Below, in pieces: positions 1 through 64,000 of a DNA stretch of 64,000 bases. The position numbers and the translations under genes were made by a program. How positions within the stretch are numbered: position 1 is the stretch's first letter; every line of letters starts with the position of its first letter. The DNA is from Clostridia bacterium (GTDB lineage Bacteria; Bacillota; Clostridia; RGIG6154). Below the pieces are notes generated by a model, which saw only the letters and a program-made list of their open reading frames with translations, was not told the DNA's origin and searched no databases. The stretch covers positions 15,004 through 79,003 of the forward strand of contig JAGAJK010000077.1 of NCBI GenBank assembly GCA_017626145.1. Reading direction: 5' to 3'.

Positions 1-72
1 ACCCTCGCGCCGGGAATCCCCGACCTAACGGTTTAGCAAACCGCCCCCTTCGGCCGACTTGGGTATTTCTCC
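1..72 (-). tRNA. Partial tRNA-Ser(GCU), cut at the window edge. Present: 5' acceptor strand, D-arm, anticodon arm with loop TTGCTAA, and a long variable arm. The T-arm lies beyond position 1.
   Basis: Reverse complement of 1-72 reads GGAGAAATACCCAAGTCGGCCGAAGGGGGCGGTTTGCTAAACCGTTAGGTCGGGGATTCCCGGCGCGAGGGT. The anticodon loop has U33 and A37 flanking GCT, and the long variable arm is typical of a type II tRNA. Confidence 0.5.
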
Positions 73-84
73 GAATAAATTTTT

Positions 85-107
85 ATCGCACTAATAATTA
101 GTGCGAT
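85..107. other. Inverted-repeat hairpin (ATCGCACTAAT/ATTAGTGCGAT) in the spacer between two tandem tRNA-Ser genes. No U-tract follows it.
   Basis: Near-perfect palindrome atcgcactaataattagtgcgat. Confidence 0.4.
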
Positions 108-117
108 AATATTAAAT

Positions 118-205
118 TGGCGGAGAGGGTGAGATTCGAACTCACGGCTCTTGCGAGTCACCGGTTTTCAAGACCGGCTCCTTAAACCACTCGGACACCT
201 CTCCG
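118..205 (-). tRNA. tRNA-Ser(UGA)
   Basis: Reverse complement gives GGAGAGGTGTCCGAGTGGTTTAAGGAGCCGGTCTTGAAAACCGG...CTCTCCGCCA. It has a long variable arm, anticodon loop CTTGAAA and a CCA end. Confidence 0.85.
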
Positions 206-299
206 TACCGAACAAAAATGATTATACCAAAAAATGCGCACAATGTCAAGTGTTTTTTAATAATTTTTTCTTAAACTATTTACTTTTTTTTAATAATGT

Positions 300-412
300 G
301 GTATTATGTTACAAAGAAAGTCTTTAAGTTGATGCGGAGACATCGGCAAGATAAGAAAAATAAACTTCCTTACCCTGTCGTGTCCGGACAGGTGTTTTTA
401 CTTTTCGGAGGA
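300..412 (+). promoter_or_regulatory. Candidate pyr leader/attenuator upstream of pyrR. A GC hairpin CCTGTC-GTGTCCG-GACAGG (374-392) is followed by a T-run, consistent with the PyrR-controlled terminator expected in this position.
   Basis: Terminator-like hairpin plus TGTTTTTACTTTT immediately 5' of the pyrR RBS. The PyrR-binding loop motif was not confidently matched. Confidence 0.4.
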
Positions 413-423
413 AAGGATAGTAT

Positions 424-981
424 ATGAAACTAAAAGCTACAATTCTTGATGAGGATACCATAAAAAGAACACTTATGCGTATTTCACATCAGATAGTTGA
501 AAAAAACAGTGATATAGAGAATGTTTGTCTTGTAGGTATCAAAACAAGAGGAGTACCGATTGCTGAGATTTTAGGTGAAAATATTTATGCTATTACAGGA
601 GTTAATGTACCTGTAGGTGTACTTGATATTACTCTTTACCGTGATGATATTCCGGATAAAGATCCGGTTATAAAGAAAAGTGATCTTGGTTTTTCGGTTG
701 AGAATAAGTGTGTTATTCTTGTTGATGATGTTATTTATACCGGCAGAACAGTAAGATGTGCTATGGATGCTGTTATGAGAAACGGAAGACCTGCGATGAT
801 TCAGCTTGCGGCGATGGTAGACAGAGGACACAGAGAATTACCGATACGTGCAGATTATGTAGGAAAAAATCTTCCTACCTCCAGAAATGAAGTTGTTCGT
901 GTTAATTTGAAAAAGACAGATAATATTATGAATGTGGAATTATATGAGAAAACAGGTGACTGTAATGTATGCAAAAAATGA
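424..981 (+). CDS. pyrR: Bifunctional pyrimidine operon regulator / uracil phosphoribosyltransferase PyrR
   Basis: N-terminal [10 protein letters not shown]...[13 protein letters not shown] matches PyrR. It also has the PRTase motif [13 protein letters not shown]. Confidence 0.9.
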
Positions 982-1819
982 AATTATAACTAAAAAAGTT
1001 TTGAATGAACAGGTAGTGCTTCTTGAAATATATTCGCCTCTCGTTGCGAAAAAGGCACAGCCCGGTCAGTTTATTATTTTCAGAATTGATGAGTTTGGTG
1101 AAAGAATTCCTTTAACCATAGCTGATTTTGACAGGGAAAAAGGTAGTGTGACCATCATTTTTCAGAAGGTGGGAAAGTCTACAAATCAGCTTGCTTCACT
1201 TTCCGAAGGAGACTCAATTCTTGATTTTGTCGGACCGCTCGGAACTGCATCCCACCTTGAAGGTTACAAAAAGGTAGCAGTGATTGGCGGTGGCCTCGGA
1301 ACGGCTATCGCATACCCACAGGCAAAAAAATTAAATGAGCTTGGTGCTGAGGTTCATATGATTACCGGATTTCGCAATAAGGAACTTATTATATTAAAAG
1401 AAGAATGCGAAAAAGTAAGCAACAGATGTGTTATATCAACAGATGACGGTTCAAACGGCAATAAAGGCTTTGTTACAGATATACTGAGACAGTTAATTGA
1501 AGAAGGTAACAACTATGATCTTGTAATTGCAATAGGTCCTTTACCTATGATGAAATTTGTAGCTCTCCTTACAAAGGAATATGGCATTAAAACGATTGTG
1601 AGTATGAATCCTGTTATGATAGATGGAACGGGAATGTGTGGAGGTTGCCGTGTGACAGTAGGTGGAGAAACAAAATTTGCCTGTGTTGACGGTCCTGATT
1701 TTGACGGTCATCTTGTGGATTTTGATCAGGCTATTATGCGTCAGCAGGCATTTAAGGATAAGGAAAAACAGTCGTTTGAGGAACACATATGTAGAATGGA
1801 GGGCTTTAAGAATGCCTAA
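965..1819 (+). CDS. NfnA/PyrK-like FAD/[2Fe-2S] oxidoreductase subunit, annotated variously as ferredoxin-NADP+ reductase subunit alpha or sulfide dehydrogenase SudB-like
   Basis: FAD/NAD-binding fold with the C-terminal CGGCRV...CVDGP 2Fe-2S motif. The reading frame overlaps the end of pyrR. A start at 965 (MYAKNEII) was preferred over 932. Confidence 0.75.
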
Positions 1820-3203
1820 TATGTCAAACGAAAAAGTTAAAATGCCCGAACAAAAACCTGATATCAGAAACAAGAATTTTATGGAAGTAGCATTGGGGTA
1901 TACAGAAGAAATGGCTGTTGAAGAGGCCTCTCGTTGCTTGAATTGTAAAAATGCACCGTGTATGAACGGTTGTCCTGTAAATGTAAAAATACCTCAGTTT
2001 ATCGATTTAATAAGAAAAAAAGATTTTGAAGGCGCATACAAGAAGATTAAAGAAACCAGTGCGCTTCCTGCAATCTGCGGAAGAGTATGTCCACAGGAAT
2101 CACAATGTGAAAAGTATTGCGTAAGAGGAATAAAAGGTGAAGCAGTAGGTATAGGCAGACTTGAACGATTTGCTGCTGATTATTTTATGAATAATTGTGA
2201 CGGCGGTGAAGAGAAAATTGTTTCAAACGGAAAAAGGGTCGCTGTAGTAGGCGGAGGTCCATCAGGTCTTACCTGTGCAGGTGATCTTGCGAAGCTTGGA
2301 TATAAAGTAACGATTTTCGAAGCATTTCACAAAGCCGGCGGGGTTCTTGTTTACGGTATTCCTGAATTTCGTCTTCCGAAAGCAATAGTAGAGAAGGAAA
2401 TAAACAAATTAAAGGATTTGGGTGTAGAAATTGAAACAAATGTTGTAATAGGAAGAACACTTGATGTAAAAGAATTATTTGAGGATGGTTTTGAGGCTGT
2501 ATTTATCGGAACAGGAGCAGGACTTCCTTCATTTATGAATATGCCGGGTGAAAATTTAAACGGGGTATATTCAGCAAATGAATTTTTAACAAGAATTAAT
2601 CTTATGAAAGCATATAAGTTTCCTGAGTACGATACTCCGGTAAGTGTTGGCAAAAGCGTTGCAGTAGTAGGTGGCGGTAATGTTGCTATGGATGCTGCAA
2701 GATGTGCAAAACGTCTTGGTGCTGAAAATGTATATATTGTATACAGAAGAAGCCAGGAAGAAATGCCTGCAAGACTTGAAGAGGTTCATCATGCAAAAGA
2801 AGAGGGAATAATTTTCAGGTTGCTTACAAATCCCGTTGCGGTAAAAGGCGATGAAAAAGGAAATGTGACAGGAATAGAATGTGTTGAGATGGTATTGGGT
2901 GAAGCGGATGCTTCAGGAAGACGCAGACCTGTAGCAAAGGAAAATTCAAACTTTATTTTAGATGTTGACAATGTAATTATAGCAATAGGTCAGACTCCTA
3001 ATCCACTTGTAAAAGCAACAACAGAAGGCTTGGAGACTCAGAAATGGGGCGGAATAATAGTTGACGAAGCAACAGGGAAAACCTCACTTGACGGTGTATA
3101 TGCCGGAGGAGATGCAGTAACGGGAGCGGCTACTGTGATACTTGCAATGGGTGCAGGAAAAACCGCAGCAAAAGCAATAGATGAATATTTACAGAATAAA
3201 TAG
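1812..3203 (+). CDS. NfnB / GltD-like NADPH-dependent oxidoreductase beta subunit (glutamate synthase small-chain family, 2x[4Fe-4S] + FAD/NADPH domains)
   Basis: CLNCKNAPCMNGCPV ferredoxin-like cysteine motifs and two GGGPSG/GGGNVA dinucleotide-binding motifs. A GGAGGG RBS lies 9 nt upstream of the ATG at 1812, giving an 8-nt overlap with the upstream gene. Confidence 0.8.
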   Translation: MPNMSNEKVKMPEQKPDIRNKNFMEVALGYTEEMAVEEASRCLNCKNAPCMNGCPVNVKIPQFIDLIRKKDFEGAYKKIKETSALPAICGRVCPQESQCEKYCVRGIKGEAVGIGRLERFAADYFMNNCDGGEEKIVSNGKRVAVVGGGPSGLTCAGDLAKLGYKVTIFEAFHKAGGVLVYGIPEFRLPKAIVEKEINKLKDLGVEIETNVVIGRTLDVKELFEDGFEAVFIGTGAGLPSFMNMPGENLNGVYSANEFLTRINLMKAYKFPEYDTPVSVGKSVAVVGGGNVAMDAARCAKRLGAENVYIVYRRSQEEMPARLEEVHHAKEEGIIFRLLTNPVAVKGDEKGNVTGIECVEMVLGEADASGRRRPVAKENSNFILDVDNVIIAIGQTPNPLVKATTEGLETQKWGGIIVDEATGKTSLDGVYAGGDAVTGAATVILAMGAGKTAAKAIDEYLQNK

Positions 3204-3257
3204 AAAAATTTTCAAAAAACACTTGATTTTTTAAATATCTTGTGATATACTTAATGA

Positions 3258-3322
3258 GTTAATGAGGGTGGTCCTCTGAAGTGAGCCATACTTTTATGAA
3301 CACCTGCTAAGAGAGGAGGAGC
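3258..3322 (+). promoter_or_regulatory. Probable L19 ribosomal-protein leader (autoregulatory 5' UTR structure) and sigma-A promoter (TTGATT-N17-TATACT at about 3221-3249)
   Basis: Structured GC-rich element GAGGGTGGTCCTC...AGAGAGGAGGAG directly upstream of rplS. The call follows the Firmicutes L19-leader arrangement as remembered. Confidence 0.35.
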
Positions 3323-3326
3323 ATAA

Positions 3327-3668
3327 ATGAATATAATTGATTCAATTACAAAAAGTCAGATCAGAACTGATTTGCCTGAACTTGTTATCGGTGATACTGT
3401 AAAGGTTCACGTAAAGGTTAAGGAAGGTACAAGGGAAAGAATCCAGGTATACGAAGGAACTATCATTTCCAAGAAACATGGCGGTATATCAGAAACAGTA
3501 ACCGTAAGAAGAATTTCTTTCGGCGTAGGTGTAGAAAGAGTATTCCCAGTAAATTCTCCTAATATCGCAAAGATTGAAGTAGTGAGAAAGGGTAAAGTCA
3601 GAAGAGCTAAACTTTACTATCTCAGAGATAGAGTTGGTAAGGCTGCCAAAGTTAAGGAAAAAATCTGA
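3327..3668 (+). CDS. rplS: 50S ribosomal protein L19
   Basis: [31 protein letters not shown]... is a typical L19. Confidence 0.92.
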
Positions 3669-3748
3669 TTGTACTGAAATTAAGCCGGGCATCTTTACAA
3701 GATGTTCGGCATAAATTTTATCAAAAACGTTTGTTTGGAGGTTTTGCT

Positions 3749-4330
3749 ATGAGTTTATGGAATAAAAAAACTGAAAATACCGAAGCTTTTGAAGAGGTTG
3801 AGGAAGTAGTTGCCAAATCGATGAAGCGTGAAATTCTTGAATGGGTTTTATGCATAGTAATCGCAGTTGGTCTTGCATTGCTCATCAGACAGTTTATATT
3901 TAATGTTGTAAAGGTTGACGGTGCGTCAATGGAAAACACATTACACGACAAAGATCAGCTTATAGTATGGAAGCTTGGTTATACCCCTGAAAAAGGTGAC
4001 ATTATTGTTCTCCATCAGGCAAACCATCCACCTTATATAAAGAGAATTATTGCAACTGAAGGACAGACGGTTGATATAGATTTTAATACTCATAAGGTTT
4101 ATGTTGACGGTGTTGAAATTGAAGAACCGTACATTAAGGAACCAACAGCAGTGAGAGGAGATGTCAAGTTTCCTGTAACGGTAGAGGAAGATTGTGTGTT
4201 TGTTATGGGTGATAACAGAAACCATAGCAGCGACAGCAGATTTTCGGATGTTGGATTTGTTCACCGAAGTGAGATTTTAGGAAAAGCGGTTTTTAGATTT
4301 TGGCCGTTTTCAAGTATTAAGACTTTCTGA
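3749..4330 (+). CDS. lepB: Signal peptidase I
   Basis: GASMENTL (catalytic Ser box), GDNRNHSSDSR box and an N-terminal TM segment. A GGAGG RBS precedes the ATG at 3749. Confidence 0.88.
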   Translation: MSLWNKKTENTEAFEEVEEVVAKSMKREILEWVLCIVIAVGLALLIRQFIFNVVKVDGASMENTLHDKDQLIVWKLGYTPEKGDIIVLHQANHPPYIKRIIATEGQTVDIDFNTHKVYVDGVEIEEPYIKEPTAVRGDVKFPVTVEEDCVFVMGDNRNHSSDSRFSDVGFVHRSEILGKAVFRFWPFSSIKTF

Positions 4331-4331
4331 G

Positions 4332-4360
4332 AAATGCCCGAAAGGGCATTTTTTTAGAAT
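4332..4360 (+). terminator. Rho-independent terminator (GCCCGAAAGGGC + T-run)
   Basis: gaaatgcccgaaagggcattttttt. Confidence 0.75.
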
Positions 4361-4516
4361 AGCCTTCGGCTTATTGAATAGCTTGTGCGAAAAAATGTTC
4401 GCATATTACCAAAATGCATATAGGTGTAAAAGCTCTTATCATTTCTTACCATACGGATAAGAGAAAACTTTAGTTATTATTTGTGCCGACGTATGGCGGC
4501 AGAATGGAGATTTTTT

Positions 4517-5371
4517 ATGGCGATACAGTGGTTTCCGGGACATATGGCAAAAACAAGAAAACAGATAAGTGAGGATATTAAGCTTGTTGATGTGATTTAT
4601 GAGCTTGTTGATGCACGAATTCCTATGTCAAGCAGAAATCCTGAAATAGATAAAATAGCTGCCGACAAACCAAGAATACTGCTTCTTAATAAAGCGGATA
4701 TGGCAGATGATGATATAAATAACCTGTGGATTGATTACTTCAAAAAGCAGGGGGTTGAATGTATAAAGCTTTCTTGTAAATCGGGAGAAGGAATTGAAAA
4801 AATTCAGCCTCTTACACAGAAAATTCTTTCCGAAAAGAACAGGAAAAGAAAAGACCGCGGTATAGTTGATACAAGTATAAAGGCAATGATAGTAGGAATA
4901 CCCAATGTCGGTAAATCCACATTCATAAATAAATTATCAGGAAGAGCAGGAGCAAAAACAGGGGACAGACCGGGTGTTACTACAGGTAAGCAATGGATAA
5001 CTGTTAAAGGTGATTTTAAGCTTCTTGACACACCGGGAATATTATGGCCTAAATTCGAGGATGAAAATGTTGGTTTCCGTCTTGCGTTTACAGGCGCCAT
5101 TAAGGACGAAATTATGGATGTAGAGGAGCTTGCCTGTAGATTGTTAGAGGTGCTTTCAAAGCATTATCCGGATAATATTTTTGAAAGATATAAAATAGAT
5201 TGCGAAGGTCTTGATTCGTACGACCTTTTAGAAGAAATCGGCAGAAAGCGTGGCTGTGTTATGAGCGGCGGCAGTATTAATACCGAACGGTGTGCCAATA
5301 TGCTTCTTGATGAATTCAGAGCTACAAAAATAGGTAAGATTTCTCTTGAAAAACCGACGGAGGAAATGTAA
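4517..5371 (+). CDS. rbgA: Ribosome biogenesis GTPase A (YlqF/RbgA)
   Basis: MAIQWFPGHMAK start with circularly permuted GTPase motifs (LLNKADM, GIPNVGKST). Confidence 0.88.
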   Translation: MAIQWFPGHMAKTRKQISEDIKLVDVIYELVDARIPMSSRNPEIDKIAADKPRILLLNKADMADDDINNLWIDYFKKQGVECIKLSCKSGEGIEKIQPLTQKILSEKNRKRKDRGIVDTSIKAMIVGIPNVGKSTFINKLSGRAGAKTGDRPGVTTGKQWITVKGDFKLLDTPGILWPKFEDENVGFRLAFTGAIKDEIMDVEELACRLLEVLSKHYPDNIFERYKIDCEGLDSYDLLEEIGRKRGCVMSGGSINTERCANMLLDEFRATKIGKISLEKPTEEM

Positions 5372-5985
5372 TGGACTACGAAATTGAAAAAAACCTTTAT
5401 GAAAAGGGTATAAATTTTTTGGCAGGAGTGGATGAGGCAGGCAGAGGGCCGTTGGCAGGTCCTGTTTTTGCGGCAGCAGTAGTTTTGAAGAACGGACAGT
5501 TTTTAGATGGTGTTACAGATTCTAAAAAGCTTACCGAAAAGAAGCGTGATTATCTTTTTGATAAAATAATGGACGAGGCTGTTTGCTTCAGTATAGCTAT
5601 TGCAGATGAAAAGGAAATTGATAATATAAATATCAGAAATGCTACATTTAAGGCAATGAATGAGGCTGTGAATAACCTTGAAATTACACCTGAATTTGTT
5701 TTAATTGACGGTAATGCTATCAAAGATATGACAATTCCTCACGAATGTATTGTAAAAGGTGATTTTAAATGTAATTCAATTGCGGCAGCTTCAATTCTTG
5801 CCAAGGTATCCAGGGACAGATTTATGTTAAAGTGTCACGAGCTTTATCCTGAATATGAATTTGACCGACATAAAGGTTATCCTACTAAGCTTCATTATGA
5901 AAAAATCCGTGAATTTGGCGTATGTCCGTTGCACAGACTTACTTTTTTGAAAAATATTGTAGATGGTGACGGAAATGTCATATAA
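5371..5985 (+). CDS. rnhB: Ribonuclease HII
   Basis: GVDEAGRGPLAGPV motif. Overlapping start/stop with rbgA (ATGG). Confidence 0.9.
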   Translation: MDYEIEKNLYEKGINFLAGVDEAGRGPLAGPVFAAAVVLKNGQFLDGVTDSKKLTEKKRDYLFDKIMDEAVCFSIAIADEKEIDNINIRNATFKAMNEAVNNLEITPEFVLIDGNAIKDMTIPHECIVKGDFKCNSIAAASILAKVSRDRFMLKCHELYPEYEFDRHKGYPTKLHYEKIREFGVCPLHRLTFLKNIVDGDGNVI

Positions 5986-6361
5986 TAAAGCGATAGGGGA
6001 TCTCGGTGAGGATGCCGTAGCAAAATTTATAAGGAAGAAGCATTTCAGGATTCTCGAAAGAAATTATGCTTGCAGGTACGGAGAAATTGATATAATAGCA
6101 AAGCGTAAAAAAGAGCTTATTTTTATTGAAGTTAAAACACGCAGCTCAAAAGCCTACGGAGGCGGAGTAAGTGCTGTAAATTTTCATAAAAGAAGAAATA
6201 TAGTTCTTACCTCACAGCATTTTATGAGAAGCATAGATTATAACGGCCCCAGACGGTACGATATAGCCGAGGTTTATATTAATGAAAATAAAGAAGTATC
6301 CGAAATTAATTATATAGAAAACGGGTTTCCGTGGGAAGGACACAGATATGGTAGTTGGTGA
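5975..6361 (+). CDS. yraN: YraN family (UPF0102) endonuclease
   Basis: GEDAVAKFI...YGEIDIIA...IFIEVKTR motifs. The alternative start at 5963 overlaps the end of rnhB. Confidence 0.8.
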   Translation: MSYNKAIGDLGEDAVAKFIRKKHFRILERNYACRYGEIDIIAKRKKELIFIEVKTRSSKAYGGGVSAVNFHKRRNIVLTSQHFMRSIDYNGPRRYDIAEVYINENKEVSEINYIENGFPWEGHRYGSW

Positions 6362-7256
6362 TTTACACTGTGATTTACCGTATAAAATGTATAAATCCGG
6401 AAAAACTTTAGATAATAATGACTTTAATTGGTCTTTAAGTCACCTGAAAGAAAATGATAGTTTTATACAGGTTTTTGCTACCTGTGTTGAGGATGACGAA
6501 AAATTAAATTCTTTTGACGGAGCCGTAAAAGTTATAAATAACTTTAAAAAGGAACTTGCAAAATTCGGCTTTAATACAACAGAGTTATATTTTGAGGAAA
6601 GTAAAGTTAATTCTGTTTTATCATTAGAAGGTGGTGGAGCACTTGGAGGTAAAATCTCCAATGTTCAAAAAATGTACGATCTCGGTGTAAGGATTATAAC
6701 ACTTACCTGGAATTATGAAAATGAGCTTGGCTATGGAGCTGTAACAGGTAAAACTGACGGGCTTAAGCCATTTGGTAAAGAAGTGGTTAAAGAAATGAAC
6801 CGTCTCAGAATGGTGGTTGATGTTTCTCACCTCAATGAAGCAGGTTTTTATGATGTTGCTGAGTTTGCAGGAATCCCGTTTATAGCATCTCATTCAAATT
6901 CGAAAAGTATTTGTGATAATCTACGTAATTTAACAGACCATCAGTTTCTTGAAATAGTAAAACGAGGAGGTCTTGTGGGTATTAATACGTATCCGTATTT
7001 TTTAAATAATACTGACAAATCAGATGTATGTGACATAATAAAGCATCTTGAACACTTTCTTTCTCTCGGAGGAGAGAACGTGGTTTCACTTGGTGCGGAT
7101 TTTGACGGAATAGATGCAGTAACTTCGGATTTTGAAAACATATCAGGTTATTCAAATTTAATGAAAGAATTGGTTAAATTAAATTATTCCGAAAGTCTGA
7201 TTGCAAAAATATACTATAAAAATATGAAAAACTATTTTAATAGATATATTTTTTGA
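6348..7256 (+). CDS. Membrane dipeptidase (peptidase family M19)
   Basis: DLHCDLP N-terminal metal ligands, LEGG, VDVSHL and ASHSNS motifs. Confidence 0.8.
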   Translation: MVVGDLHCDLPYKMYKSGKTLDNNDFNWSLSHLKENDSFIQVFATCVEDDEKLNSFDGAVKVINNFKKELAKFGFNTTELYFEESKVNSVLSLEGGGALGGKISNVQKMYDLGVRIITLTWNYENELGYGAVTGKTDGLKPFGKEVVKEMNRLRMVVDVSHLNEAGFYDVAEFAGIPFIASHSNSKSICDNLRNLTDHQFLEIVKRGGLVGINTYPYFLNNTDKSDVCDIIKHLEHFLSLGGENVVSLGADFDGIDAVTSDFENISGYSNLMKELVKLNYSESLIAKIYYKNMKNYFNRYIF

Positions 7257-7335
7257 ATTTTTTTGTTTTTATTCTTGCAATTTTGCAGGTTTTGTTATAC
7301 AATATATATAATTAATTTGATATAGGAGCATATTT

Positions 7336-8529
7336 ATGAATATTTCACAGAAAATACAGTCAGTTTCAGCGTCGCCGACGTTGGCAATTGATGCTAAATA
7401 TAAGGAGATGAAGGCTCAGGGTGTAGACGTAGTTGGCTTTGGTGCAGGTGAACCTGATTTTGAAACTCCGCAAAACATCAAGGATGCGGCAATAAAAGCT
7501 ATAAATGACGGATTGACAAGATATACACCGGCATCAGGTACTCTTGACCTGAGAAAAGCAGTAGCTGAAAAATTTAAAAACGAAAACGGTCTCTGCTATG
7601 AACCAACACAGATTATAATCAGCAATGGTGCAAAGCATTCTCTTGTAAATGCACTTATGGCACTTCTTAACCCGGGTGAGGAGGTTATTATTCCTGCACC
7701 TTTCTGGGTAAGTTATATTGAAATGATAAAAATTGCAGATGGTGTACCTCATATAATTGAAACCAGCGAGGAAAATAATTTTAAATTCACACCAAATCAG
7801 CTGGAAGAAGCTATAAACGAAAAGACAAAAGCTCTCATTTTAAACAGCCCTTCAAACCCTACAGGTATGGTTTATACAAAAGAAGAGCTTGAAGAAATTG
7901 CAAACATTTGTGTTAAGCACGATATTTATGTAATTTCGGATGAAATTTATGAAAAGCTTATTTATGAAGGTGAACATATTAGCATCGGTTCTTTGAATGA
8001 TGAGATTATGAAGCGTACAATTACCATTAACGGCGTTTCAAAGAGCTATGCTATGACAGGTTGGAGAATTGGTTTTGCGGCAGCTCCTGCTCATATTGCA
8101 AAGGCAATGGCAAACCTTCAGTCTCACGCTGCATCAAATCCTAATTCAATCGCTCAGGCAGCTACAATAGAAGCTTTGAAAGGACCTCAGGATGAGGTTG
8201 AAAAGATGAGATTGGTTTTCGCACAGAGAAGAATTAATATGTGTAAAAGAATCAATTCAATCGACGGTGTTTCATGCAAAGAACCTCAGGGTGCATTTTA
8301 CATTATGATGAACATTACAAAGCTTTTCGGAAGAAGCTTTTACGGTCAGGTGATAGATTCATCTGATAAATTTGCAGAAGTTTTTCTTGAAAACGCAAAG
8401 GTTGCCGTAGTTCCGGGTAGCGGATTCGGTGCAGATGGCTATGTAAGATGGTCATATGCTACATCAGAAGAAAATATAAATGAAGGCTTGAACAGACTTG
8501 AAGAGTTCTTAAAACACGAAGATAAATAA
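7336..8529 (+). CDS. aspB: Aspartate/aromatic aminotransferase (class I PLP aminotransferase)
   Basis: GEPDFETP, NSPSNPTG and SKSYAMTGWRIG (PLP lysine region) motifs. Confidence 0.85.
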   Translation: MNISQKIQSVSASPTLAIDAKYKEMKAQGVDVVGFGAGEPDFETPQNIKDAAIKAINDGLTRYTPASGTLDLRKAVAEKFKNENGLCYEPTQIIISNGAKHSLVNALMALLNPGEEVIIPAPFWVSYIEMIKIADGVPHIIETSEENNFKFTPNQLEEAINEKTKALILNSPSNPTGMVYTKEELEEIANICVKHDIYVISDEIYEKLIYEGEHISIGSLNDEIMKRTITINGVSKSYAMTGWRIGFAAAPAHIAKAMANLQSHAASNPNSIAQAATIEALKGPQDEVEKMRLVFAQRRINMCKRINSIDGVSCKEPQGAFYIMMNITKLFGRSFYGQVIDSSDKFAEVFLENAKVAVVPGSGFGADGYVRWSYATSEENINEGLNRLEEFLKHEDK

Positions 8530-8538
8530 ATACAATGC

Positions 8539-8572
8539 TCCGTTGCTTTTTAAAAGCAACGGACTTTTTTTA
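8539..8572 (+). terminator. Rho-independent terminator
   Basis: ccgttgcttttaaaagcaacgg followed by a T-run. Confidence 0.8.
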
Positions 8573-8622
8573 TCTTTGTCCGCATATACATTACTGAAAA
8601 TATCAGTAAAGGCTGTGAGTGG

Positions 8623-9201
8623 ATGCTTTATAGGGTACGAAAGAAAATACAAAGACATTTTAAAATTAATATTTTTATATGTATATTAATGTTTACTGTC
8701 TTTACGGCGGGCGTTTCAGCAGGAAGCAGTAATTTTGTCCTGACAGAGGAAAACAGTGATGTTATATTGTCTTATTTCAAGAATAAGGGTAATTTTGAAG
8801 CTGTAGTTACCGATTCTTTTTTTAAGAATATCAGAATTATATTTATAATATTTATAAGCGGAATGTCTGTTGCCGGGATTCCGGTAATTTTGTATACTCT
8901 CTTTAGCAGGGGTGTTTCATTAGGTGCAGGGGTTTGTGCTCTTATTTCAGTATCGGAGAGCAGTTATGTCGGAATAATTTTAAATTTATTACCACAGATT
9001 GTTTTTCTTATTCTTGCAGTTATGATTATAAGCTATTATGGATTTACGTTTTCGTGTTTCTTATGTACAAGAGTGTTTTTTGGTAAAAGCAGATACCCTA
9101 AAAGGGATGTAAGTGTTATAACCTTTGCAATTGTTTTTTTGATTTCAGCATTATGCTGTTTTTTATCAGCTTTGTGTGAAGGTTGGTTTATTCCTGTATA
9201 A
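8623..9201 (+). CDS. spoIIM: Stage II sporulation protein M-like integral membrane protein
   Basis: A multi-TM protein of about 190 aa with GIPVIL and LPQ segments resembling SpoIIM. It lies next to xerD, as B. subtilis spoIIM lies near ripX. Confidence 0.55.
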   Translation: MLYRVRKKIQRHFKINIFICILMFTVFTAGVSAGSSNFVLTEENSDVILSYFKNKGNFEAVVTDSFFKNIRIIFIIFISGMSVAGIPVILYTLFSRGVSLGAGVCALISVSESSYVGIILNLLPQIVFLILAVMIISYYGFTFSCFLCTRVFFGKSRYPKRDVSVITFAIVFLISALCCFLSALCEGWFIPV

Positions 9202-9268
9202 AAATCTAAAAATTTCTATGTACAAAAAGGATTTTTTGTAGTAAAATGGTGTAAAGGATGTGAGATAA

Positions 9269-10141
9269 TTGGAAAAGGCTGTAGATACATATCTTAATTT
9301 TCAGAATAAAGTAAAAAAGCTGTCAGGTAATACCGTTTCTTCTTACAGAAGAGATTTATATGCTTTTGCGGTTTATCTTCAGGAAAAATCAATAAGCTAT
9401 AAAAAAGTAAAGAAAACTGATATATATGAGTACATATCACAGCTGCAGCATAAGGGAAAATCTCAGGCAACTGTAGCAAGAGTTGTTGCATCTATACGTA
9501 ATTTTTATCATTATCTGTGTATGTCCGGAAATATGAAAAAAGATCCGTCGTCGGGAATTTCTGCACCTAAAATCGAGAAAAAGCTTCCCGGTATCCTGAC
9601 ATTAAGCGAGGTTGACAGACTTCTTTCACAACCGTCAGGTACTTCTTACAAAGAACGTCGGGATAAAGCTATGCTTGAATTATTGTATGCAACAGGAATC
9701 AGAGTTTCGGAGCTTATTGAACTGACTGTTGATAATCTTGATATGGATAACTATGTGATTATGTTTATTGAAAACGGTAAACAGAGAATAGTTCCTTTTG
9801 GTAATCAGGCACATAAGGCGCTTGAATTGTATTTTGAAAGCTCACCGTATCATAGTGAGCCGGGCATTTCACTATTTACAAATCTTTACGGTAAAAAGCT
9901 TACACGTCAGGGCTTCTGGAAAATTATTAAACATTATAAGGTAATGGCAGCAATAAAAAAAGATATTACACCACAGATGCTCAGACATTCTTTTGCAGCC
10001 CATCTTATGGACAACGGTATTGATAATTCATCATTACAGGAGCTTATGGGTTATTCAGCGATAGCATCTGTAAAAAAGTATGAGGAGCTTTCAGGAAAAC
10101 GTATAGTCGATATTTATAAAAAAGTACATCCGAGAGCATAA
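9269..10141 (+). CDS. xerD: Tyrosine recombinase XerD/RipX-like (TTG start)
   Basis: MLELLYATGIRVSEL, GKQRIVPFG, LRHSFAAHL and a C-terminal ...DIYKKVHPRA resembling RipX. Two conserved His positions appear substituted (see findings). Confidence 0.8.
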   Translation: MEKAVDTYLNFQNKVKKLSGNTVSSYRRDLYAFAVYLQEKSISYKKVKKTDIYEYISQLQHKGKSQATVARVVASIRNFYHYLCMSGNMKKDPSSGISAPKIEKKLPGILTLSEVDRLLSQPSGTSYKERRDKAMLELLYATGIRVSELIELTVDNLDMDNYVIMFIENGKQRIVPFGNQAHKALELYFESSPYHSEPGISLFTNLYGKKLTRQGFWKIIKHYKVMAAIKKDITPQMLRHSFAAHLMDNGIDNSSLQELMGYSAIASVKKYEELSGKRIVDIYKKVHPRA

Positions 10142-10215
10142 ATTATATAGAATATACATATATTGACACAGAAGATTTCTGTGTCTTTTTATTATATTCA
10201 GAAAGGAAGAATAGA

Positions 10216-11356
10216 TTTGAAAAGGCTTGTGTCCATAATTGTATTAATTGTAACGCTTTGCGTTAATCTAAGCGTGTATGCTAAAGATATGGAAACACTT
10301 ACAGGCAGGTCACTGATACTTGCATCAGGCGACGGAAAAGTTCTGTTTGAAAAAAATGCTGATGAAAAGCTTCCTCCTGCATCGGTAACTAAAATCACAA
10401 CTGCTTTGCTTGTAATGGAAGCAATTGACCAGGGAAAGGTATCTTTTGAGGATATAGTAACAGTAAGTGAAACGGCAGCGAATAAAACAGGCTCGCATAT
10501 TTTTCTTGCACCGGGAGAGGAAATGAGCGTAAAAGACCTTATGAAAGGTCTGATGGTTGCATCTGGTAACGATGCCGCTATAGCTCTCGCTGAGCACTTG
10601 TGCGGAAGTGAAGAAGCGTTTGTTAAAGAGATGAATGCAAAAGCAAAAAAGCTTGGAATGAAAAATACAAACTATATTAACTGCAACGGTCTTGATGCTG
10701 ACAATCATTATTCATCTGCAAGAGATATAATGATAGTTACCTCAGAGCTTATGAAGTATGAAAAAATATTTGAGTTTTCTACTATCTGGATGGATACACT
10801 CAGAAACGGTGAATTTCAGCTTGCAAACACCAATAAGCTTGTAAGATTTTATGAAGGTGCCAACGGTATGAAAACGGGTTCAACTTCGATTGCTAAATAT
10901 TGTCTTAGTGCCACCGCAAAAAGAAACGATGTTCAGCTTATCGCTGTTGTTCTTCAGGCACCTACATCGAAGGACCGTTTCGGGGATGCATCAACAATGC
11001 TGAACTATGGCTTTAATACATACGAAAATGTAAAGGTTTGCGAAAAAGGGAAGGTGCATTCATATACCGATGTTAAAAAAGGCACGCAAAACAGCGTAGG
11101 ACTTATGTTTGAAAATGATTTTAGTTCATTGGAGAAAAAAGGAAATGCACAAAACATACATTACGAAATAAAGAATATCGAGGAATTTGTAACAGCACCT
11201 GTTAAAAAGGGAGAAAAGCTTGGAACAGCGGAAATTTATAACGGAGAGAAAAAAATAGGAGAGGTTAGTCTTGTAGCTCGCGACAGCATAGAGAAAGTAA
11301 CCTTGTGGTACACGTTTACAAAGCTGTACAATACATTTGCAAACTTTATAATTTAA
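10216..11356 (+). CDS. dacB: D-alanyl-D-alanine carboxypeptidase (PBP5/DacB family, peptidase S11), catalytic motifs intact
   Basis: Signal peptide, then SxxK (PPASVTK), SxN (ASGND) and KTG (GMKTGST) motifs. TTG start at 10216 after an AGGAAG RBS; the alternative start is 10163. Confidence 0.82.
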
Positions 11357-11360
11357 AAAA

Positions 11361-11389
11361 ACAGGGATTATATTCCCTGTTTTTTAAAT
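11361..11389. terminator. Bidirectional Rho-independent terminator between convergent genes
   Basis: aaaaaaacagggattatattccctgtttttt. Confidence 0.8.
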
Positions 11390-12463
11390 TTATCGGTATT
11401 CTCTTTCAATTGTATCTGAAAGTAATATAGGGTTTGCTTGCAGAATAACCTTGTCGCCGGGTTTTGCATCAATATCAGTAATATCACATATTATGTTGAA
11501 CATACCTGTTCTCCCTAAAATCTCAGCTTTTTTACCGCATATTTCAACATAATGCTTCTGTGTTTTCAAATCACTTAAAATATAACGTATTTTATCACGC
11601 AATCTGAAAGTGTCCCTGCTTTTTTCTGTCATAAAGCCATGAGCATATCCAACAGGCACAATTGCAGTTTTTGTATCTTTTGTAGTATTGTATGTGTTTC
11701 CGTAGCCAATGTTACTTCCTTTTTTCAGAAAATTGGTGTCAACTATTTCTGATTCAAGAAAACCAACCTTTTGAAATCCTATAGATGCCGAACCCAAAAT
11801 TCTTCCCAGAAATGCTGAACCTACACGAACGCAATCAAGATGACTCTCTTTGCAATTAAGAAATGCACTTGAGTTGGATATATGCAAAGCACCGGTAGCA
11901 AAACCGTTTTTGTTAAGAGCTTCAACACAATTTTTAAAGCTGGAAAGCGGCTCAAGAGTATCATTCTTATTTTTTGAAAAGCTGAAGGAAAAATGTGAAA
12001 ATGTACCGCAGTAGTCAATATTATATTCTTTAAGGCTTAGAATTAAATCTATATCATTGTAATCGAAGCCACATCTACCCATTCCTGTATTTATTTCTAT
12101 ATGAGCCTTCGGTATTGTATCAAATTTTTTGCCGGCTTCTTCAAGTGCCTTGGCAGAATCAACAGAGCCTACTGTTGCAATGATATTGTTTTCTGCAATT
12201 TTTTCACAGTCATTTCTGGTTGCATATGATGTAAGAAGTAAAATATCTGTTTCGGGGAAAGCATTTTTAAGAGTTACAGCCTCCTCAATCTCTGAAACAG
12301 CAAGTATTTTAATTCCATTTTCAGTCAGAATTTTGGCAAATGGTATTAAACCAAGTCCGTAACCGTTGCATTTAATCATAGCAATTACCGTGCTGTCGGT
12401 CATTTGTTTAATTATATTTATGTTGTTTATAAGCTTATCTTTTTCTACAATGTATTTATTCAT
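11390..12463 (-). CDS. alr: Alanine racemase-family PLP enzyme
   Basis: An N-terminal AMIKCNGYGLG region resembles the Alr PLP-lysine motif AVVKANAYGHG. The two-domain racemase length is about 357 aa. Confidence 0.65.
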   Translation of the reverse strand: MNKYIVEKDKLINNINIIKQMTDSTVIAMIKCNGYGLGLIPFAKILTENGIKILAVSEIEEAVTLKNAFPETDILLLTSYATRNDCEKIAENNIIATVGSVDSAKALEEAGKKFDTIPKAHIEINTGMGRCGFDYNDIDLILSLKEYNIDYCGTFSHFSFSFSKNKNDTLEPLSSFKNCVEALNKNGFATGALHISNSSAFLNCKESHLDCVRVGSAFLGRILGSASIGFQKVGFLESEIVDTNFLKKGSNIGYGNTYNTTKDTKTAIVPVGYAHGFMTEKSRDTFRLRDKIRYILSDLKTQKHYVEICGKKAEILGRTGMFNIICDITDIDAKPGDKVILQANPILLSDTIEREYR

Positions 12464-13521
12464 TACTTACGGAGCATAACCTTTCTGCGTAAATTTCTGT
12501 ATGCAGGTTCACCTTTTTCAACGAGAAATCTCATAACAGGGTCAAAAACAAAGTCAATATCTCCTATAAATTCGGTAAAGTCACCCATAAAGCCCTTCTT
12601 GAAACGGTAAAGTCCGTATAACGGATTATCAGGGGAAAGGTCTCCGGATACACCTCTGAAGTCGTAAATTCTTGATTTTGATTCAATTGCCCATTTAATC
12701 ATTTCCCACTGGAGAAGGTAGTTTGGCATAACATTTCTGTAATCATTGGAGCTTGCACCGTAAAGATACCATACCTTGTCGCCGTATTTAAGTGCTATTG
12801 TACCGGAAATTATCTTACCTTCATAATGCGCAAGATATAAACGCAAATTATCGCCGGGAGCCATAACATCATACATTTTTTCAAAGTATTCAAGAGTTCT
12901 TACAACAAATTCGTCTCTCTGTCCTGTTTCAACCATTATCTCGTGAAAACGCTTAAGATCTTCACGTTTTCCCAGGGAAACTGTAACATTGTTTTTTATG
13001 GCAACACGGATATTGTAGCGTGTTTTATTGTGGAATGACATAAAAACTTCATCTTCGGTTTTATTTTCAACATTAAGTCTGAAAACGAAACGAGGCTGAA
13101 TACCTTCAAAATTTTTTGACGCTTTTTGAATTTTAAAGCCATTTTCCGCTACGATAGTTTTAAATTCTTCATCTGAAATAACAACATCAGGGTCAATTTT
13201 TAAGGTATAAGCATTATATTTTTTACCCAGCTCTTTTGCAGAGTCGAAAAGACTTTTAAGTACTTTACGGTCGTGAATATCACAAACAGGTCCTCGTGGA
13301 CTGTACATAAGTGTTTTCTTAAAAATCGGAACCTTGCGGATGAGGATGCTCATAACGCCGTTAATTTTTCCATTTTCGTCACGGCTTAAAACAACTTCAT
13401 TTTTCCAGTTGTTTTTAATTTCAGACCACATAGTTGTCTGGCAAAAATGTCCCTTTGGGCAAGCTGCGACAAAGTCATTATATTCCTTTACTTCATTTTG
13501 GTTGTTTTTGTCAAGTATCAT
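12463..13521 (-). CDS. FemAB-family aminoacyltransferase (FemX-like peptidoglycan bridge-formation protein)
   Basis: FemAB-family N-terminal region (MILDKNNQNEVKEYNDFVAACPKGHFCQTTMWSEIK...). The stop codon overlaps the alr start (TAATG). An AAGGAG RBS precedes the ATG at 13521. Confidence 0.7.
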   Translation of the reverse strand: MILDKNNQNEVKEYNDFVAACPKGHFCQTTMWSEIKNNWKNEVVLSRDENGKINGVMSILIRKVPIFKKTLMYSPRGPVCDIHDRKVLKSLFDSAKELGKKYNAYTLKIDPDVVISDEEFKTIVAENGFKIQKASKNFEGIQPRFVFRLNVENKTEDEVFMSFHNKTRYNIRVAIKNNVTVSLGKREDLKRFHEIMVETGQRDEFVVRTLEYFEKMYDVMAPGDNLRLYLAHYEGKIISGTIALKYGDKVWYLYGASSNDYRNVMPNYLLQWEMIKWAIESKSRIYDFRGVSGDLSPDNPLYGLYRFKKGFMGDFTEFIGDIDFVFDPVMRFLVEKGEPAYRNLRRKVMLRK

Positions 13522-13649
13522 TGTTTTCTCCTTTTTGTGCATTATCACATAAAGCCGTCTCATATAATTAAAGGGTGATTATATGATTAAATTCCGTTTA
13601 TTTTTATTATTTGTATTAACTGTTCTGGCAATTCTCTGTATAGTAAGAA

Positions 13650-14924
13650 TTACATTTTTTTAAGCTCTTCAAAACGGGCACGTTTTGCTTTTTTCTTCTT
13701 TATAGACTTGTTTTTGTAATATATAACAAAAATAATGAATAAAAGAATTGCAATTATAAGCAATGTGTTAACCTTTGAAAAGAACTGATTGTAAAGGTAT
13801 GCAAAGGGGCTGCCTTTAACATCGTTTTCTGCGACGAGAGAAACTGTTGCAACCTTCTTGCCGTCGTAAAGATATTCTACGGTTCCGATTTTCTGACCCT
13901 TGGTCACAGGTGCGGAAATTTCCTCAGGAATCTGAGACTGTGTTGTAATTTTCTCCTTTGTATAACCGAGAGGAATAAGTGTCATAACATCCCTGTCCGT
14001 AACAAGATGGAGCACGGGAGTTTTCCCATTCGGAACATTTACCTGCTCAATAATATCACCTGCAGTACATATTTTACGTGGATAATAGTTTTTAAATCCG
14101 TGTTCAAAAAGATTTATAGTATCTTTATATATACTGAAATCATCGGGTGAATTTACAATTATAGCAATAAGAGTTGAACCGTTTTTGGTAGCTGTAGCTA
14201 TAATGCTTTCAGTTCCGTTGTTTTTGGATACCATCATACCGTTTGCCGCAGAGTATGTATAATCTGAATAGGTATATTTGCTTATAAGATGATTGCGGCT
14301 TGAGTACATTTCCATTTCTTCATTTTCAAACATAAGTTCAAACTGGTCCATAGCAAGAACATCCATAATATCCTTATCTTTGGATACAGCCCTTGCAAGG
14401 ATGTACAGGTCGTTTACCGTCGTTTTACTTATGCCTGTCTGGTCGTAACCGCATGGAGAAGCAAAAACTGTATCGTTCATACCAAGCTCTTTTGCTTTTT
14501 TGTTCATTTCTTCGGTAAAGGCCTTAACACTGCCGCTGTATGCTATAGCAAGCTCTGTGGCACTGGCGTCTGAATACAAAAGGAGCATATTTCTTAAATG
14601 ATGACGAACCTTAACTTTAATTCCGGTTTTATAGCCGGCGATGTTTCCGTATTCATTATGAAATACCAAAGGCTCCTGCTTAAAGGTGAGCCAGTCACCG
14701 GGGTAGAATTTTTCCATACATATTAATGCTGTCATAAGCTTGGAAAACTCATTAGGTGCAATTGAAACAGAGCAACCCTGCTGTGTAAGAACATTATCCT
14801 CGCTGAGTTCAGCCAGAAAATAAGAGTTTGCCGTAACAGCCGACAGATTGTTTGCACTGACTGTTGTGCTGAGCATCATAATGATTGTTAAAATTAAAAT
14901 AATAGTCTTTTTCATATTCTTCTC
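13650..14924 (-). CDS. PBP5/DacB-like protein with degenerate active site (predicted catalytically inactive), signal peptide and C-terminal TM anchor
   Basis: Alignable along its length to the dacB product at 10216-11356, but SxxK becomes NEFSK, SxN becomes SDA and KTG is lost. A GGAGAAG RBS precedes the ATG at 14924. Confidence 0.7.
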   Translation of the reverse strand, partial: EKNMKKTIILILTIIMMLSTTVSANNLSAVTANSYFLAELSEDNVLTQQGCSVSIAPNEFSKLMTALICMEKFYPGDWLTFKQEPLVFHNEYGNIAGYKTGIKVKVRHHLRNMLLLYSDASATELAIAYSGSVKAFTEEMNKKAKELGMNDTVFASPCGYDQTGISKTTVNDLYILARAVSKDKDIMDVLAMDQFELMFENEEMEMYSSRNHLISKYTYSDYTYSAANGMMVSKNNGTESIIATATKNGSTLIAIIVNSPDDFSIYKDTINLFEHGFKNYYPRKICTAGDIIEQVNVPNGKTPVLHLVTDRDVMTLIPLGYTKEKITTQSQIPEEISAPVTKGQKIGTVEYLYDGKKVATVSLVAENDVKGSPFAYLYNQFFSKVNTLLIIAILLFIIFVIYYKNKSIKKKKAKRARFEELKKM

Positions 14925-15073
14925 CTGATTTTGTACAATTATATAAGAAAATTGTAGCATAAATATGCATTAATGTCAAACAAAATACGTTTTTCCTCTT
15001 GCATTTGTTTTAAATTTGGTTTATGATATATATTAGAGATAATTATAAGCATTTGTAAGAAGGAAGGAAAAAA

Positions 15074-15757
15074 ATGAAATTATTAATTGTTGACGACGAA
15101 AGACTTCTTGTTAAAGGTCTTAAATTCAATTTTGAGCAGGACGGATATGAGGTTGAAACTGCCGGAGATGGTGAAGAAGCAGTCCGTATTGCAAGAAGTC
15201 AGAATATAGATTTGATTATACTTGACCTTATGTTGCCTAAAATGGATGGTCTTGAGGTTTGTCAGAAAGTAAGGGAAACCTCAAATGTTCCAATAATTAT
15301 GCTTACGGCAAAGGCGGAGGATATGGATAAAATCTTAGGTCTCGAATACGGAGCGGACGATTATCTTACAAAGCCTTTTAATATACTTGAATTAAAGGCA
15401 AGAGTAAAAGCAATTCTCCGTAGAAGAGGAGCTAAAACAGATACAGCGGATAACGAAATATCCAAAAGCGGAATCAAGCTTGACCGTATGTCGAGAACAG
15501 CAAATGTTGACGGCAGAGTTATTGAGCTTACCGTAAAAGAGTACGATATTATGGAGCTTCTTATGACAAATACAGGCAGAGTATATTCACGCGATGATTT
15601 GCTTGACATAATCTGGGGTGTAGGATATCCAAAAGATGCAAGAACAGTTGACGTTCATGTAAGAAGACTGCGTGAAAAAATTGAAGCCGATTCGGCTCAG
15701 CCAAAATACATAATGACAAAATGGGGAGTGGGTTACTATTTCAACAGCAAGCAGTAA
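15074..15757 (+). CDS. OmpR-family response regulator (WalR/YycF-like)
   Basis: Receiver domain (DDE...D, MLTAKAEDMD, GADDY.TKPF) plus a winged-helix C-terminus. Confidence 0.88.
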   Translation: MKLLIVDDERLLVKGLKFNFEQDGYEVETAGDGEEAVRIARSQNIDLIILDLMLPKMDGLEVCQKVRETSNVPIIMLTAKAEDMDKILGLEYGADDYLTKPFNILELKARVKAILRRRGAKTDTADNEISKSGIKLDRMSRTANVDGRVIELTVKEYDIMELLMTNTGRVYSRDDLLDIIWGVGYPKDARTVDVHVRRLREKIEADSAQPKYIMTKWGVGYYFNSKQ

Positions 15758-15824
15758 AAACGGAGGAAAATATAAATTCGGACATATAAGATTCCGTCTG
15801 ATAATTGCATATCTTAGTATCATC

Positions 15825-17174
15825 GTGCTTACTCTTGTTTTTATATCGACATATATTCTCGCGACCATAAGTCAGTATCTTTATAATCAGAATCAGGTTG
15901 AGCTTCTTGCCAATGCAAACGTAGTCGCAAATACGGTTTCTGATTATATCAAGGATAATCGGGAATTGATTCCGGTTGCTGTAAGCCGTCTTAGCCTGGG
16001 AGATTCTGTAAGAGTAATAATTACTGATAAAGATGCAGTTGTGCTTCATGATTCTGCAAGTGAACACGCAAATATCGAAGGTAAAACGCTTGTAAAGCCA
16101 GAGGTTATTAAAGCTCTTAAGGGAAGCGACTCTGTAGGCAGATATGATGAGAGTGAAATAGGTACTATTATACAGGGAGCGGTTTCGGTTATATCTGATT
16201 CAGATGTAGTAGGTGTGGTATACCTTTCCGAAGCAGCAAAATCAACTGATGACTTTATGGCGGACATACGCTGGATACTTATTGTCATTTCACTTATAGT
16301 ATGTATTCTTATTGGCGTTTTAAGCTCAGTTATGGCAGATGTAATAGTAAGCCCTATAGAAAAGCTGACTAAAATTATCAATAAAATGAAAAGCAGTTCT
16401 ATGGAAGAACGTGTTCCTGTTAACGGTAATGATGAAATTGCTCAGCTTGGGGATGCTTTTAATCAGCTTACCGACAGACTTAACGAAATGGAGGAAAAGC
16501 GTCGTCAATTTGTTTCAAATGCATCTCACGAGTTGAAAACACCTCTTAGCTCAATTAAGCTTTTAAGTGACTCCGTTTTATCTATGGAGACCCTTGATGA
16601 GGAATATGTAAGGGAATTTATGGAGGATATAAACGGTGAGATTGACAGACTGACAAAAATTATCAACCGTCTGCTTTCACTGACCAAGCTGGATATAAAT
16701 TACGAAGAGCTTGAGCTTAAGGTAACAGATATAAATGAAATGGCACAGCGAATAGTAAAGAGTCTTATGCCTGTTGCTCTTAATAAATCAATAAAACTGC
16801 ATTTATTTACCGAAAATGAAGTTCTTGCAATGGTTGACAGGGAAAAATTCTGGCAGGTGCTTTATAACATTACCGATAATGCTGTTAAATATACTCCCGA
16901 GGGCGGCACAGTAAGTCTTTATGTGTTTGGTGAAGGCGACTATGTAAGAATCGAAGTTATTGATAATGGTATAGGTATACCTGAAGGTCAGATTGATAAG
17001 ATATTTGACAGATTTTACCGTGTTGATAAAGCCCGTTCCCGTGAAAGCGGCGGAACAGGACTTGGACTTTCTATTGTTAAGGATGTTGTTGATTCTCATA
17101 ACGGCGAAATTGTTGTAGACAGTAAAGAAAATGACGGAACAAAATTTGTTATCGTTATTCCTAAAAAGCTTTGA
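15825..17174 (+). CDS. Sensor histidine kinase (TM-HAMP-HisKA-HATPase). The N-terminus is probably longer than annotated.
   Basis: H-box SHELKTPLSS, and N-, G1- and G2-boxes (DNAVKYT, DNGIGIP, GGTGLGLSI). Only a GTG at 15825 was found in frame, but the frame is open for about 25 codons upstream. Confidence 0.8.
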   Translation: MLTLVFISTYILATISQYLYNQNQVELLANANVVANTVSDYIKDNRELIPVAVSRLSLGDSVRVIITDKDAVVLHDSASEHANIEGKTLVKPEVIKALKGSDSVGRYDESEIGTIIQGAVSVISDSDVVGVVYLSEAAKSTDDFMADIRWILIVISLIVCILIGVLSSVMADVIVSPIEKLTKIINKMKSSSMEERVPVNGNDEIAQLGDAFNQLTDRLNEMEEKRRQFVSNASHELKTPLSSIKLLSDSVLSMETLDEEYVREFMEDINGEIDRLTKIINRLLSLTKLDINYEELELKVTDINEMAQRIVKSLMPVALNKSIKLHLFTENEVLAMVDREKFWQVLYNITDNAVKYTPEGGTVSLYVFGEGDYVRIEVIDNGIGIPEGQIDKIFDRFYRVDKARSRESGGTGLGLSIVKDVVDSHNGEIVVDSKENDGTKFVIVIPKKL

Positions 17175-17193
17175 CAGTTAAAGGAGGAATCGT

Positions 17194-18096
17194 ATGAAAA
17201 GGATAACAGCACTTATTTTATGTATTGTGTTTCTTCTGCTTACCGGCTGCTCGGGCAGCTCTGAGAAAATGAATGTAAAGCTTTGCTTTCTTGATTCGGA
17301 GAAGACGGGCGTGGTATATGAGGAAAGGGAAATTTCATATACGAAGGATGAAGAAATTCCATCCCTTGTTATGGATGAGTTTCTTAAAGGTCCTGAAAAC
17401 AGTGAATTAAGAACAATTGTTCCGGAAGGATTAAGAGTTAATGAAGTAATTACAAATAATAATCTTATTGTTGTGGATTTTTCTTCTGAGTTCGTACAGG
17501 AGAACAATGCAGACAATCTTTTGCTTCGTACTTGCGTTGTAAATACATTAACAGCAGTAGCCGGTATCGATAATGTTCTTATTCTTGTAAACGGAGATAA
17601 TCTAACCGACGTTAACGGAGATGTTATAGGTATAATTAAAAAAGGGGATATAGTTTCTGACCAGGAGCTTACCCAGGAAACTGATGCTCTTATTACCTTG
17701 TACTTCTCTGAAAGTGATTATGCAGCACTTATTTCTGAAACGAGAGAGGTTACTATATCTCAGAACGAAACTACCGAAATGAAAATAATGAAAGAGTTAC
17801 TGAAAGGACCGGAGAAAAAGAATCTTCAGAGGACAATTCCGGCAGAAACTAAAATTCTTTCTGTAGAAACAAAGGACGGTGTGTGCTTTGTAAATCTTTC
17901 ACAGGATTTCATATCTAAAAATTCAGGCGGAATCTCCGCACAGACTTTGTCGGTATACTCAATTGTAAATTCACTTACAGAGCTTGAAATGGTCGATAAG
18001 GTTCAGTTCCTGATAGAAGGACAAAAAGTAGAAAGCTTCATTGATATGATTTTTAACGAGCCATTTGTACGTGATGAAGGGCTTATACGAAACTAA
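17194..18096 (+). CDS. Lipoprotein with two GerMN-like domains (GerM-like)
   Basis: Lipobox LLLTGCSG and a twice-repeated LKGPE.....R(T)I(V)P module. A strong AAAGGAGGAA RBS precedes it. Confidence 0.65.
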   Translation: MKRITALILCIVFLLLTGCSGSSEKMNVKLCFLDSEKTGVVYEEREISYTKDEEIPSLVMDEFLKGPENSELRTIVPEGLRVNEVITNNNLIVVDFSSEFVQENNADNLLLRTCVVNTLTAVAGIDNVLILVNGDNLTDVNGDVIGIIKKGDIVSDQELTQETDALITLYFSESDYAALISETREVTISQNETTEMKIMKELLKGPEKKNLQRTIPAETKILSVETKDGVCFVNLSQDFISKNSGGISAQTLSVYSIVNSLTELEMVDKVQFLIEGQKVESFIDMIFNEPFVRDEGLIRN

Positions 18097-18097
18097 A

Positions 18098-18130
18098 AAA
18101 AATGGGATGTAGATATATACATCCCATTTT
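18098..18130. terminator. Bidirectional terminator
   Basis: aaaaaaaatgggatgtagatatatacatcccattttttaa. Confidence 0.8.
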
Positions 18131-18313
18131 TTAATCTGTAGTTATTTTAACTGTTCTTCTTTTTCTTACAACACGTTTGGTAAGGTCTTCCTCATACTTT
18201 CTGCAAGGGCTGTCTTCGGACATAACCCCTTTTTTAGCACAAACTATATCGTTATTACAGCACAATACGTTACCGTAAACACAAGTTGTGCAGCTTTTAA
18301 CTGTTTCTTCCAT
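18131..18313 (-). CDS. Small cysteine-rich protein (60 aa, 7 Cys, basic C-terminal tail), possibly metal-binding
   Basis: MEETVKSCTTCVYGNVLCCNNDIVCAKKG...SPCRKYEE...RKRR. A terminator lies immediately 3' of it. It is divergent from spoVB. Confidence 0.45.
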   Translation of the reverse strand: MEETVKSCTTCVYGNVLCCNNDIVCAKKGVMSEDSPCRKYEEDLTKRVVRKRRTVKITTD

Positions 18314-18461
18314 TGTGAATCCCTGCCTTAAAAATTTTTATATTCTTATTGTATCACGAAATATTTGATTTTGCAACTGCATAAAATTAATTATTGATAT
18401 TAATTTCGATTTATGATATACTTAATGGTATATAACCTACATCTTGTCAGGAGGCATTAAT

Positions 18462-20066
18462 TTGGGTAAATTGAAGAAGCAGGGTTTTTTGCAGGGGGCA
18501 ATGATTCTTGCAATTGCAAATATTCTTGTAAAGTGTATAGGGCTTTTCTTTAAGATTCCTATAAGAAGACTGTTTGGTGCTAACGGTATGGGTATTTACA
18601 CATCGGCTTACAGTCTTTATAATATAATGTTTGTCATTGCTACTGCAGGACTTCCTGTAGCAATTTCAAAAATGGTTTCTGAAACTTCCACGAAGGGAAA
18701 CTGGAAGGAAACCAAAAAGGTATATAAAATAGCACGTATTATTCTTCTCGCTATAGGTGTAGTGGGAACTGCAATTTTATTTTTTGGCAGTAATTTTATA
18801 GCTGATAATATGAAAATTTCCGATTCGGCTATGCCTATACGCGCATTGGCACCAAGCTTGTTTTTTGTTGCGATTCTGAGTGTAAACAGAGGACTTTGTC
18901 AGGGACTTTCCAATATGGTTCCCACAGCAATTTCGGAAACTATTGAAGCAATGGGAAAACTTGTGATAGGTCTTGGTCTTGCTATAGTGTTTTTGCAGAC
19001 AACAGGTGATGTTGTAAGTGGTGTTTCAGGTGCCATTTTAGGTGTTACTACAGGTACTTGTATTGCAGCGATATATATAACTATCGGAAGCAGAAACATT
19101 AAAAAACATATTTATGATAAAGCAAAAGAAGATTCAAGTACAGATAGTGCATCTGTAAAAAGTCTTGCATTACGTCTTGCTAAGCTTGCTATTCCTATTA
19201 CCATAGGCGCTTCTGTATTTACGCTTGCTTCAACAATTGATTTATTTATGATAACACGTCAGCTTGAAGGGCTTGGTTATTCAGAGGCCGCAAGAACCAC
19301 TATGTATGGATATTACGCCGGCGATGCAGTTACAATGTTCAATATGCCGCCAACGGTTATTACTGCACTTTCTGTAAGTATAGTTCCTGCAATAGCTTCA
19401 GCCTTCGTTAAGCACGATATAATCGGAGCAAGAAAAACTACAGAAACTGCAATAAGAATAACTCTTTTATTTGCATTACCATGTGCGGTAGGTATGTCTG
19501 TTTTGTCAGCACCTATACTACAGCTTATTATGGGTGATGCAGGTGCATCAACACTTCTTTCAATACTTTCTTACGGTATTATTTTTGTGTGTCTTGTTCT
19601 TGTTTCAAATTCTGTTCTGCAGTCTATGGGGCAGGTTTGGACTCCCGTTATACATATGTGTATAGGTGGGATAGTAAAGGTAGTGGTAAATTATATTCTC
19701 GTAGGAAATCCGCAGATAAATATCAACGGTGCTCCGGTGGGAACAGTTCTTTGTTACCTTGTTACATCAATGCTGAATTTAATTTCAATCAGCAAATATT
19801 TAAAACCGAAATACGGAATTGATTTCATACTCAAATCAGCACTTGGTGCAGCGATTATGGGATTTGCGGTTTATTTTATTTATTCGAAGATGTCTTTGAT
19901 GGGACAGGGAACACTTACTATGCTTGTTGCGTTAGGTGTATCAATTGCAGTTGGCGTAATTTTATATTTTGCTCTCCTTTTTATAACTAAAGCAATGAAA
20001 AAACAGGATATAGAGTTTATGCCAAAATCCGAAAAAATCCTTAAATTAGTTGGAAGGTTTCTTTGA
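18462..20066 (+). CDS. spoVB: Stage V sporulation protein B / MurJ-family (MOP superfamily) flippase, YabM/SpoVB-like
   Basis: A multi-TM protein. Its N-terminus (GLFFKIPIRRLFGANGMGIY...AGLPVAISKMVSE) resembles SpoVB. An AGGAGG RBS precedes the TTG at 18462; the ATG at 18444 lies inside the RBS. Confidence 0.75.
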   Translation: MGKLKKQGFLQGAMILAIANILVKCIGLFFKIPIRRLFGANGMGIYTSAYSLYNIMFVIATAGLPVAISKMVSETSTKGNWKETKKVYKIARIILLAIGVVGTAILFFGSNFIADNMKISDSAMPIRALAPSLFFVAILSVNRGLCQGLSNMVPTAISETIEAMGKLVIGLGLAIVFLQTTGDVVSGVSGAILGVTTGTCIAAIYITIGSRNIKKHIYDKAKEDSSTDSASVKSLALRLAKLAIPITIGASVFTLASTIDLFMITRQLEGLGYSEAARTTMYGYYAGDAVTMFNMPPTVITALSVSIVPAIASAFVKHDIIGARKTTETAIRITLLFALPCAVGMSVLSAPILQLIMGDAGASTLLSILSYGIIFVCLVLVSNSVLQSMGQVWTPVIHMCIGGIVKVVVNYILVGNPQININGAPVGTVLCYLVTSMLNLISISKYLKPKYGIDFILKSALGAAIMGFAVYFIYSKMSLMGQGTLTMLVALGVSIAVGVILYFALLFITKAMKKQDIEFMPKSEKILKLVGRFL

Positions 20067-20244
20067 GTGAAATTAAGGATTTCATAAAAAATCGGGCATT
20101 TTTTGTAGAAAATTCATAAAAAATCGTAAAAATTTTAATATTTTTGTTATGGGTAAAAAGCTCTCAAAACCGCATTGCAAAAGGGAATTTTGGGGTTAAG
20201 AACAAAAAAAATAATATTTTTTAAAGAAATTTGCACAAAAACAC

Positions 20245-20274
20245 TTGAATAATTGGGCGGTTTTGTGTATAATA
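20245..20274 (+). promoter_or_regulatory. Sigma-A-type promoter for hup (TTGAAT-N17-TATAAT)
   Basis: cttgaataattgggcggttttgtgtataat. Confidence 0.55.
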
Positions 20275-20360
20275 AGTAAGGAATTGATTGATAAAATGGC
20301 GGTAACGCCTTTTATAAACAAACCCAATATGTTTAAATTTCAATAGGAGGTGAATGTTTC

Positions 20361-20633
20361 GTGAATAAGACAGAACTTATCGCTGCAATGGCTGAAAAGG
20401 CTGGTTTATCAAAGACCGATGCTGAAAAGGCTCTTAACGCTTTTATGAATAGCGTAAAGGACGCATTAGCTGATGGTGACAAGGTACAGCTCGTAGGCTT
20501 TGGTACATTCGAAGTAAAGGAAAGAGCTGCAAGAAAGGGTATTAATCCTCAGACAAAGGCTGAAATTACTATCCCTGCATCAAAGGCTCCTGCTTTCAAG
20601 GCTGGACAGGCTTTCAAAAGTGCTATTAAATAA
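20361..20633 (+). CDS. hup: DNA-binding protein HU (GTG start)
   Basis: MNKTELIAAMAEKAGLSKTDAEKALNAF...VQLVGFGTFEVKERAARKGINPQT. Confidence 0.92.
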   Translation: MNKTELIAAMAEKAGLSKTDAEKALNAFMNSVKDALADGDKVQLVGFGTFEVKERAARKGINPQTKAEITIPASKAPAFKAGQAFKSAIK

Positions 20634-20703
20634 TCAGCAAGCAAATGTTTAGTGCAGTCCGTTTTTTGCGGGCTGCATGATTTTTTTAAGGAAAGGCAAA
20701 TTT

Positions 20704-20958
20704 ATGCGTATAGATAAATTTTTAAAGGTATCAAGACTTATCAAAAGAAGAACTGTTGCAAATGAAGCGTGTGATAAAGGAAGAATAAGTGTCAACGGAA
20801 AAATTGTAAAAGCATCGTATAATGTAAGTGTAGGGGATATAATGGAAATATCCCTTGGTGAAAAAATACTGAAGGTGGAAATTTTAAAGGTTGACGATAA
20901 GCATATTACCAAGGATGATGCACCGTTAATGTACAGACAGTTTGAACAGTTATCATAA
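20704..20958 (+). CDS. yabO: S4-domain RNA-binding protein YabO (Hsp15-like)
   Basis: MRIDKFLKVSRLIKRRTVA...G.I.VNGK S4 motif. Its position 5' of yabP matches the conserved cluster. Confidence 0.8.
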   Translation: MRIDKFLKVSRLIKRRTVANEACDKGRISVNGKIVKASYNVSVGDIMEISLGEKILKVEILKVDDKHITKDDAPLMYRQFEQLS

Positions 20959-21020
20959 TTAAGGCTCCTTTCAAATATTATTAAATATGGAATTTAATAA
21001 TGAAAGGAGCTTAATATTTT

Positions 21021-21302
21021 ATGGAGGAGAAAAAATACAGCCGAATACATAATGTTATAATGGAGGACCGTGAGCACCTTAGTGTTTCCGGAGTTACTGA
21101 TGTAAGTGAATTTAATGAAATGCAGATAATTCTCGTAACGGAAATGGGAATGATGACTGTGGAGGGAGAAAATCTGAGAATAAGTGAGCTTAGTATTGAA
21201 ACCGGGGATATGAAAATAGACGGAACAGTAAATTCAATAATCTACAGCGAAGAAGATTTGAGGGGAGTACATACAAGCCTTTGGTCAAAGCTTTTCAGGT
21301 AA
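21021..21302 (+). CDS. yabP: Sporulation protein YabP
   Basis: HNVIMEDREHLSVSGVTDVSEFNEMQIILVT...LRISELSIETGDMKIDG is characteristic of the YabP family. Confidence 0.85.
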   Translation: MEEKKYSRIHNVIMEDREHLSVSGVTDVSEFNEMQIILVTEMGMMTVEGENLRISELSIETGDMKIDGTVNSIIYSEEDLRGVHTSLWSKLFR

Positions 21303-21325
21303 GAGACTAAGAAGGCGGTGATTAT

Positions 21326-21829
21326 TTGACGGTCAATACAACGGTAGAGCTGTTTACTTGTTTGTTTTCATTTCTCTGCGGACTTGCAGCAGGCTTTATA
21401 TATGACTTTCTTTCAATTATTATCTGTAAAGAAGGGAAAGTGGCTTCGTTTTTTAAAGAACTGTTTTATTTTACGGTTCTGGCATTTATTTCTGTTAATG
21501 TAATACGATTTGTTAATGACGGCGTTTTCCGTGCTTATGAACTCGTTTTTTTGATTGTAGGCGTGCTTGGGTATGTGCTTGTGTTTGGAAGTATCGTACA
21601 AAAGATCTTAAAAGCATTACTTAAAGCTGTATACGTAATCATGAAATTTATCGTAAAGATTTTTATTTATCCCTTAATTTTTATCCTCAGTCCGGTAAAA
21701 AGACTATTTTTTAAGAAATATTTGCAAATTTGCAAAAAAATCTCTAAAAATAGATTGACAATGAAGCAAATTTGTTTTAGAATTATTATGTATATGGGTG
21801 AAATTAAAAGATTTTATAAACATAAGTAG
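21326..21829 (+). CDS. yabQ: Spore cortex biosynthesis protein YabQ (membrane protein, TTG start)
   Basis: Position directly after yabP; hydrophobic, about 167 aa. Confidence 0.65.
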   Translation: MTVNTTVELFTCLFSFLCGLAAGFIYDFLSIIICKEGKVASFFKELFYFTVLAFISVNVIRFVNDGVFRAYELVFLIVGVLGYVLVFGSIVQKILKALLKAVYVIMKFIVKIFIYPLIFILSPVKRLFFKKYLQICKKISKNRLTMKQICFRIIMYMGEIKRFYKHK

Positions 21830-21835
21830 GAGGCT

Positions 21836-22153
21836 GTGTTAGTGAGTAACGGTTCAAGAAAGAACAGAAAGTCTAATAAAAGATTATACTCATTGCTGAT
21901 ATTGGTTGCTACATTTGTTTTCGGGATATATTTTTGTGTGACTTTTATTAAACAGGAAATAAACATTTCTCAGCTGGAGGCAGAGGCTAAGGCTGTTCAG
22001 GAAAAGGTTGATGAGCAGGTTCAGTATTCAAAGGAACTTGAAGATAATATGAAACCGGATAATGAATTGAAGCGTGTTGAAGAAACTGCAAGAGAAAAAT
22101 TAGGCTATCTGAAGAATGATGAAGTGCTCTTTATCGATTCTTCTGAGAAATAA
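21836..22153 (+). CDS. divIC: Septum formation initiator DivIC/FtsB family
   Basis: Basic N-terminus, single TM, then a coiled coil (QLEAEAKAVQEKVDEQVQYSKELED). Position after yabQ. Confidence 0.75.
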   Translation: MLVSNGSRKNRKSNKRLYSLLILVATFVFGIYFCVTFIKQEINISQLEAEAKAVQEKVDEQVQYSKELEDNMKPDNELKRVEETAREKLGYLKNDEVLFIDSSEK

Positions 22154-22186
22154 GTTTATTTATATACCGAGGAGGAAATTTGCTTT

Positions 22187-22609
22187 ATGCAGCTTGAAGT
22201 TGGAAATAATTTAGAAGGAAAGATTACCGGAATTACGAATTTTGGTGCATTTGTTCAGTTAGAAGGAGGAAAATCCGGACTTGTCCATATTTCCGAAATT
22301 GCAATTGATTATGTTAAGCAAATTGAGGACCATGTAAAAGTTGGAGATAGTGTTAAAGTAAAGGTTGTAGGTATTTCTCCTGAGGGGAAAATAAGCCTTT
22401 CGATAAAAAAGGTTCTTGAAGAAGAACGTGAGGAAGCAAGAAAAAATCCAAGACCTGCGGATGTAGGTATGTTTACAAAACAGCAAAAGCCTGCAGAAAT
22501 GTCCTTCGAGGATAAAATGAATAAATTTAAGCTTGACAGCGATGAAAAAATGCTGGCTCTTAAAAGAAACTTCGAATCTAAAAGAGGTTCAGGAAGACGA
22601 GGAAACTGA
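22187..22609 (+). CDS. yabR: S1 RNA-binding domain protein YabR
   Basis: S1 domain GKITGITNFGAFVQLEGGKSGLVHISEI with a basic C-terminal tail. Confidence 0.85.
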   Translation: MQLEVGNNLEGKITGITNFGAFVQLEGGKSGLVHISEIAIDYVKQIEDHVKVGDSVKVKVVGISPEGKISLSIKKVLEEEREEARKNPRPADVGMFTKQQKPAEMSFEDKMNKFKLDSDEKMLALKRNFESKRGSGRRGN

Positions 22610-22663
22610 TATAATACATAAAAAGCTCCGTTATAAGGGGGCAACTCGTAAGGATAGTAATTA

Positions 22664-22697
22664 AAAAAGCAGAAACGAATTTCGTTTCTGCTTTTTA
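22664..22697 (+). terminator. Rho-independent terminator ending the sporulation cluster
   Basis: aaaaaagcagaaacgaatttcgtttctgctttttatt. Confidence 0.85.
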
Positions 22698-22872
22698 TTA
22701 TAATGAGGTAAGGATATCCTAAACAATTGGAAAATGTGTGATATTGACTGTCATCCTAATTATACACATACTTATCCTGTGTCCAACTGTAACTATTTTT
22801 ATACATATGTTCGTATTCGAATGAATCGTAATCGAAATACCATTTAGATATAATTATTTTTCTGTTGTTATA

Positions 22873-23745
22873 TTAACGGTCGGGAAGTAGGTTTCCGTCT
22901 TTATATGTCCAAACTCCAAACCAATCATTAGGACCATATTTATTTTGCATACCTAAATGTTCGCATAATACTAAATAGGCCGCGGCTTTTTTTGCTTCTT
23001 TTTTTGATGTTGCATAAACAGTTTTAATAAGACCTATTTTATCATTTATTATTGTGCAACTGCATACCCATTTTGGATTGCCATCACTATCATAGCCGTT
23101 GTATTCAGGTCCTCTGAATTCATATTTGGGCATTGTACATCGACCATTTTCAGCTAATTCCTTAAGCATAGTTATGGCATTATTAATATCAAAGCACCTC
23201 ACTTTGGTATCGTTTTCAATCATTTTCTTAATTGTTTCATCAATTTTTAGTGCATTTGAAATGGCAACCTCAAGAATTTCGGAATTCCAATTGCTCTCAA
23301 CTGCAAGAGCTCCGATAATTGCTTCAAGTAAATCAGCTTTTACTTTGGGTTCATTTGTAACATCATTTTTTATGTCACTTTTACCTAAAAGCAGATACTT
23401 TGAGATGTCCCAATCATCAATTATTTTTGCAAGTGTTTCATTGCTGACTAAAGCTTGTTTGATTAACGAGAACTGGTTTTCTCCAATTCTAAAAGTGTAA
23501 TCTTCTGTTAAACTAAGTGAACCGCATCTTTCAGAAACAATTTTTACAACAAAATAACTTAGTACCTGATCTCCGATAAACTCAAATATTTCATTACTGT
23601 TTAGACCGGTTTCTGCTGTAAATGAGCTTCTTCTGAAAATTTGATTCAAAATACTTGTGCTTTTGAAAACATAACCTGTTTTTTCTTCAATAATCCTCCT
23701 TACTTCCGATTTTTCTTTTCCATTTAGACATTCTCTTCTAATCAT
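22873..23745 (-). CDS. Ribonuclease III-family protein (catalytic domain + dsRBD), divergent orphan paralogue
   Basis: RNase III signature EIFEFIGDQVL, second catalytic motif KADLLEAIIGAL and a C-terminal dsRBD (...ATSKKEAKKAAAYLVL). The gene is AT-rich and sits between long AT-rich intergenic regions. Confidence 0.75.
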   Translation of the reverse strand: MIRRECLNGKEKSEVRRIIEEKTGYVFKSTSILNQIFRRSSFTAETGLNSNEIFEFIGDQVLSYFVVKIVSERCGSLSLTEDYTFRIGENQFSLIKQALVSNETLAKIIDDWDISKYLLLGKSDIKNDVTNEPKVKADLLEAIIGALAVESNWNSEILEVAISNALKIDETIKKMIENDTKVRCFDINNAITMLKELAENGRCTMPKYEFRGPEYNGYDSDGNPKWVCSCTIINDKIGLIKTVYATSKKEAKKAAAYLVLCEHLGMQNKYGPNDWFGVWTYKDGNLLPDR

Positions 23746-24028
23746 TGTTTTCCTCCAATCTGTTATTACGTCAAAGAAAACAAAAAAACTTGCATCACAA
23801 ACAAAACTTATCCAAAATGGAAAGCCTTGCTAAGTGCTCAAGTTTTAAACATATCAAAATAACTTTTATAATACTTTCTGCTTTTGCTTTCCACTTGCAT
23901 AAAAAGTAAAAACAAATCACATTATTCAACTACTTCAAAATGCTTTTCCCTGACACTAATAGTATAATTGTTTTGTTAATTAAAGTCAAGTAGATAATAT
24001 TTGGTTGGCTTATAAATATTATAACAAA

Positions 24029-24060
24029 GAAGCATTGCGGTGTTTACAATGCTTCTTACT
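24029..24060 (-). terminator. Terminator downstream of the MFS transporter gene
   Basis: gaagcattgcggtgtttacaatgcttc hairpin followed by T-rich sequence on the minus strand. Confidence 0.6.
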
Positions 24061-24077
24061 GTTGCATACCCGGTTTA

Positions 24078-25301
24078 TTATCTTTTCTTTTTTATATGGT
24101 AAAACACAGGAATTGATATAAGCGGGAAAAGCATTCCTGCAAGCATTCCGAGCTTCATACCCATTTGTTCAGGTGTTACAGATAAAATACTTGCAAAATT
24201 AATTACTGTGTTGTTTACAATAGCAGAGTCTGTAACTATTCCAACCAACTGTGGAACAACCGAAGCACCAAGGTCACCGCCTGCAGCCATCATAGCATAA
24301 ATAAATACACCGCTTTCAGGAAATCTTTCGGATGCTACAATCAGACTACCGGGCCATAGCATAGAAGTGCATAAACCGGTAAATATGCAGGCGAGAAGCC
24401 CTGATATAGGAAATGGCGTAACAGCGGCTACAAAGTAACATAATGTAGCCCCTAATCCACCTAAGAATAAAACCAGTGTTATATTTTTGCCTTTCTTTGA
24501 ATATAAAGTACGTCCAAGGCCGAGCATTACGGAGAATAATGCAACACCTAAAACATCGCCCCATACTTTAGGGATTTTCAATGCCATCTCCAGATAGCTT
24601 GAAGCCCATTGTGCCATTGTACACTCTGCGGCACCGCCTAAGAATATAGCAAAAACAAATAACCAAAGACTTTTATTTTTCAGATATTTGAGTGTACCCG
24701 ACAGTTTTTCGGGAGTTTCCATTTCAGGTATTTTTGTTCTGGAGAATAAACAAACCGAAGTAAAAGGTACTACCAAAAACAACAGTACAAGTATCTGCCA
24801 GTTTTCTGAACCAAAAACAAGTAAAAATAAGGTGCTTATAATTATTACAGGTGCGACACCCCATGCGTAAACAGAGTGAAGCTTACTCATCTCGTGTTCA
24901 GGGTCGTCTGATGGGATGGCGGCAATAACAGGACTTATTAATACTTCAGCAAGGCCACTTGCCGCAGAAAAAATAATTGTACCTGTAACCAACCCTATGT
25001 AAACATTATTAGGGAATATATAAGGCCATACAGCGTATATAAAAAGTCCTGCCAATGTAAGAACAGGAGTAAGCTTGACCGCTTTGGAAATATTAAATCT
25101 GTGTGAGAAGAATGAGAAAATTAAATCCACCAGAAGCTGAGTAAAAAAGTTAGCAAGTACAAGTAAGCCTAAAAGTGAATAAGAAATTCCGTATAGTGAT
25201 CGAAAGCTTAAAAATAAAATAGGTGAGATATTCGCAGCAACAGACATAGAAAGACTTACTGTATAACAAGCATATTTAACTCTTTTATATTTTTTATTCA
25301 T
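24078..25301 (-). CDS. MFS transporter (12-TM)
   Basis: 407 aa with alternating hydrophobic helices and MFS-like loop motifs. Confidence 0.75.
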   Translation of the reverse strand: MNKKYKRVKYACYTVSLSMSVAANISPILFLSFRSLYGISYSLLGLLVLANFFTQLLVDLIFSFFSHRFNISKAVKLTPVLTLAGLFIYAVWPYIFPNNVYIGLVTGTIIFSAASGLAEVLISPVIAAIPSDDPEHEMSKLHSVYAWGVAPVIIISTLFLLVFGSENWQILVLLFLVVPFTSVCLFSRTKIPEMETPEKLSGTLKYLKNKSLWLFVFAIFLGGAAECTMAQWASSYLEMALKIPKVWGDVLGVALFSVMLGLGRTLYSKKGKNITLVLFLGGLGATLCYFVAAVTPFPISGLLACIFTGLCTSMLWPGSLIVASERFPESGVFIYAMMAAGGDLGASVVPQLVGIVTDSAIVNNTVINFASILSVTPEQMGMKLGMLAGMLFPLISIPVFYHIKKKR

Positions 25302-25542
25302 AATATTCTGCCTTTCTTTAAGTTGTGTATAAAAAATCGAAGCAAAATTTTCTTTGCTTCTATGCGGTGCGAGCGTTAGTGATGAGTAGGTTTGGTGTTT
25401 AATTTCAACTGTTTATGTGAAAGTAGTATTCAAATAAAGGATATATTTGTTTCATAAATTCGTTGTGGGAGAATATCTCTGCCGAAGAGTTGCATAATTT
25501 ACAAATTAAATACCATTTGTCACGCAAGAGAGTAATATAATT

Positions 25543-25570
25543 AAAAAAAGACATCCGAAGATGTCTTTTT
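25543..25570. terminator. Bidirectional terminator hairpin
   Basis: aaaaaaagacatccgaagatgtctttttt. Confidence 0.8.
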
Positions 25571-25647
25571 TGGTCGGAGTGACAAGACTTGAACTTGCGA
25601 CCCCTTGACCCCCAGTCAAGTACGCTACCAGCTGCGCTACACCCCGA
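25571..25647 (-). tRNA. tRNA-Pro(GGG)
   Basis: Reverse complement TCGGGGTGTAGCGCAGCTGGTAGCGTACTTGACTGGGGGTCAAG...CTCCGACCA. Anticodon loop CTGGGGG. Confidence 0.85.
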
Positions 25648-25756
25648 TACTCAAAATATTTTATCATAACTTTTATTGTTTGTCAATAGCGAATTTGTAA
25701 AAATCACGAAGAAAGAATTTACTCTTTCTTCGTGACAGATGTGTAATATTAAAAAA

Positions 25757-28093
25757 TCAGTACTGCTGAGGCTTATCAAACATACCGGCACTCTTAAGCT
25801 CAAGATATTGTTCTTTAGTAAGAAGAATCTGTCTGGGTTTGCTGCCTTCGGATGGGCCAACTATTCCACGTTCTTCCATCTGATCCATAAGTCGTCCTGC
25901 ACGTGCATAACCTACACTCAGCTTTCTTTGAATCATAGAAGTTGATGCTTGTCCCATTTCCATTATTAAATCTATTGCCTTTGGCAACATATCATCGTAA
26001 TCACCCGAATCCTCGGAGTTGTCTTTAACCTTTTCTGTTGCGGCTGATGCCGTTTCGATATGTTCGATAATATCAGGATTATAAAGTGCTTCTGAATTTT
26101 GTTTTACAAATTTAACAAGACCTTCAACCTCGGAATCGGAAACGAAAGCACCCTGAATTCTTTGCGGTTTCGATGAACCTGTAGGATGGTAAAGCATATC
26201 TCCTCGTCCTAAAAGCTTTTCAGCACCGGCAGAATCGAGAATGGTTCTTGAGTCAATCTGTGATGATACTGCAAAAGCAATTCTTGAAGGAATATTCGCT
26301 TTAATAATACCTGTAATAACGTTAACAGAAGGACGTTGAGTAGCTATAACAAGATGCATACCTGCCGCTCTTGCCAGCTGGGCAAGACGACAAATGTGGT
26401 CTTCCACTTCGTTAGGAGCAACCATCATAAGATCGGCAAGCTCATCTATAATAATTACTATCTGAGGCATCTGAGGATATCCTTTATCCTTCATTACAGC
26501 ATTATATCCCTTAATATCTCTTACTTTGTTTTCAGAAAACTGGTCATAACGCTTCATCATTTCGGTAACTGCCCACGAGAGAGCACCTGCCGCTTTTTTT
26601 GCTTTTGTAACAACAGGGGTGTCAAGATGTGGGATACCATTATATACACTGAGCTCTACAACCTTGGGGTCGATTAAAAGCAGCTTAACCTCGTTAGGGT
26701 TTGCTTTGTACATAATACTTGTTATAATTGAATTTATACAAACACTCTTACCTGAACCGGTAGCGCCTGCTATAAGTAAGTGAGGCATTTTAGCCAGGTC
26801 GATGATAATGGGGGAGCCACTGATATTTTTACCTAAAGCAACAGCAAGCTTTGACGGATGATTTTTAAATTCGTCGCAGTCAATAACCTCTCTCATTGAA
26901 ACCATATCAACGTCTGAGTTGGGAACTTCTATTCCTATAGCAGCCTTTCCGGGGATAGGAGCTTCGATTCTTACACCGGAAGCGGCGAGATTTAATGCAA
27001 TATCATCAGCAAGCCCTACGATTTTACTAACCTTCACGCCTGCCATAGGCTGCAATTCATAACGGGTAATTGCAGGACCTCTGCTAACCTGAAGTATTTT
27101 TGCCTGAACTCCGAAGCTTGCAAGTGTATCAACAAGCTTTCTGGCATTCTTCATAAGGTCTTGTTCTTTTACAGACTTTCCTGTTTTTTTAGGAAGCTTG
27201 AGCATTTCAATATCAGGGAAAATGTAATTTTCAATATATTCATCTGCATACTCAGGTGTGAATTTTTCCTCTGCTTCGTTAGGCTCTGAAGCTATCGCAA
27301 CCTGATTATCCTGTTCAATTACAGTTTCGAATTTTTCTTTTACAGGAAGCTCCGGGGGAATAGGATATCCCGGACCTATTATAATATCATCCTCATCAGA
27401 AATTTCAAATTCCTCAGGTTCTTGTACTGTATTTCTTGGTATTTCCTTTATCTCATCATCAATTTTGATTACTACAGGCTCGTCATCCCGACGTGATTTT
27501 TTCTCATTGGATTTTTCCTTGTGTTTTGCATAAGCTGTTTTAAATTTCTCAGCTACAGATTCGTAAATATCAGAAAGAGAAATATTAAATAAAAATACAA
27601 AGCACAAAATTGCCGCAAAAATATAAAGGATTGTCGCACCTATGTTACCAAGCAAGGTAGAAATAAGCCAATGAAGTGAACCGCCGGCAATGCCTCCGCC
27701 TGTAAGGTTCATACCTCCGGTATATAAGCCACCGAAGAAGTAACCTAATCCGCCCTCAGCAAATTCACCTGATGTTAACTGCATCACAGACGCGAAGATA
27801 ATAAGGAGAATCGAAATATTTATGTAAATACGACGAAATTTGTGTATTCTTTTTTCAATTATGTAGTTCGTTGCAAGAGCAAGTATTATAAACGGTACTC
27901 CATATGCCGCAACCGAAAATATACCTGTAAGTAAATCCCTGAACAGCAAGCCTACAAAACCTGTCTTTCCGGGCATAAACATCGAAAAAATCATAAAGAA
28001 TGAAACAGGTATAAGAATAACGCTTATAATATCTTTAGTTGAATAACCTGATTTGTTGGATGGTTTGTTTTTTGTCTTTTTTTTAGCAGCCAT
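25757..28093 (-). CDS. ftsK: DNA translocase FtsK/SpoIIIE
   Basis: N-terminal TM region, Walker A GATGSGKS, and a C-terminal gamma winged-helix domain (SMIQRKLSVGYARAGRLMDQME). Confidence 0.92.
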   Translation of the reverse strand: MAAKKKTKNKPSNKSGYSTKDIISVILIPVSFFMIFSMFMPGKTGFVGLLFRDLLTGIFSVAAYGVPFIILALATNYIIEKRIHKFRRIYINISILLIIFASVMQLTSGEFAEGGLGYFFGGLYTGGMNLTGGGIAGGSLHWLISTLLGNIGATILYIFAAILCFVFLFNISLSDIYESVAEKFKTAYAKHKEKSNEKKSRRDDEPVVIKIDDEIKEIPRNTVQEPEEFEISDEDDIIIGPGYPIPPELPVKEKFETVIEQDNQVAIASEPNEAEEKFTPEYADEYIENYIFPDIEMLKLPKKTGKSVKEQDLMKNARKLVDTLASFGVQAKILQVSRGPAITRYELQPMAGVKVSKIVGLADDIALNLAASGVRIEAPIPGKAAIGIEVPNSDVDMVSMREVIDCDEFKNHPSKLAVALGKNISGSPIIIDLAKMPHLLIAGATGSGKSVCINSIITSIMYKANPNEVKLLLIDPKVVELSVYNGIPHLDTPVVTKAKKAAGALSWAVTEMMKRYDQFSENKVRDIKGYNAVMKDKGYPQMPQIVIIIDELADLMMVAPNEVEDHICRLAQLARAAGMHLVIATQRPSVNVITGIIKANIPSRIAFAVSSQIDSRTILDSAGAEKLLGRGDMLYHPTGSSKPQRIQGAFVSDSEVEGLVKFVKQNSEALYNPDIIEHIETASAATEKVKDNSEDSGDYDDMLPKAIDLIMEMGQASTSMIQRKLSVGYARAGRLMDQMEERGIVGPSEGSKPRQILLTKEQYLELKSAGMFDKPQQY

Positions 28094-28192
28094 TTATGTT
28101 CTCCTTTAACAGTAGCTATGTGTAATTTCTATATACCTTTTTATTATAACATATTTTTCAGAAAAAATCTACAAAAATTTACCGCCGAACAA

Positions 28193-28840
28193 TTAATTTT
28201 GTCCGGCAGTTACAATCAGTTCTTTTAATTTTGACAATGCATCGCTTATTCCGCCTATTTCGTTAATAAGCCCTGAACTTACCGCATCTTTACCATAAAG
28301 CAGGGTACCTATATCATTTGATATATTTTTTGCATCAAACATCAGCTTTTCGAAATATTCTGCACTTATTTGTGAATGCGCTGTAATGAAGTTGGTTATA
28401 CTTTTCTGCATTCTGTTAAAATATTCAAAGGACTGAGGTGCTCCAATAACAGTTCCGTTTGTTCTTACCGGATGAATAGTCATAGCAGCAGAGGGGACAA
28501 TATATGAGTAGTCGGCAGATACCGCAAGCGGAACACCGATGGAATGACCGCCACCAAGAACTATGGATACGCTTGGTTTGCTGAGGCTTGCAATCATTTC
28601 TGAAATTGCAAGACCTGCTTCAACGTCACCACCTATTGTATTAAGCAATATAAGAAGCCCTTTGATTTCATTATCCTCTTCAATTTCAGCAAGCTTTGGA
28701 ATAATATGTTCATATTTTGTAGTTTTGCTCTGGGAGGAAGAGGTGCTGTGTCCTTCAATTTCTCCTATTATGGTAAGACAGCAAATATCAGATTTCAATT
28801 TTGTTATACCTTTTTCAGTTTCATTTCCCATAAAAACCAT
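28193..28840 (-). CDS. tepA: ClpP-family protein TepA/YmfB-like (translocation-enhancing protein)
   Basis: ClpP fold region [19 protein letters not shown]. The position upstream of ftsK matches the common Firmicutes arrangement. Confidence 0.7.
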
Positions 28841-28946
28841 CCTTTCTTTGTAAGGTTTAGTTTGTTCTTATAAGCAATTTTTATGCTTCAAATTAAGAAT
28901 TTGGTATTGACTTTTCAAGTGATAAATGGTATTATATAAGAAGTCT

Positions 28947-29031
28947 GCGGGTGTGACGGAATTGGTAGACGTGCAAGATTTAGGTTCTTGTGTCCTTCGG
29001 CGTGGGAGTTCGAGTCTCTTCACCCGCACCA
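28947..29031 (+). tRNA. tRNA-Leu(UAG)
   Basis: GCGGGTGTGACGGAATTGGTAGACGTGCAAGATTTAGGTTCTTG...CACCCGCACCA with a long variable arm and anticodon TAG. Confidence 0.85.
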
Positions 29032-29077
29032 CTTTCCATTATGTATTTATCTGCAATAAGCAGTTAAATAACCAGGC

Positions 29078-29340
29078 TGTACTAACCGGGACGGTAGCGG
29101 TGTCCTGAACCTGCAATCCGCTATAGCAGGGGTGAATGCCCGTTTGAGTTTTATATTTACACGGTCTGCAGTGTTATCTGAAGTGTTGAGGACCGGGTCT
29201 TGCGCAATTGCAATTTGTGAACCTTGTCAGGCGGGGAACCGAGCAGCAATAAACAAAATCTGCAGTGTGCCGCGAGGTAGCCTGATCTGAGTGGACGGTA
29301 ATGCTACGCGTGTGGATATACTGCGATTTCGGGCTGTATA
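29078..29340 (+). ncRNA. ffs: Signal recognition particle RNA (Bacillus-type long scRNA/4.5S, ffs). Boundaries are approximate.
   Basis: GGTAGCGGTGTCCTGAACCTGCAATCCGCTATAGCAGGGG (Alu-domain segment, close to B. subtilis scRNA as remembered) and domain IV TGTCAGGCGGGGAACCGAGCAGC (compare GGUCAGGUCCGGAAGGAAGCAGC). The position immediately 5' of dnaX matches Bacillus. Confidence 0.75.
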
Positions 29341-29364
29341 GCTATAAAAAAGGAGGAGCTGTTA

Positions 29365-30951
29365 ATGGAATATCAGGCATTGTACAGGCAGTTCCGACCT
29401 TCAGTATTCGGAGATATGGTAGGGCAGGAACATATTGTAGCCGCCCTTGTAAATCAGATTAAAACAGGCAAGCTTGCTCATGCTTATTTATTCTGCGGAA
29501 CAAGAGGAACAGGTAAAACAACAACAGCACGTATTTTATCACGTGCCGTAAATTGTGAAAATCTGCAGGGAGCAGATCCTTGTAACGAATGTGAAACCTG
29601 TCGTTCTATAATAAACGGAAGCAGCGTTGATGTTATAGAAATTGATGCCGCTTCAAACACAGGTGTTGACAATATCCGTCAGATAAGGGAAGAGGTTGCG
29701 TATCCTCCTGTTCTGGCTGAATATAAGGTTTATATCATAGACGAAGTACATATGCTGTCAGAAGGAGCATTCAATGCACTTTTAAAAACTCTTGAGGAAC
29801 CGCCGGAGCATGTAATATTTATTCTGGCAACAACGGAATATCATAAAATTCCCGCAACAATTCTTTCAAGATGTCAGCGTTTCGACTTCAGACGTATAAC
29901 GTCAAAAGAAATTCAGGAAAGACTTAAGTATGTTTGTGACAGCTCACAAACTGAGATTGACGATGATGCACTTTCTGTAATTTCTTATGCGGCAGATGGC
30001 TCTATGAGAGACGGTCTGTCAATTCTTGATAAATGTATTTCCTTTACAAACGAAAGAATTACAAGTCAGGAAGTTTCAAAAATACTTGGTATTGTTGATG
30101 ATAATGCAATGTTTCAGGTTGCTGAATGTGTTGCACATAAAGACCTTGAAAAACTGATTGAGATAGTTGAAAATGCAGTTTCAGAGGGAAGAGACCCCAT
30201 ATTATTTACATCATATCTTATCGAGCATTTTCGTTGTCTTATGGTAGCGTCACTTGTTAAAGAGCCTAATGACATATTGCAGATGTCTGATGAACGCACA
30301 AAGAAATTTTCATCTCAGGCATCGCAGTTTACTACACAGAGAATTATAGATTTATTAAAAAATCTTAATAGTATATATAAACAGCAAAAGGAATCACCAA
30401 ATCCGAAGGTTATGCTTGAAATAGGTCTTGCAGAGCTTTGTTCCGATGAGATTGTAAAGGTTGAACAGCCTGTCATCAGACAGCCTGCTCCTGTATACAG
30501 AGCTCCCGAGGCGGTTCAGACCTACGTAGAACCTGAAATTCCTATTCCGGATCAGGCACCACCCGAGCCGGAGGAGGAAGTAATGGCTTCTGTTAGTAAA
30601 AGACCTACAGGTGGAATAGTTGATTCCTGGGGTATGGTTCTCGATGAACTGAAAAGAACAGGGAAAATGATGCTCGCAATGGGTGTTACAATGGCTTATC
30701 CTATGGAAAAAGGTGATAAGCTTGAAGTTGTTTTCAAAACTCAGAATTCTGCTCAAATGAAGTTAATTGATAAGCCTGAAAATCAGAAAGCACTTGAAGA
30801 TGCTTTTTATGAAGTCACGGGTAGAAATATATCTGTAAAATTTGTTGAAGAGGGACGTAAAGAGGTTCCGAATGCAGAAAGGCAAGGCAATGTTATGGAT
30901 CTGGCAAAGCAGTTTCCTGATATTGTTTCTGTAGATGAAAGTGAGGAATAA
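29365..30951 (+). CDS. dnaX: DNA polymerase III subunits gamma/tau
   Basis: AAA+ Walker A GTRGTGKTT, zinc module CNECETC and DEVHML. Confidence 0.92.
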   Translation: MEYQALYRQFRPSVFGDMVGQEHIVAALVNQIKTGKLAHAYLFCGTRGTGKTTTARILSRAVNCENLQGADPCNECETCRSIINGSSVDVIEIDAASNTGVDNIRQIREEVAYPPVLAEYKVYIIDEVHMLSEGAFNALLKTLEEPPEHVIFILATTEYHKIPATILSRCQRFDFRRITSKEIQERLKYVCDSSQTEIDDDALSVISYAADGSMRDGLSILDKCISFTNERITSQEVSKILGIVDDNAMFQVAECVAHKDLEKLIEIVENAVSEGRDPILFTSYLIEHFRCLMVASLVKEPNDILQMSDERTKKFSSQASQFTTQRIIDLLKNLNSIYKQQKESPNPKVMLEIGLAELCSDEIVKVEQPVIRQPAPVYRAPEAVQTYVEPEIPIPDQAPPEPEEEVMASVSKRPTGGIVDSWGMVLDELKRTGKMMLAMGVTMAYPMEKGDKLEVVFKTQNSAQMKLIDKPENQKALEDAFYEVTGRNISVKFVEEGRKEVPNAERQGNVMDLAKQFPDIVSVDESEE

Positions 30952-30954
30952 AAA

Positions 30955-31299
30955 ATGGCAAAAGGAAGATTCCCCGGCAATATGGGTGGAATGAATATGA
31001 ATCAGATGATGAAGCAGGCTCAGAAAATGCAGCAGGATATGTTGAAAATGCAGGAAGAGCTTGACAATTTAACTGTAGAAGGCACAAGCGGTGGAGGAAT
31101 GGTAACTGTTACCGCAACAGCTAAAAAGGAAATTACTTCGGTTAAAATTAATCCTGAAGCTGTTGATCCTGATGACGTCGAAATGCTTGAAGATTTAGTT
31201 CTTTCAGCTATTAAGGATGCCCTTTCAAAAGCTGAAAAGGAATCGGAAAGCCAGATGTCGAAAATCACAGGTGGACTTAACATACCGGGTCTTATATAA
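30955..31299 (+). CDS. ybaB: Nucleoid-associated protein YbaB/EbfC
   Basis: Gln-rich N-terminus, then [24 protein letters not shown], typical of YbaB. Confidence 0.88.
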
Positions 31300-31317
31300 T
31301 TAAGACCCTTCATATAA

Positions 31318-31394
<77 letters not shown>

Positions 31395-31428
31395 GAAAAA
31401 ACGACTTGTTTTGACAAGTCGTTTTTTC
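31395..31428 (+). terminator. Rho-independent terminator
   Basis: aaaaaacgacttgttttgacaagtcgttttttc. Confidence 0.85.
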
Positions 31429-31452
31429 AAGGAATTAAAGTCATATCTCGTT

Positions 31453-31615
31453 TTGTATCAATATTTAAACTGTTTGTTAAAGGCTTCAATGATATTGTTA
31501 GAGATACCGTCTTTAAAGCTTGCAACTTTGATGTGTTTAACATCACATGTGGCTTTGGCTGGTATTTTATAAGCCGAATAATACTCAGTAACAATAAGAG
31601 TGAATGAGAGTTGCA
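31453..31615 (-). pseudogene. Possible transposase remnant (54-codon ORF; the ...DGISNNIIEAFNKQ tail resembles the C-terminus of ISL3-family transposases)
   Basis: Short ORF MQLSFTLIVTEYYSAYKIPAKATCDVKHIKVASFKDGISNNIIEAFNKQFKY directly beside a tRNA gene. No inverted repeats identified. Confidence 0.25.
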
Positions 31616-31714
31616 TCTTTGGTAACTATGTGATATGTTTTTACCTTAAGGAGTTCAAGGTCTCAATTTTCATTTAACTTAACAAAACGATAACAATTCA
31701 AAGGAGATACAACT

Positions 31715-32302
31715 ATGAAAAATATTTTTCTTATTGGGGATTCTATACGTTTTGGAGCAGAACCCAATAGTCCGGGATATGGAGTTTATGTTAAAGAAAA
31801 GCTTGAAGGTAAGGCAAATGTATACCAGCCGGATGAAAACTGTCGTTTTGCTCAGTACACCCAAAGATACATATGGGAATGGACAAACAGCTTTAAAGGT
31901 GAGGATATTGATGTTGTTCATTGGAATAACGGATTGTGGGATGTGTTGAGATTAAAAGGCGAAGAACCTTTCACTCCTGTTGATATGTATGTTCAGGTAT
32001 TAGAACGTGTATATCGTATGATTAAAATATTTATGCCAAATGCAAAAATTATCTTTGCGACCTCTACAGCGGTAGTAGAAGAGTGGGCTGACCCTCAGTT
32101 TATGCGATATAATAAGGAAATAGAAGAATATAATGCAGCAGCTGTTTCTCTTATGGAAAGTCTTGGCGTTGAAGTTAACGATTTATATTCAATTACTAAG
32201 GATTTTGATAATTCCTTGCATTCAGATTGGGTTCATTACGGAGAAGCCGGTTCAAAAATTTTAGCAGACAAAGTTGTTGAAAAAATAGAAAAATACCTTT
32301 AA
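31715..32302 (+). CDS. SGNH/GDSL-family hydrolase
   Basis: N-terminal IFLIGDSIRFG block (GDS(L) motif) and a C-terminal DxxH region (HSDWVHYG). Confidence 0.7.
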   Translation: MKNIFLIGDSIRFGAEPNSPGYGVYVKEKLEGKANVYQPDENCRFAQYTQRYIWEWTNSFKGEDIDVVHWNNGLWDVLRLKGEEPFTPVDMYVQVLERVYRMIKIFMPNAKIIFATSTAVVEEWADPQFMRYNKEIEEYNAAAVSLMESLGVEVNDLYSITKDFDNSLHSDWVHYGEAGSKILADKVVEKIEKYL

Positions 32303-32314
32303 AATATTATTTAC

Positions 32315-32350
32315 ACGCCCTTTGTATGATAATCATACAAAGGGCATGTT
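32315..32350 (+). terminator. Rho-independent terminator
   Basis: cgccctttgtatgataatcatacaaagggcatgttt. Confidence 0.75.
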
Positions 32351-32397
32351 TACTTTTTCTGAAATTTATGTTAAAATTACAATAGGTGGTGAATAAA

Positions 32398-33081
32398 ATG
32401 CATAATAAAAAACAAACACTTACGTGTGTTTTTGCAGTTATAGTCGCTTGTATTCTTATGGCGGTTGTAGACGGCATCTGGCAACCTGTTTATGCTGTGA
32501 AATCAGCAATAAAAATTGTTTTGTTTTTAGCCTTACCGTTTATTTGCGGAAAGCTTTCCGGTGAGCAGAATCTTACATCTCTTTTTAAAGCAAATTCAAA
32601 GGGAATAAAATTTGCACTTTTACTTGGTATTCCTGTATACATATTGATATTAGGCGGTTACCTGCTTTTGAAGGATGTTTTTGATTTTTCTTCAATAACG
32701 GGTGCTTTAACAGGAAATGTAGGAATAAACCGTGAAAATTTTGTGTTTGTTGCAATATATATTTCATTTATAAATTCACTTCTTGAAGAGTTTTTCTTTC
32801 GTGGATTTGCATTTTTAACCCTTAAAAAAACAGCAACACGTAAATTTGCATATATTTTCAGCTCAATCGTTTTTGCTTTATACCATGTGGCAATAATGAC
32901 AGGATGGTTCTCTGTAGGATTATATATTTTAATTATTGCAGGCCTGATTATTGCCGGTCTGATTTTTAATTTCCTGAATGAAAAATATGACAATATTTAT
33001 GTTTCATGGTTTGTTCATATGTTTGCAAATTTTGCTATCAATACCGTAGGCTTTCTCCTTTTCGGTATAATAAGTGTATGA
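32398..33081 (+). CDS. CPBP-family intramembrane metalloprotease (CAAX protease-like)
   Basis: EExxxR motif LLEEFFFRGF, a second His motif FALYHV, and a multi-TM topology. Confidence 0.75.
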   Translation: MHNKKQTLTCVFAVIVACILMAVVDGIWQPVYAVKSAIKIVLFLALPFICGKLSGEQNLTSLFKANSKGIKFALLLGIPVYILILGGYLLLKDVFDFSSITGALTGNVGINRENFVFVAIYISFINSLLEEFFFRGFAFLTLKKTATRKFAYIFSSIVFALYHVAIMTGWFSVGLYILIIAGLIIAGLIFNFLNEKYDNIYVSWFVHMFANFAINTVGFLLFGIISV

Positions 33082-33213
33082 AAAATAATTAGAGAAATTT
33101 ATAAATAACCAATATACAATAATAACTTTTGTCCCTGACTTGACACGAGTAAAAATCCTGTCGAATTATGCTGAATGATGCCAAATAGTGTTGATAAATG
33201 AAGTAAGAAGGAG

Positions 33214-35100
33214 TTGAGTATTATGGCAGAAAAGAAAGAAAAAAGATATGTGAGCGATAATGCTCAACTTATGGCTGAATGGGATTGGGAAAAGAATAAC
33301 GAATTAAACTTCAATCCTGAAAAACTAACACTTGGAAGCAACAAAAAAGCATGGTGGAAGTGCAGTAAGGGGCACAAATGGCAATCCACAATTTTTCATA
33401 GAAATAGTGGTACTAGTTGCCCATATTGTACAGGAAGATACGCCGTTAAAGGTGAAAATGATTTACAAACAGTTAATCCAACTTTAGCGAGAGAGTGGAA
33501 TTATGAAAAGAACAATGGATTAACACCCATGGATGTATTGCCTAATAGCAACAAAAAAGCATGGTGGAAGTGCAACAAAGGACACGAATGGCAAGCATCG
33601 ATATCCAATAGAAATATAGGAAACGGATGCCCTTGTTGTGCAGGACAAATGATTTTAAAAGGCTATAATGATTTACAAACGATTAATCCAACATTAGCAG
33701 AAGAATGGAATTATGAAAAGAACAATGGATTAACACCGGTGGATGTAATGCCTAATAGTGGGCAGAAAGTATGGTGGAAATGTAATAAAGGGCACGAATG
33801 GCAGGCTGTGATAGCAAGTAGAAATAATGAACATGGATGCCCCGTTTGTAATTCTGAACGAAAGACCTCTTTCCCTGAGTATGCACTTGTATATTATCTT
33901 AAAGAATACGGACTGGATGTAATGCATTCATATAGGGAACAGGGATATGAATTGGATATTTATATCCCATCTAAAAAAATAGCCATTGAATATGATGGAT
34001 ATCTCTGGCATAAAAACATAATTAAGAAAGATTTAGAGAAAAATTATAAATGTAAAAAAGATGGAATTGTATTATATAGGATAAGAGAAGGGTTGGCATC
34101 GTTAAGTGATAGTTCTATAGACTATGTTATTCAAAGAAATCAAAAAGATCTGTCAAAAATACTTGCAGAAGTTTTATGCAGGATAGTTGGAACAGATGTT
34201 GATGTTGATTTAGAAAGAGATACTATTGCTATAGAAAATTTGCGAGTATACACGGAAAAGGGAAAATCTATTTTGTTTTCTAATCCGAAAGTAGCAACCG
34301 AATGGAATTATGAAAGAAATGGCAATTTAAAACCAGAACATTTTCCAGCCAATAGCAATAAAAAGGTCTGGTGGAAATGTAATGAAGGGCACGAATGGCA
34401 GGCGACAATTGTTAATAGAAACAAAGGACGCAAATGTCCATATTGTGCGGGCAAAAAAATTTTGGAAAGCTATAATGATTTACAAACGGTTAATCCGAGT
34501 TTAGCGGAAGAATGGAACTATGAAAAAAATAATGGATTAACACCTTCGGATGTATTACCTAACAGTAATAAAAAAGTATGGTGGAAGTGTAGCCAAGGGC
34601 ATGAATGGCAAACTACAGTAGCTCATAGAAATAGCGGGCGTGGATGTCCTTATTGCACACATCAAAAGGTTTTAAAAGGCAATAATGACTTAAAAATAGT
34701 GAATTCGAATTTAGCAGAGGAATGGAACTATGAAAAGAATAATGAACTAACACCTTTGGATGTATTACCTAACAGCAATAAAAAAGTATGGTGGAAGTGT
34801 GGTAAAGGACACGAATGGCAAGCACTGATAGCTGATAGAAACAACGGGCGCGGATGTCCGTATTGCACAGGCAAAAAAGTTTTAAAAGGTTATAATGATT
34901 TGCAGACAGTAAATCCAACTTTAGCAAAAGAATGGAATTATGATAAAAACGGCGAATTAACGCCTATGGAAGTAGCCCCTAATAGCGGGAAAAAAGTATG
35001 GTGGAAATGCAGTAAGGGGCACGAGTGGCAAGCGATAATACAAAATCGAAATCGAGGGCGTGGGTGTCCAATTTGTGCAAAAGAAAAGCGAAGCAAGTGA
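33214..35100 (+). CDS. Multi-zinc-ribbon repeat protein with a central DUF559/Vsr-like (PD-(D/E)xK) endonuclease domain
   Basis: Seven copies of an approximately 61-aa module (KKVWWKC.KGHEWQA.I..RN.G.GCPYC.GKKVLKGYNDLQTVNP.LAEEWNYEKNNGLTP.DVLPNS), three N-terminal and four C-terminal of the core YELDIYIPSKKIAIEYDGYLWH...DGIVLYRIRE. At the DNA level the modules form about 183-bp imperfect tandem repeats. Confidence 0.7.
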   Translation: MSIMAEKKEKRYVSDNAQLMAEWDWEKNNELNFNPEKLTLGSNKKAWWKCSKGHKWQSTIFHRNSGTSCPYCTGRYAVKGENDLQTVNPTLAREWNYEKNNGLTPMDVLPNSNKKAWWKCNKGHEWQASISNRNIGNGCPCCAGQMILKGYNDLQTINPTLAEEWNYEKNNGLTPVDVMPNSGQKVWWKCNKGHEWQAVIASRNNEHGCPVCNSERKTSFPEYALVYYLKEYGLDVMHSYREQGYELDIYIPSKKIAIEYDGYLWHKNIIKKDLEKNYKCKKDGIVLYRIREGLASLSDSSIDYVIQRNQKDLSKILAEVLCRIVGTDVDVDLERDTIAIENLRVYTEKGKSILFSNPKVATEWNYERNGNLKPEHFPANSNKKVWWKCNEGHEWQATIVNRNKGRKCPYCAGKKILESYNDLQTVNPSLAEEWNYEKNNGLTPSDVLPNSNKKVWWKCSQGHEWQTTVAHRNSGRGCPYCTHQKVLKGNNDLKIVNSNLAEEWNYEKNNELTPLDVLPNSNKKVWWKCGKGHEWQALIADRNNGRGCPYCTGKKVLKGYNDLQTVNPTLAKEWNYDKNGELTPMEVAPNSGKKVWWKCSKGHEWQAIIQNRNRGRGCPICAKEKRSK

Positions 35101-35213
35101 AATATCTTGCTTAATGAAAAATCATGTAAAATAATTTATACAAGCCACACATTAAGAATTTATAAAAGCATATCAGAAATTAGCAAATAATAAACACTAA
35201 AGGAGTAAAAAAT

Positions 35214-35795
35214 ATGGACAAGATAGCAACCTACGCGAGCTTTATCGGTGCGGCAGCGTGGATACCAATAATAATAAAACCAATATATAATTATTTTAGG
35301 AAAATACATATTGCACCACTAGACATAAGAGTATTAACTGATGCTTTTGGTATATCTGCAAACAGAAGAGAAAAAAAGCATGGAACTATAATTATGTTAG
35401 CACTTAATATCTATATCAAAGAATTGCCATTGTTTGCTGAGAATATATCTTCGACCGTGATTCTTAAAAATGGAACTAAATTAAAAACAGAATTGTTAGA
35501 CTTCTCAACATTAACGTCAAACAACGATGATAAAACAAAAAGCATATACAACATACATATCAGTCAAGAGTTAAATATAACAAGAACAATACATCCTAAT
35601 GTAGATAATATAAAATACATAGCTTTTCTTGTGGAAAATGCAAATTTCAAATCTCCAGAGGAAATCGATAAAATCAAATTAAGATTGGGAAAAAATAGAT
35701 GGTGGAGCGTTAAGAAATCAACCATTTTGTATGATTCGTTTCCAAAGTTTAATAGCACACATATGTTTGATGGCTGTGAAAAGGTAATTGAATAA
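35214..35795 (+). CDS. Hypothetical protein with an N-terminal TM segment
   Basis: 193-aa ORF with an AAAGGAG RBS. No recognisable domain. Confidence 0.45.
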   Translation: MDKIATYASFIGAAAWIPIIIKPIYNYFRKIHIAPLDIRVLTDAFGISANRREKKHGTIIMLALNIYIKELPLFAENISSTVILKNGTKLKTELLDFSTLTSNNDDKTKSIYNIHISQELNITRTIHPNVDNIKYIAFLVENANFKSPEEIDKIKLRLGKNRWWSVKKSTILYDSFPKFNSTHMFDGCEKVIE

Positions 35796-35850
35796 AGTAA
35801 TTCAGTGCTATGATTTCACCGGCTTTTTACTCGTGTCAAGTTTATACAAT

Positions 35851-35935
35851 TTAAAAGAATAGTTTGCCGATTTTGATATTTACATATACTATCGGGAGCG
35901 AGAAAATCCAGTATTCTCGCGGGTTCTAAAGAATT
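35851..35935 (+). repeat. Copy 1 of a roughly 70-bp structured intergenic repeat (TAGTTTGCCGATTT..TATTTACATATACTATCGG..GCGAGAAAATCCAGTATTCTCGCGGGTTCT)
   Basis: Near-identical to 36440-36510. Contains the hairpin GCGAGAA-N9-TTCTCGC. Confidence 0.7.
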
Positions 35936-36057
35936 TTGCTCAGGAAAAATTTAGTGAAAAAATAGGGAAAAGTTAGTAGGTCCTATTATTCACTGTTCTC
36001 CAGTCTTGACACGAGTAAGAATTGTATCAGAATATATAAAAAAGAGATGATGAATGT

Positions 36058-36375
36058 ATGAAAAACAAAAAGCGTTTTTATCAAATATTAAATATAACAG
36101 GCTTGTTTGTTTGTATAATAGGTTTTGTACTTTTTATTTCGCAAAAACCATTAAACTATTGGTGGTTTGTTATCGCACTTATAGGTGCAATAATGAGTTC
36201 TTTTGCGAATAAAACAGTTTATATTTGCCCTAAGTGCGGTACTGAATTTGAAAGCAAGGACAAAATAATTCTAACTACAGGGAAGTCTGGATTTCGTCGT
36301 TCACTTGCAACTTGCCCAAAGTGCAAAAAAACATTTTTTTGTCGTTCGAAAAGTGTCAGTAAAGCTCATGATTGA
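36058..36375 (+). CDS. Small membrane protein with a C-terminal Cys4 zinc ribbon
   Basis: Two TM helices followed by CPKCGTEFES...CPKCKKTFFC. Confidence 0.5.
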   Translation: MKNKKRFYQILNITGLFVCIIGFVLFISQKPLNYWWFVIALIGAIMSSFANKTVYICPKCGTEFESKDKIILTTGKSGFRRSLATCPKCKKTFFCRSKSVSKAHD

Positions 36376-36439
36376 AAAACACGACGGTGTGGAACTGTTG
36401 TGTTTCGACTCGGAACGATTTCAAAATTTAATATATATT

Positions 36440-36510
36440 AGTTTGCCGATTTATAATATTTACATATACTATCGGATGCGAGAAAATCCAGTATTCTCGC
36501 GGGTTCTATA
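36440..36510 (+). repeat. Copy 2 of the roughly 70-bp structured intergenic repeat
   Basis: Shares TAGTTTGCCGATTT...GCGAGAAAATCCAGTATTCTCGCGGGTTCTA with 35851-35935. Confidence 0.7.
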
Positions 36511-36680
36511 TAAAAATTTCCACAAAATGAGAATGAATTTGAAAAAATTGATAATATTGACAGTTTTATGTGTGATTTGTGCGAGTTAAAATCAATTGTG
36601 AAAAATAATAACTGTTAGAAAATATATCCGTTAAAGCGGGTGAAATACTTGAAAATTCCAATATATGGAGGGTGTGTTAT

Positions 36681-38696
36681 ATGATTAAAATTGAAAATGC
36701 TTTAAAAGATTTAAAAGAACAAGATCCTTCTCTTGAGGCACACCTTGAAGATGTGAAAATGCATCTTGAACGTTTTAACAACCGCAGAGAAGAGCTTATC
36801 CAAGACAGCACCATAATCGATGTTGCAAATGGCTATATGTATTTTGGATTTCACAGAACAAAGGATGGTTGGGTATTTCGTGAGTGGCTCCCTGGAGCGG
36901 ATGCTGTGTGGTTGTATGGCGATTTTAACAAATGGTTAAAATATGAATATCCGCTTACCTGCATAGGTGATGGAGTGTGGGAGATAAAGCTCAAAGGTAA
37001 AAATGTTCTTAAACATGGTCAGTTTGTAAAGCTTATCGTTGGAAGAGATGAAAATTCATTTGAACGTATTCCTTCGTATATACGACGTGCGGTGCTTGAT
37101 GTAAATACAGCATCTATGTGTGGGCAGATATGGATGCCCGATAAACCTTTTAAATGGTCAGATGGCAGATGGTATGGCAAACGCAGTCATAAATCACCTC
37201 TTGTTTATGAAGCTCATATAGGTATGGCACAGGAACACGGTGGTATCGGAACATACAGAGAGTTTGCCGATAATAACCTTGAATGGATAAATGAACTTGG
37301 CTATAATACAGTTCAGCTTATGGCAATTCAGGAGCATCCTTATTACGCATCCTTCGGATATCAGGTAACGAATTTTTTTGCACCGTCTCACAGATACGGT
37401 ACGCCTGAAGATTTAAAATATCTTATTAATAAAGCTCACAAGATGGGTATTGCGGTAATTCTTGATGTTGTCCACAGTCACGCATGTGCAAATGAAGGGG
37501 AAGGACTGCATTTTCAGGACGGAACAGAGAATCAGTATTTTCTGGAAGGTGAACGTGGATGGCATAAAGCGTGGAAGACACGTTGCTTCGATTATTCTAA
37601 AACAGAAGTATTGCATTTTCTGCTTTCTAATCTGAAATACTGGCAGGAGGAATTCCATTTTGACGGTTTCCGTTTTGACGGTGTAACATCAATGCTTTAT
37701 GAAAATCACGGCATTGATTCTGCATTTACCTCATATAATCAGTACTATTCTTTAAATACGAATATAGATGCGCGAATTTATTTGACCCTTGCAAATGAAT
37801 TGATTCATACTGTAAACGAAAAAGCAATTACTATTGCTGAAGATATGAGCGGAATGCCCGGTATGTGTCTTGCAAAAGAAAGCGGTGGTTTTGGTTTCGA
37901 TTACCGACTTTCTATGGGCGTACCTGATATGTGGATAAAGCTAATAAAAGAACAACCAATGGAAAAATGGGATGTTATGTACATATGGAACGAGCTTACA
38001 AGCAGACGCCAAGGGGAAAAAGAAATTTGTTATTGCGAATCTCACGATCAGGCACTTGTGGGAGATAAAACCATAATGTTTCGTCTTGCTGATTCTCAGA
38101 TGTATGATGGAATGCATAAACGGTATCATAGCTTGGTAATTGATACCGCTGTGGATATGCACAAACTGATTCGTTTTTTAACCATAGCAACTGCAGACAG
38201 CGGTTATCTTGATTTTATGGGTAATGAATTTGGCCATCCGGAGTGGATTGATTTCCCTCGTGAGGGTAATAACTGGAGCTATCATTATGCAAGAAGACAA
38301 TGGTCACTTGTAAAAAATGATGAATTAAAATACAAGTATCTCGCAAACTTTGACAGGGATATGATACATTTTGTTACGGTGAACAATGTGCTTTACGGAA
38401 GAAAGCCTGAATGTATGTGGCTTGATCAGCAGAAAAATACTATGATATTTAAACGAAATAATCTTATATATATATTTAACCTGCATCCGTTACAGTCTTT
38501 TGAAGACGTTTTTATAAGCTGTGCTTCAACGGGAGGAAAATATAAAGTTGTTTTTTCCACAGATGATGGGATATACGGAGGTCAGGAGCGTATTTCAAAA
38601 CAACATATTTATACTGCGGTAAACGATGAATTCGGAACAGGCTTCAGAATATACATTCCGTGCCGTACAGCTGCTGTTATCCAAAAGTGTAAATAA
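36681..38696 (+). CDS. glgB: 1,4-alpha-glucan branching enzyme (GH13)
   Basis: GH13 catalytic blocks (ILDVVHSHA, GFRFDGVTSM, EDMSG, YCESHDQ). A GGAGG RBS lies 9 nt upstream of the ATG at 36681. Confidence 0.88.
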   Translation: MIKIENALKDLKEQDPSLEAHLEDVKMHLERFNNRREELIQDSTIIDVANGYMYFGFHRTKDGWVFREWLPGADAVWLYGDFNKWLKYEYPLTCIGDGVWEIKLKGKNVLKHGQFVKLIVGRDENSFERIPSYIRRAVLDVNTASMCGQIWMPDKPFKWSDGRWYGKRSHKSPLVYEAHIGMAQEHGGIGTYREFADNNLEWINELGYNTVQLMAIQEHPYYASFGYQVTNFFAPSHRYGTPEDLKYLINKAHKMGIAVILDVVHSHACANEGEGLHFQDGTENQYFLEGERGWHKAWKTRCFDYSKTEVLHFLLSNLKYWQEEFHFDGFRFDGVTSMLYENHGIDSAFTSYNQYYSLNTNIDARIYLTLANELIHTVNEKAITIAEDMSGMPGMCLAKESGGFGFDYRLSMGVPDMWIKLIKEQPMEKWDVMYIWNELTSRRQGEKEICYCESHDQALVGDKTIMFRLADSQMYDGMHKRYHSLVIDTAVDMHKLIRFLTIATADSGYLDFMGNEFGHPEWIDFPREGNNWSYHYARRQWSLVKNDELKYKYLANFDRDMIHFVTVNNVLYGRKPECMWLDQQKNTMIFKRNNLIYIFNLHPLQSFEDVFISCASTGGKYKVVFSTDDGIYGGQERISKQHIYTAVNDEFGTGFRIYIPCRTAAVIQKCK

Positions 38697-38768
38697 TAAA
38701 CGTTCTTGACTAACATAGCTTAAAGTGTTATAATTGTGTGATAGAAGAAAGATTACGGAGGAAAATAG

Positions 38769-39857
38769 ATGAAGTATTCTAAGCAATTTGAATCAAAGAA
38801 AGAATTAGTACAAAGTAAAAAAGTTTGTGTTGGTTTTGACGGTTTTGTAGATTATGTTATCCGTCCTGTTAAAACAAGAGTAGATGAAAATAATTGTACA
38901 TATTTTCCTACTATAGATCAGTTTGGTGATAAAATTTCAAGCCTTGCAGGCAGAAGCGGAAATATTGAACTTATAATAAACAGTACAGATTTTGGCGGTT
39001 GCGGACCTCACTATGCAAACGGTCTTGCTAATATGGGTGTAAGTTGTACTTGTATCGGTGCTATGGGATATCCTGAAAAGAATTCGGTGTTTGCACTTAA
39101 CGAAAACTGTAAAACTGTAAGTATCAGCGAACCGGGGTATTCATATGTATTTGAATTTGGCGACGGCAAAATCATAATGAGTGATATTGAGAAAATAAGT
39201 AAACTCAGATGGAATGACCTTATTGAAAGAATCAGTATAGATGAAATGGTTGAATATTTCGAAGATGCGGATATAATAACTCTTGTAAACTGGAGCTATC
39301 TTGTTCATTTTCACGAAATATATGAGAAGTTTCTTGAATTAGTAATGCCTAAGCTTAAAAACAAGGACAGAAAGGTTTATATTGATATTGCGGACTGTGC
39401 GAAACGTCAGCCGGAAGAAATCAAAGCTGCACTTAAGATGTTTGGTGGTTACAGCAAGTACGCTCCCACATATCTCGGTCTTAATAAAAGTGAAGCTATG
39501 GTTATGCACTCTGTTCTTTGTGAAGGGGAATATGAAGGTTCATTACCTATAGCAAGAGCTATTAAAGAATATTCAGGTATAGGAACGGTAATAATTCATC
39601 CTGTTGACAGCTCCGCTGCTGTATTTGATGGCGGAGAAGTTGAGGTTCAGGGTGTATTGTGCGAAAATCCAAAGAAAACCACCGGCGGCGGGGATAACTT
39701 TAATTCAGGCTTCTGCGCAGGACTTTTGGCAGAACTGGATGTTAAGAGTTGTCTTATAAGCGGAATGAGTACATCTTATACTTATGTTAAGAATGGAAAA
39801 TGCAACAGCTTTGAAGCTATTTGTGAAACTATGAAGATGTTTGATGATAACGAATAA
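38769..39857 (+). CDS. PfkB/ribokinase-superfamily sugar kinase (possibly ADP-dependent kinase-like)
   Basis: C-terminal TTGGGDNFNSGFCAGL anion-hole/GG..D motif. Adjacent to glgB. Confidence 0.6.
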   Translation: MKYSKQFESKKELVQSKKVCVGFDGFVDYVIRPVKTRVDENNCTYFPTIDQFGDKISSLAGRSGNIELIINSTDFGGCGPHYANGLANMGVSCTCIGAMGYPEKNSVFALNENCKTVSISEPGYSYVFEFGDGKIIMSDIEKISKLRWNDLIERISIDEMVEYFEDADIITLVNWSYLVHFHEIYEKFLELVMPKLKNKDRKVYIDIADCAKRQPEEIKAALKMFGGYSKYAPTYLGLNKSEAMVMHSVLCEGEYEGSLPIARAIKEYSGIGTVIIHPVDSSAAVFDGGEVEVQGVLCENPKKTTGGGDNFNSGFCAGLLAELDVKSCLISGMSTSYTYVKNGKCNSFEAICETMKMFDDNE

Positions 39858-39861
39858 TATA

Positions 39862-39902
39862 ACAGCTAAAAGAGTAGCATTTGCTACTCTTTTTGTTTTT
39901 TT
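39862..39902 (+). terminator. Rho-independent terminator
   Basis: aaaagagtagcatttgctactctttttgttttttt. Confidence 0.8.
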
Positions 39903-39956
39903 CTTAAAACAGTAATAATATTTATAAATTCCGCCGATATTAAAAACGGTGATATA

Positions 39957-40340
39957 ATGAACAAAATTTTTAAAACTGTTACGTTTTTCTCTGTGGGCGG
40001 TATCGGGTACGGAATAATAGAAATACTCTGGCGAGGATATACTCATTGGTGTATGTTAATTGCAGGAGGTATATGTTTCGTTAACTTCTCATATATTGCA
40101 GAAAAATTCAAACGGAGATGTTTACTGTTTAAAGCAATGCTATGTGCGTTTAATATTACGGCTGTAGAGATGTTGTTTGGATTTGTATTTAATATTTGTT
40201 TGAAGAAAAAAGTGTGGGATTACAGTAATCAACCATTAAATTTTCTTGGGCAGATTTGTCCTTTGTATACTTTCTTGTGGGGAATACTTGGAGCTGTTTT
40301 TATTCCGTTAGCTGAAACATTAAATAAAAAAATAAGATAA
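39957..40340 (+). CDS. Small integral membrane protein of unknown function
   Basis: 127 aa with four predicted TM helices. Followed by a terminator (ttacgttgc....gcaacgtaa + T-run). Confidence 0.5.
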   Translation: MNKIFKTVTFFSVGGIGYGIIEILWRGYTHWCMLIAGGICFVNFSYIAEKFKRRCLLFKAMLCAFNITAVEMLFGFVFNICLKKKVWDYSNQPLNFLGQICPLYTFLWGILGAVFIPLAETLNKKIR

Positions 40341-40435
40341 TTACGTTGCCCCCCCAAAACTGCAACGTAACTTTTTTTGACAATTTTATGTTTTTGTAGT
40401 ATAATATATTATTATTTATTTGTGGAGGTACAAAC

Positions 40436-41680
40436 GTGAATAAGTATAAGGATTTTGATAATTATTTAAAAGAATATCCAAGTGAAGATGGCTTTTTTGG
40501 TAGCTACGGTGGCTCATACCAGGCAGAAGAGCTTATTGAAGCATTTAAGGAAGCAGATGATGCTTATGAAGCAATTTGTCATTCTGCGCAGTTTATAAAT
40601 GAATTAAGAAGAATCAGAAAAGAATTTCAGGGAAGACCTACACCGGTTTACCATTGCGAAAGACTTTCAAAAATTTTCGGAAATTGCCAGATTTATTTAA
40701 AGAGAGAAGATTTAAATCATACAGGTGCTCATAAATTAAATCATTGTATGGGTGAAGGTCTGCTTGCAAAATACATCGGCAAGAAGAAGCTTATTGCTGA
40801 AACGGGTGCAGGTCAGCACGGTGTTGCTATTGCAACTGCTGCGGCATATTTCGGTATGGAATGCGATGTTTATATGGGTGAAGTTGATATTGAAAAACAG
40901 CACCCTAACGTTGTTCGTATGAAAATGCTTGGTGCAAATGTTATTCCTGTAACAAAAGGACTTAAAACATTAAAAGAAGCTTGTGATGCTGCATTTGAAG
41001 CATATCTTAAGGAATATAAGGATGCAATTTATTGCATCGGTACAGCTGCAGGTCCTCATCCTTTCCCAAAAATTGTAAGAGATTTTCAGTCTGTAATAGG
41101 TATCGAAGCACGTGAACAGTTTTTAGAAATGACAGGTATTATGCCTGATGCTGTTTGTGCTTGTGTTGGCGGTGGTTCAAATTCATTGGGAATGTTCATA
41201 CCATTTCTTTCAGACCCTGTTGAAATTTACGGTGTTGAACCTTTAGGAAGAGGTTCGGGAATAGGTGACCATGCAGCAACTATGGCATATGGTACAAAAG
41301 GTATTATTCATGGATATTCAAGCTATGTTCTTCAGGATGAAAACGGTGAACCGTTGCCGGTATATTCTATTGCCAGCGGTCTTGACTATCCGGGTGTAGG
41401 GCCTGAACACGCACATCTTCGTGATCTTGGCAGAGTTCACTACGAAACTGTTTCCGACGAAGAGGCAATGGAAGCATTCTTCCTTCTTTCAAGATACGAG
41501 GGTATTATTCCTGCGATTGAAAGTGCTCATGCAGTTGCATATGCGATTCGTTATGCAAAAGAACATAAATCAGGCTCAATTCTTGTTTCTCTTTCAGGAA
41601 GAGGGGATAAGGATATTGATTATGTTTATGAAAAATACGGTTGCGGCGAACAGTTTAAGCTTGACTATGAGGTGAAATAA
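40436..41680 (+). CDS. trpB: Tryptophan synthase beta-chain-like PLP enzyme (TrpB2-type, stand-alone)
   Basis: [12 protein letters not shown]-lysine motif and GAGQHGVA. Length about 414 aa. No trpA adjacent. GTG start after a GGAGG RBS. Confidence 0.8.
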
Positions 41681-42327
41681 TGACCACTTTGTTATTAGTT
41701 CGTCACGGTCAGAGTGTTGCAAACCTTGAAACAAGATTTGTCGGACATATAGATGCTGACTTAACCGATACCGGGATGTTACAAGCAAAAGAAACCGCTA
41801 AATTTATCGCTGAGAATTATAAAGTAAGTAAAGTATATGCCAGTGATTTAAAAAGAGCGTACAAGACAGGAAAAGCTGTTTCTGACCTGCTTGGCGTTGA
41901 AATTATCGGCAATAAAAATTTGCGTGAGATTTACGCAGGTAACTGGGAAGGGAATAAATTCGATGACCTTGCGGTGATATATAAAGAGCAATACGGATTA
42001 TGGCTTTCTGATATCGGAAAGGCTGCTCCGGAAAACGGAGAAACCGTAAAAGAGCTTGGCGATAGAATTTATGCAGAACTTAATGAAATAGCTACCCAAA
42101 ATGATGGTAAAACTATCGTTATTGCCACCCATGCAACGCCTGTAAGAGTGATGCAAAGCCTTGTTCAGACAGGCAGTCTTGACGGAATGAAAAATATTCC
42201 GTGGGTTTCTAATGCATCGGTTACAGAATTGTTCTTCGATAACGGTTTATTCCATTTTGGTAAAATAAGTCAGGATAATCATCTTGGAGATTTAAAAACA
42301 TATTTTGCAAAAAATGTTAAAGTTTAA
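41680..42327 (+). CDS. Histidine phosphatase family protein (phosphoglycerate mutase-like)
   Basis: LLLVRHGQSVAN RHG motif. Start overlaps the trpB stop (ATGA). Confidence 0.8.
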   Translation: MTTLLLVRHGQSVANLETRFVGHIDADLTDTGMLQAKETAKFIAENYKVSKVYASDLKRAYKTGKAVSDLLGVEIIGNKNLREIYAGNWEGNKFDDLAVIYKEQYGLWLSDIGKAAPENGETVKELGDRIYAELNEIATQNDGKTIVIATHATPVRVMQSLVQTGSLDGMKNIPWVSNASVTELFFDNGLFHFGKISQDNHLGDLKTYFAKNVKV

Positions 42328-42334
42328 TACATTT

Positions 42335-42368
42335 AAAAAGGTCTGTAAAAAATCTTTGATTTTTTACA
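42335..42368. terminator. Bidirectional terminator
   Basis: aaaaaggtctgtaaaaaatctttgattttttacagacctttcg. Confidence 0.8.
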
Positions 42369-42383
42369 GACCTTTCGTTTGTT

Positions 42384-43388
42384 TTATTTGAATAAATACT
42401 CGGTAGTTGTATCGTATCTTTCCCCTTTTTTCAAAACAGGAGAAGGGAAATGTGTGTAATTAATTGCATTTGGAAAGCCCTGTGTTTCAAGACAAAAACC
42501 TTCGTGAATTTTGTATGTTGCACCATCTTTGCATGGAAGAGGCTCATCAAGCCCGTTTGATGTGTAGAGTTGAACTCCCATCTGGTCGGTATATCCCTCC
42601 ATAGTAATACCGCTTATATCACCCTTAGCTTCGCAGAATTTTCTGTAGCCTGATGAATTTATAATAAAGTTGTGGTCATAGCCACCAAACATTTTGATTT
42701 GTTCATCATCACTTTCGAATCCGGCTCCGATTTTTTTAGCGGTCGTAAAATCAAATGGAGTTCCTTTAACATTTAAAATCTCACCGTTTGGATAACAATC
42801 TTTAACGTTAGGTGTAAAGTAATCTGCATTAAGGAAAAGTGTGTGATTATCAATTACACCGCTTTTGTGACCGTTCAAATTAAAGTATGTATGATTTGTC
42901 ATATTCATAATTGTATCAGCATCACAAACACCTTCGTAATGAATATTAATTGAGTTTTTCTTTGTAAGTGTATAAGTTACTTTGATTTTAGCGTTTCCCG
43001 GAAATCCTTCTTCTCCATCAGGACTATCTAAAGTAAGGATCAATTCAGGTTCTTCTGAATCGTTAATTTCGTAATGCCAGACTCTGTGAGAGTAACCTGT
43101 TATTCCACCGTGCAAATTGGCTTCTCCGTTGTTTTTTGCAAGATTGTAAGTTTTACCGTTTAAAGTAAATTCAGCACCTGAAATACGGTTTGAATTTCTT
43201 CCTACCAACGCACCTAAATATCCTTCGTTTTCAGTATAATCTTCTCTTCCGAGAACAACATCGGTATCTTTGAAAATAAGACTTTTCACAATTCCGCCAA
43301 GATTTAGAATTTCAGCTTTTAAATCCTTGCCGTTATCTAACGTGAAAAGATAAATGTTGTCTTTAATTAAAGTTTTCGTAATACTCAT
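42384..43388 (-). CDS. galM: Aldose 1-epimerase (galactose mutarotase)
   Basis: Typical mutarotase motifs (GRNSNRI, NLHGG, catalytic H/E regions). Confidence 0.8.
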   Translation of the reverse strand: MSITKTLIKDNIYLFTLDNGKDLKAEILNLGGIVKSLIFKDTDVVLGREDYTENEGYLGALVGRNSNRISGAEFTLNGKTYNLAKNNGEANLHGGITGYSHRVWHYEINDSEEPELILTLDSPDGEEGFPGNAKIKVTYTLTKKNSINIHYEGVCDADTIMNMTNHTYFNLNGHKSGVIDNHTLFLNADYFTPNVKDCYPNGEILNVKGTPFDFTTAKKIGAGFESDDEQIKMFGGYDHNFIINSSGYRKFCEAKGDISGITMEGYTDQMGVQLYTSNGLDEPLPCKDGATYKIHEGFCLETQGFPNAINYTHFPSPVLKKGERYDTTTEYLFK

Positions 43389-43540
43389 ATTATCACCTCA
43401 TTTGTATTAATGATATTTTAGCATAAAATCATAGTAAAAGCAATATGTAAACAAATTACAGTTTGTATTCTTCTAAGAATTGCACTAAAAATGTCCTCTG
43501 TATAAGTTTGGCTGCAAAACAAATCTTTGAGCTTCGCACC

Positions 43541-43623
43541 TTTACAAGGTTCGAGCCCTCAATATTTAAACAAACAAAAAGCTCCCATAGGGGAGCCTTT
43601 TGTTTGGCGTGCCTGAGAGGACG
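43541..43623 (-). repeat. Direct repeat copying the 3' 18 nt of tRNA-Arg, its terminator hairpin and about 35 nt of 3' flank (att-like partial tRNA duplication)
   Basis: 43541-43623 is near-identical to 43741-43823 (ACAAGGTTCGAG.CCT..AT.TTTAA.CAAACAAAAAGCTCCCATAGGGGAGCCTTTTGTTTGGCGTGCCTGAGAGGAC). Confidence 0.8.
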
Positions 43624-43805
43624 CATATTGCAAAGCAATCTGCCGTGCTTGTCGACCCAAAAGCAAGCTTTTCGGTACCCGACTACGCACCGAAAAATTA
43701 AAAAACTTGCCACAGGCAACTTTTTATTAACATTTTTCGCCTTCACAAGGTTCGAGTCCTTCATTATTTAACAAACAAAAAGCTCCCATAGGGGAGCCTT
43801 TTGTT

Positions 43806-43882
43806 TGGCGTGCCTGAGAGGACTCGAACCTCCCGCACACAGTTTAGGAAACTGTTGCTCTATCCGGATGAGCTACAGGCAC
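43806..43882 (-). tRNA. tRNA-Arg(CCU)
   Basis: Reverse complement GTGCCTGTAGCTCATCCGGATAGAGCAACAGTTTCCTAAACTGTGTGCGGGAGGTTCGAGTCCTCTCAGGCACGCCA. The terminator hairpin GGCTCCCCTATGGGAGC follows on the minus strand. Confidence 0.85.
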
Positions 43883-44014
43883 ATAACTATTATATTTTAC
43901 GACGAAATTAAGTATTTGTCAATTCTTTTTGAAAAAATGCCAAATTTTCTGTACATAAATGCAAATTGTTGACATTGATACTTTTAAACTATATAATCTA
44001 TATTAGAGTATTCC

Positions 44015-44857
44015 GTGGACGGTGATTCTATGATTATTAATTTTGATAAAGAAAAACTTCAGAAAATAGTTGATGATTTTGTTAATCTGACAGGAATCGG
44101 TCTTTCTGTTTTGAATCATAATTATGAATATATTGCAAGTAACGTTGAATGTGATTTTTGTTCTCTTGTTCATAAAACCAACGACGGTGCGGCTAAATGT
44201 AGAAAATGTGATAAGGAAATATTGGAAAGATGTACTAAAAGCAGAAAAATTGAATCGCATATATGCCACGCGGGATTATTGGAAACAGTAGTACCTATAA
44301 TCAAGAATGATATAATTTTAGGTTATGTATTTCCGGGGCGTATGCGTTGCGAAGAAAATTTTGAAAAGGTGTTTCAAAATCTGAACGTTGCAAACAAGGA
44401 AGAGTTTAAAAAAGCTTTTTATAAGCTACAATATCGTGATGATGATAAAATTAAAAGTGCCGCAAGTCTTTCTGAAATATTAACAACATATATTTTGACC
44501 GAGAAATTTATAAATTTTGAGTATAATCCGGTAATAGATGCGATTGAGAAATATGTAGAGGAGAATATGGACAAAAATATTTCTGTTGATGATTTATGTA
44601 AGAAATTATATATTTCCAAAAGTATGATTTACAAAAATTTCAGAAGCTCAATGAACTGTACTGTACATGAGTATATAATCGATAAAAGAATTCAAAAAGC
44701 TAAAGAGTTGCTTTGTAATTCGTCTTATTCAGTAAACAATGTGGCGGAAATGGTAGGGATAAGAAATTATACTTACTTTTCAAAATTATTCAAAAAGAAA
44801 ACTGGTATATCTCCGTTGCGTTACAGAAAAGAAGTTACCGCAAATTCGGGGGTCTGA
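44015..44857 (+). CDS. AraC-family transcriptional regulator with an N-terminal PocR-like sensory domain
   Basis: Cys/His-containing N-terminal ligand-sensing domain (CDFCSLVHK...CRKCDKE...HICHAGL) plus a C-terminal AraC HTH (VAEMVGIRNYTYFSKLFKKKTGISP). Confidence 0.75.
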   Translation: MDGDSMIINFDKEKLQKIVDDFVNLTGIGLSVLNHNYEYIASNVECDFCSLVHKTNDGAAKCRKCDKEILERCTKSRKIESHICHAGLLETVVPIIKNDIILGYVFPGRMRCEENFEKVFQNLNVANKEEFKKAFYKLQYRDDDKIKSAASLSEILTTYILTEKFINFEYNPVIDAIEKYVEENMDKNISVDDLCKKLYISKSMIYKNFRSSMNCTVHEYIIDKRIQKAKELLCNSSYSVNNVAEMVGIRNYTYFSKLFKKKTGISPLRYRKEVTANSGV

Positions 44858-44913
44858 ATTTTTTGTTCTGCATATAAAAACAAAAACAGTCGCAAAAGCG
44901 ACTGTTTTTAGTT

Positions 44914-45045
44914 TGGTTGCAGGGACGGGACTTGAATACCCCAAGGGCACTTCCTCACTTCGTTCGGGGCGCCACGCGACCTGCGTTGTATCGTTAGTTG
45001 GGTGCAGACCGACCTTATAACCCGAAGGTCGCATGCTTAGTCTGT
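44914..45045 (-). pseudogene. Degenerate tRNA-fMet-like copy (pseudo-tRNA) with an intact 3' acceptor/T-arm half, a 35-nt insertion before the T-arm and a diverged 5' half
   Basis: Minus strand reads ...GCAGGTCGCGTGG[CGCCCCGAACGAAGTGAGGAAGTGCCCTTGGGGTA]TTCAAGTCCCGTCCCTGCAACCA, compared with authentic ...GAAGGTCGCGTGGTTCAAGTCCCGTCCCCGCAACCA. About 68 bp of 3' flank, including the terminator, are also duplicated (44869-44936 versus 45047-45116). Confidence 0.6.
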
Positions 45046-45093
45046 GTTCTGCATACAAAACAAAAACAGCCGCAAAAGCGACTGTTTTCAGTT

Positions 45094-45170
<77 letters not shown>

Positions 45171-45307
45171 ATATAGAGTTGTTTCTTGCAACTATTAAAT
45201 AATACCATAATTTTGTCTCTTTGTCAATACTTTTTTCAAATTAATTATTTTAATCCGTCGACAAATTTTTTATTGAATGAGAAGAAGTCAGGTGTGAAAT
45301 TTACGAT

Positions 45308-46206
45308 TTAACATATAAACGGCAGAAGTATCATTGATTCGATATTGTCGTTAAATATTTTATCAAATTGTGAAAAGTTTAAAGGATTTTTTCCTTTTCC
45401 AAGCTCAACTGTGTAGGCGGGCTTATTGAATTTATCTATAAACCAGTCCTTGCATCCGCCAAATGATGCAATTCCTTCGACGTTATCAAGAGTGTATCCC
45501 GTTTTTCGGCTTAATATTTTTCCTAATTCCTTACTGTTTTTTGGAACTTTGGAATTATAGTCATAGTAAATAACTTCGCCCTGACTATGATAAGTTATTA
45601 ATAACGAAAGGGGAGTCTGACGTATATAATCACATAATGACTTTACTTCAGGCTCACTTTCAGGATATGGTCCACCGTAACGTGTGTTTGACGGACCTTT
45701 TACACCGTATTTCTGTTCAAGTGCTTTAGCTTTTTCAAAGCCGGCATCGTAATTGTGATTTAAATCTACCCCATTAGCATTTGCTTGCCATTTAAAAGAA
45801 AAGTCATCACCTTTATTCCATTCAATTAACTTTTCATATAAAGTATGATCCACTATTTTATTGTTTATTATATCAATGCCGTCCGGATTAAGCATTGGCA
45901 TTATGTGAAAAGTGACTTCTTGTAAAAGTTCAGATATGCTGTATGATAAATATCTTGTTTTACTGTTGGCTGAATTTAAAATACAATATGAAAATTTCAT
46001 CAAAAGGGAAGCGGATATCCACTCAAGTGAATGATGAGTTCCTATATAACATATATTCTTTTTTCCGTGACCTATTTTAAGACAGTAAATATTTTTACTT
46101 AAAACGCTTTTTCCTATAATTTTAACTTTTATATCTCCAAAAACAGAAAGTTTTTCGATATCAGAAACCATTTTGTCATAATCATAATTATTTTCATTAA
46201 AATACA
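45308..46206 (-). CDS. M14-family zinc carboxypeptidase (gamma-D-glutamyl-meso-diaminopimelate peptidase-like)
   Basis: HHSLEW (HxxE zinc ligands) and MLNPDG motifs. An AAGGGTGA RBS precedes the ATG at 46206 (MYFNENNYD). Confidence 0.75.
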
Positions 46207-46263
46207 TAAGTATCACCCTTATTATTATATATCTAAGAGTTTTATAGGTGAAAAAAATAACCA

Positions 46264-47046
46264 TTAATCAATGGTTATTATTTTTGAATGTTCATATTTA
46301 GTTGCTATATCAAGTGAAAATTCCTTTTCTTGATAGCCCATGAAAATCAAACAGTCACGCACTGTATTATACGCTATTGTTGTCATATTGTTATTTGAGC
46401 TTATATGTCCCAGCATAAATTTTCTTGTGCCTGAATTTGCAAGTGAACAAGCAAGCTTTCCGCAGTCGTCGTTGGATAAATGCCCTATTTCTGAAGCGAT
46501 TCTCCGCTTTGTTTCCATAGGATAGCTTCCGTACATAAGCATTTTTAAATCGTAGTTCGATTCGATGAAAGCAAAGTTGCAACCATTGCACTTTTTTATA
46601 ATTTCGTTAGTAACAAAACCAAGATCTGTCATAACAACAATTTTGCTGTTTTCATGTTGGAATATGTAACCGCAAGAATCAGGGGAATCATGGGATGTTT
46701 TAACAACGGAAATTTCCAAGTCTCCGATGTGGAAAACCTCCTCGTCGATTATTGTGTATTTGTCAATCTTGCTATCGTAATTTAAGATGCTTTTCATTGT
46801 AGGCATACTTGCATAAACAGGAATTTTAAGTTTCCTTGAAATTACGCCAATACCGCTTATGTGATCACTATGGTCGTGAGTAACCAGAACAGCTTTAATT
46901 TTATCAGAATTTTTATCTATTTCTTTTAGTGTATCGATAACTTTTTTACCGCTGATGCCGCAATCAACCAGCACAGCAACATCGGGAGTTTCTACATACA
47001 GACAGTTGCCGCTGCTGCCACTGGCAAGTGAACAAAATTGTATCAT
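46264..47046 (-). CDS. MBL-fold metallo-hydrolase (YycJ/WalJ-like)
   Basis: SLASGSSGNCLYVE...LVDCG and THDHSDH metal-binding motifs. Confidence 0.8.
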   Translation of the reverse strand: MIQFCSLASGSSGNCLYVETPDVAVLVDCGISGKKVIDTLKEIDKNSDKIKAVLVTHDHSDHISGIGVISRKLKIPVYASMPTMKSILNYDSKIDKYTIIDEEVFHIGDLEISVVKTSHDSPDSCGYIFQHENSKIVVMTDLGFVTNEIIKKCNGCNFAFIESNYDLKMLMYGSYPMETKRRIASEIGHLSNDDCGKLACSLANSGTRKFMLGHISSNNNMTTIAYNTVRDCLIFMGYQEKEFSLDIATKYEHSKIITID

Positions 47047-47047
47047 T

Positions 47048-48331
47048 TCAGTTAGCTTCTTCCATTTCGTCATCGGGAACATTGATATATCTGATATCTG
47101 CTCCGATATTTATAAGTTTTTCTTCAAGGTTTTCATAACCTCTGTAAATGTAACAAAGGTTTGTGATTTCGGATTTTCCTTCAGCCATTAACGCAGCCAT
47201 AACCATAGCAGCACCTGCTCTCAGGTCAAGAGCTTTTGCAGAGCATCCGTTAAATTTAGTCACGCCTTCGAGAACAGCCGTGCTTGCTTCAACATTTACT
47301 TTGGCGCCAAATCTTCTTAATTCATCAATATACTGGAATCTGTTGTCCCATACGCTTTCATTTACATAACTGGTTCCTTCTGAAACTGCAAGAAGTGTAG
47401 TAATAAGCGGTTGAAGATCAGTAGGGAAGCCGGGATATGGGAGTGTTTTTACTCTGGCACTTCTGAGTGGGAGAGTTGCGCTTACTCTTACGCTATCGTC
47501 AAATTCAGTAACAGTTGCGCCTATTTCCTTTAATTTTGCTGTAATTGATTCAAGATGCTTAGGGATAACATTCTTCACAAGAACATCACCACCGGTTCCG
47601 GCAGCCATAAGCATATAAGTGCCTGCTTCAATGTAATCGGGAATTACAGAATAAGTACCTCCACCTAATGTTTCGACACCTTTAATTTTTATTGTATCAG
47701 TGCCCGCACCTTTTATATTAGCACCCATAGAGTTTAAAAAGTTTGCAAGGTCAACTATGTGAGGTTCTTTTGCCGCATTTTCGATAATTGTAATACCCTG
47801 AGCTCTTACAGCAGCCAGCATAACATTCATAGTTGCTCCTACTGAAACCACGTCAAAGAATACGTGTCCGCCTACAAGTGAGTCGGCATGAAGCTCATAA
47901 TTACCGCCGTTCTCGACAGTTCTTGCTCCAAGGCAACTGAAGCCTTTTAAATGCTGATCAATAGGTCGCGATCCGAAATTGCATCCACCTGGCATAGAAA
48001 CAACAGCTTCTCCAAAACGTCCCAAAAGAGCACCCATAAGGTAATATGAAGCACGCATTTTGCGAACAAGATCACTGTCTGCTACAAAAGTATTTATATG
48101 TCTTGAATCTATTTCAAGAGTAGTTTTATTAAGTAATCTGACTTTAGCACCTAACTCAGAGAGTATTTTACTTATAACTGTAACATCGTCAATGCATGGG
48201 ACATTTTCGATAACGCAAATTCCTTCAACAAGAAGTGCAGCCGGAATGATAGCTACAGCAGCATTTTTTGCACCGCCTATTGTAACTTCACCTGTGAGTC
48301 TGCGTCCTCCGTTAATGATTAATTTTTCCAT
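47048..48331 (-). CDS. murA: UDP-N-acetylglucosamine 1-carboxyvinyltransferase
   Basis: MEKLIINGGRRLTGEVTIGGAKNAAVAIIPAALL is an EPT-family N-terminus. Confidence 0.92.
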   Translation of the reverse strand: MEKLIINGGRRLTGEVTIGGAKNAAVAIIPAALLVEGICVIENVPCIDDVTVISKILSELGAKVRLLNKTTLEIDSRHINTFVADSDLVRKMRASYYLMGALLGRFGEAVVSMPGGCNFGSRPIDQHLKGFSCLGARTVENGGNYELHADSLVGGHVFFDVVSVGATMNVMLAAVRAQGITIIENAAKEPHIVDLANFLNSMGANIKGAGTDTIKIKGVETLGGGTYSVIPDYIEAGTYMLMAAGTGGDVLVKNVIPKHLESITAKLKEIGATVTEFDDSVRVSATLPLRSARVKTLPYPGFPTDLQPLITTLLAVSEGTSYVNESVWDNRFQYIDELRRFGAKVNVEASTAVLEGVTKFNGCSAKALDLRAGAAMVMAALMAEGKSEITNLCYIYRGYENLEEKLINIGADIRYINVPDDEMEEAN

Positions 48332-48798
48332 TAAAAACCACCTTACTGTTTTGATTACAGCCGCAGGATTTATTTATATACGCATTAAATTCAGTATTTC
48401 CGCAGCAATTAATATCGGTTGTCTGTACTTATATTGTAACCTCAGAAATCAAATGAAAACAGAGAATATATGGTAGGTTGATGTGATAAGTACACCTAAT
48501 TGTTGTGTTTGATAACTAATTATAGCATATATTGTTTCAATTATCAAGTGATTTTGAAATTTCTTTGCGGTTTTATTTCAAAAATATTACATATTTTCAG
48601 AAAAGTCGACAAATACTTCACAAAAATTACTTAAAATATATACAAAATGCTTTAAAATTGCACAAAACTATGAGCAAAATGCACAAAAATCAAAAAAGTT
48701 ATTGACAAATTGATTACAGATGTGTTAAATTACAATCAAGGTAAAAAGAAGCCATTAAGGGATGATTGGCAAGTAAGCTGGACAAGGAGGGGATACGT

Positions 48799-49077
48799 AT
48801 GAATATTACCGATATCAGAGTTAGACGCATCAATGCCGAAGGAAGGATGAAAGCCGTTGTATCAGTAACTTTTGATGATGCTTTTGTAGTTCACGACATA
48901 AAGGTTATAGAAGGACAGGATAAGCTGTTTATTGCTATGCCTAGCAGAAAGACTCAGGATGGAGAATTTAAAGATATAGCACATCCTATTAATGTTGAGA
49001 TGAGAGAATCATTACAGCAGGCAGTTCTTGCAAAGTATGAAGAATCACTCAGCGAAGCTGATGAAACAGCAGAATAA
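48799..49077 (+). CDS. spoVG: Septation/sporulation regulator SpoVG
   Basis: [62 protein letters not shown] precedes the ATG at 48799. Confidence 0.92.
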
Positions 49078-49089
49078 AGTATAATACAT

Positions 49090-49128
49090 AGAGCCACGGA
49101 AATCATTTATTTCCGTGGCTTTTATTTT
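49090..49128 (+). terminator. Rho-independent terminator
   Basis: agagccacggaaatcatttatttccgtggcttttattttt. Confidence 0.85.
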
Positions 49129-49196
49129 TGTAAAAATAAGTTTCTTGACTTTATTACGGTAATAGATTATACTGTTAAAAAAAGGTCAGGTAGAAT

Positions 49197-49931
49197 ATGA
49201 AAAATTTTAAGTTAACAGTTGAATATGACGGTTCACGTTACAGCGGTTGGCAAAGGCAAGGAAACACCAATAATACTATACAGCATAAATTTGAAGAAAT
49301 ACTTTTTAAAATGCTTGGTGTAAAAACTGAGATTTTTGCTTCCGGAAGAACGGATAGCGGTGTGCATGCTAAAGGGCAGGTTTTTAATTTTAAATGCGAA
49401 ACAACATTAACGGAAATTGAAATTAAGCTTTATATTAACAAATACCTTCCTGAGGATATCAGAGTTCTGTCGGTTGAATCTGTGGATATGCGCTTTCACA
49501 GTCGTCTCAGTGTTAAAAGCAAAACTTATCAATATCGTATGTTTAACGGAAGTAAGTGTCCCGTTTTCGAAAGAAAATATGTAACATGCGTAAATGAAAC
49601 TCCTGATATAGAAATAATGAAAAAAGGAGCAGAAAAGCTTGTTGGGAAATTTGATTTTAAAGGCTTTTCTACAAAGACCTTTAAAAAAAGCACGTTCAGA
49701 GAAATATATGATATTTGTATAAACGCAGAAGGGGATTTCATTAATATCACAATCACCGGAAACGGATTTTTATATAATATGGTCAGAATAATTACCGGAA
49801 CATTATATGAACTTGGAACAGGGAAAAGAGATTTATCATCTATAGATGAAATTTTAGAAAAATGTGACCGCAGTCTTGCAGGCATAACAATGCCACCGCA
49901 GGGGTTGTGTCTTTTAAAGGTTGATTATTAA
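49197..49931 (+). CDS. truA: tRNA pseudouridine(38-40) synthase
   Basis: VEYDGSRYSGWQRQ and catalytic RTDSGVHA motifs. Confidence 0.9.
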   Translation: MKNFKLTVEYDGSRYSGWQRQGNTNNTIQHKFEEILFKMLGVKTEIFASGRTDSGVHAKGQVFNFKCETTLTEIEIKLYINKYLPEDIRVLSVESVDMRFHSRLSVKSKTYQYRMFNGSKCPVFERKYVTCVNETPDIEIMKKGAEKLVGKFDFKGFSTKTFKKSTFREIYDICINAEGDFINITITGNGFLYNMVRIITGTLYELGTGKRDLSSIDEILEKCDRSLAGITMPPQGLCLLKVDY

Positions 49932-49944
49932 AGGAGGAAACTAA

Positions 49945-50187
49945 GTGAAATATACTTACAGAACCAAAGGTGTCTGCTCTATGCAGATCGAATTCGAGCT
50001 TGAAGGCGAAATAGTAAAAAATGTTAATTTTATCGGAGGCTGCAGTGGTAATACTCAGGGAGTTGCAAGGCTTGCGGAGGGCAGAAGTAAGGATGAACTT
50101 ATTACTCTTTTGAGCGGAATAAGATGTGGTTTTAAAAATACCTCCTGCCCGGACCAGCTGGCAAAAGCTTTAAGTGAGGTTAAATAA
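49945..50187 (+). CDS. TSCPD-domain small protein (TIGR03905-like 4-Cys protein)
   Basis: 80 aa with GVCS...GGCSGNTQG...RCGFKNTSCPDQ. GTG start after an AAAGGAGG RBS. Confidence 0.65.
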   Translation: MKYTYRTKGVCSMQIEFELEGEIVKNVNFIGGCSGNTQGVARLAEGRSKDELITLLSGIRCGFKNTSCPDQLAKALSEVK

Positions 50188-51720
50188 CGAAATATCAAAA
50201 TTACCGTCTTCGCAAATAACATAGGTCTTACCGCAAAATGCGGTAAGTCTTATTTTTTTATTTCTGAATTGTTCGAGCTTTTTTATTTTGTTATGCAGTT
50301 CTTTGATATCAGGAATTTCGTCGGTAAATTCTTCAGGAAGATAAGCTTTTTTGTTATTATCTAAAAAATCAAGTGCTAACGCTTCCTTGTATTCTTCTCC
50401 TAATATTTTAAGTAACGCAGTATAAAGCCCGGTTCTTGACAAAGGTGCATTATATTCAATTTTAAAAAGTTTTTTTCCTATGTTTTCAAAAAAAGAATAC
50501 ATATCTTTTTCCTGAACAAAATTTATGCATCTTTTAAATGCACCTGAATTATATAATCTGTCAACAGCCTTCTCGGTTAATCTGATATCATTCATTTCTG
50601 ATGCCGTAAGCGTGCTTGTGGAAAGAGTTTCATAAGGTGGGAAAGCGGTTGTCTGTATATTAAATTTATTTTGCATTGATTCCATCTTGGTTCCTTTGAG
50701 AACTTTCAGAAATCCAAGCTGCAGCATATCAGGCTTTAGAGAGTATACATAATTAAAAGCTTCTTTGATAGATTCTTTAGTGTCAAAAGGAAGGCCTGCT
50801 ATAATATCCATATGAGTATGAACATTCTCCGGGATTTTCAAAACCCTTTCTTTTACTTTATCAAGGTTATAGATTCGGTTTATGGCTTTCATAGATTCCG
50901 GGTTTGTTGTTTGAATTCCTATTTCAAGCTGAATTAAATCTCCTGCTTTTTCACATAAAGATAAAAAGCGGTTACTTATCAGCATAGGTGCAATTTCAAA
51001 ATGAAAGTGAGTGTTTTTTGAATTGTTTATTATATATTCAAGAATCCTGCAACAACGTTCATCGTTATCATTGAATGTCCTGTCCACAAGCTTTACCAAT
51101 TTAACGTTATTTTCTATGAAGAAATCAATTCCTCTGAAAACATATTCATCACTGAAATATTTGGTTTTTTCCATAGCGGAGGATAGACAATAACTGCAAT
51201 TAAAAATGCATCCCCTTGAGGTTTCAAAATATAGAATTTTACTGTCGGGTAAATCTTCCTTTTTGTAAGGAAATTTCATAGTTTCGAGATTAGTTGGAAT
51301 ATACTCTGTTTTGAAATCTTTAAAAATCAGATTGGGAGCTTTAGTTAAATCACAACCATTTTCAAGTGCAATGAATGTATTTTCTCCTTCGCCAAAGCAT
51401 ATTGCATCTGCCTGAGGACAAAATCTGAAAAAATCATCACTTCCGAATGCCGCTTCGGGGCCACCCGCCAGAATAGTAATATTTTTGGTGCTTTTGAGCA
51501 TTTTAATCAGTCTTACGCAAAATTCCCTGTTCCATATATATACAGAAAAAGCAAAAATTTCGTAATCTTTTTCGGACAGTTTTGTATAAACATCGAAAAT
51601 ATTATCGTTTATACTGCACTCAAAAATATCACAGCCTGCATTTTCTCTGTAATATCTTATTGCAAGATTTGTATGTACGTATTGTGAATTAACACCTATA
51701 ACAAGAACTCTTGAACTCAT
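50170..51720 (-). CDS. B12-binding-domain radical SAM protein (DUF4080-type)
   Basis: N-terminal Rossmann/B12-binding fold (VLVIGVNSQYVH) and the radical SAM CxxxCxxC motif (SRGCIFNCSYCLSS). Confidence 0.75.
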   Translation of the reverse strand: MSSRVLVIGVNSQYVHTNLAIRYYRENAGCDIFECSINDNIFDVYTKLSEKDYEIFAFSVYIWNREFCVRLIKMLKSTKNITILAGGPEAAFGSDDFFRFCPQADAICFGEGENTFIALENGCDLTKAPNLIFKDFKTEYIPTNLETMKFPYKKEDLPDSKILYFETSRGCIFNCSYCLSSAMEKTKYFSDEYVFRGIDFFIENNVKLVKLVDRTFNDNDERCCRILEYIINNSKNTHFHFEIAPMLISNRFLSLCEKAGDLIQLEIGIQTTNPESMKAINRIYNLDKVKERVLKIPENVHTHMDIIAGLPFDTKESIKEAFNYVYSLKPDMLQLGFLKVLKGTKMESMQNKFNIQTTAFPPYETLSTSTLTASEMNDIRLTEKAVDRLYNSGAFKRCINFVQEKDMYSFFENIGKKLFKIEYNAPLSRTGLYTALLKILGEEYKEALALDFLDNNKKAYLPEEFTDEIPDIKELHNKIKKLEQFRNKKIRLTAFCGKTYVICEDGNFDISLFNLT

Positions 51721-51817
51721 AAATCTACCTCATAAATATTATTAAAATACATTTTACCATATGAAACAGCAATTGACAAATAATTTTTTTATGATATACT
51801 GTTTTCTGGTGAAAACA

Positions 51818-52252
51818 ATGAAAATTTATGTGGATGCAGATGCCTGTCCGGTTAAAAAAATAATAGTTGCAGAGGCATCAAAAAGAAATATTTCCGTGGT
51901 AATGATTTGTGATACAAGTCATATAATTAATGATGGTTATTCGGAAGTTATTACTGTCGATAAAGATTCTGACAGTGCAGATTTGGTGTTAATTAATAAA
52001 ATAACTAAAGATGATATAGCTGTTACACAGGATTATGCCCTTGCTGCACTTGTGTGTGGCAAAGGTGCAAGATGCATAAATCAGAACGGGATAATATATG
52101 ATGATACAAATCTTGACCGTATGTTATTTGAACGCTTTCTTTCCGCTAAAGTACGACGTAGTGGTGGAAAAACTAAAGGTCCGGCTAAAAGACAGGAAAG
52201 TGATGACGAAAAATTCAGAAAAAATTTCATTCTGCTTCTTGATAACGAGTAG
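51818..52252 (+). CDS. YaiI/YqgE (UPF0178) family protein
   Basis: MKIYVDADACPVK N-terminus is diagnostic of UPF0178. Confidence 0.75.
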   Translation: MKIYVDADACPVKKIIVAEASKRNISVVMICDTSHIINDGYSEVITVDKDSDSADLVLINKITKDDIAVTQDYALAALVCGKGARCINQNGIIYDDTNLDRMLFERFLSAKVRRSGGKTKGPAKRQESDDEKFRKNFILLLDNE

Positions 52253-52328
52253 TGATTTGTGTTATAATTATCTGTAAATCATAATTGTAATAATACGATT
52301 GACTATAGATGTAGCTTAGGTGATACTG

Positions 52329-53696
52329 ATGAAAAAAAGTGTAACAAAAGATTTTACAAAAGGTAATATACCAAAACAATTATTTATATTTATGTTACCT
52401 TTTATGCTATCCAACGCACTTCAGGTATTATACAATACTATTGATATGATAATTGTTGGTGAATATGTAGGTATAGCAGGATTATCTGCCGTTTCTCAAA
52501 GTGGTCAGATAGTGAATTTCGCCACTATGGTTTGTCTTGGTGTGGCAAATGCAGGACAAGTTCTTGTTTCGCAGGCTCTCGGTGCAGGTAAATATGATAA
52601 AATGAACCGAATAATAGGCACTTTATTTTCACTGCTTGTAATTCTATCCTTGATATTTACAGCGATTATACTCATTTTTAAAATTCCTGTGCTAAATGTT
52701 TTAAATGTTCCCGTTGAATCGTACGAAATGGCTATGGATTATCTTATTATTTGCGGATGCGGTCTGATTTTTACAGCCGGATATAATATGGTTTCCGCCG
52801 TGCTTCGTGGTATGGGTGATTCGATTAGTCCTTTTATTTTTATTCTTATTGCTTCGATAGTAAATTTGGTATTGGATATTATCTTTACGGGAATGCTGGG
52901 ATTTGGTGTAGCAGGAGCGGCGTGGGCTACTGTTATAGGACAAGCATTTTCTTTTCTGTTTTCGATATTTTATTTATACAGAAACAGACTGGTATTTGGA
53001 TTTGAATTTAAAAAGGAAAATTACATTATAAACAAAGCTTATGCAGGGATGATTATAAAGCTTGGTGCACCTATGGCAGTTCAGTCAGGATTTATTAATC
53101 TTTCAATGCTTTTTGTAAATTCAATTGTAAACAGCGTAGGTGTAGTAGCTTCTGCTACATTTGGCGTAGGTGTAAAAATTGACGATATTATCAATAAAAT
53201 ATCTCAGGGAATACAACACGCAGCTCAGCCTATGATAAGTCAGAATATAGGTGCAAATGAAAAAGGACGAGCTGTAAAGGTTGTACATTATGCATGGATT
53301 TATTCTATAACGCTGACGATAGTGTTTATGATTTTGTATATTTTCTTTGGTACAGAGTTATTTATGATTTTCTCAGACGATGTAAATGTACACAAAATGT
53401 CAGGCGAATTTATAAAGGCGATATTATGGATGTTTCCGGCTTTTGCATTGATGCGCGGAAGTGGTGCTTTTATTCAGGGAATAGGTCACGCACGTCTGTG
53501 TATGATATTGGCTTTGCTTGATGGGGTATTTTTAAGAATAGGTTTAAGCTGGCTCTTTGGAATAGTTTTTGATATGGGATTCTACGGTATTGTGTTAGGG
53601 TATGCTCTTGCACCATACGGCTATGCTATACCAAGTATGTTATATTTCCTTTCCGGTAAATGGAAAAAACGCAGAAGTCTTGCGGAAGATTTATAA
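52329..53696 (+). CDS. MATE-family efflux transporter
   Basis: 12-TM protein with an N-terminal NIPKQLFIFMLPFMLSNALQVLYNTIDMIIVG typical of MATE. Confidence 0.8.
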   Translation: MKKSVTKDFTKGNIPKQLFIFMLPFMLSNALQVLYNTIDMIIVGEYVGIAGLSAVSQSGQIVNFATMVCLGVANAGQVLVSQALGAGKYDKMNRIIGTLFSLLVILSLIFTAIILIFKIPVLNVLNVPVESYEMAMDYLIICGCGLIFTAGYNMVSAVLRGMGDSISPFIFILIASIVNLVLDIIFTGMLGFGVAGAAWATVIGQAFSFLFSIFYLYRNRLVFGFEFKKENYIINKAYAGMIIKLGAPMAVQSGFINLSMLFVNSIVNSVGVVASATFGVGVKIDDIINKISQGIQHAAQPMISQNIGANEKGRAVKVVHYAWIYSITLTIVFMILYIFFGTELFMIFSDDVNVHKMSGEFIKAILWMFPAFALMRGSGAFIQGIGHARLCMILALLDGVFLRIGLSWLFGIVFDMGFYGIVLGYALAPYGYAIPSMLYFLSGKWKKRRSLAEDL

Positions 53697-53735
53697 AGAA
53701 TACAAATGGATTTAAAACAAAAGGAGTGTATAAAA

Positions 53736-54863
53736 ATGACGAAGATTGATATTTTTTCAGGGTTTCTCGGAGCGGGTAAAACAACGCTCATAAAAAAATT
53801 GATACAGGAAGCCTATAAGGGCGAAAAGGTTGTCTTGATTGAAAATGAATTTGGTGAAATTGGTATAGACGGCGGATTTTTAAAGGAAGCCGGTATTGAA
53901 ATAACCGAGATGAATTCAGGCTGTATTTGCTGTAGCTTAGTTGGTGATTTTGGTGAAGCTCTTAAAAAAGTTCTTGAGGATTTTGCCCCCGACAGAATTT
54001 TAATCGAACCTTCGGGAGTTGGTAAGTTAAGTGATGTAATCAAAGCAGTAAATTCAATTGATGCTCACGATGCTGTTCTCAACGGTTTTACGACAGTCGC
54101 TGATGCAGGAAAATGCAAAATGTATATGAAAAATTTTGGTGAGTTTTATAATGACCAGATTGAGCATGCAGGCTGTATTGTTTTGAGCCATACTCAGACC
54201 GTAGGAGAAGAAAAAACAAAAAAGAGTGTTGATTTAATACGTGAGCATAATAAGGATGCAGTTATAGTTACAACACCCTGGGATTTGCTTACCGGAAAAC
54301 AGCTTTTGGAGGCTATGGAAAGAAAGTCAACCCTTGACAGTATTTTAGATAAGCTTAAGGATGAGCAGGAGGATGCCTGCCCTGTATGCGGTCATCACCA
54401 CGATCATGAGCACGAACATTGTCATGAACACGAGCATCACCACGACCATGAGCACGAACATTGTCATGAACACGAGCATCACCACGACCATGAGCACGAA
54501 CATTGTCATGAACACGAGCATCATCACCACCACGATGAAGAGTGTACTTGCGGATGTCACCATGACCATCACCATCATCACGCAGATGAAGTGTTTGTAA
54601 GCTGGGGTGTAGAAACTACAAGGAAATTTACTGAGGAAGATATAAAGAACATATTAAACGAGCTTCAGAATGAGGAAGAATATGGTATGGTTCTCAGAGC
54701 TAAAGGTATCGTTGATTCCGGTAATGATCAGTGGGTTCATTTTGATTACGTTCCCGGTGAAATAGATGTTCGCACAGGTGGAGCAGATATTATCGGAAGA
54801 ATTTGTGTCATAGGCTCAAAAATTAACGAAGAAAAAATCAGTGCTTTGTTCCATATAGAATAG
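53736..54863 (+). CDS. CobW/ZigA-like G3E-family GTPase (putative zinc metallochaperone) with an internal His-rich low-complexity insert
   Basis: Walker A GFLGAGKTTLI, CxCC motif GCICCSL, and a His-rich stretch CPVCGHHHDHEHEHCHEHEHHHDHEHEHCHEHEHHHDHEHEHCHEHEHHHHHDEECTCGCHHDHHHHH encoded by three perfect 42-bp tandem repeats (about 54402-54527). Confidence 0.82.
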   Translation: MTKIDIFSGFLGAGKTTLIKKLIQEAYKGEKVVLIENEFGEIGIDGGFLKEAGIEITEMNSGCICCSLVGDFGEALKKVLEDFAPDRILIEPSGVGKLSDVIKAVNSIDAHDAVLNGFTTVADAGKCKMYMKNFGEFYNDQIEHAGCIVLSHTQTVGEEKTKKSVDLIREHNKDAVIVTTPWDLLTGKQLLEAMERKSTLDSILDKLKDEQEDACPVCGHHHDHEHEHCHEHEHHHDHEHEHCHEHEHHHDHEHEHCHEHEHHHHHDEECTCGCHHDHHHHHADEVFVSWGVETTRKFTEEDIKNILNELQNEEEYGMVLRAKGIVDSGNDQWVHFDYVPGEIDVRTGGADIIGRICVIGSKINEEKISALFHIE

Positions 54864-54873
54864 GAGGGGCAGT

Positions 54874-55815
54874 ATGGAAATACCCGTATATTTGTTCACA
54901 GGCTTTCTGGAGTCAGGAAAAACGAAGTTTATTCAGGAAACACTTGAAGATAAAAAGTTCAACAATGCAGAAAAAACACTCCTTCTTTTATGTGAGGAGG
55001 GAGAGGAAGAGTACGAGCCTTCACGTTTTAATTGCAAAAATGTTGTAATCAGAAATATCGACGAAAAAGAAGATATTTCATTGGTAGCATTAAAAAGACT
55101 TGAAAAAGAAACAGGTTGTGACAGAGTTTTAATTGAATACAACGGAATGTGGGATTTACCTCATCTTTATACTCAGATGCCGGATAACTGGACTGTATAT
55201 CAGGAGGTTATGTTCGCGGATGCAACAACAATTTTGCAGTATAATGCAAATATGAGAAGCTTGGTTGTAGATAAACTGAATAACTGTGAGCTTGTTGTAT
55301 TTAACCGTGCAGATGACGATAATGTAAAGCCTGAGCTTCATAAGCTTGTACGAGGAATCAGCAGACGTGCTGAAATTCTTTATGAAAGTACAAAAGGTGT
55401 AGTGGAAATCGATGAAATTGAAGATCCTCTTCCTTTTGATATTAATGCAGATGTAATAGAAATAGAAGATAAAGATTATGCTTTGTGGTACCGTGATCTG
55501 GTAGAAGATTTCAAAAAGTACGACGGCAAAACGGTTAAATTTAAGGGAATTGTAGCAAAAGACGATAAAATGCCTGAGAATACTGCAATTTCCGGAAGAC
55601 ATATTATGACCTGCTGTGTGGATGATATAGAATACCGTGGTCTTGTGTGTATCGGAGATGAAGTTGAGAAGCTTAAATTGCGTGACTGGATAACCGTAGT
55701 TGCTAAAATTAAAGTTGAAAAGCATAAAATTTACCGTGGAAAAGGCCCTGTTCTGTATGTAAAGGAGATTGAATATTCAGAAAAGCCCGAACAGGAAGTA
55801 GCAACATTTTATTAA
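54874..55815 (+). CDS. Second CobW-domain protein (paralogue lacking the CxCC motif and His-rich tract)
   Basis: Walker A TGFLESGKTKFI and a CobW C-terminal-like domain. An RBS (AGGAGGGG) lies immediately after the stop of the first cobW. Confidence 0.65.
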   Translation: MEIPVYLFTGFLESGKTKFIQETLEDKKFNNAEKTLLLLCEEGEEEYEPSRFNCKNVVIRNIDEKEDISLVALKRLEKETGCDRVLIEYNGMWDLPHLYTQMPDNWTVYQEVMFADATTILQYNANMRSLVVDKLNNCELVVFNRADDDNVKPELHKLVRGISRRAEILYESTKGVVEIDEIEDPLPFDINADVIEIEDKDYALWYRDLVEDFKKYDGKTVKFKGIVAKDDKMPENTAISGRHIMTCCVDDIEYRGLVCIGDEVEKLKLRDWITVVAKIKVEKHKIYRGKGPVLYVKEIEYSEKPEQEVATFY

Positions 55816-55823
55816 TTAAATAA

Positions 55824-55866
55824 AAGTGAGTTCGTAACCATCCTCACTTAAAACAAAACTAAGGAG
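55824..55866 (+). promoter_or_regulatory. preQ1-I riboswitch
   Basis: GTGAG-TTCGTAACCATC-CTCAC hairpin followed by the A-rich tail TTAAAACAAAACTAAGGAG overlapping the RBS. Compare the B. subtilis queC element AGAGGUUCUAGCUACACCCUCUAUAAAAAACUAAGG. The downstream gene is queT. Confidence 0.7.
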
Positions 55867-55874
55867 AATAAAAA

Positions 55875-56351
55875 ATGAATAAAAGAATAAGTTATTTAAC
55901 CAAAGCGGCAGTAATTGCGGCAATTTACGTTGTACTCACATTTGTGTCCGCAATATTCGGGCTATCAAATGGAGTAATTCAGGTGCGAATATCGGAAGCA
56001 CTTACCGTACTTCCTTACTTTCTGCCTGAAGCAACTGCAGGTTTGTTTATAGGCTGTATAATAGCAAACACTTTAACAGGTTGTGCTTTATGGGATGTGA
56101 TATTCGGAAGTATAGCAACTCTTATTGGTGCCTGGTGTACATCAAAGCTGAAAAACAGATGGCTTTTACCTTTACCGCCTGTTATTTCAAATGCCATTAT
56201 AGTTCCTTTTGTGCTTCAGTATGTGTACGGAGCTACAGAAAGCTGGTTGTTTATAACAGCTACAGTTGCGGCAGGAGAAATAATATCCTGCGGTATTTTG
56301 GGACAAATACTATATTCGCTTATTGATAAAAATAAAATATTTAAAAGATAA
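55875..56351 (+). CDS. queT: Queuosine precursor transporter QueT
   Basis: QueT-family membrane protein (LTKAAVIAAIYVVLTF...QVRISEALTVLP). Confidence 0.8.
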   Translation: MNKRISYLTKAAVIAAIYVVLTFVSAIFGLSNGVIQVRISEALTVLPYFLPEATAGLFIGCIIANTLTGCALWDVIFGSIATLIGAWCTSKLKNRWLLPLPPVISNAIIVPFVLQYVYGATESWLFITATVAAGEIISCGILGQILYSLIDKNKIFKR

Positions 56352-56408
56352 CTGTTGACAAAGCTTATATTTTGTGGTAGAATAACAAATACTATGGAGG
56401 TGTTACAA

Positions 56409-56642
56409 ATGCAGATTGCCTTATCAATTGTACAGATTATTGTTTCAATTGCTCTTATTATTACAGTACTTATGCAGTCAGGTAAGTCACAGGGAGTTCC
56501 CGGAAGCATCGCAGGTGGAGCAGAAACATTTTTCGGTAAAAACAAGGGAAGAACAATCGATGGTATTTTAAGCAAGGTTACTTCAGTTTTAGCAATATTG
56601 TTTATTATATTATCTGTTGTACTTTATATATTCGCAGCATAA
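56409..56642 (+). CDS. secG: Preprotein translocase subunit SecG
   Basis: MQIALSIVQIIVSIALIITVLMQSGKSQG. A GGAGG RBS precedes the ATG at 56409. Confidence 0.88.
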   Translation: MQIALSIVQIIVSIALIITVLMQSGKSQGVPGSIAGGAETFFGKNKGRTIDGILSKVTSVLAILFIILSVVLYIFAA

Positions 56643-56724
56643 TTATTTTAAAAATTAAGGCAGGTTTGTTTGTTTCATTGAAATGGACAGCCTGTTTTTT
56701 ATATTTGATATTAACGGAGGAATA

Positions 56725-58824
56725 ATGGACAGAAAACAGCTTTTGGACGATTTTATTCACGACAAAGAATATGTTCCTATGAAATATAAGGATATAGCTG
56801 CAATTTTAGGAGTTCCCGGCGATGAAATGATTATATTTGGTGAATTGCTTGACGAACTTGTTTATGATGGCAGAATTATCAAAGAGCGTGACGGAAAATA
56901 TGTTCCGGTTGAGACAGAGGCTTTTGTGGCAGGTAAGTTTATGAAAAACCGCAAAGGCTTTGGTTTTGTTCGTTCTGATGAAAATTGTTCCGATGACATT
57001 TTTATTTCTGCGGAAAACTCAGCTTACGCGATGAATAATGACCGTGTCCTTGTGAAAATTTTAAAACCTGCAGGTACATCTCTTGCTGAAGGAAAGATTG
57101 TAAAAATCACTTCAAGGAAAAATACTCACATTGTAGGAACTATCTACGTAAACAGAAATGTTGTTTTTTTGATTCCGGATGATGAGAATTTAGGTTCAGA
57201 TATATTCATCTCAAATTCAAAGTCGAAAAAGTATAAAAGCGGAATGAAAGCTGTGGCACAGATTGTAAGATGGCCTCAGCCAAATAAGTGTGCTGCAGGC
57301 ATTATTACCGAAATTCTCGGCTTTTCCGGGGATAAGGGTGTTGACGTTATGAGTGTGATAAGAAATTACGGCATACGGGATACCTTTTCTGACAGTGTAA
57401 CAGCTCAGGCAAAAAGCAAAGCAGCTTCACCCGTCAGCCTTAAGAAACGTAAGGATTTGAGAAATTTACTTACCATAACCATTGACGGTGCTGATGCCAA
57501 AGACCTTGATGATGCTGTAAGCCTTGAAAAGCTTAAGGATATGTGGCGTCTTGGCGTTCATATTGCCGATGTAAGTGAATATGTAACGGAAGGAAGCATT
57601 CTTGATAAGGAAGCTTACAAAAGAGGAACAAGTGTCTATTTTGCTGACCGTGTTGTACCGATGCTTCCGGAAGCACTTTCAAACGGTGCCTGTTCGCTAA
57701 ATCCTGACGAAGAAAAACTTGCGTTATCTGTTTTTATGGAAATAGATAAGAATGGAAATGTTAACAGCTACGATATTTGTGAAAGTGTTATAAAGTCAGA
57801 TTACAGAATGACGTATAATGATGTTACGGCTATTCTTGAAGGAGATAATACGCTTTGTAAGCAGTCCAGCAAAATTGTTTCTATGCTTACTGATATGAAA
57901 GAGCTTGCATTAATTCTTAATAAAAAAAGATTGAAGCGTGGCAGTATAGAATTTGACTTTCCTGAAGCAAAAGCAATTCTTGATGAAAACGGAAAAGCTA
58001 TTGATATTGTTTTAAGAGAAATGAGTATTTCAAATTCTATAATTGAAGAATTTATGCTTGTTTGTAATGAAACAGTAGCAGAGCACGGTTTTTGGGGCGA
58101 ACTTCCATTTATGTATCGTGTTCACGAAACACCTGATGAGAATAAAATAAACAATTTAAGAAAAATGCTGGGACTTTTAGGTTATAGCATAAAAAATGCT
58201 AAAGAGATTCATTCCTCGCAGTTTAACAGTATTATAGAACAATCCAAAGGTAAGGCTGAAGAAAAGGTTCTTTCGACCCTTATGCTTCGATCGTTAATGA
58301 AAGCAAGGTATTCTCCCGAATGTCTTGGTCATTGGGGGCTTGGTGCGAAATATTACTGTCATTTTACTTCTCCTATAAGAAGATACCCCGACCTTGTAGT
58401 TCACAGGATTTTAAAGCTGCAGCTTCATGGAAAATTAAACGAAAAAGAACTATATCGTTTGTCTGAATTTGTTGAAAGTGCAAGTATTCAGTCGAGTGAA
58501 TGTGAAATTATCGCTCAGGATGCAGAGCGTGATATAATGGATATAAAGAAAGCTGAATATGCGTGTGAGCATATCGGTGAAGAAAATGAAGGTGTAATTT
58601 CTTCTGTTACTTCATATGGTATGTTTGTAGAATATCCAAATACTGTTGAAGGATTGGTACGTTATGCTGATATTGAATATGACTATTTCGAATTTGACAG
58701 CGATACACTTTCAGCTATCGGTAACAGAACGGGTACTGTATTCAGAGTGGGTGATAAGGTAAAAACCGTAATAACCGGTGCATATCCCGAATGCGGTAAA
58801 ATAGATATGATGATTGTTGATTAG
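56725..58824 (+). CDS. rnr: Ribonuclease R
   Basis: Cold-shock/OB N-terminal region, RNB domain (ITIDGADAKDLDDAVS, HFTSPIRRYPDL) and a C-terminal S1 domain. Confidence 0.9.
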   Translation: MDRKQLLDDFIHDKEYVPMKYKDIAAILGVPGDEMIIFGELLDELVYDGRIIKERDGKYVPVETEAFVAGKFMKNRKGFGFVRSDENCSDDIFISAENSAYAMNNDRVLVKILKPAGTSLAEGKIVKITSRKNTHIVGTIYVNRNVVFLIPDDENLGSDIFISNSKSKKYKSGMKAVAQIVRWPQPNKCAAGIITEILGFSGDKGVDVMSVIRNYGIRDTFSDSVTAQAKSKAASPVSLKKRKDLRNLLTITIDGADAKDLDDAVSLEKLKDMWRLGVHIADVSEYVTEGSILDKEAYKRGTSVYFADRVVPMLPEALSNGACSLNPDEEKLALSVFMEIDKNGNVNSYDICESVIKSDYRMTYNDVTAILEGDNTLCKQSSKIVSMLTDMKELALILNKKRLKRGSIEFDFPEAKAILDENGKAIDIVLREMSISNSIIEEFMLVCNETVAEHGFWGELPFMYRVHETPDENKINNLRKMLGLLGYSIKNAKEIHSSQFNSIIEQSKGKAEEKVLSTLMLRSLMKARYSPECLGHWGLGAKYYCHFTSPIRRYPDLVVHRILKLQLHGKLNEKELYRLSEFVESASIQSSECEIIAQDAERDIMDIKKAEYACEHIGEENEGVISSVTSYGMFVEYPNTVEGLVRYADIEYDYFEFDSDTLSAIGNRTGTVFRVGDKVKTVITGAYPECGKIDMMIVD

Positions 58825-58836
58825 AGGTAATTACAA

Positions 58837-59679
58837 ATGAGAATAATTAATTCCGAAGAAATAACACAAGCGGTTGAAAAGCTTTGTATTGATGCAAATT
58901 ACTATCTTCCCGGAGATATAAGAGAAGCAATTAATAAAGCTTACGAAAAAGAAGAAAGTGAAGTTGCAAAGCAGATTTTAACTGATATTATAGAAAATTA
59001 CAAAATAGCAGAAAATGAAAATGTGCCTGTTTGTCAGGATACAGGTATGGCAGTATTTTTTGTAAAAATCGGGAATAACGTAGCAATTGAAGGTAAAAAT
59101 ATTACCGATGCAATAAACGAAGGCGTTCATAATGGTTATATAAATGGTTATCTTCGTTGTTCTGTTGTTAAAGACCCACTTGACAGGGTTAACACAAAGG
59201 ATAATACTCCTGCCGTAATTCATTACGAATTTACGGATGGAGAAAATATTGAAATCACAATAGCTCCTAAAGGCTTCGGAAGTGAAAATATGAGTGCAAT
59301 TAAAATGCTTAAGCCTTCTGATGGTGTAGAAGGAGTTAAAAAATTTGTGGTTGAAACAGTAAAAAAAGCATCAAGTAATCCATGCCCTCCTATAGTAGTG
59401 GGGGTAGGTATTGGCGGCAGCTTCGAAAAATGTGCCATCCTTGCAAAAAAAGCTCTTTCCAGAGAAATAACATCATCCCATAATGATGAGTATTACAAAA
59501 ACCTTGAAAATGAATTGCTGGAAGAAATTAACTCTCTTGGTATTGGTCCTTCAGGGCTGGGAGGAAAAACCACCGCTTTGGGAGTTAACATCGAAACATA
59601 TCCTACTCATATTGCAGGACTTCCCGTGGCGGTAAATATAAGCTGTCATGTGACACGTCACAAAACAGTTATTTTATAA
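58837..59679 (+). CDS. Fe-S hydro-lyase alpha subunit (class I fumarate hydratase / L(+)-tartrate dehydratase alpha, FumA/TtdA N-terminal type)
   Basis: [18 protein letters not shown] and [15 protein letters not shown] motifs. No beta-subunit gene follows. Confidence 0.8.
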
Positions 59680-59796
59680 AAACCAAATCATTGAAAGTAT
59701 CTCTCTTTTTGGAGATGCTTTTTTTATTTTACAGAATATAAAAAAATAAAATACAAAACTTAATATTGAAATTAAAAAAAGAAAGGATGGCTTTAA

Positions 59797-60840
59797 TTGA
59801 AGAAGAAACTTGTTTTGTATTTTATTATGACAGTAATGATAGCTTCTGTTTTTAATATAGGTGTAAATACATTTAAGGATGATGTAACTGTTGCGGAAGC
59901 TGTATATGCGCCTAAAAAAGTTGTTCCGGGTGGACAAATTGTAGGCATAAAGCTTTTTTGCGAAGGAATACTTATTGTAGATATAACAGAGATAAAAACA
60001 GAGAATGGTTTAATATCTCCCGGCAAAGAAGCCGGTCTTAAAAAAGGAGACTATATTGTTAGTGTAAATGGCGAAAAGCTTAATTCAATTTCTGATTTTT
60101 CAGAAAAAATAGAAAATAAAAAAACTGTAAGTCTCGGGATAGTAAGGGAAGGGAAAAGCTTTTCTGTCAATCTGAATCCTTACATTTCTCAAACACATAA
60201 AACCACTCGTGCAGGACTGTGGGTACGTGACAGTACTGCCGGTATAGGTACATTAACATTTTGCGATACAGAAAACAAAAAATTCGCAGCACTTGGCCAT
60301 CCTATAAATGATGTAGACACTAATGTGCCTTTTACGATATCCTTTGCAGAGTGCTTCTTTGCAGATAATTTTCAGATAACCAAAGCATCACACGGCAAAA
60401 CCGGTGAAATAACAGGAACATTTGGCGGTAACGGAAAAACAGTAGGTTCAATTAAAACTAATACCAACAATGGTATTTCAGGTAAACTTACTGCTGATAT
60501 ATCACAAACTCCAATTAATGTGGCAAATGTACACGAAATAACGGAGGGAAATGCATCTCTTCTGAGTAATATCGAAGGCGGTGCTGTCAAATCGTATAGC
60601 ATAAAAATTGTTAAAGTAATACGTGGGGGAGAGAACAGTATAAAAGGCTTTGTGATAAAAATAACCGATAAAACATTGCTTAATCTTACCGGTGGAATAA
60701 TACAGGGAATGTCTGGTTCACCAGTGATTCAGAATGGGAAACTAGTAGGAGCCGTTACGCATGTATTTGTAAATGATCCCACAAGAGGTTATGGGATATT
60801 TATTGAAAACATGTTGGCGGAAGCGGAGAAAATTAAATAA
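59797..60840 (+). CDS. spoIVB: SpoIVB-family serine peptidase (S55) with PDZ domain (TTG start)
   Basis: PDZ segment PGKEAGLKKGDYIVSVNGEKL and peptidase region GTLTFCDTENKKFAALGHPI, with a C-terminal GSPV. Confidence 0.75.
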   Translation: MKKKLVLYFIMTVMIASVFNIGVNTFKDDVTVAEAVYAPKKVVPGGQIVGIKLFCEGILIVDITEIKTENGLISPGKEAGLKKGDYIVSVNGEKLNSISDFSEKIENKKTVSLGIVREGKSFSVNLNPYISQTHKTTRAGLWVRDSTAGIGTLTFCDTENKKFAALGHPINDVDTNVPFTISFAECFFADNFQITKASHGKTGEITGTFGGNGKTVGSIKTNTNNGISGKLTADISQTPINVANVHEITEGNASLLSNIEGGAVKSYSIKIVKVIRGGENSIKGFVIKITDKTLLNLTGGIIQGMSGSPVIQNGKLVGAVTHVFVNDPTRGYGIFIENMLAEAEKIK

Positions 60841-60959
60841 AATGAATGCTCGTCTATGCAATGTAGGCGAGCATTTTTTGTAATCAAAAAAATATTGACA
60901 AACACACTATATTGTGATATAATTGTAACACTATAATATATTTGTAATGAGGTGATTGG

Positions 60960-61724
60960 ATGTCTAAAGCTCCTGCGGTAGATTATGCATTGGAAATAAT
61001 AGAGTTTTTCTCAAGTAAAAATTATGAAATAGGAATTTCCGATATCAGTAATGCTCTAAATATAAACAAAAATGCAGTTTCAAGAGTGTTGGAGGCTTTA
61101 CTTGAGAAAAACTGGATTTATATGAGTGATAATACTCAAAAAAAATACAGTTTGACGCTACGTCCTTTTTCACTTTTATCAGGTAATATTAATAATAACG
61201 GCATTGCAAAAATCGCAACACCTTACATAGAACGGTTAAATAAAGAGCTTGGCGATTCTGTCTATCTTGGTGTTAAAAACGAAAGAAATGTCCTATATCT
61301 TTTACATTATGATTCCACAAAGGAAGTCAGAATCAATGGTCGTACAGGTGGAGAATATCTTATGAATTGCTCAGCACCCGGTAAGATTCTTTTATCTTAT
61401 TCAAATACGGAGGAAATAAGTGCTTTCTTCAGAGCGACGATTGGCAAAAGAACAGAAAACACCATTACTGACGTTAATAGCTTTATGCTTGAAGCCGACA
61501 GAATAAAGAAATGCGGATACGCAATTGACAATGAAGAATTTGCAAAAGGTATAATTTGCATTGCTGTACCTGTTTTTGATTACGCAGAAAACGTTATCGC
61601 CAGCATAGGCATATCGACTCTGACGTTATATGATGATATTGATTCTTTAATAAACAATAAATTTTCTTTGCTTAAAAAAGCTGCTGATGAAATATCGCTA
61701 TGTCTTGGCAGAAAGCAACTGTGA
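60960..61724 (+). CDS. IclR-family transcriptional regulator
   Basis: N-terminal HTH (ISDISNALNINKNAVSRVLEAL) and a C-terminal IclR effector domain. Confidence 0.8.
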   Translation: MSKAPAVDYALEIIEFFSSKNYEIGISDISNALNINKNAVSRVLEALLEKNWIYMSDNTQKKYSLTLRPFSLLSGNINNNGIAKIATPYIERLNKELGDSVYLGVKNERNVLYLLHYDSTKEVRINGRTGGEYLMNCSAPGKILLSYSNTEEISAFFRATIGKRTENTITDVNSFMLEADRIKKCGYAIDNEEFAKGIICIAVPVFDYAENVIASIGISTLTLYDDIDSLINNKFSLLKKAADEISLCLGRKQL

Positions 61725-61965
61725 CAATTTATACATAGCAGATTTTTGTGCAAACGCCATTGTTAAAATACTTCCCGACGGAACAGTGACAAAGCTTTGT
61801 CAAAACGGTGATACAGACGGTTTCAACGGTGAGCTTGACCAGCCCGGTGAGCCTATTATCCGGAACGGAAAGCTTATTGTTTCCTGCTTTGATTTGGTAA
61901 CTAGTGATATTGTTGTAAATACTGCACATGAGCTTCCGGCAACGCTTGCGGAGATTACTATATAA
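61687..61965 (+). pseudogene. Possible C-terminal fragment of an SMP-30/gluconolactonase/LRE-like beta-propeller protein (truncated remnant)
   Basis: The 92-aa ORF (DNLYIADFCANAIVKILPDGTVTKL...NGKLIVSCFD) resembles only the last blades of the fold and overlaps the end of iclR. Confidence 0.35.
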
Positions 61966-61978
61966 GGAGAACATTTTT

Positions 61979-63970
61979 ATGGGAAATTTGACAAATTTAA
62001 AAGAGTTTATATTTGAAACAGATAATAAGGCGTGCTTTATTGAAAGAGATGAAATTTTAGGACGCCTGGAAACTGAAATGGCTGATTATGACAAGACAGA
62101 TAAATTTGCAATTGTCTTTTCGAAGCTATTAAGCGAGGTGTCTGTGCCGATAAATGAAAATGATTATTTTGCCGGACGAGTTGTTGAAGCTTTGCCATAT
62201 GAAGGTCTGAAAACGGCAAACCGTTTTCTGAATTCAGTCGGGCATTTTAGCCCCGATTACGGAAAAGTTTTGAACTGCGGCTTAAAAGGTATAGTTTCCG
62301 AAATAAATGATAATGCAACGAAAAAAGGTGATACGGAATCCAAAAGCTTTGCGAAAAATGCTGCTATTGTGGCAGAAGCGGTGCATGATTATTGCCTGCG
62401 TTATGTGGATGCGGCAGAGAAAAACGGAATGCCTGAAGCGGCAAAAGCGCTCAGGACAGTTCCGTATGAGCCTGCATACGATTTCTATTCCGCACTGCAG
62501 GGAATTTGGATACTTCACATGATACTCAGTTGTTACATAGGCGCACGTGATTATGCTTTCGGAAACTTTGACAAATATATGCTCCCATTTTACGAAAAAG
62601 CTCTTGCCGACGGCAAGACTGAAACGGAGCTCACAGAACTTCTTGCCGGATTCTTCATTAAAACAAATGAAATTTGCGGAAGATGTGCGCATAACTATAA
62701 CGAAAAACCGGTCTTGTGTCAGGCAACCAAGCAATATGTCAATATAGGCGGAGAATTCCCAAACAAATTTTCGATTATATGCCTGAAGGCAGCAGAACTT
62801 AATAATATGGCACAGCCGGAAATAGTTGTCCGTTTAAAACCGGACGCTGATGCAGAGTTTACCGAGCAGGTGTTTAAGTCGCTTGCGGTTTTAACAGACA
62901 AGGTGAATATATATAATTATGACACCGTCTTCAAATGTCTTACAGACCGGGGTGTAAAGCCTGATATAGCGAAAGATTTTACTTATTCGGCTTGTTGTAC
63001 TTTTGATTTGCATTACCATAATCCGAGGGGCGAATATTATGTTCCCACCATGCGGATATTTCTTGAAGTCCTTCATAGTAAAAACTATACCTCAATAGAT
63101 GAAATTTTAAAGGACTACACTAACGCGCTTACATTGGATATGCAAAATCGACGCAGGATACATTCGATAGAAGGGATGCGTCAGATTGCTGTTCTTGACT
63201 CGTTACTTATCACTGATACGGCAATGGAGTGTAAATATCCATACGACAAAGACCGTGCATATTGCCTCAATAATCTGTTTTTATCCGGAGTTGCAACGAT
63301 AGGTGACTCGCTTATGGTGCTCGATAAGCTTGTTTTTAAAGAAAAAAGGTATTCCTATGCAGACTTTATGCAAATTCTTGATGATAATTATGAAAATAGT
63401 GAAGCGCTCCGAAGCGAAATACTGAATTATGAAAGATTCGGCAATGACAGCGAAAATGATAACTATACAGCTATGGCAGGCAATGCTATGGTTGATGCAG
63501 TTGACAACCTTGAAAAGCGCGATAATGAATATAACATTCCGGGATTTTACTCTCTGGAACGTGACAATCGCTGGTGTAGCGAAATAGGAGCTTCACCTGA
63601 CGGAAGAAAAAGCGGAACGCCTTTCAGTGAAAATCAGTCCCCTGCTTATGGTGCAGATAAGAGCGGAATAACAGCACTTTTAAAAAGTGTTTCAAAGCTG
63701 CCTTTTCATAGAACTGCAGGCGGTGGTCTCAATCTGACGTTTTCGAAAAAGGTTTCGTCAGATGTTTTAAAAGCTCTTATTCTTTCTTATTTCAATATGG
63801 GCGGACTTCATGTGGGAATAAGTGTAATTGACAGAGAAAAGCTTCAGGATGCAATGAAAAATCCTGACAAATACAAAAGTCTTACAGTACGTCTGTATGG
63901 ATTCAGCGAATATTTTGTGAGTCTTCCGGAATGGCAACAAATTGCTGTTTTAAACAGAACGGAATATTGA
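61979..63970 (+). CDS. Glycyl radical enzyme, pyruvate formate-lyase-like, unusually short (about 664 aa)
   Basis: C-terminal glycyl-radical motif TVRLYGFSEYF and a Cys-loop candidate YSACCTFD. An AAGGAG RBS precedes the ATG at 61979. Confidence 0.7.
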   Translation: MGNLTNLKEFIFETDNKACFIERDEILGRLETEMADYDKTDKFAIVFSKLLSEVSVPINENDYFAGRVVEALPYEGLKTANRFLNSVGHFSPDYGKVLNCGLKGIVSEINDNATKKGDTESKSFAKNAAIVAEAVHDYCLRYVDAAEKNGMPEAAKALRTVPYEPAYDFYSALQGIWILHMILSCYIGARDYAFGNFDKYMLPFYEKALADGKTETELTELLAGFFIKTNEICGRCAHNYNEKPVLCQATKQYVNIGGEFPNKFSIICLKAAELNNMAQPEIVVRLKPDADAEFTEQVFKSLAVLTDKVNIYNYDTVFKCLTDRGVKPDIAKDFTYSACCTFDLHYHNPRGEYYVPTMRIFLEVLHSKNYTSIDEILKDYTNALTLDMQNRRRIHSIEGMRQIAVLDSLLITDTAMECKYPYDKDRAYCLNNLFLSGVATIGDSLMVLDKLVFKEKRYSYADFMQILDDNYENSEALRSEILNYERFGNDSENDNYTAMAGNAMVDAVDNLEKRDNEYNIPGFYSLERDNRWCSEIGASPDGRKSGTPFSENQSPAYGADKSGITALLKSVSKLPFHRTAGGGLNLTFSKKVSSDVLKALILSYFNMGGLHVGISVIDREKLQDAMKNPDKYKSLTVRLYGFSEYFVSLPEWQQIAVLNRTEY

Positions 63971-64000
63971 TTTAGGGTAATATTATGAATGGATTGCTTT

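Follow-up and report, generated by a model that had tools for sequence, protein, structure and literature searches.

Our analysis of a 64,000-nucleotide stretch of Clostridia DNA (the window) brings to light a gene position: a gene of the S11 peptidase family stands divergent from the operon of a two-component system (TCS), and in the window's clade this position is occupied by a predicted catalytically dead version, a PBP5-like protein that we call the dead PBP. We lean towards the view that the dead PBP is an exported, TM-tethered pseudoenzyme of PBP5 fold, located at the TCS-divergent site of an intact DacA-type gene and acting by binding. The divergent orientation to a WalRK-like TCS, already noted in an initial annotation of the sequence, is confirmed by the following arrangement.

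13650..14915, minus strand: coding sequence of the dead PBP, 421 aa plus stop (ORF list, Pfam S11 and PBP5_C, AF2)
15074..15757, plus strand: divergent OmpR-family response regulator (RR); best NCBIfam match YycF/WalR, below cutoff
15825..17174, plus strand: WalK-like histidine kinase (HK) with TM, extracellular domain, TM, HAMP, HisKA and HATPase, without a cytoplasmic PAS
17194..18096, plus strand: third gene of the TCS operon, a lipoprotein that contains two GerMN (Germane) domains and matches LpqB weakly
12463..13521, minus strand: FemX-like transferase of the FemAB family, on the same strand as the dead PBP gene and downstream of it
11390..12463, minus strand: alanine racemase (alr), its start overlapping the FemX-like stop
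10217..11356, plus strand: intact DacB-like S11 paralogue (PASVTK / SGN / KTG), the in-window reference

How firmly can the loss of catalytic residues be placed? The initial annotation had aligned the protein over its full length, including an APV.KG.K.GT segment, with the intact DD-carboxypeptidase at 10216-11356, and BLASTP bears this out (29% identity, E 9e-35, 392 columns against 10163/10217-11356). In this alignment PNEFSK falls opposite PASVTK, YSDASA opposite SGNDAA and GMMVSKN opposite GMKTGST. A MAFFT alignment with 28 further proteins reproduces the register, as does a profile search against the solved structures of PBP5 and DacB. The degenerate motifs are located as follows.

14739..14756, minus strand: motif 1, P54-N-E-F-S-K59 (for P-A-S-x-T-K); nucleophile Ser replaced by Glu56, Lys59 retained and invariant
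14559..14576, minus strand: motif 2, Y114-S-D-A-S-A119 (for x-S-x-N-D-A); Ser115 retained, Asn replaced by Ala117
14220..14240, minus strand: motif 3, G226-M-M-V-S-K-N232 (for G-x-K-T-G-x-T); KTG lost, position variable among orthologues

At the N-terminus of helix 2, where SxxK provides the nucleophilic Ser of S11 peptidases, the protein thus carries E56-F-S-K59; SxN is replaced by S115-D-A117, part of a stretch (S115, D116, A117, S118, A119) that is invariant across the family, and KTG on strand beta-3 by M228-V-S230. The earlier readings of NEFSK for SxxK and SDA for SxN hold in register by all three methods. The claim that KTG is missing is right for strand beta-3 but not for the protein as a whole, which contains a literal KTG at residues 96-98 (GYKTGIK). 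We rejected this as the catalytic motif, being out of register and not conserved: MAFFT places it in an omega-like loop (LAPGEE in the paralogue) rather than on strand beta-3, and orthologues read KNG, KEG or KPG at these residues. A literal S-A-N at +3 from the SxN position, found in about half of the orthologues and reading SAT in the dead PBP itself, was rejected on the same grounds. An alternative in-register Ser-x-x-Lys, named beforehand as the observation that would speak against the assignment, did not emerge: a motif-string search of the protein found none near the helix-2 N-terminus, and S..K strings occur only at residues 178, 261 and 404, none of them conserved. The alignments hence support the loss of all three catalytic motifs in register, and we infer that the protein lacks catalytic activity.

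Pfam and modelling point to a conserved architecture. The dead PBP scores above cutoff for Peptidase_S11 (PF00768, 78 bits; the intact in-window paralogue reaches 246 bits) and for PBP5_C (PF07943, 62 bits), and its AF2 model (pLDDT 86, pTM 0.75) retrieves E. coli PBP6/PBP5 and P. aeruginosa PBP5 by Foldseek (E ~1e-27, TM-score 0.78-0.84). The protein is accordingly predicted to have the PBP5-type two-domain fold. A signal peptide and a C-terminal TM anchor had been proposed, and sequence, hydropathy and AF2 helices agree on both an export signal and a C-terminal membrane attachment.

14853..14915, minus strand: signal peptide, residues 1-21 (MKKTIILILTIIMMLSTTVSA); sequence and hydropathy, AF2 helix 2-15 with a linker of low pLDDT after it
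14250..14303, minus strand: family-specific segment S205-S-R-N-H-L-I-S-K-Y-T-Y-S-D-Y-T-Y-S222, in which R207, N208, H209, S212, T215 and Y221 are invariant
13815..14081, minus strand: PBP5_C domain, a beta-sandwich of residues 279-367 that contains APVTKGQKIGT (Pfam, BLASTP, AF2)
13716..13772, minus strand: C-terminal TM helix, residues 382-400 (VNTLLIIAILLFIIFVIYY), 19 hydrophobic residues; hydropathy and AF2, with the same architecture in intact syntenic homologues
13653-13715, minus strand: Lys/Arg-rich cytoplasmic tail, directly after the TM helix

Within the PBP5-like proteins, the initial label "PBP5/DacB paralogue" is only half apt. The PBP5 fold is upheld by Pfam, alignments and Foldseek, but a DacB assignment is not supported, because the protein has in common with TM-anchored DacA-like proteins both its C-terminal TM helix and a stretch inserted ahead of strand beta-3, neither of which is present in the DacB-like neighbour in the window.

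A gene that has lost all its catalytic motifs, and which scores a third as high as the intact paralogue with Pfam S11, might simply be a decaying, functionless remnant. Conservation effectively refutes this, and we give the idea virtually no credence. About 40 orthologues with 38-88% identity, all from MAGs of uncultured organisms, are found as full-length ORFs in 16 Clostridia species of gut and rumen, and an alignment of the 38 near-full-length members contains 33 invariant positions. Most of these fall into segments lining the PBP5 cleft (K59, N91, S115-A119, R207-H209, Y263, D265). P-x-[D/E/N]-F-[S/A]-K and NMLLL[Y/F]SDASA are retained in the orthologues, as is the family-specific loop SSRNHLISxYTY..YTYS, a Tyr/Thr-rich loop before beta-3 that has low pLDDT in the AF2 model despite its conservation. 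The dN/dS ratio against the closest orthologue (L001), a rough value given saturated dS, is 0.033, similar to the values of the RR (0.026) and the HK (0.038). The confident AF2 model and a conserved promoter and ribosome-binding site (RBS; see below) likewise speak against decay. The alignment check named beforehand, asking for degenerate motifs conserved among orthologues under purifying selection, thus came out positive; as far as sequences can tell, the gene is not decaying and is kept under strong selection. It combines a hydrolase fold, lost catalytic residues and purifying selection, as a pseudoenzyme does. The former nucleophile position is D, E or N in 38 of 38 near-full-length members and in P0121 and P0122; an acid is not required there. 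Asp and Asn are, like Ser, favoured helix N-cap residues, and Glu less so.

The 5' end of the gene bears on when the protein is made. The ORF list gives a maximal extent of 13650..14960 on the minus strand, and sequence inspection places the start at the ATG at 14915, preceded by an RBS and 3' of a promoter. An ATG at 14960 was rejected as the start, being located upstream of the -10 box. Of the bounds first proposed (13650-14924), the gene is real but the end lies 9 nt too far upstream.

14921..14926, minus strand: RBS AGGAGA, 5 nt 5' of the dead PBP ATG
14951..14979, minus strand: sigma-A-type promoter TTGACA-17-TGcTACAAT with a TG extension, equivalent boxes being present at orthologous loci

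The promoter matches the sigma-A consensus at 11 of 12 positions in addition to its TG extension, and both promoter and RBS are kept in orthologues. This is hard to reconcile with a role in sporulation, as had been suggested initially, or more specifically in cortex or forespore-membrane scaffolding. Sporulation genes do lie within 5 kb on both sides of the dead PBP gene (spoIIM, dacB-like, spoVB-like, yabP/yabQ), and the paralogues DacB and DacF are sporulation enzymes in Bacillus. The conserved promoter is, however, near-consensus sigma-A rather than sigma-E, -F, -G or -K, the closest architecture is that of TM-anchored DacA-like proteins rather than DacB, and the conserved linkage is to the TCS and not to sporulation genes. 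The suggestion is thus not borne out, and we regard such a role as highly unlikely.

How deep is the linkage to the TCS? Locus surveys show that the link drawn initially from one locus is a conserved gene linkage of considerably greater depth. At 12 of the 16 species-level loci of the family the dead PBP gene is divergent from RR-HK-GerM. In many Clostridia, an S11 gene is divergent from a (comEA-like)-RR-HK-GerM-lipoprotein operon and catalytically intact, as in Petroclostridium sp. X23; HK homologues at 47-51% identity, in this organism and three others, have at this position an intact S11 gene whose product is TM-anchored in the same way. Among 80 GerM-anchored metagenome loci together with earlier loci, 29 further intact S11 genes are divergent from an RR or comEA gene. 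The pairing holds from 100% to ~35% HK identity, and the genes on the opposite side change. Such conserved linkage, which also extends to a second dead family (see below), is what a TCS accessory would show. The dead PBP is not an in-operon accessory of the WalH/WalI, WalA or LpqB type, since it is divergent and has its own promoter; the in-operon accessory slot of the RR-HK pair is filled by the GerM lipoprotein. Synteny in this region is broad (spoVB, HU, yabOPQ), so some of the S11/TCS linkage could reflect a gene order passed down by descent.

When the HKs are arranged in a tree, the loci with a dead PBP group as a single clade surrounded by lineages whose genes are intact. From position and architecture we infer that the dead gene descended in situ from an active syntenic gene rather than arriving by replacement; at 25-30% identity, an NJ tree and BLAST do not resolve by sequence a descent from the syntenic intact genes. 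A second dead clade, seemingly unrelated to the first, found in other lineages and defined from the representative set, comprises 10 cluster representatives without the SxxK Ser (replaced by Gly, Glu or Ala). They share 33-43% identity among themselves, are closer to the intact Petroclostridium protein (L019) than to the window protein, and stand at the same TCS-divergent position in 3 of the 3 members looked up. P0145, tried as a seed of this family, was dropped for want of close homologues. More broadly, 42 of the 223 closest TM-anchored relatives outside the family are devoid of the SxxK Ser. With the window's family and the second dead clade, catalysis seems to have been lost at least twice with position and architecture retained. 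This points to a role independent of catalysis, which is probably tied to the WalRK/MtrAB-like system.

Alternatively, the dead PBP may be a non-catalytic envelope scaffold that works independently of the TCS, organising wall enzymes or glycopolymer attachment (the FemX branched stem-peptide pathway, a polysaccharide ligase), with the adjacency being inherited order. Consistently, one subclade (L002, L003, L004, L007) has its dead PBP gene away from the TCS, inside a polysaccharide operon (PGM/Wzy_C-TPR/GT2/Bac_transf), and adjacency to the TCS is therefore not strictly needed. FemX-like and alr genes follow the dead PBP gene in 8 orthologous loci; no terminator-like site was found between the dead PBP and FemX-like genes, and the 128-bp gap between them could hold a separate promoter. 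Other degenerate S11 families adjoin cdaA-ybbR or Amidase_3 and no TCS. The 158-bp intergenic region shared with the RR gene (14916-15073) contains no Bacillus-type WalR box (TGTWAH-N5-TGTWAH, at most 1 mismatch): of the 33 matches that the search yielded, against 26 expected, none is located there. Nonetheless, inherited order does not readily account for a pairing that persists to ~35% HK identity through turnover of the genes on the other side, nor for two different dead families at the TCS-divergent position. We consider a TCS-independent scaffold possible, though a minor contender.

What might the remodelled cleft do? Of the substrate-binding residues of PBP5, only the equivalents of Lys47, Ser110 and Arg198 survive, and those of Asn112, Lys213, Thr214, Gly215 and Arg248 (now Ile/Val) are gone, according to a MAFFT alignment that includes E. 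coli DacA, whose residues were checked by the published numbering (S44, K47, G105, S110, N112, R198, K213, H216, R248). Because most carboxylate-binding residues (the equivalents of K213, T214 and R248) are missing, canonical binding of D-Ala-D-Ala or of stem peptides appears doubtful, even unlikely. Conceivably, the cleft (K59, S115, D116, S118, R207, N208, H209) could have become a new active site, for instance one in which Ser115 and Lys59 pair as a dyad and another wall substrate is turned over. The SxxK Lys and the SxN Ser are invariant and surrounded by several new polar invariants, and conservation is concentrated in the cleft-lining segments rather than in the pedestal domain. Such a neo-functionalised enzyme would, however, have to manage with a beta-3 strand (oxyanion hole, carboxylate binding) that is not conserved at the KTG position and to tolerate D, E and N alike at the former nucleophile position, and the second dead family is substituted differently, including Gly at this position. 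We know of no S11 or beta-lactamase-fold enzyme with such a set of residues, and hold this option to be improbable.

We thus return to a protein that would act by binding. We envision that the dead PBP holds the genomic slot of an intact TM-anchored DacA-type DD-carboxypeptidase, back to back with the WalRK/MtrAB-like operon, and that in the window's clade a single loss of catalysis would have left protein, promoter, position and a remodelled, invariant cleft in place. Unable to form an acyl-enzyme, it would be expected neither to trim D-Ala-D-Ala nor to bind beta-lactams. Its ectodomain, at the height of PBP5 above the membrane, might bind a ligand released from the wall or a partner outside the cytoplasm, prime candidates being the sensor domain of the adjacent HK or its GerM lipoprotein, and would thereby contribute to wall homeostasis in vegetative growth. 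A binding function linked to kinase signalling, and with it the peptidoglycan-binding regulator or scaffold proposed initially, is plausible on sequence grounds. A bolder and more tentative generalisation, which we would not rate as probable, is that a TM-anchored PBP5-type protein is an unrecognised integral partner of WalRK/MtrAB-like systems in Clostridia, with catalysis dispensable and dead PBP5s serving as recurrent envelope regulators; that signalling needs no catalysis would then explain why two or more lineages independently lost the nucleophile yet kept position and architecture.

Known systems resemble parts of this scheme. E. coli PBP5/PBP6 (DacA/DacC) and P. aeruginosa PBP5 (PDB 1nzo, 3it9/3itb, 4k91) have the same two-domain fold, a penicillin-binding domain on a beta-sandwich pedestal, and are likewise exported with a C-terminal membrane anchor. 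At ~21% identity, the dead PBP retains the equivalents of Lys47, Ser110 and Arg198 but differs by Glu for Ser44 (Asp, Glu or Asn in the family), Ala for Asn112 and Met-Val-Ser for Lys213-Thr214-Gly215, by an anchor that is a genuine TM helix, followed by a basic tail, in place of an amphipathic helix, and by the extra conserved loop before beta-3. The intact syntenic S11 proteins (e.g., Petroclostridium sp. X23, CP124862, locus L019 4036-5370), uncharacterised and 442-449 aa long, match it in length, position and orientation relative to the TCS, signal peptide, TM helix with basic tail and pre-beta-3 insertion, but keep PASITK, SAN and KTG, are only 25-27% identical, and have a comEA-like gene between S11 and RR that is absent in the window's clade.

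Regulation by dead wall enzymes has precedents. The degenerate LytM (dLytM) factors EnvC/NlpD and SpoIIQ have a peptidoglycan-hydrolase fold without catalytic residues and serve as regulators or adaptors, with amidases or SpoIIIAH as known partners. The likeness is conceptual only: theirs is an M23 metallopeptidase fold, whereas Pfam and Foldseek assign the dead PBP to the S11/PBP5 serine peptidase fold and not to M23/LytM. PbpP of Bacillus thuringiensis is reported to be a PBP that acts as a beta-lactam-binding sensor signalling to an anti-sigma factor, and thus resembles the dead PBP in being an envelope-signalling sensor rather than a wall-building enzyme; beta-lactam sensing implies an acylatable site, however, whereas the dead PBP has no nucleophile, and the PbpP output described there is not a TCS (PMC8092216). 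MtrAB-LpqB of mycobacteria and WalA-WalRK of C. difficile share with the window operon an OmpR-type RR, a WalK-like HK without cytoplasmic PAS and an accessory lipoprotein, and an S11 partner gene is not described for either system. WalA is a lipoprotein with a predicted beta-propeller lyase domain encoded first in its operon, whereas the window lipoprotein has two GerMN domains and is encoded last (PMC9210968).

In the open-access literature searched, we found nothing relevant on natural dead S11 or PBP5 pseudoenzymes, an absence that is weak evidence; inactive homologues go unmentioned in a 2026 preprint on C. difficile carboxypeptidase, and a Streptomyces review tabulates missing motifs for beta-lactamase homologues only. 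Low-molecular-weight PBPs are usually regarded as enzymes and beta-lactam targets, and a conserved, non-acylatable natural PBP would escape penicillin-binding assays. If our reading is correct, the idea of the pseudoenzyme as regulator, known from LytM factors, would extend to the PBP fold. The C. difficile WalRK study explicitly leaves open what modulates WalRK in organisms without WalH/WalI (PMC9210968); the pairing of S11 with a WalRK-MtrAB-like system, together with the apparent double loss of catalysis, offers a testable lead on modulators of these essential systems for sensing the wall. The orthologues of the dead PBP are annotated everywhere as "D-alanyl-D-alanine carboxypeptidase", a label that inflates the inferred DD-carboxypeptidase repertoires of gut Clostridia.

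The gene of the PBP5-like S11 protein, hereafter the dead PBP, had been placed at 13650-14924 in the initial annotation. The open reading frame is confirmed as real, but its end coordinate has to be revised: ribosome-binding site and promoter place the functional start at the ATG at 14915, which gives a product of 421 residues. The promoter is the top sigma-70-type match within the 4-kb region and lies such that the upstream ATG at 14960 precedes the transcription start; -35 box, -10 box and ribosome-binding site were found again at the equivalent place in orthologous loci. The predicted signal peptide and C-terminal membrane anchor are both present in the 421-residue product, and a basic tail follows them. 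A role in sporulation, also suggested earlier, is disfavoured by this promoter type and by the architecture.

13650..14960, reverse strand: open reading frame of the dead PBP
14979..14951, reverse strand (that of the dead PBP): sigma-70-type promoter TTGACA-17-TACAAT with TG extension, 11/12
5 nt upstream of the ATG at 14915, reverse strand: ribosome-binding site AGGAGA
N-terminus of the dead PBP: signal peptide MKKTIILILTIIMMLSTTVSA
after the signal peptide: Peptidase_S11 domain, 78 bits
after Peptidase_S11: PBP5_C domain, 62 bits
after PBP5_C: hydrophobic helix of 19 residues, VNTLLIIAILLFIIFVIYY
C-terminal end, after the helix: Lys/Arg-rich tail
12463-13521, reverse strand: FemX-like FemAB-family transferase, downstream of the dead PBP
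11390-12463, reverse strand: alanine racemase, its start overlapping the FemX-like stop
15074..15757, forward strand: OmpR-type regulator, first gene of the divergent operon upstream of the dead PBP; top NCBIfam match YycF
15825..17174, forward strand: WalK-like kinase without cytoplasmic PAS domain, second gene of that operon
17194..18096, forward strand: lipoprotein with two GerMN domains and a weak LpqB match, third gene of that operon

Is this protein still an enzyme? An AlphaFold2 model built from 38 orthologues is confident (pLDDT 86, pTM 0.75), and its fold comes closest to those of E. coli PBP6/PBP5 and P. aeruginosa PBP5, with E about 1e-27 and a TM-score of 0.78-0.84 on the target. 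The dead PBP is 29% identical to the intact DacB-like paralogue in the window (BLASTP, E 9e-35), and one motif register results from BLASTP, from a MAFFT alignment that included 28 further S11 proteins, and from searching solved structures with a profile of the family. PNEFSK falls on PASxTK, with the nucleophilic Ser replaced by Glu56 and the Lys retained; YSDASA falls on xSxNDA, with Ser retained and Asn replaced by Ala117; and GMMVSKN falls on GxKTGxT, with KTG gone. Aligned to an E. coli DacA sequence that reproduces the published numbering, the protein keeps the equivalents of K47, S110 and R198 and lacks those of S44, N112, K213, T214, G215 and R248. The initial report that no KTG is present holds at the motif position, but a literal KTG does occur at residues 96-98, in an omega-like loop where orthologues have KNG, KEG or KPG. 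Three residues past the SxN position, about half of the orthologues read S-A-N, and the window protein SAT. An alternative Ser-x-x-Lys in register was looked for; the dead PBP contains no conserved S-x-x-K in its place, and the loss of all three motifs therefore stands. With the nucleophile, Asn112 and the KTG strand missing, acylation should be impossible by established PBP chemistry, so that neither DD-carboxypeptidase nor penicillin-binding activity would be expected. The protein is thus very probably dead as a PBP. Because it shares the S11/PBP5 fold and lacks the three motifs that define an active member, we file it as an S11-fold pseudoenzyme and no longer among the DD-carboxypeptidases; every source that names it calls it a D-alanyl-D-alanine carboxypeptidase.

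Gene decay is effectively excluded as an explanation. In 5.8 billion proteins, close relatives number 41 (E <= 1e-81, identity 38-100%), the next match following only at E 1e-41; only six of 1.84 billion cluster representatives at 50% identity belong to the family (E <= 1e-161), and beyond them matches resume at 1e-79. GTDB, at one genome per species, holds 16 loci, every one from an uncultured gut or rumen "Clostridia bacterium" MAG. In an alignment of 38 near-full-length members, 33 positions never vary, among them K59, N91, H106, N109, S115-D-A-S-A119, R207-N-H209, S212, T215, Y221, Y263, D265 and N268, and the majority of these lie in segments lining the PBP5 cleft. Compared with its closest orthologue, to which it is 88% identical, the dead PBP has a dN/dS of 0.033, an approximate value because dS is saturated; the figures for the response regulator (0.026) and for the kinase (0.038) are similar. 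The degenerate motifs are thus conserved under purifying selection, and the protein is in all likelihood functional and selected. Conceivably, it might have become a new enzyme using K59 and S115, both invariant; this is disfavoured, because the beta-3 strand is variable, also at the KTG position, and because Asp, Glu or Asn is tolerated at the former nucleophile position. Asp and Asn are favoured helix N-caps, as is Ser, and Glu is less favoured; members with Asn show that the position needs no acid. A family-specific, nearly invariant segment, SSRNHLISxYTY..YTYS, has low model confidence; conserved but poorly modelled, it looks as an interaction loop might.

The gene is, as first described, divergent from a WalRK-like two-component system (TCS), here a three-gene operon of response regulator, kinase and GerM lipoprotein. 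Back-to-back sigma-A-type promoters occupy the intervening 158-bp gap, which contains no Bacillus-type WalR box. No terminator-like site lies between the dead PBP and the FemX-like and alanine racemase genes, a pair found downstream in eight family loci. The top NCBIfam match of the FemX-like protein is UDP-MurNAc-pentapeptide-lysine N6-alanyltransferase (228 bits, under the cutoff). The pair is much better conserved than the dead PBP (75-92% versus 40-90% identity).

The link to the TCS is deep. The dead PBP is divergent from the operon in 12 of the 16 family loci. A walk through kinase homologues reached Petroclostridium sp. X23 (complete genome) and three other lineages with 47-51% kinase identity, and all four encode, divergently from a comEA-like-RR-HK-GerM operon, an S11 plus PBP5_C protein of 442-449 aa. 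These S11 proteins have the same signal peptide, C-terminal helix and basic tail, and are intact (PASITK, SAN, KTG). A survey anchored on the GerM lipoprotein, which covered the earlier loci and 80 from metagenomes, gave 29 in which the S11 gene is intact and divergent from the regulator or comEA. When the kinases are placed in a neighbour-joining tree, the dead-PBP loci fall into a single clade within lineages that carry intact genes; read most simply, catalysis was lost once, in the ancestor of this clade and at a position already paired with the TCS, and the S11 proteins' own phylogeny, at 25-30% identity, does not confirm descent over replacement. The operon (15074-18096, forward strand, in the window) is kept across many Clostridia (loci L019-L023, L026, L108 and L109), usually with a comEA-like SLBB/HHH gene first and a divergent S11 gene paired; the window's clade lacks the comEA-like gene.

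A second dead family holds the same position, so that this locus seems to have seen two or more losses of catalysis, with position and architecture kept. Its representative P0145 (PAGLNK, ASN, LST) is transcribed divergently from comEA-RR-HK-GerM; the kinase of that lineage and the one in the window share only 35% identity. P0134 and P0254, two more members looked up, are also divergent from comEA-RR.

L026 5001-6329: P0145, TCS-divergent dead S11
L108 1472-2782: P0134, TCS-divergent dead S11
L109 1418-2752: P0254, TCS-divergent dead S11

All ten 50%-identity cluster representatives of this clade (33-43% identical to one another) lack the SxxK Ser, with Gly, Glu or Ala instead; KTG is lost too and SxN mostly retained. 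The clade is nearer the intact Petroclostridium protein (29-36%) than the window protein (26-31%). Of 223 TM-anchored relatives outside the dead PBP family, 74 show degeneration in one or more motifs; the nucleophile is missing from 42, and the complete set of three motifs from 21. Automatic alignment and a crude tree make these counts orders of magnitude rather than exact. Degenerate S11 proteins also occur in other envelope contexts (P0136, L017 5226-6515; P0213, L027 5001-6293); one overlaps the start of cdaA (diadenylate cyclase)-ybbR, and another adjoins an Amidase_3 gene.

How might a dead PBP act? We envision binding as its mode of action: raised to a constant level over the membrane by the PBP5 pedestal, the ectodomain would use its remodelled invariant cleft and its Tyr/Thr-rich loop to engage either a ligand that derives from the wall or a partner outside the cytoplasm. 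Since two independent dead families have stayed beside this operon, its GerM lipoprotein and the sensor domain of its kinase are the obvious candidates. Action together with the TCS is a tentative proposal, to which we give somewhat less than even weight. Alternatively, the protein may be a scaffold independent of the TCS, as is supported by the four loci of one subclade in which the gene has moved into a PGM/Wzy_C-TPR/GT2/Bac_transf polysaccharide operon. In two loci of this layout (L003, 4057-12035, and L007) it is the fifth gene of the phosphoglucomutase cluster, tatD follows, and SH3-NlpC/P60 and VanY genes lie a few kb downstream. The original observation holds, and its interpretation is supported in part.

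In concept the protein comes nearest to the degenerate LytM factors EnvC, NlpD and SpoIIQ. Among PBPs that feed a signalling pathway, the nearest precedent is B. thuringiensis PbpP, which senses beta-lactams by binding them (PMC8092216). The operon resembles MtrAB-LpqB and also C. difficile WalA-WalRK (PMC9210968) in layout. In open-access papers we found no description of a natural conserved S11 pseudoenzyme or of an S11/WalRK-like gene pair in Clostridia. What makes the case noteworthy is less the single gene than the lasting S11/TCS pairing, together with the apparently repeated disappearance of catalysis from that position.

Sporulation-type genes flank the region: spoIIM, a xerD-like recombinase and the intact dacB-like gene at 8623-11356, and spoVB-like flippase, HU, S4-domain yabO-like, yabP, yabQ and divIC-like genes at 18444-22153. 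Between the GerM-lipoprotein and spoVB-like genes lies a 60-aa Cys-rich reading frame (CTTCVYGNVLCCNNDIVCAKKG...C; 18131-18313, reverse strand), which tblastn shows to be conserved in L001, L010 and L011. A 628-aa reading frame at 33214-35100 (forward strand) consists of 210-bp (70-aa) tandem repeats (TRF scores 551-725) coding for a zinc-ribbon-like motif, WWKC.KGHEWQA...CPYC. The window also contains a large bacterial SRP RNA (29077-29341, forward strand, 168 bits) and six tRNA genes (Ser-tga, Pro-ggg, Leu-tag, Pro-cgg, Arg-cct and Met-cat).
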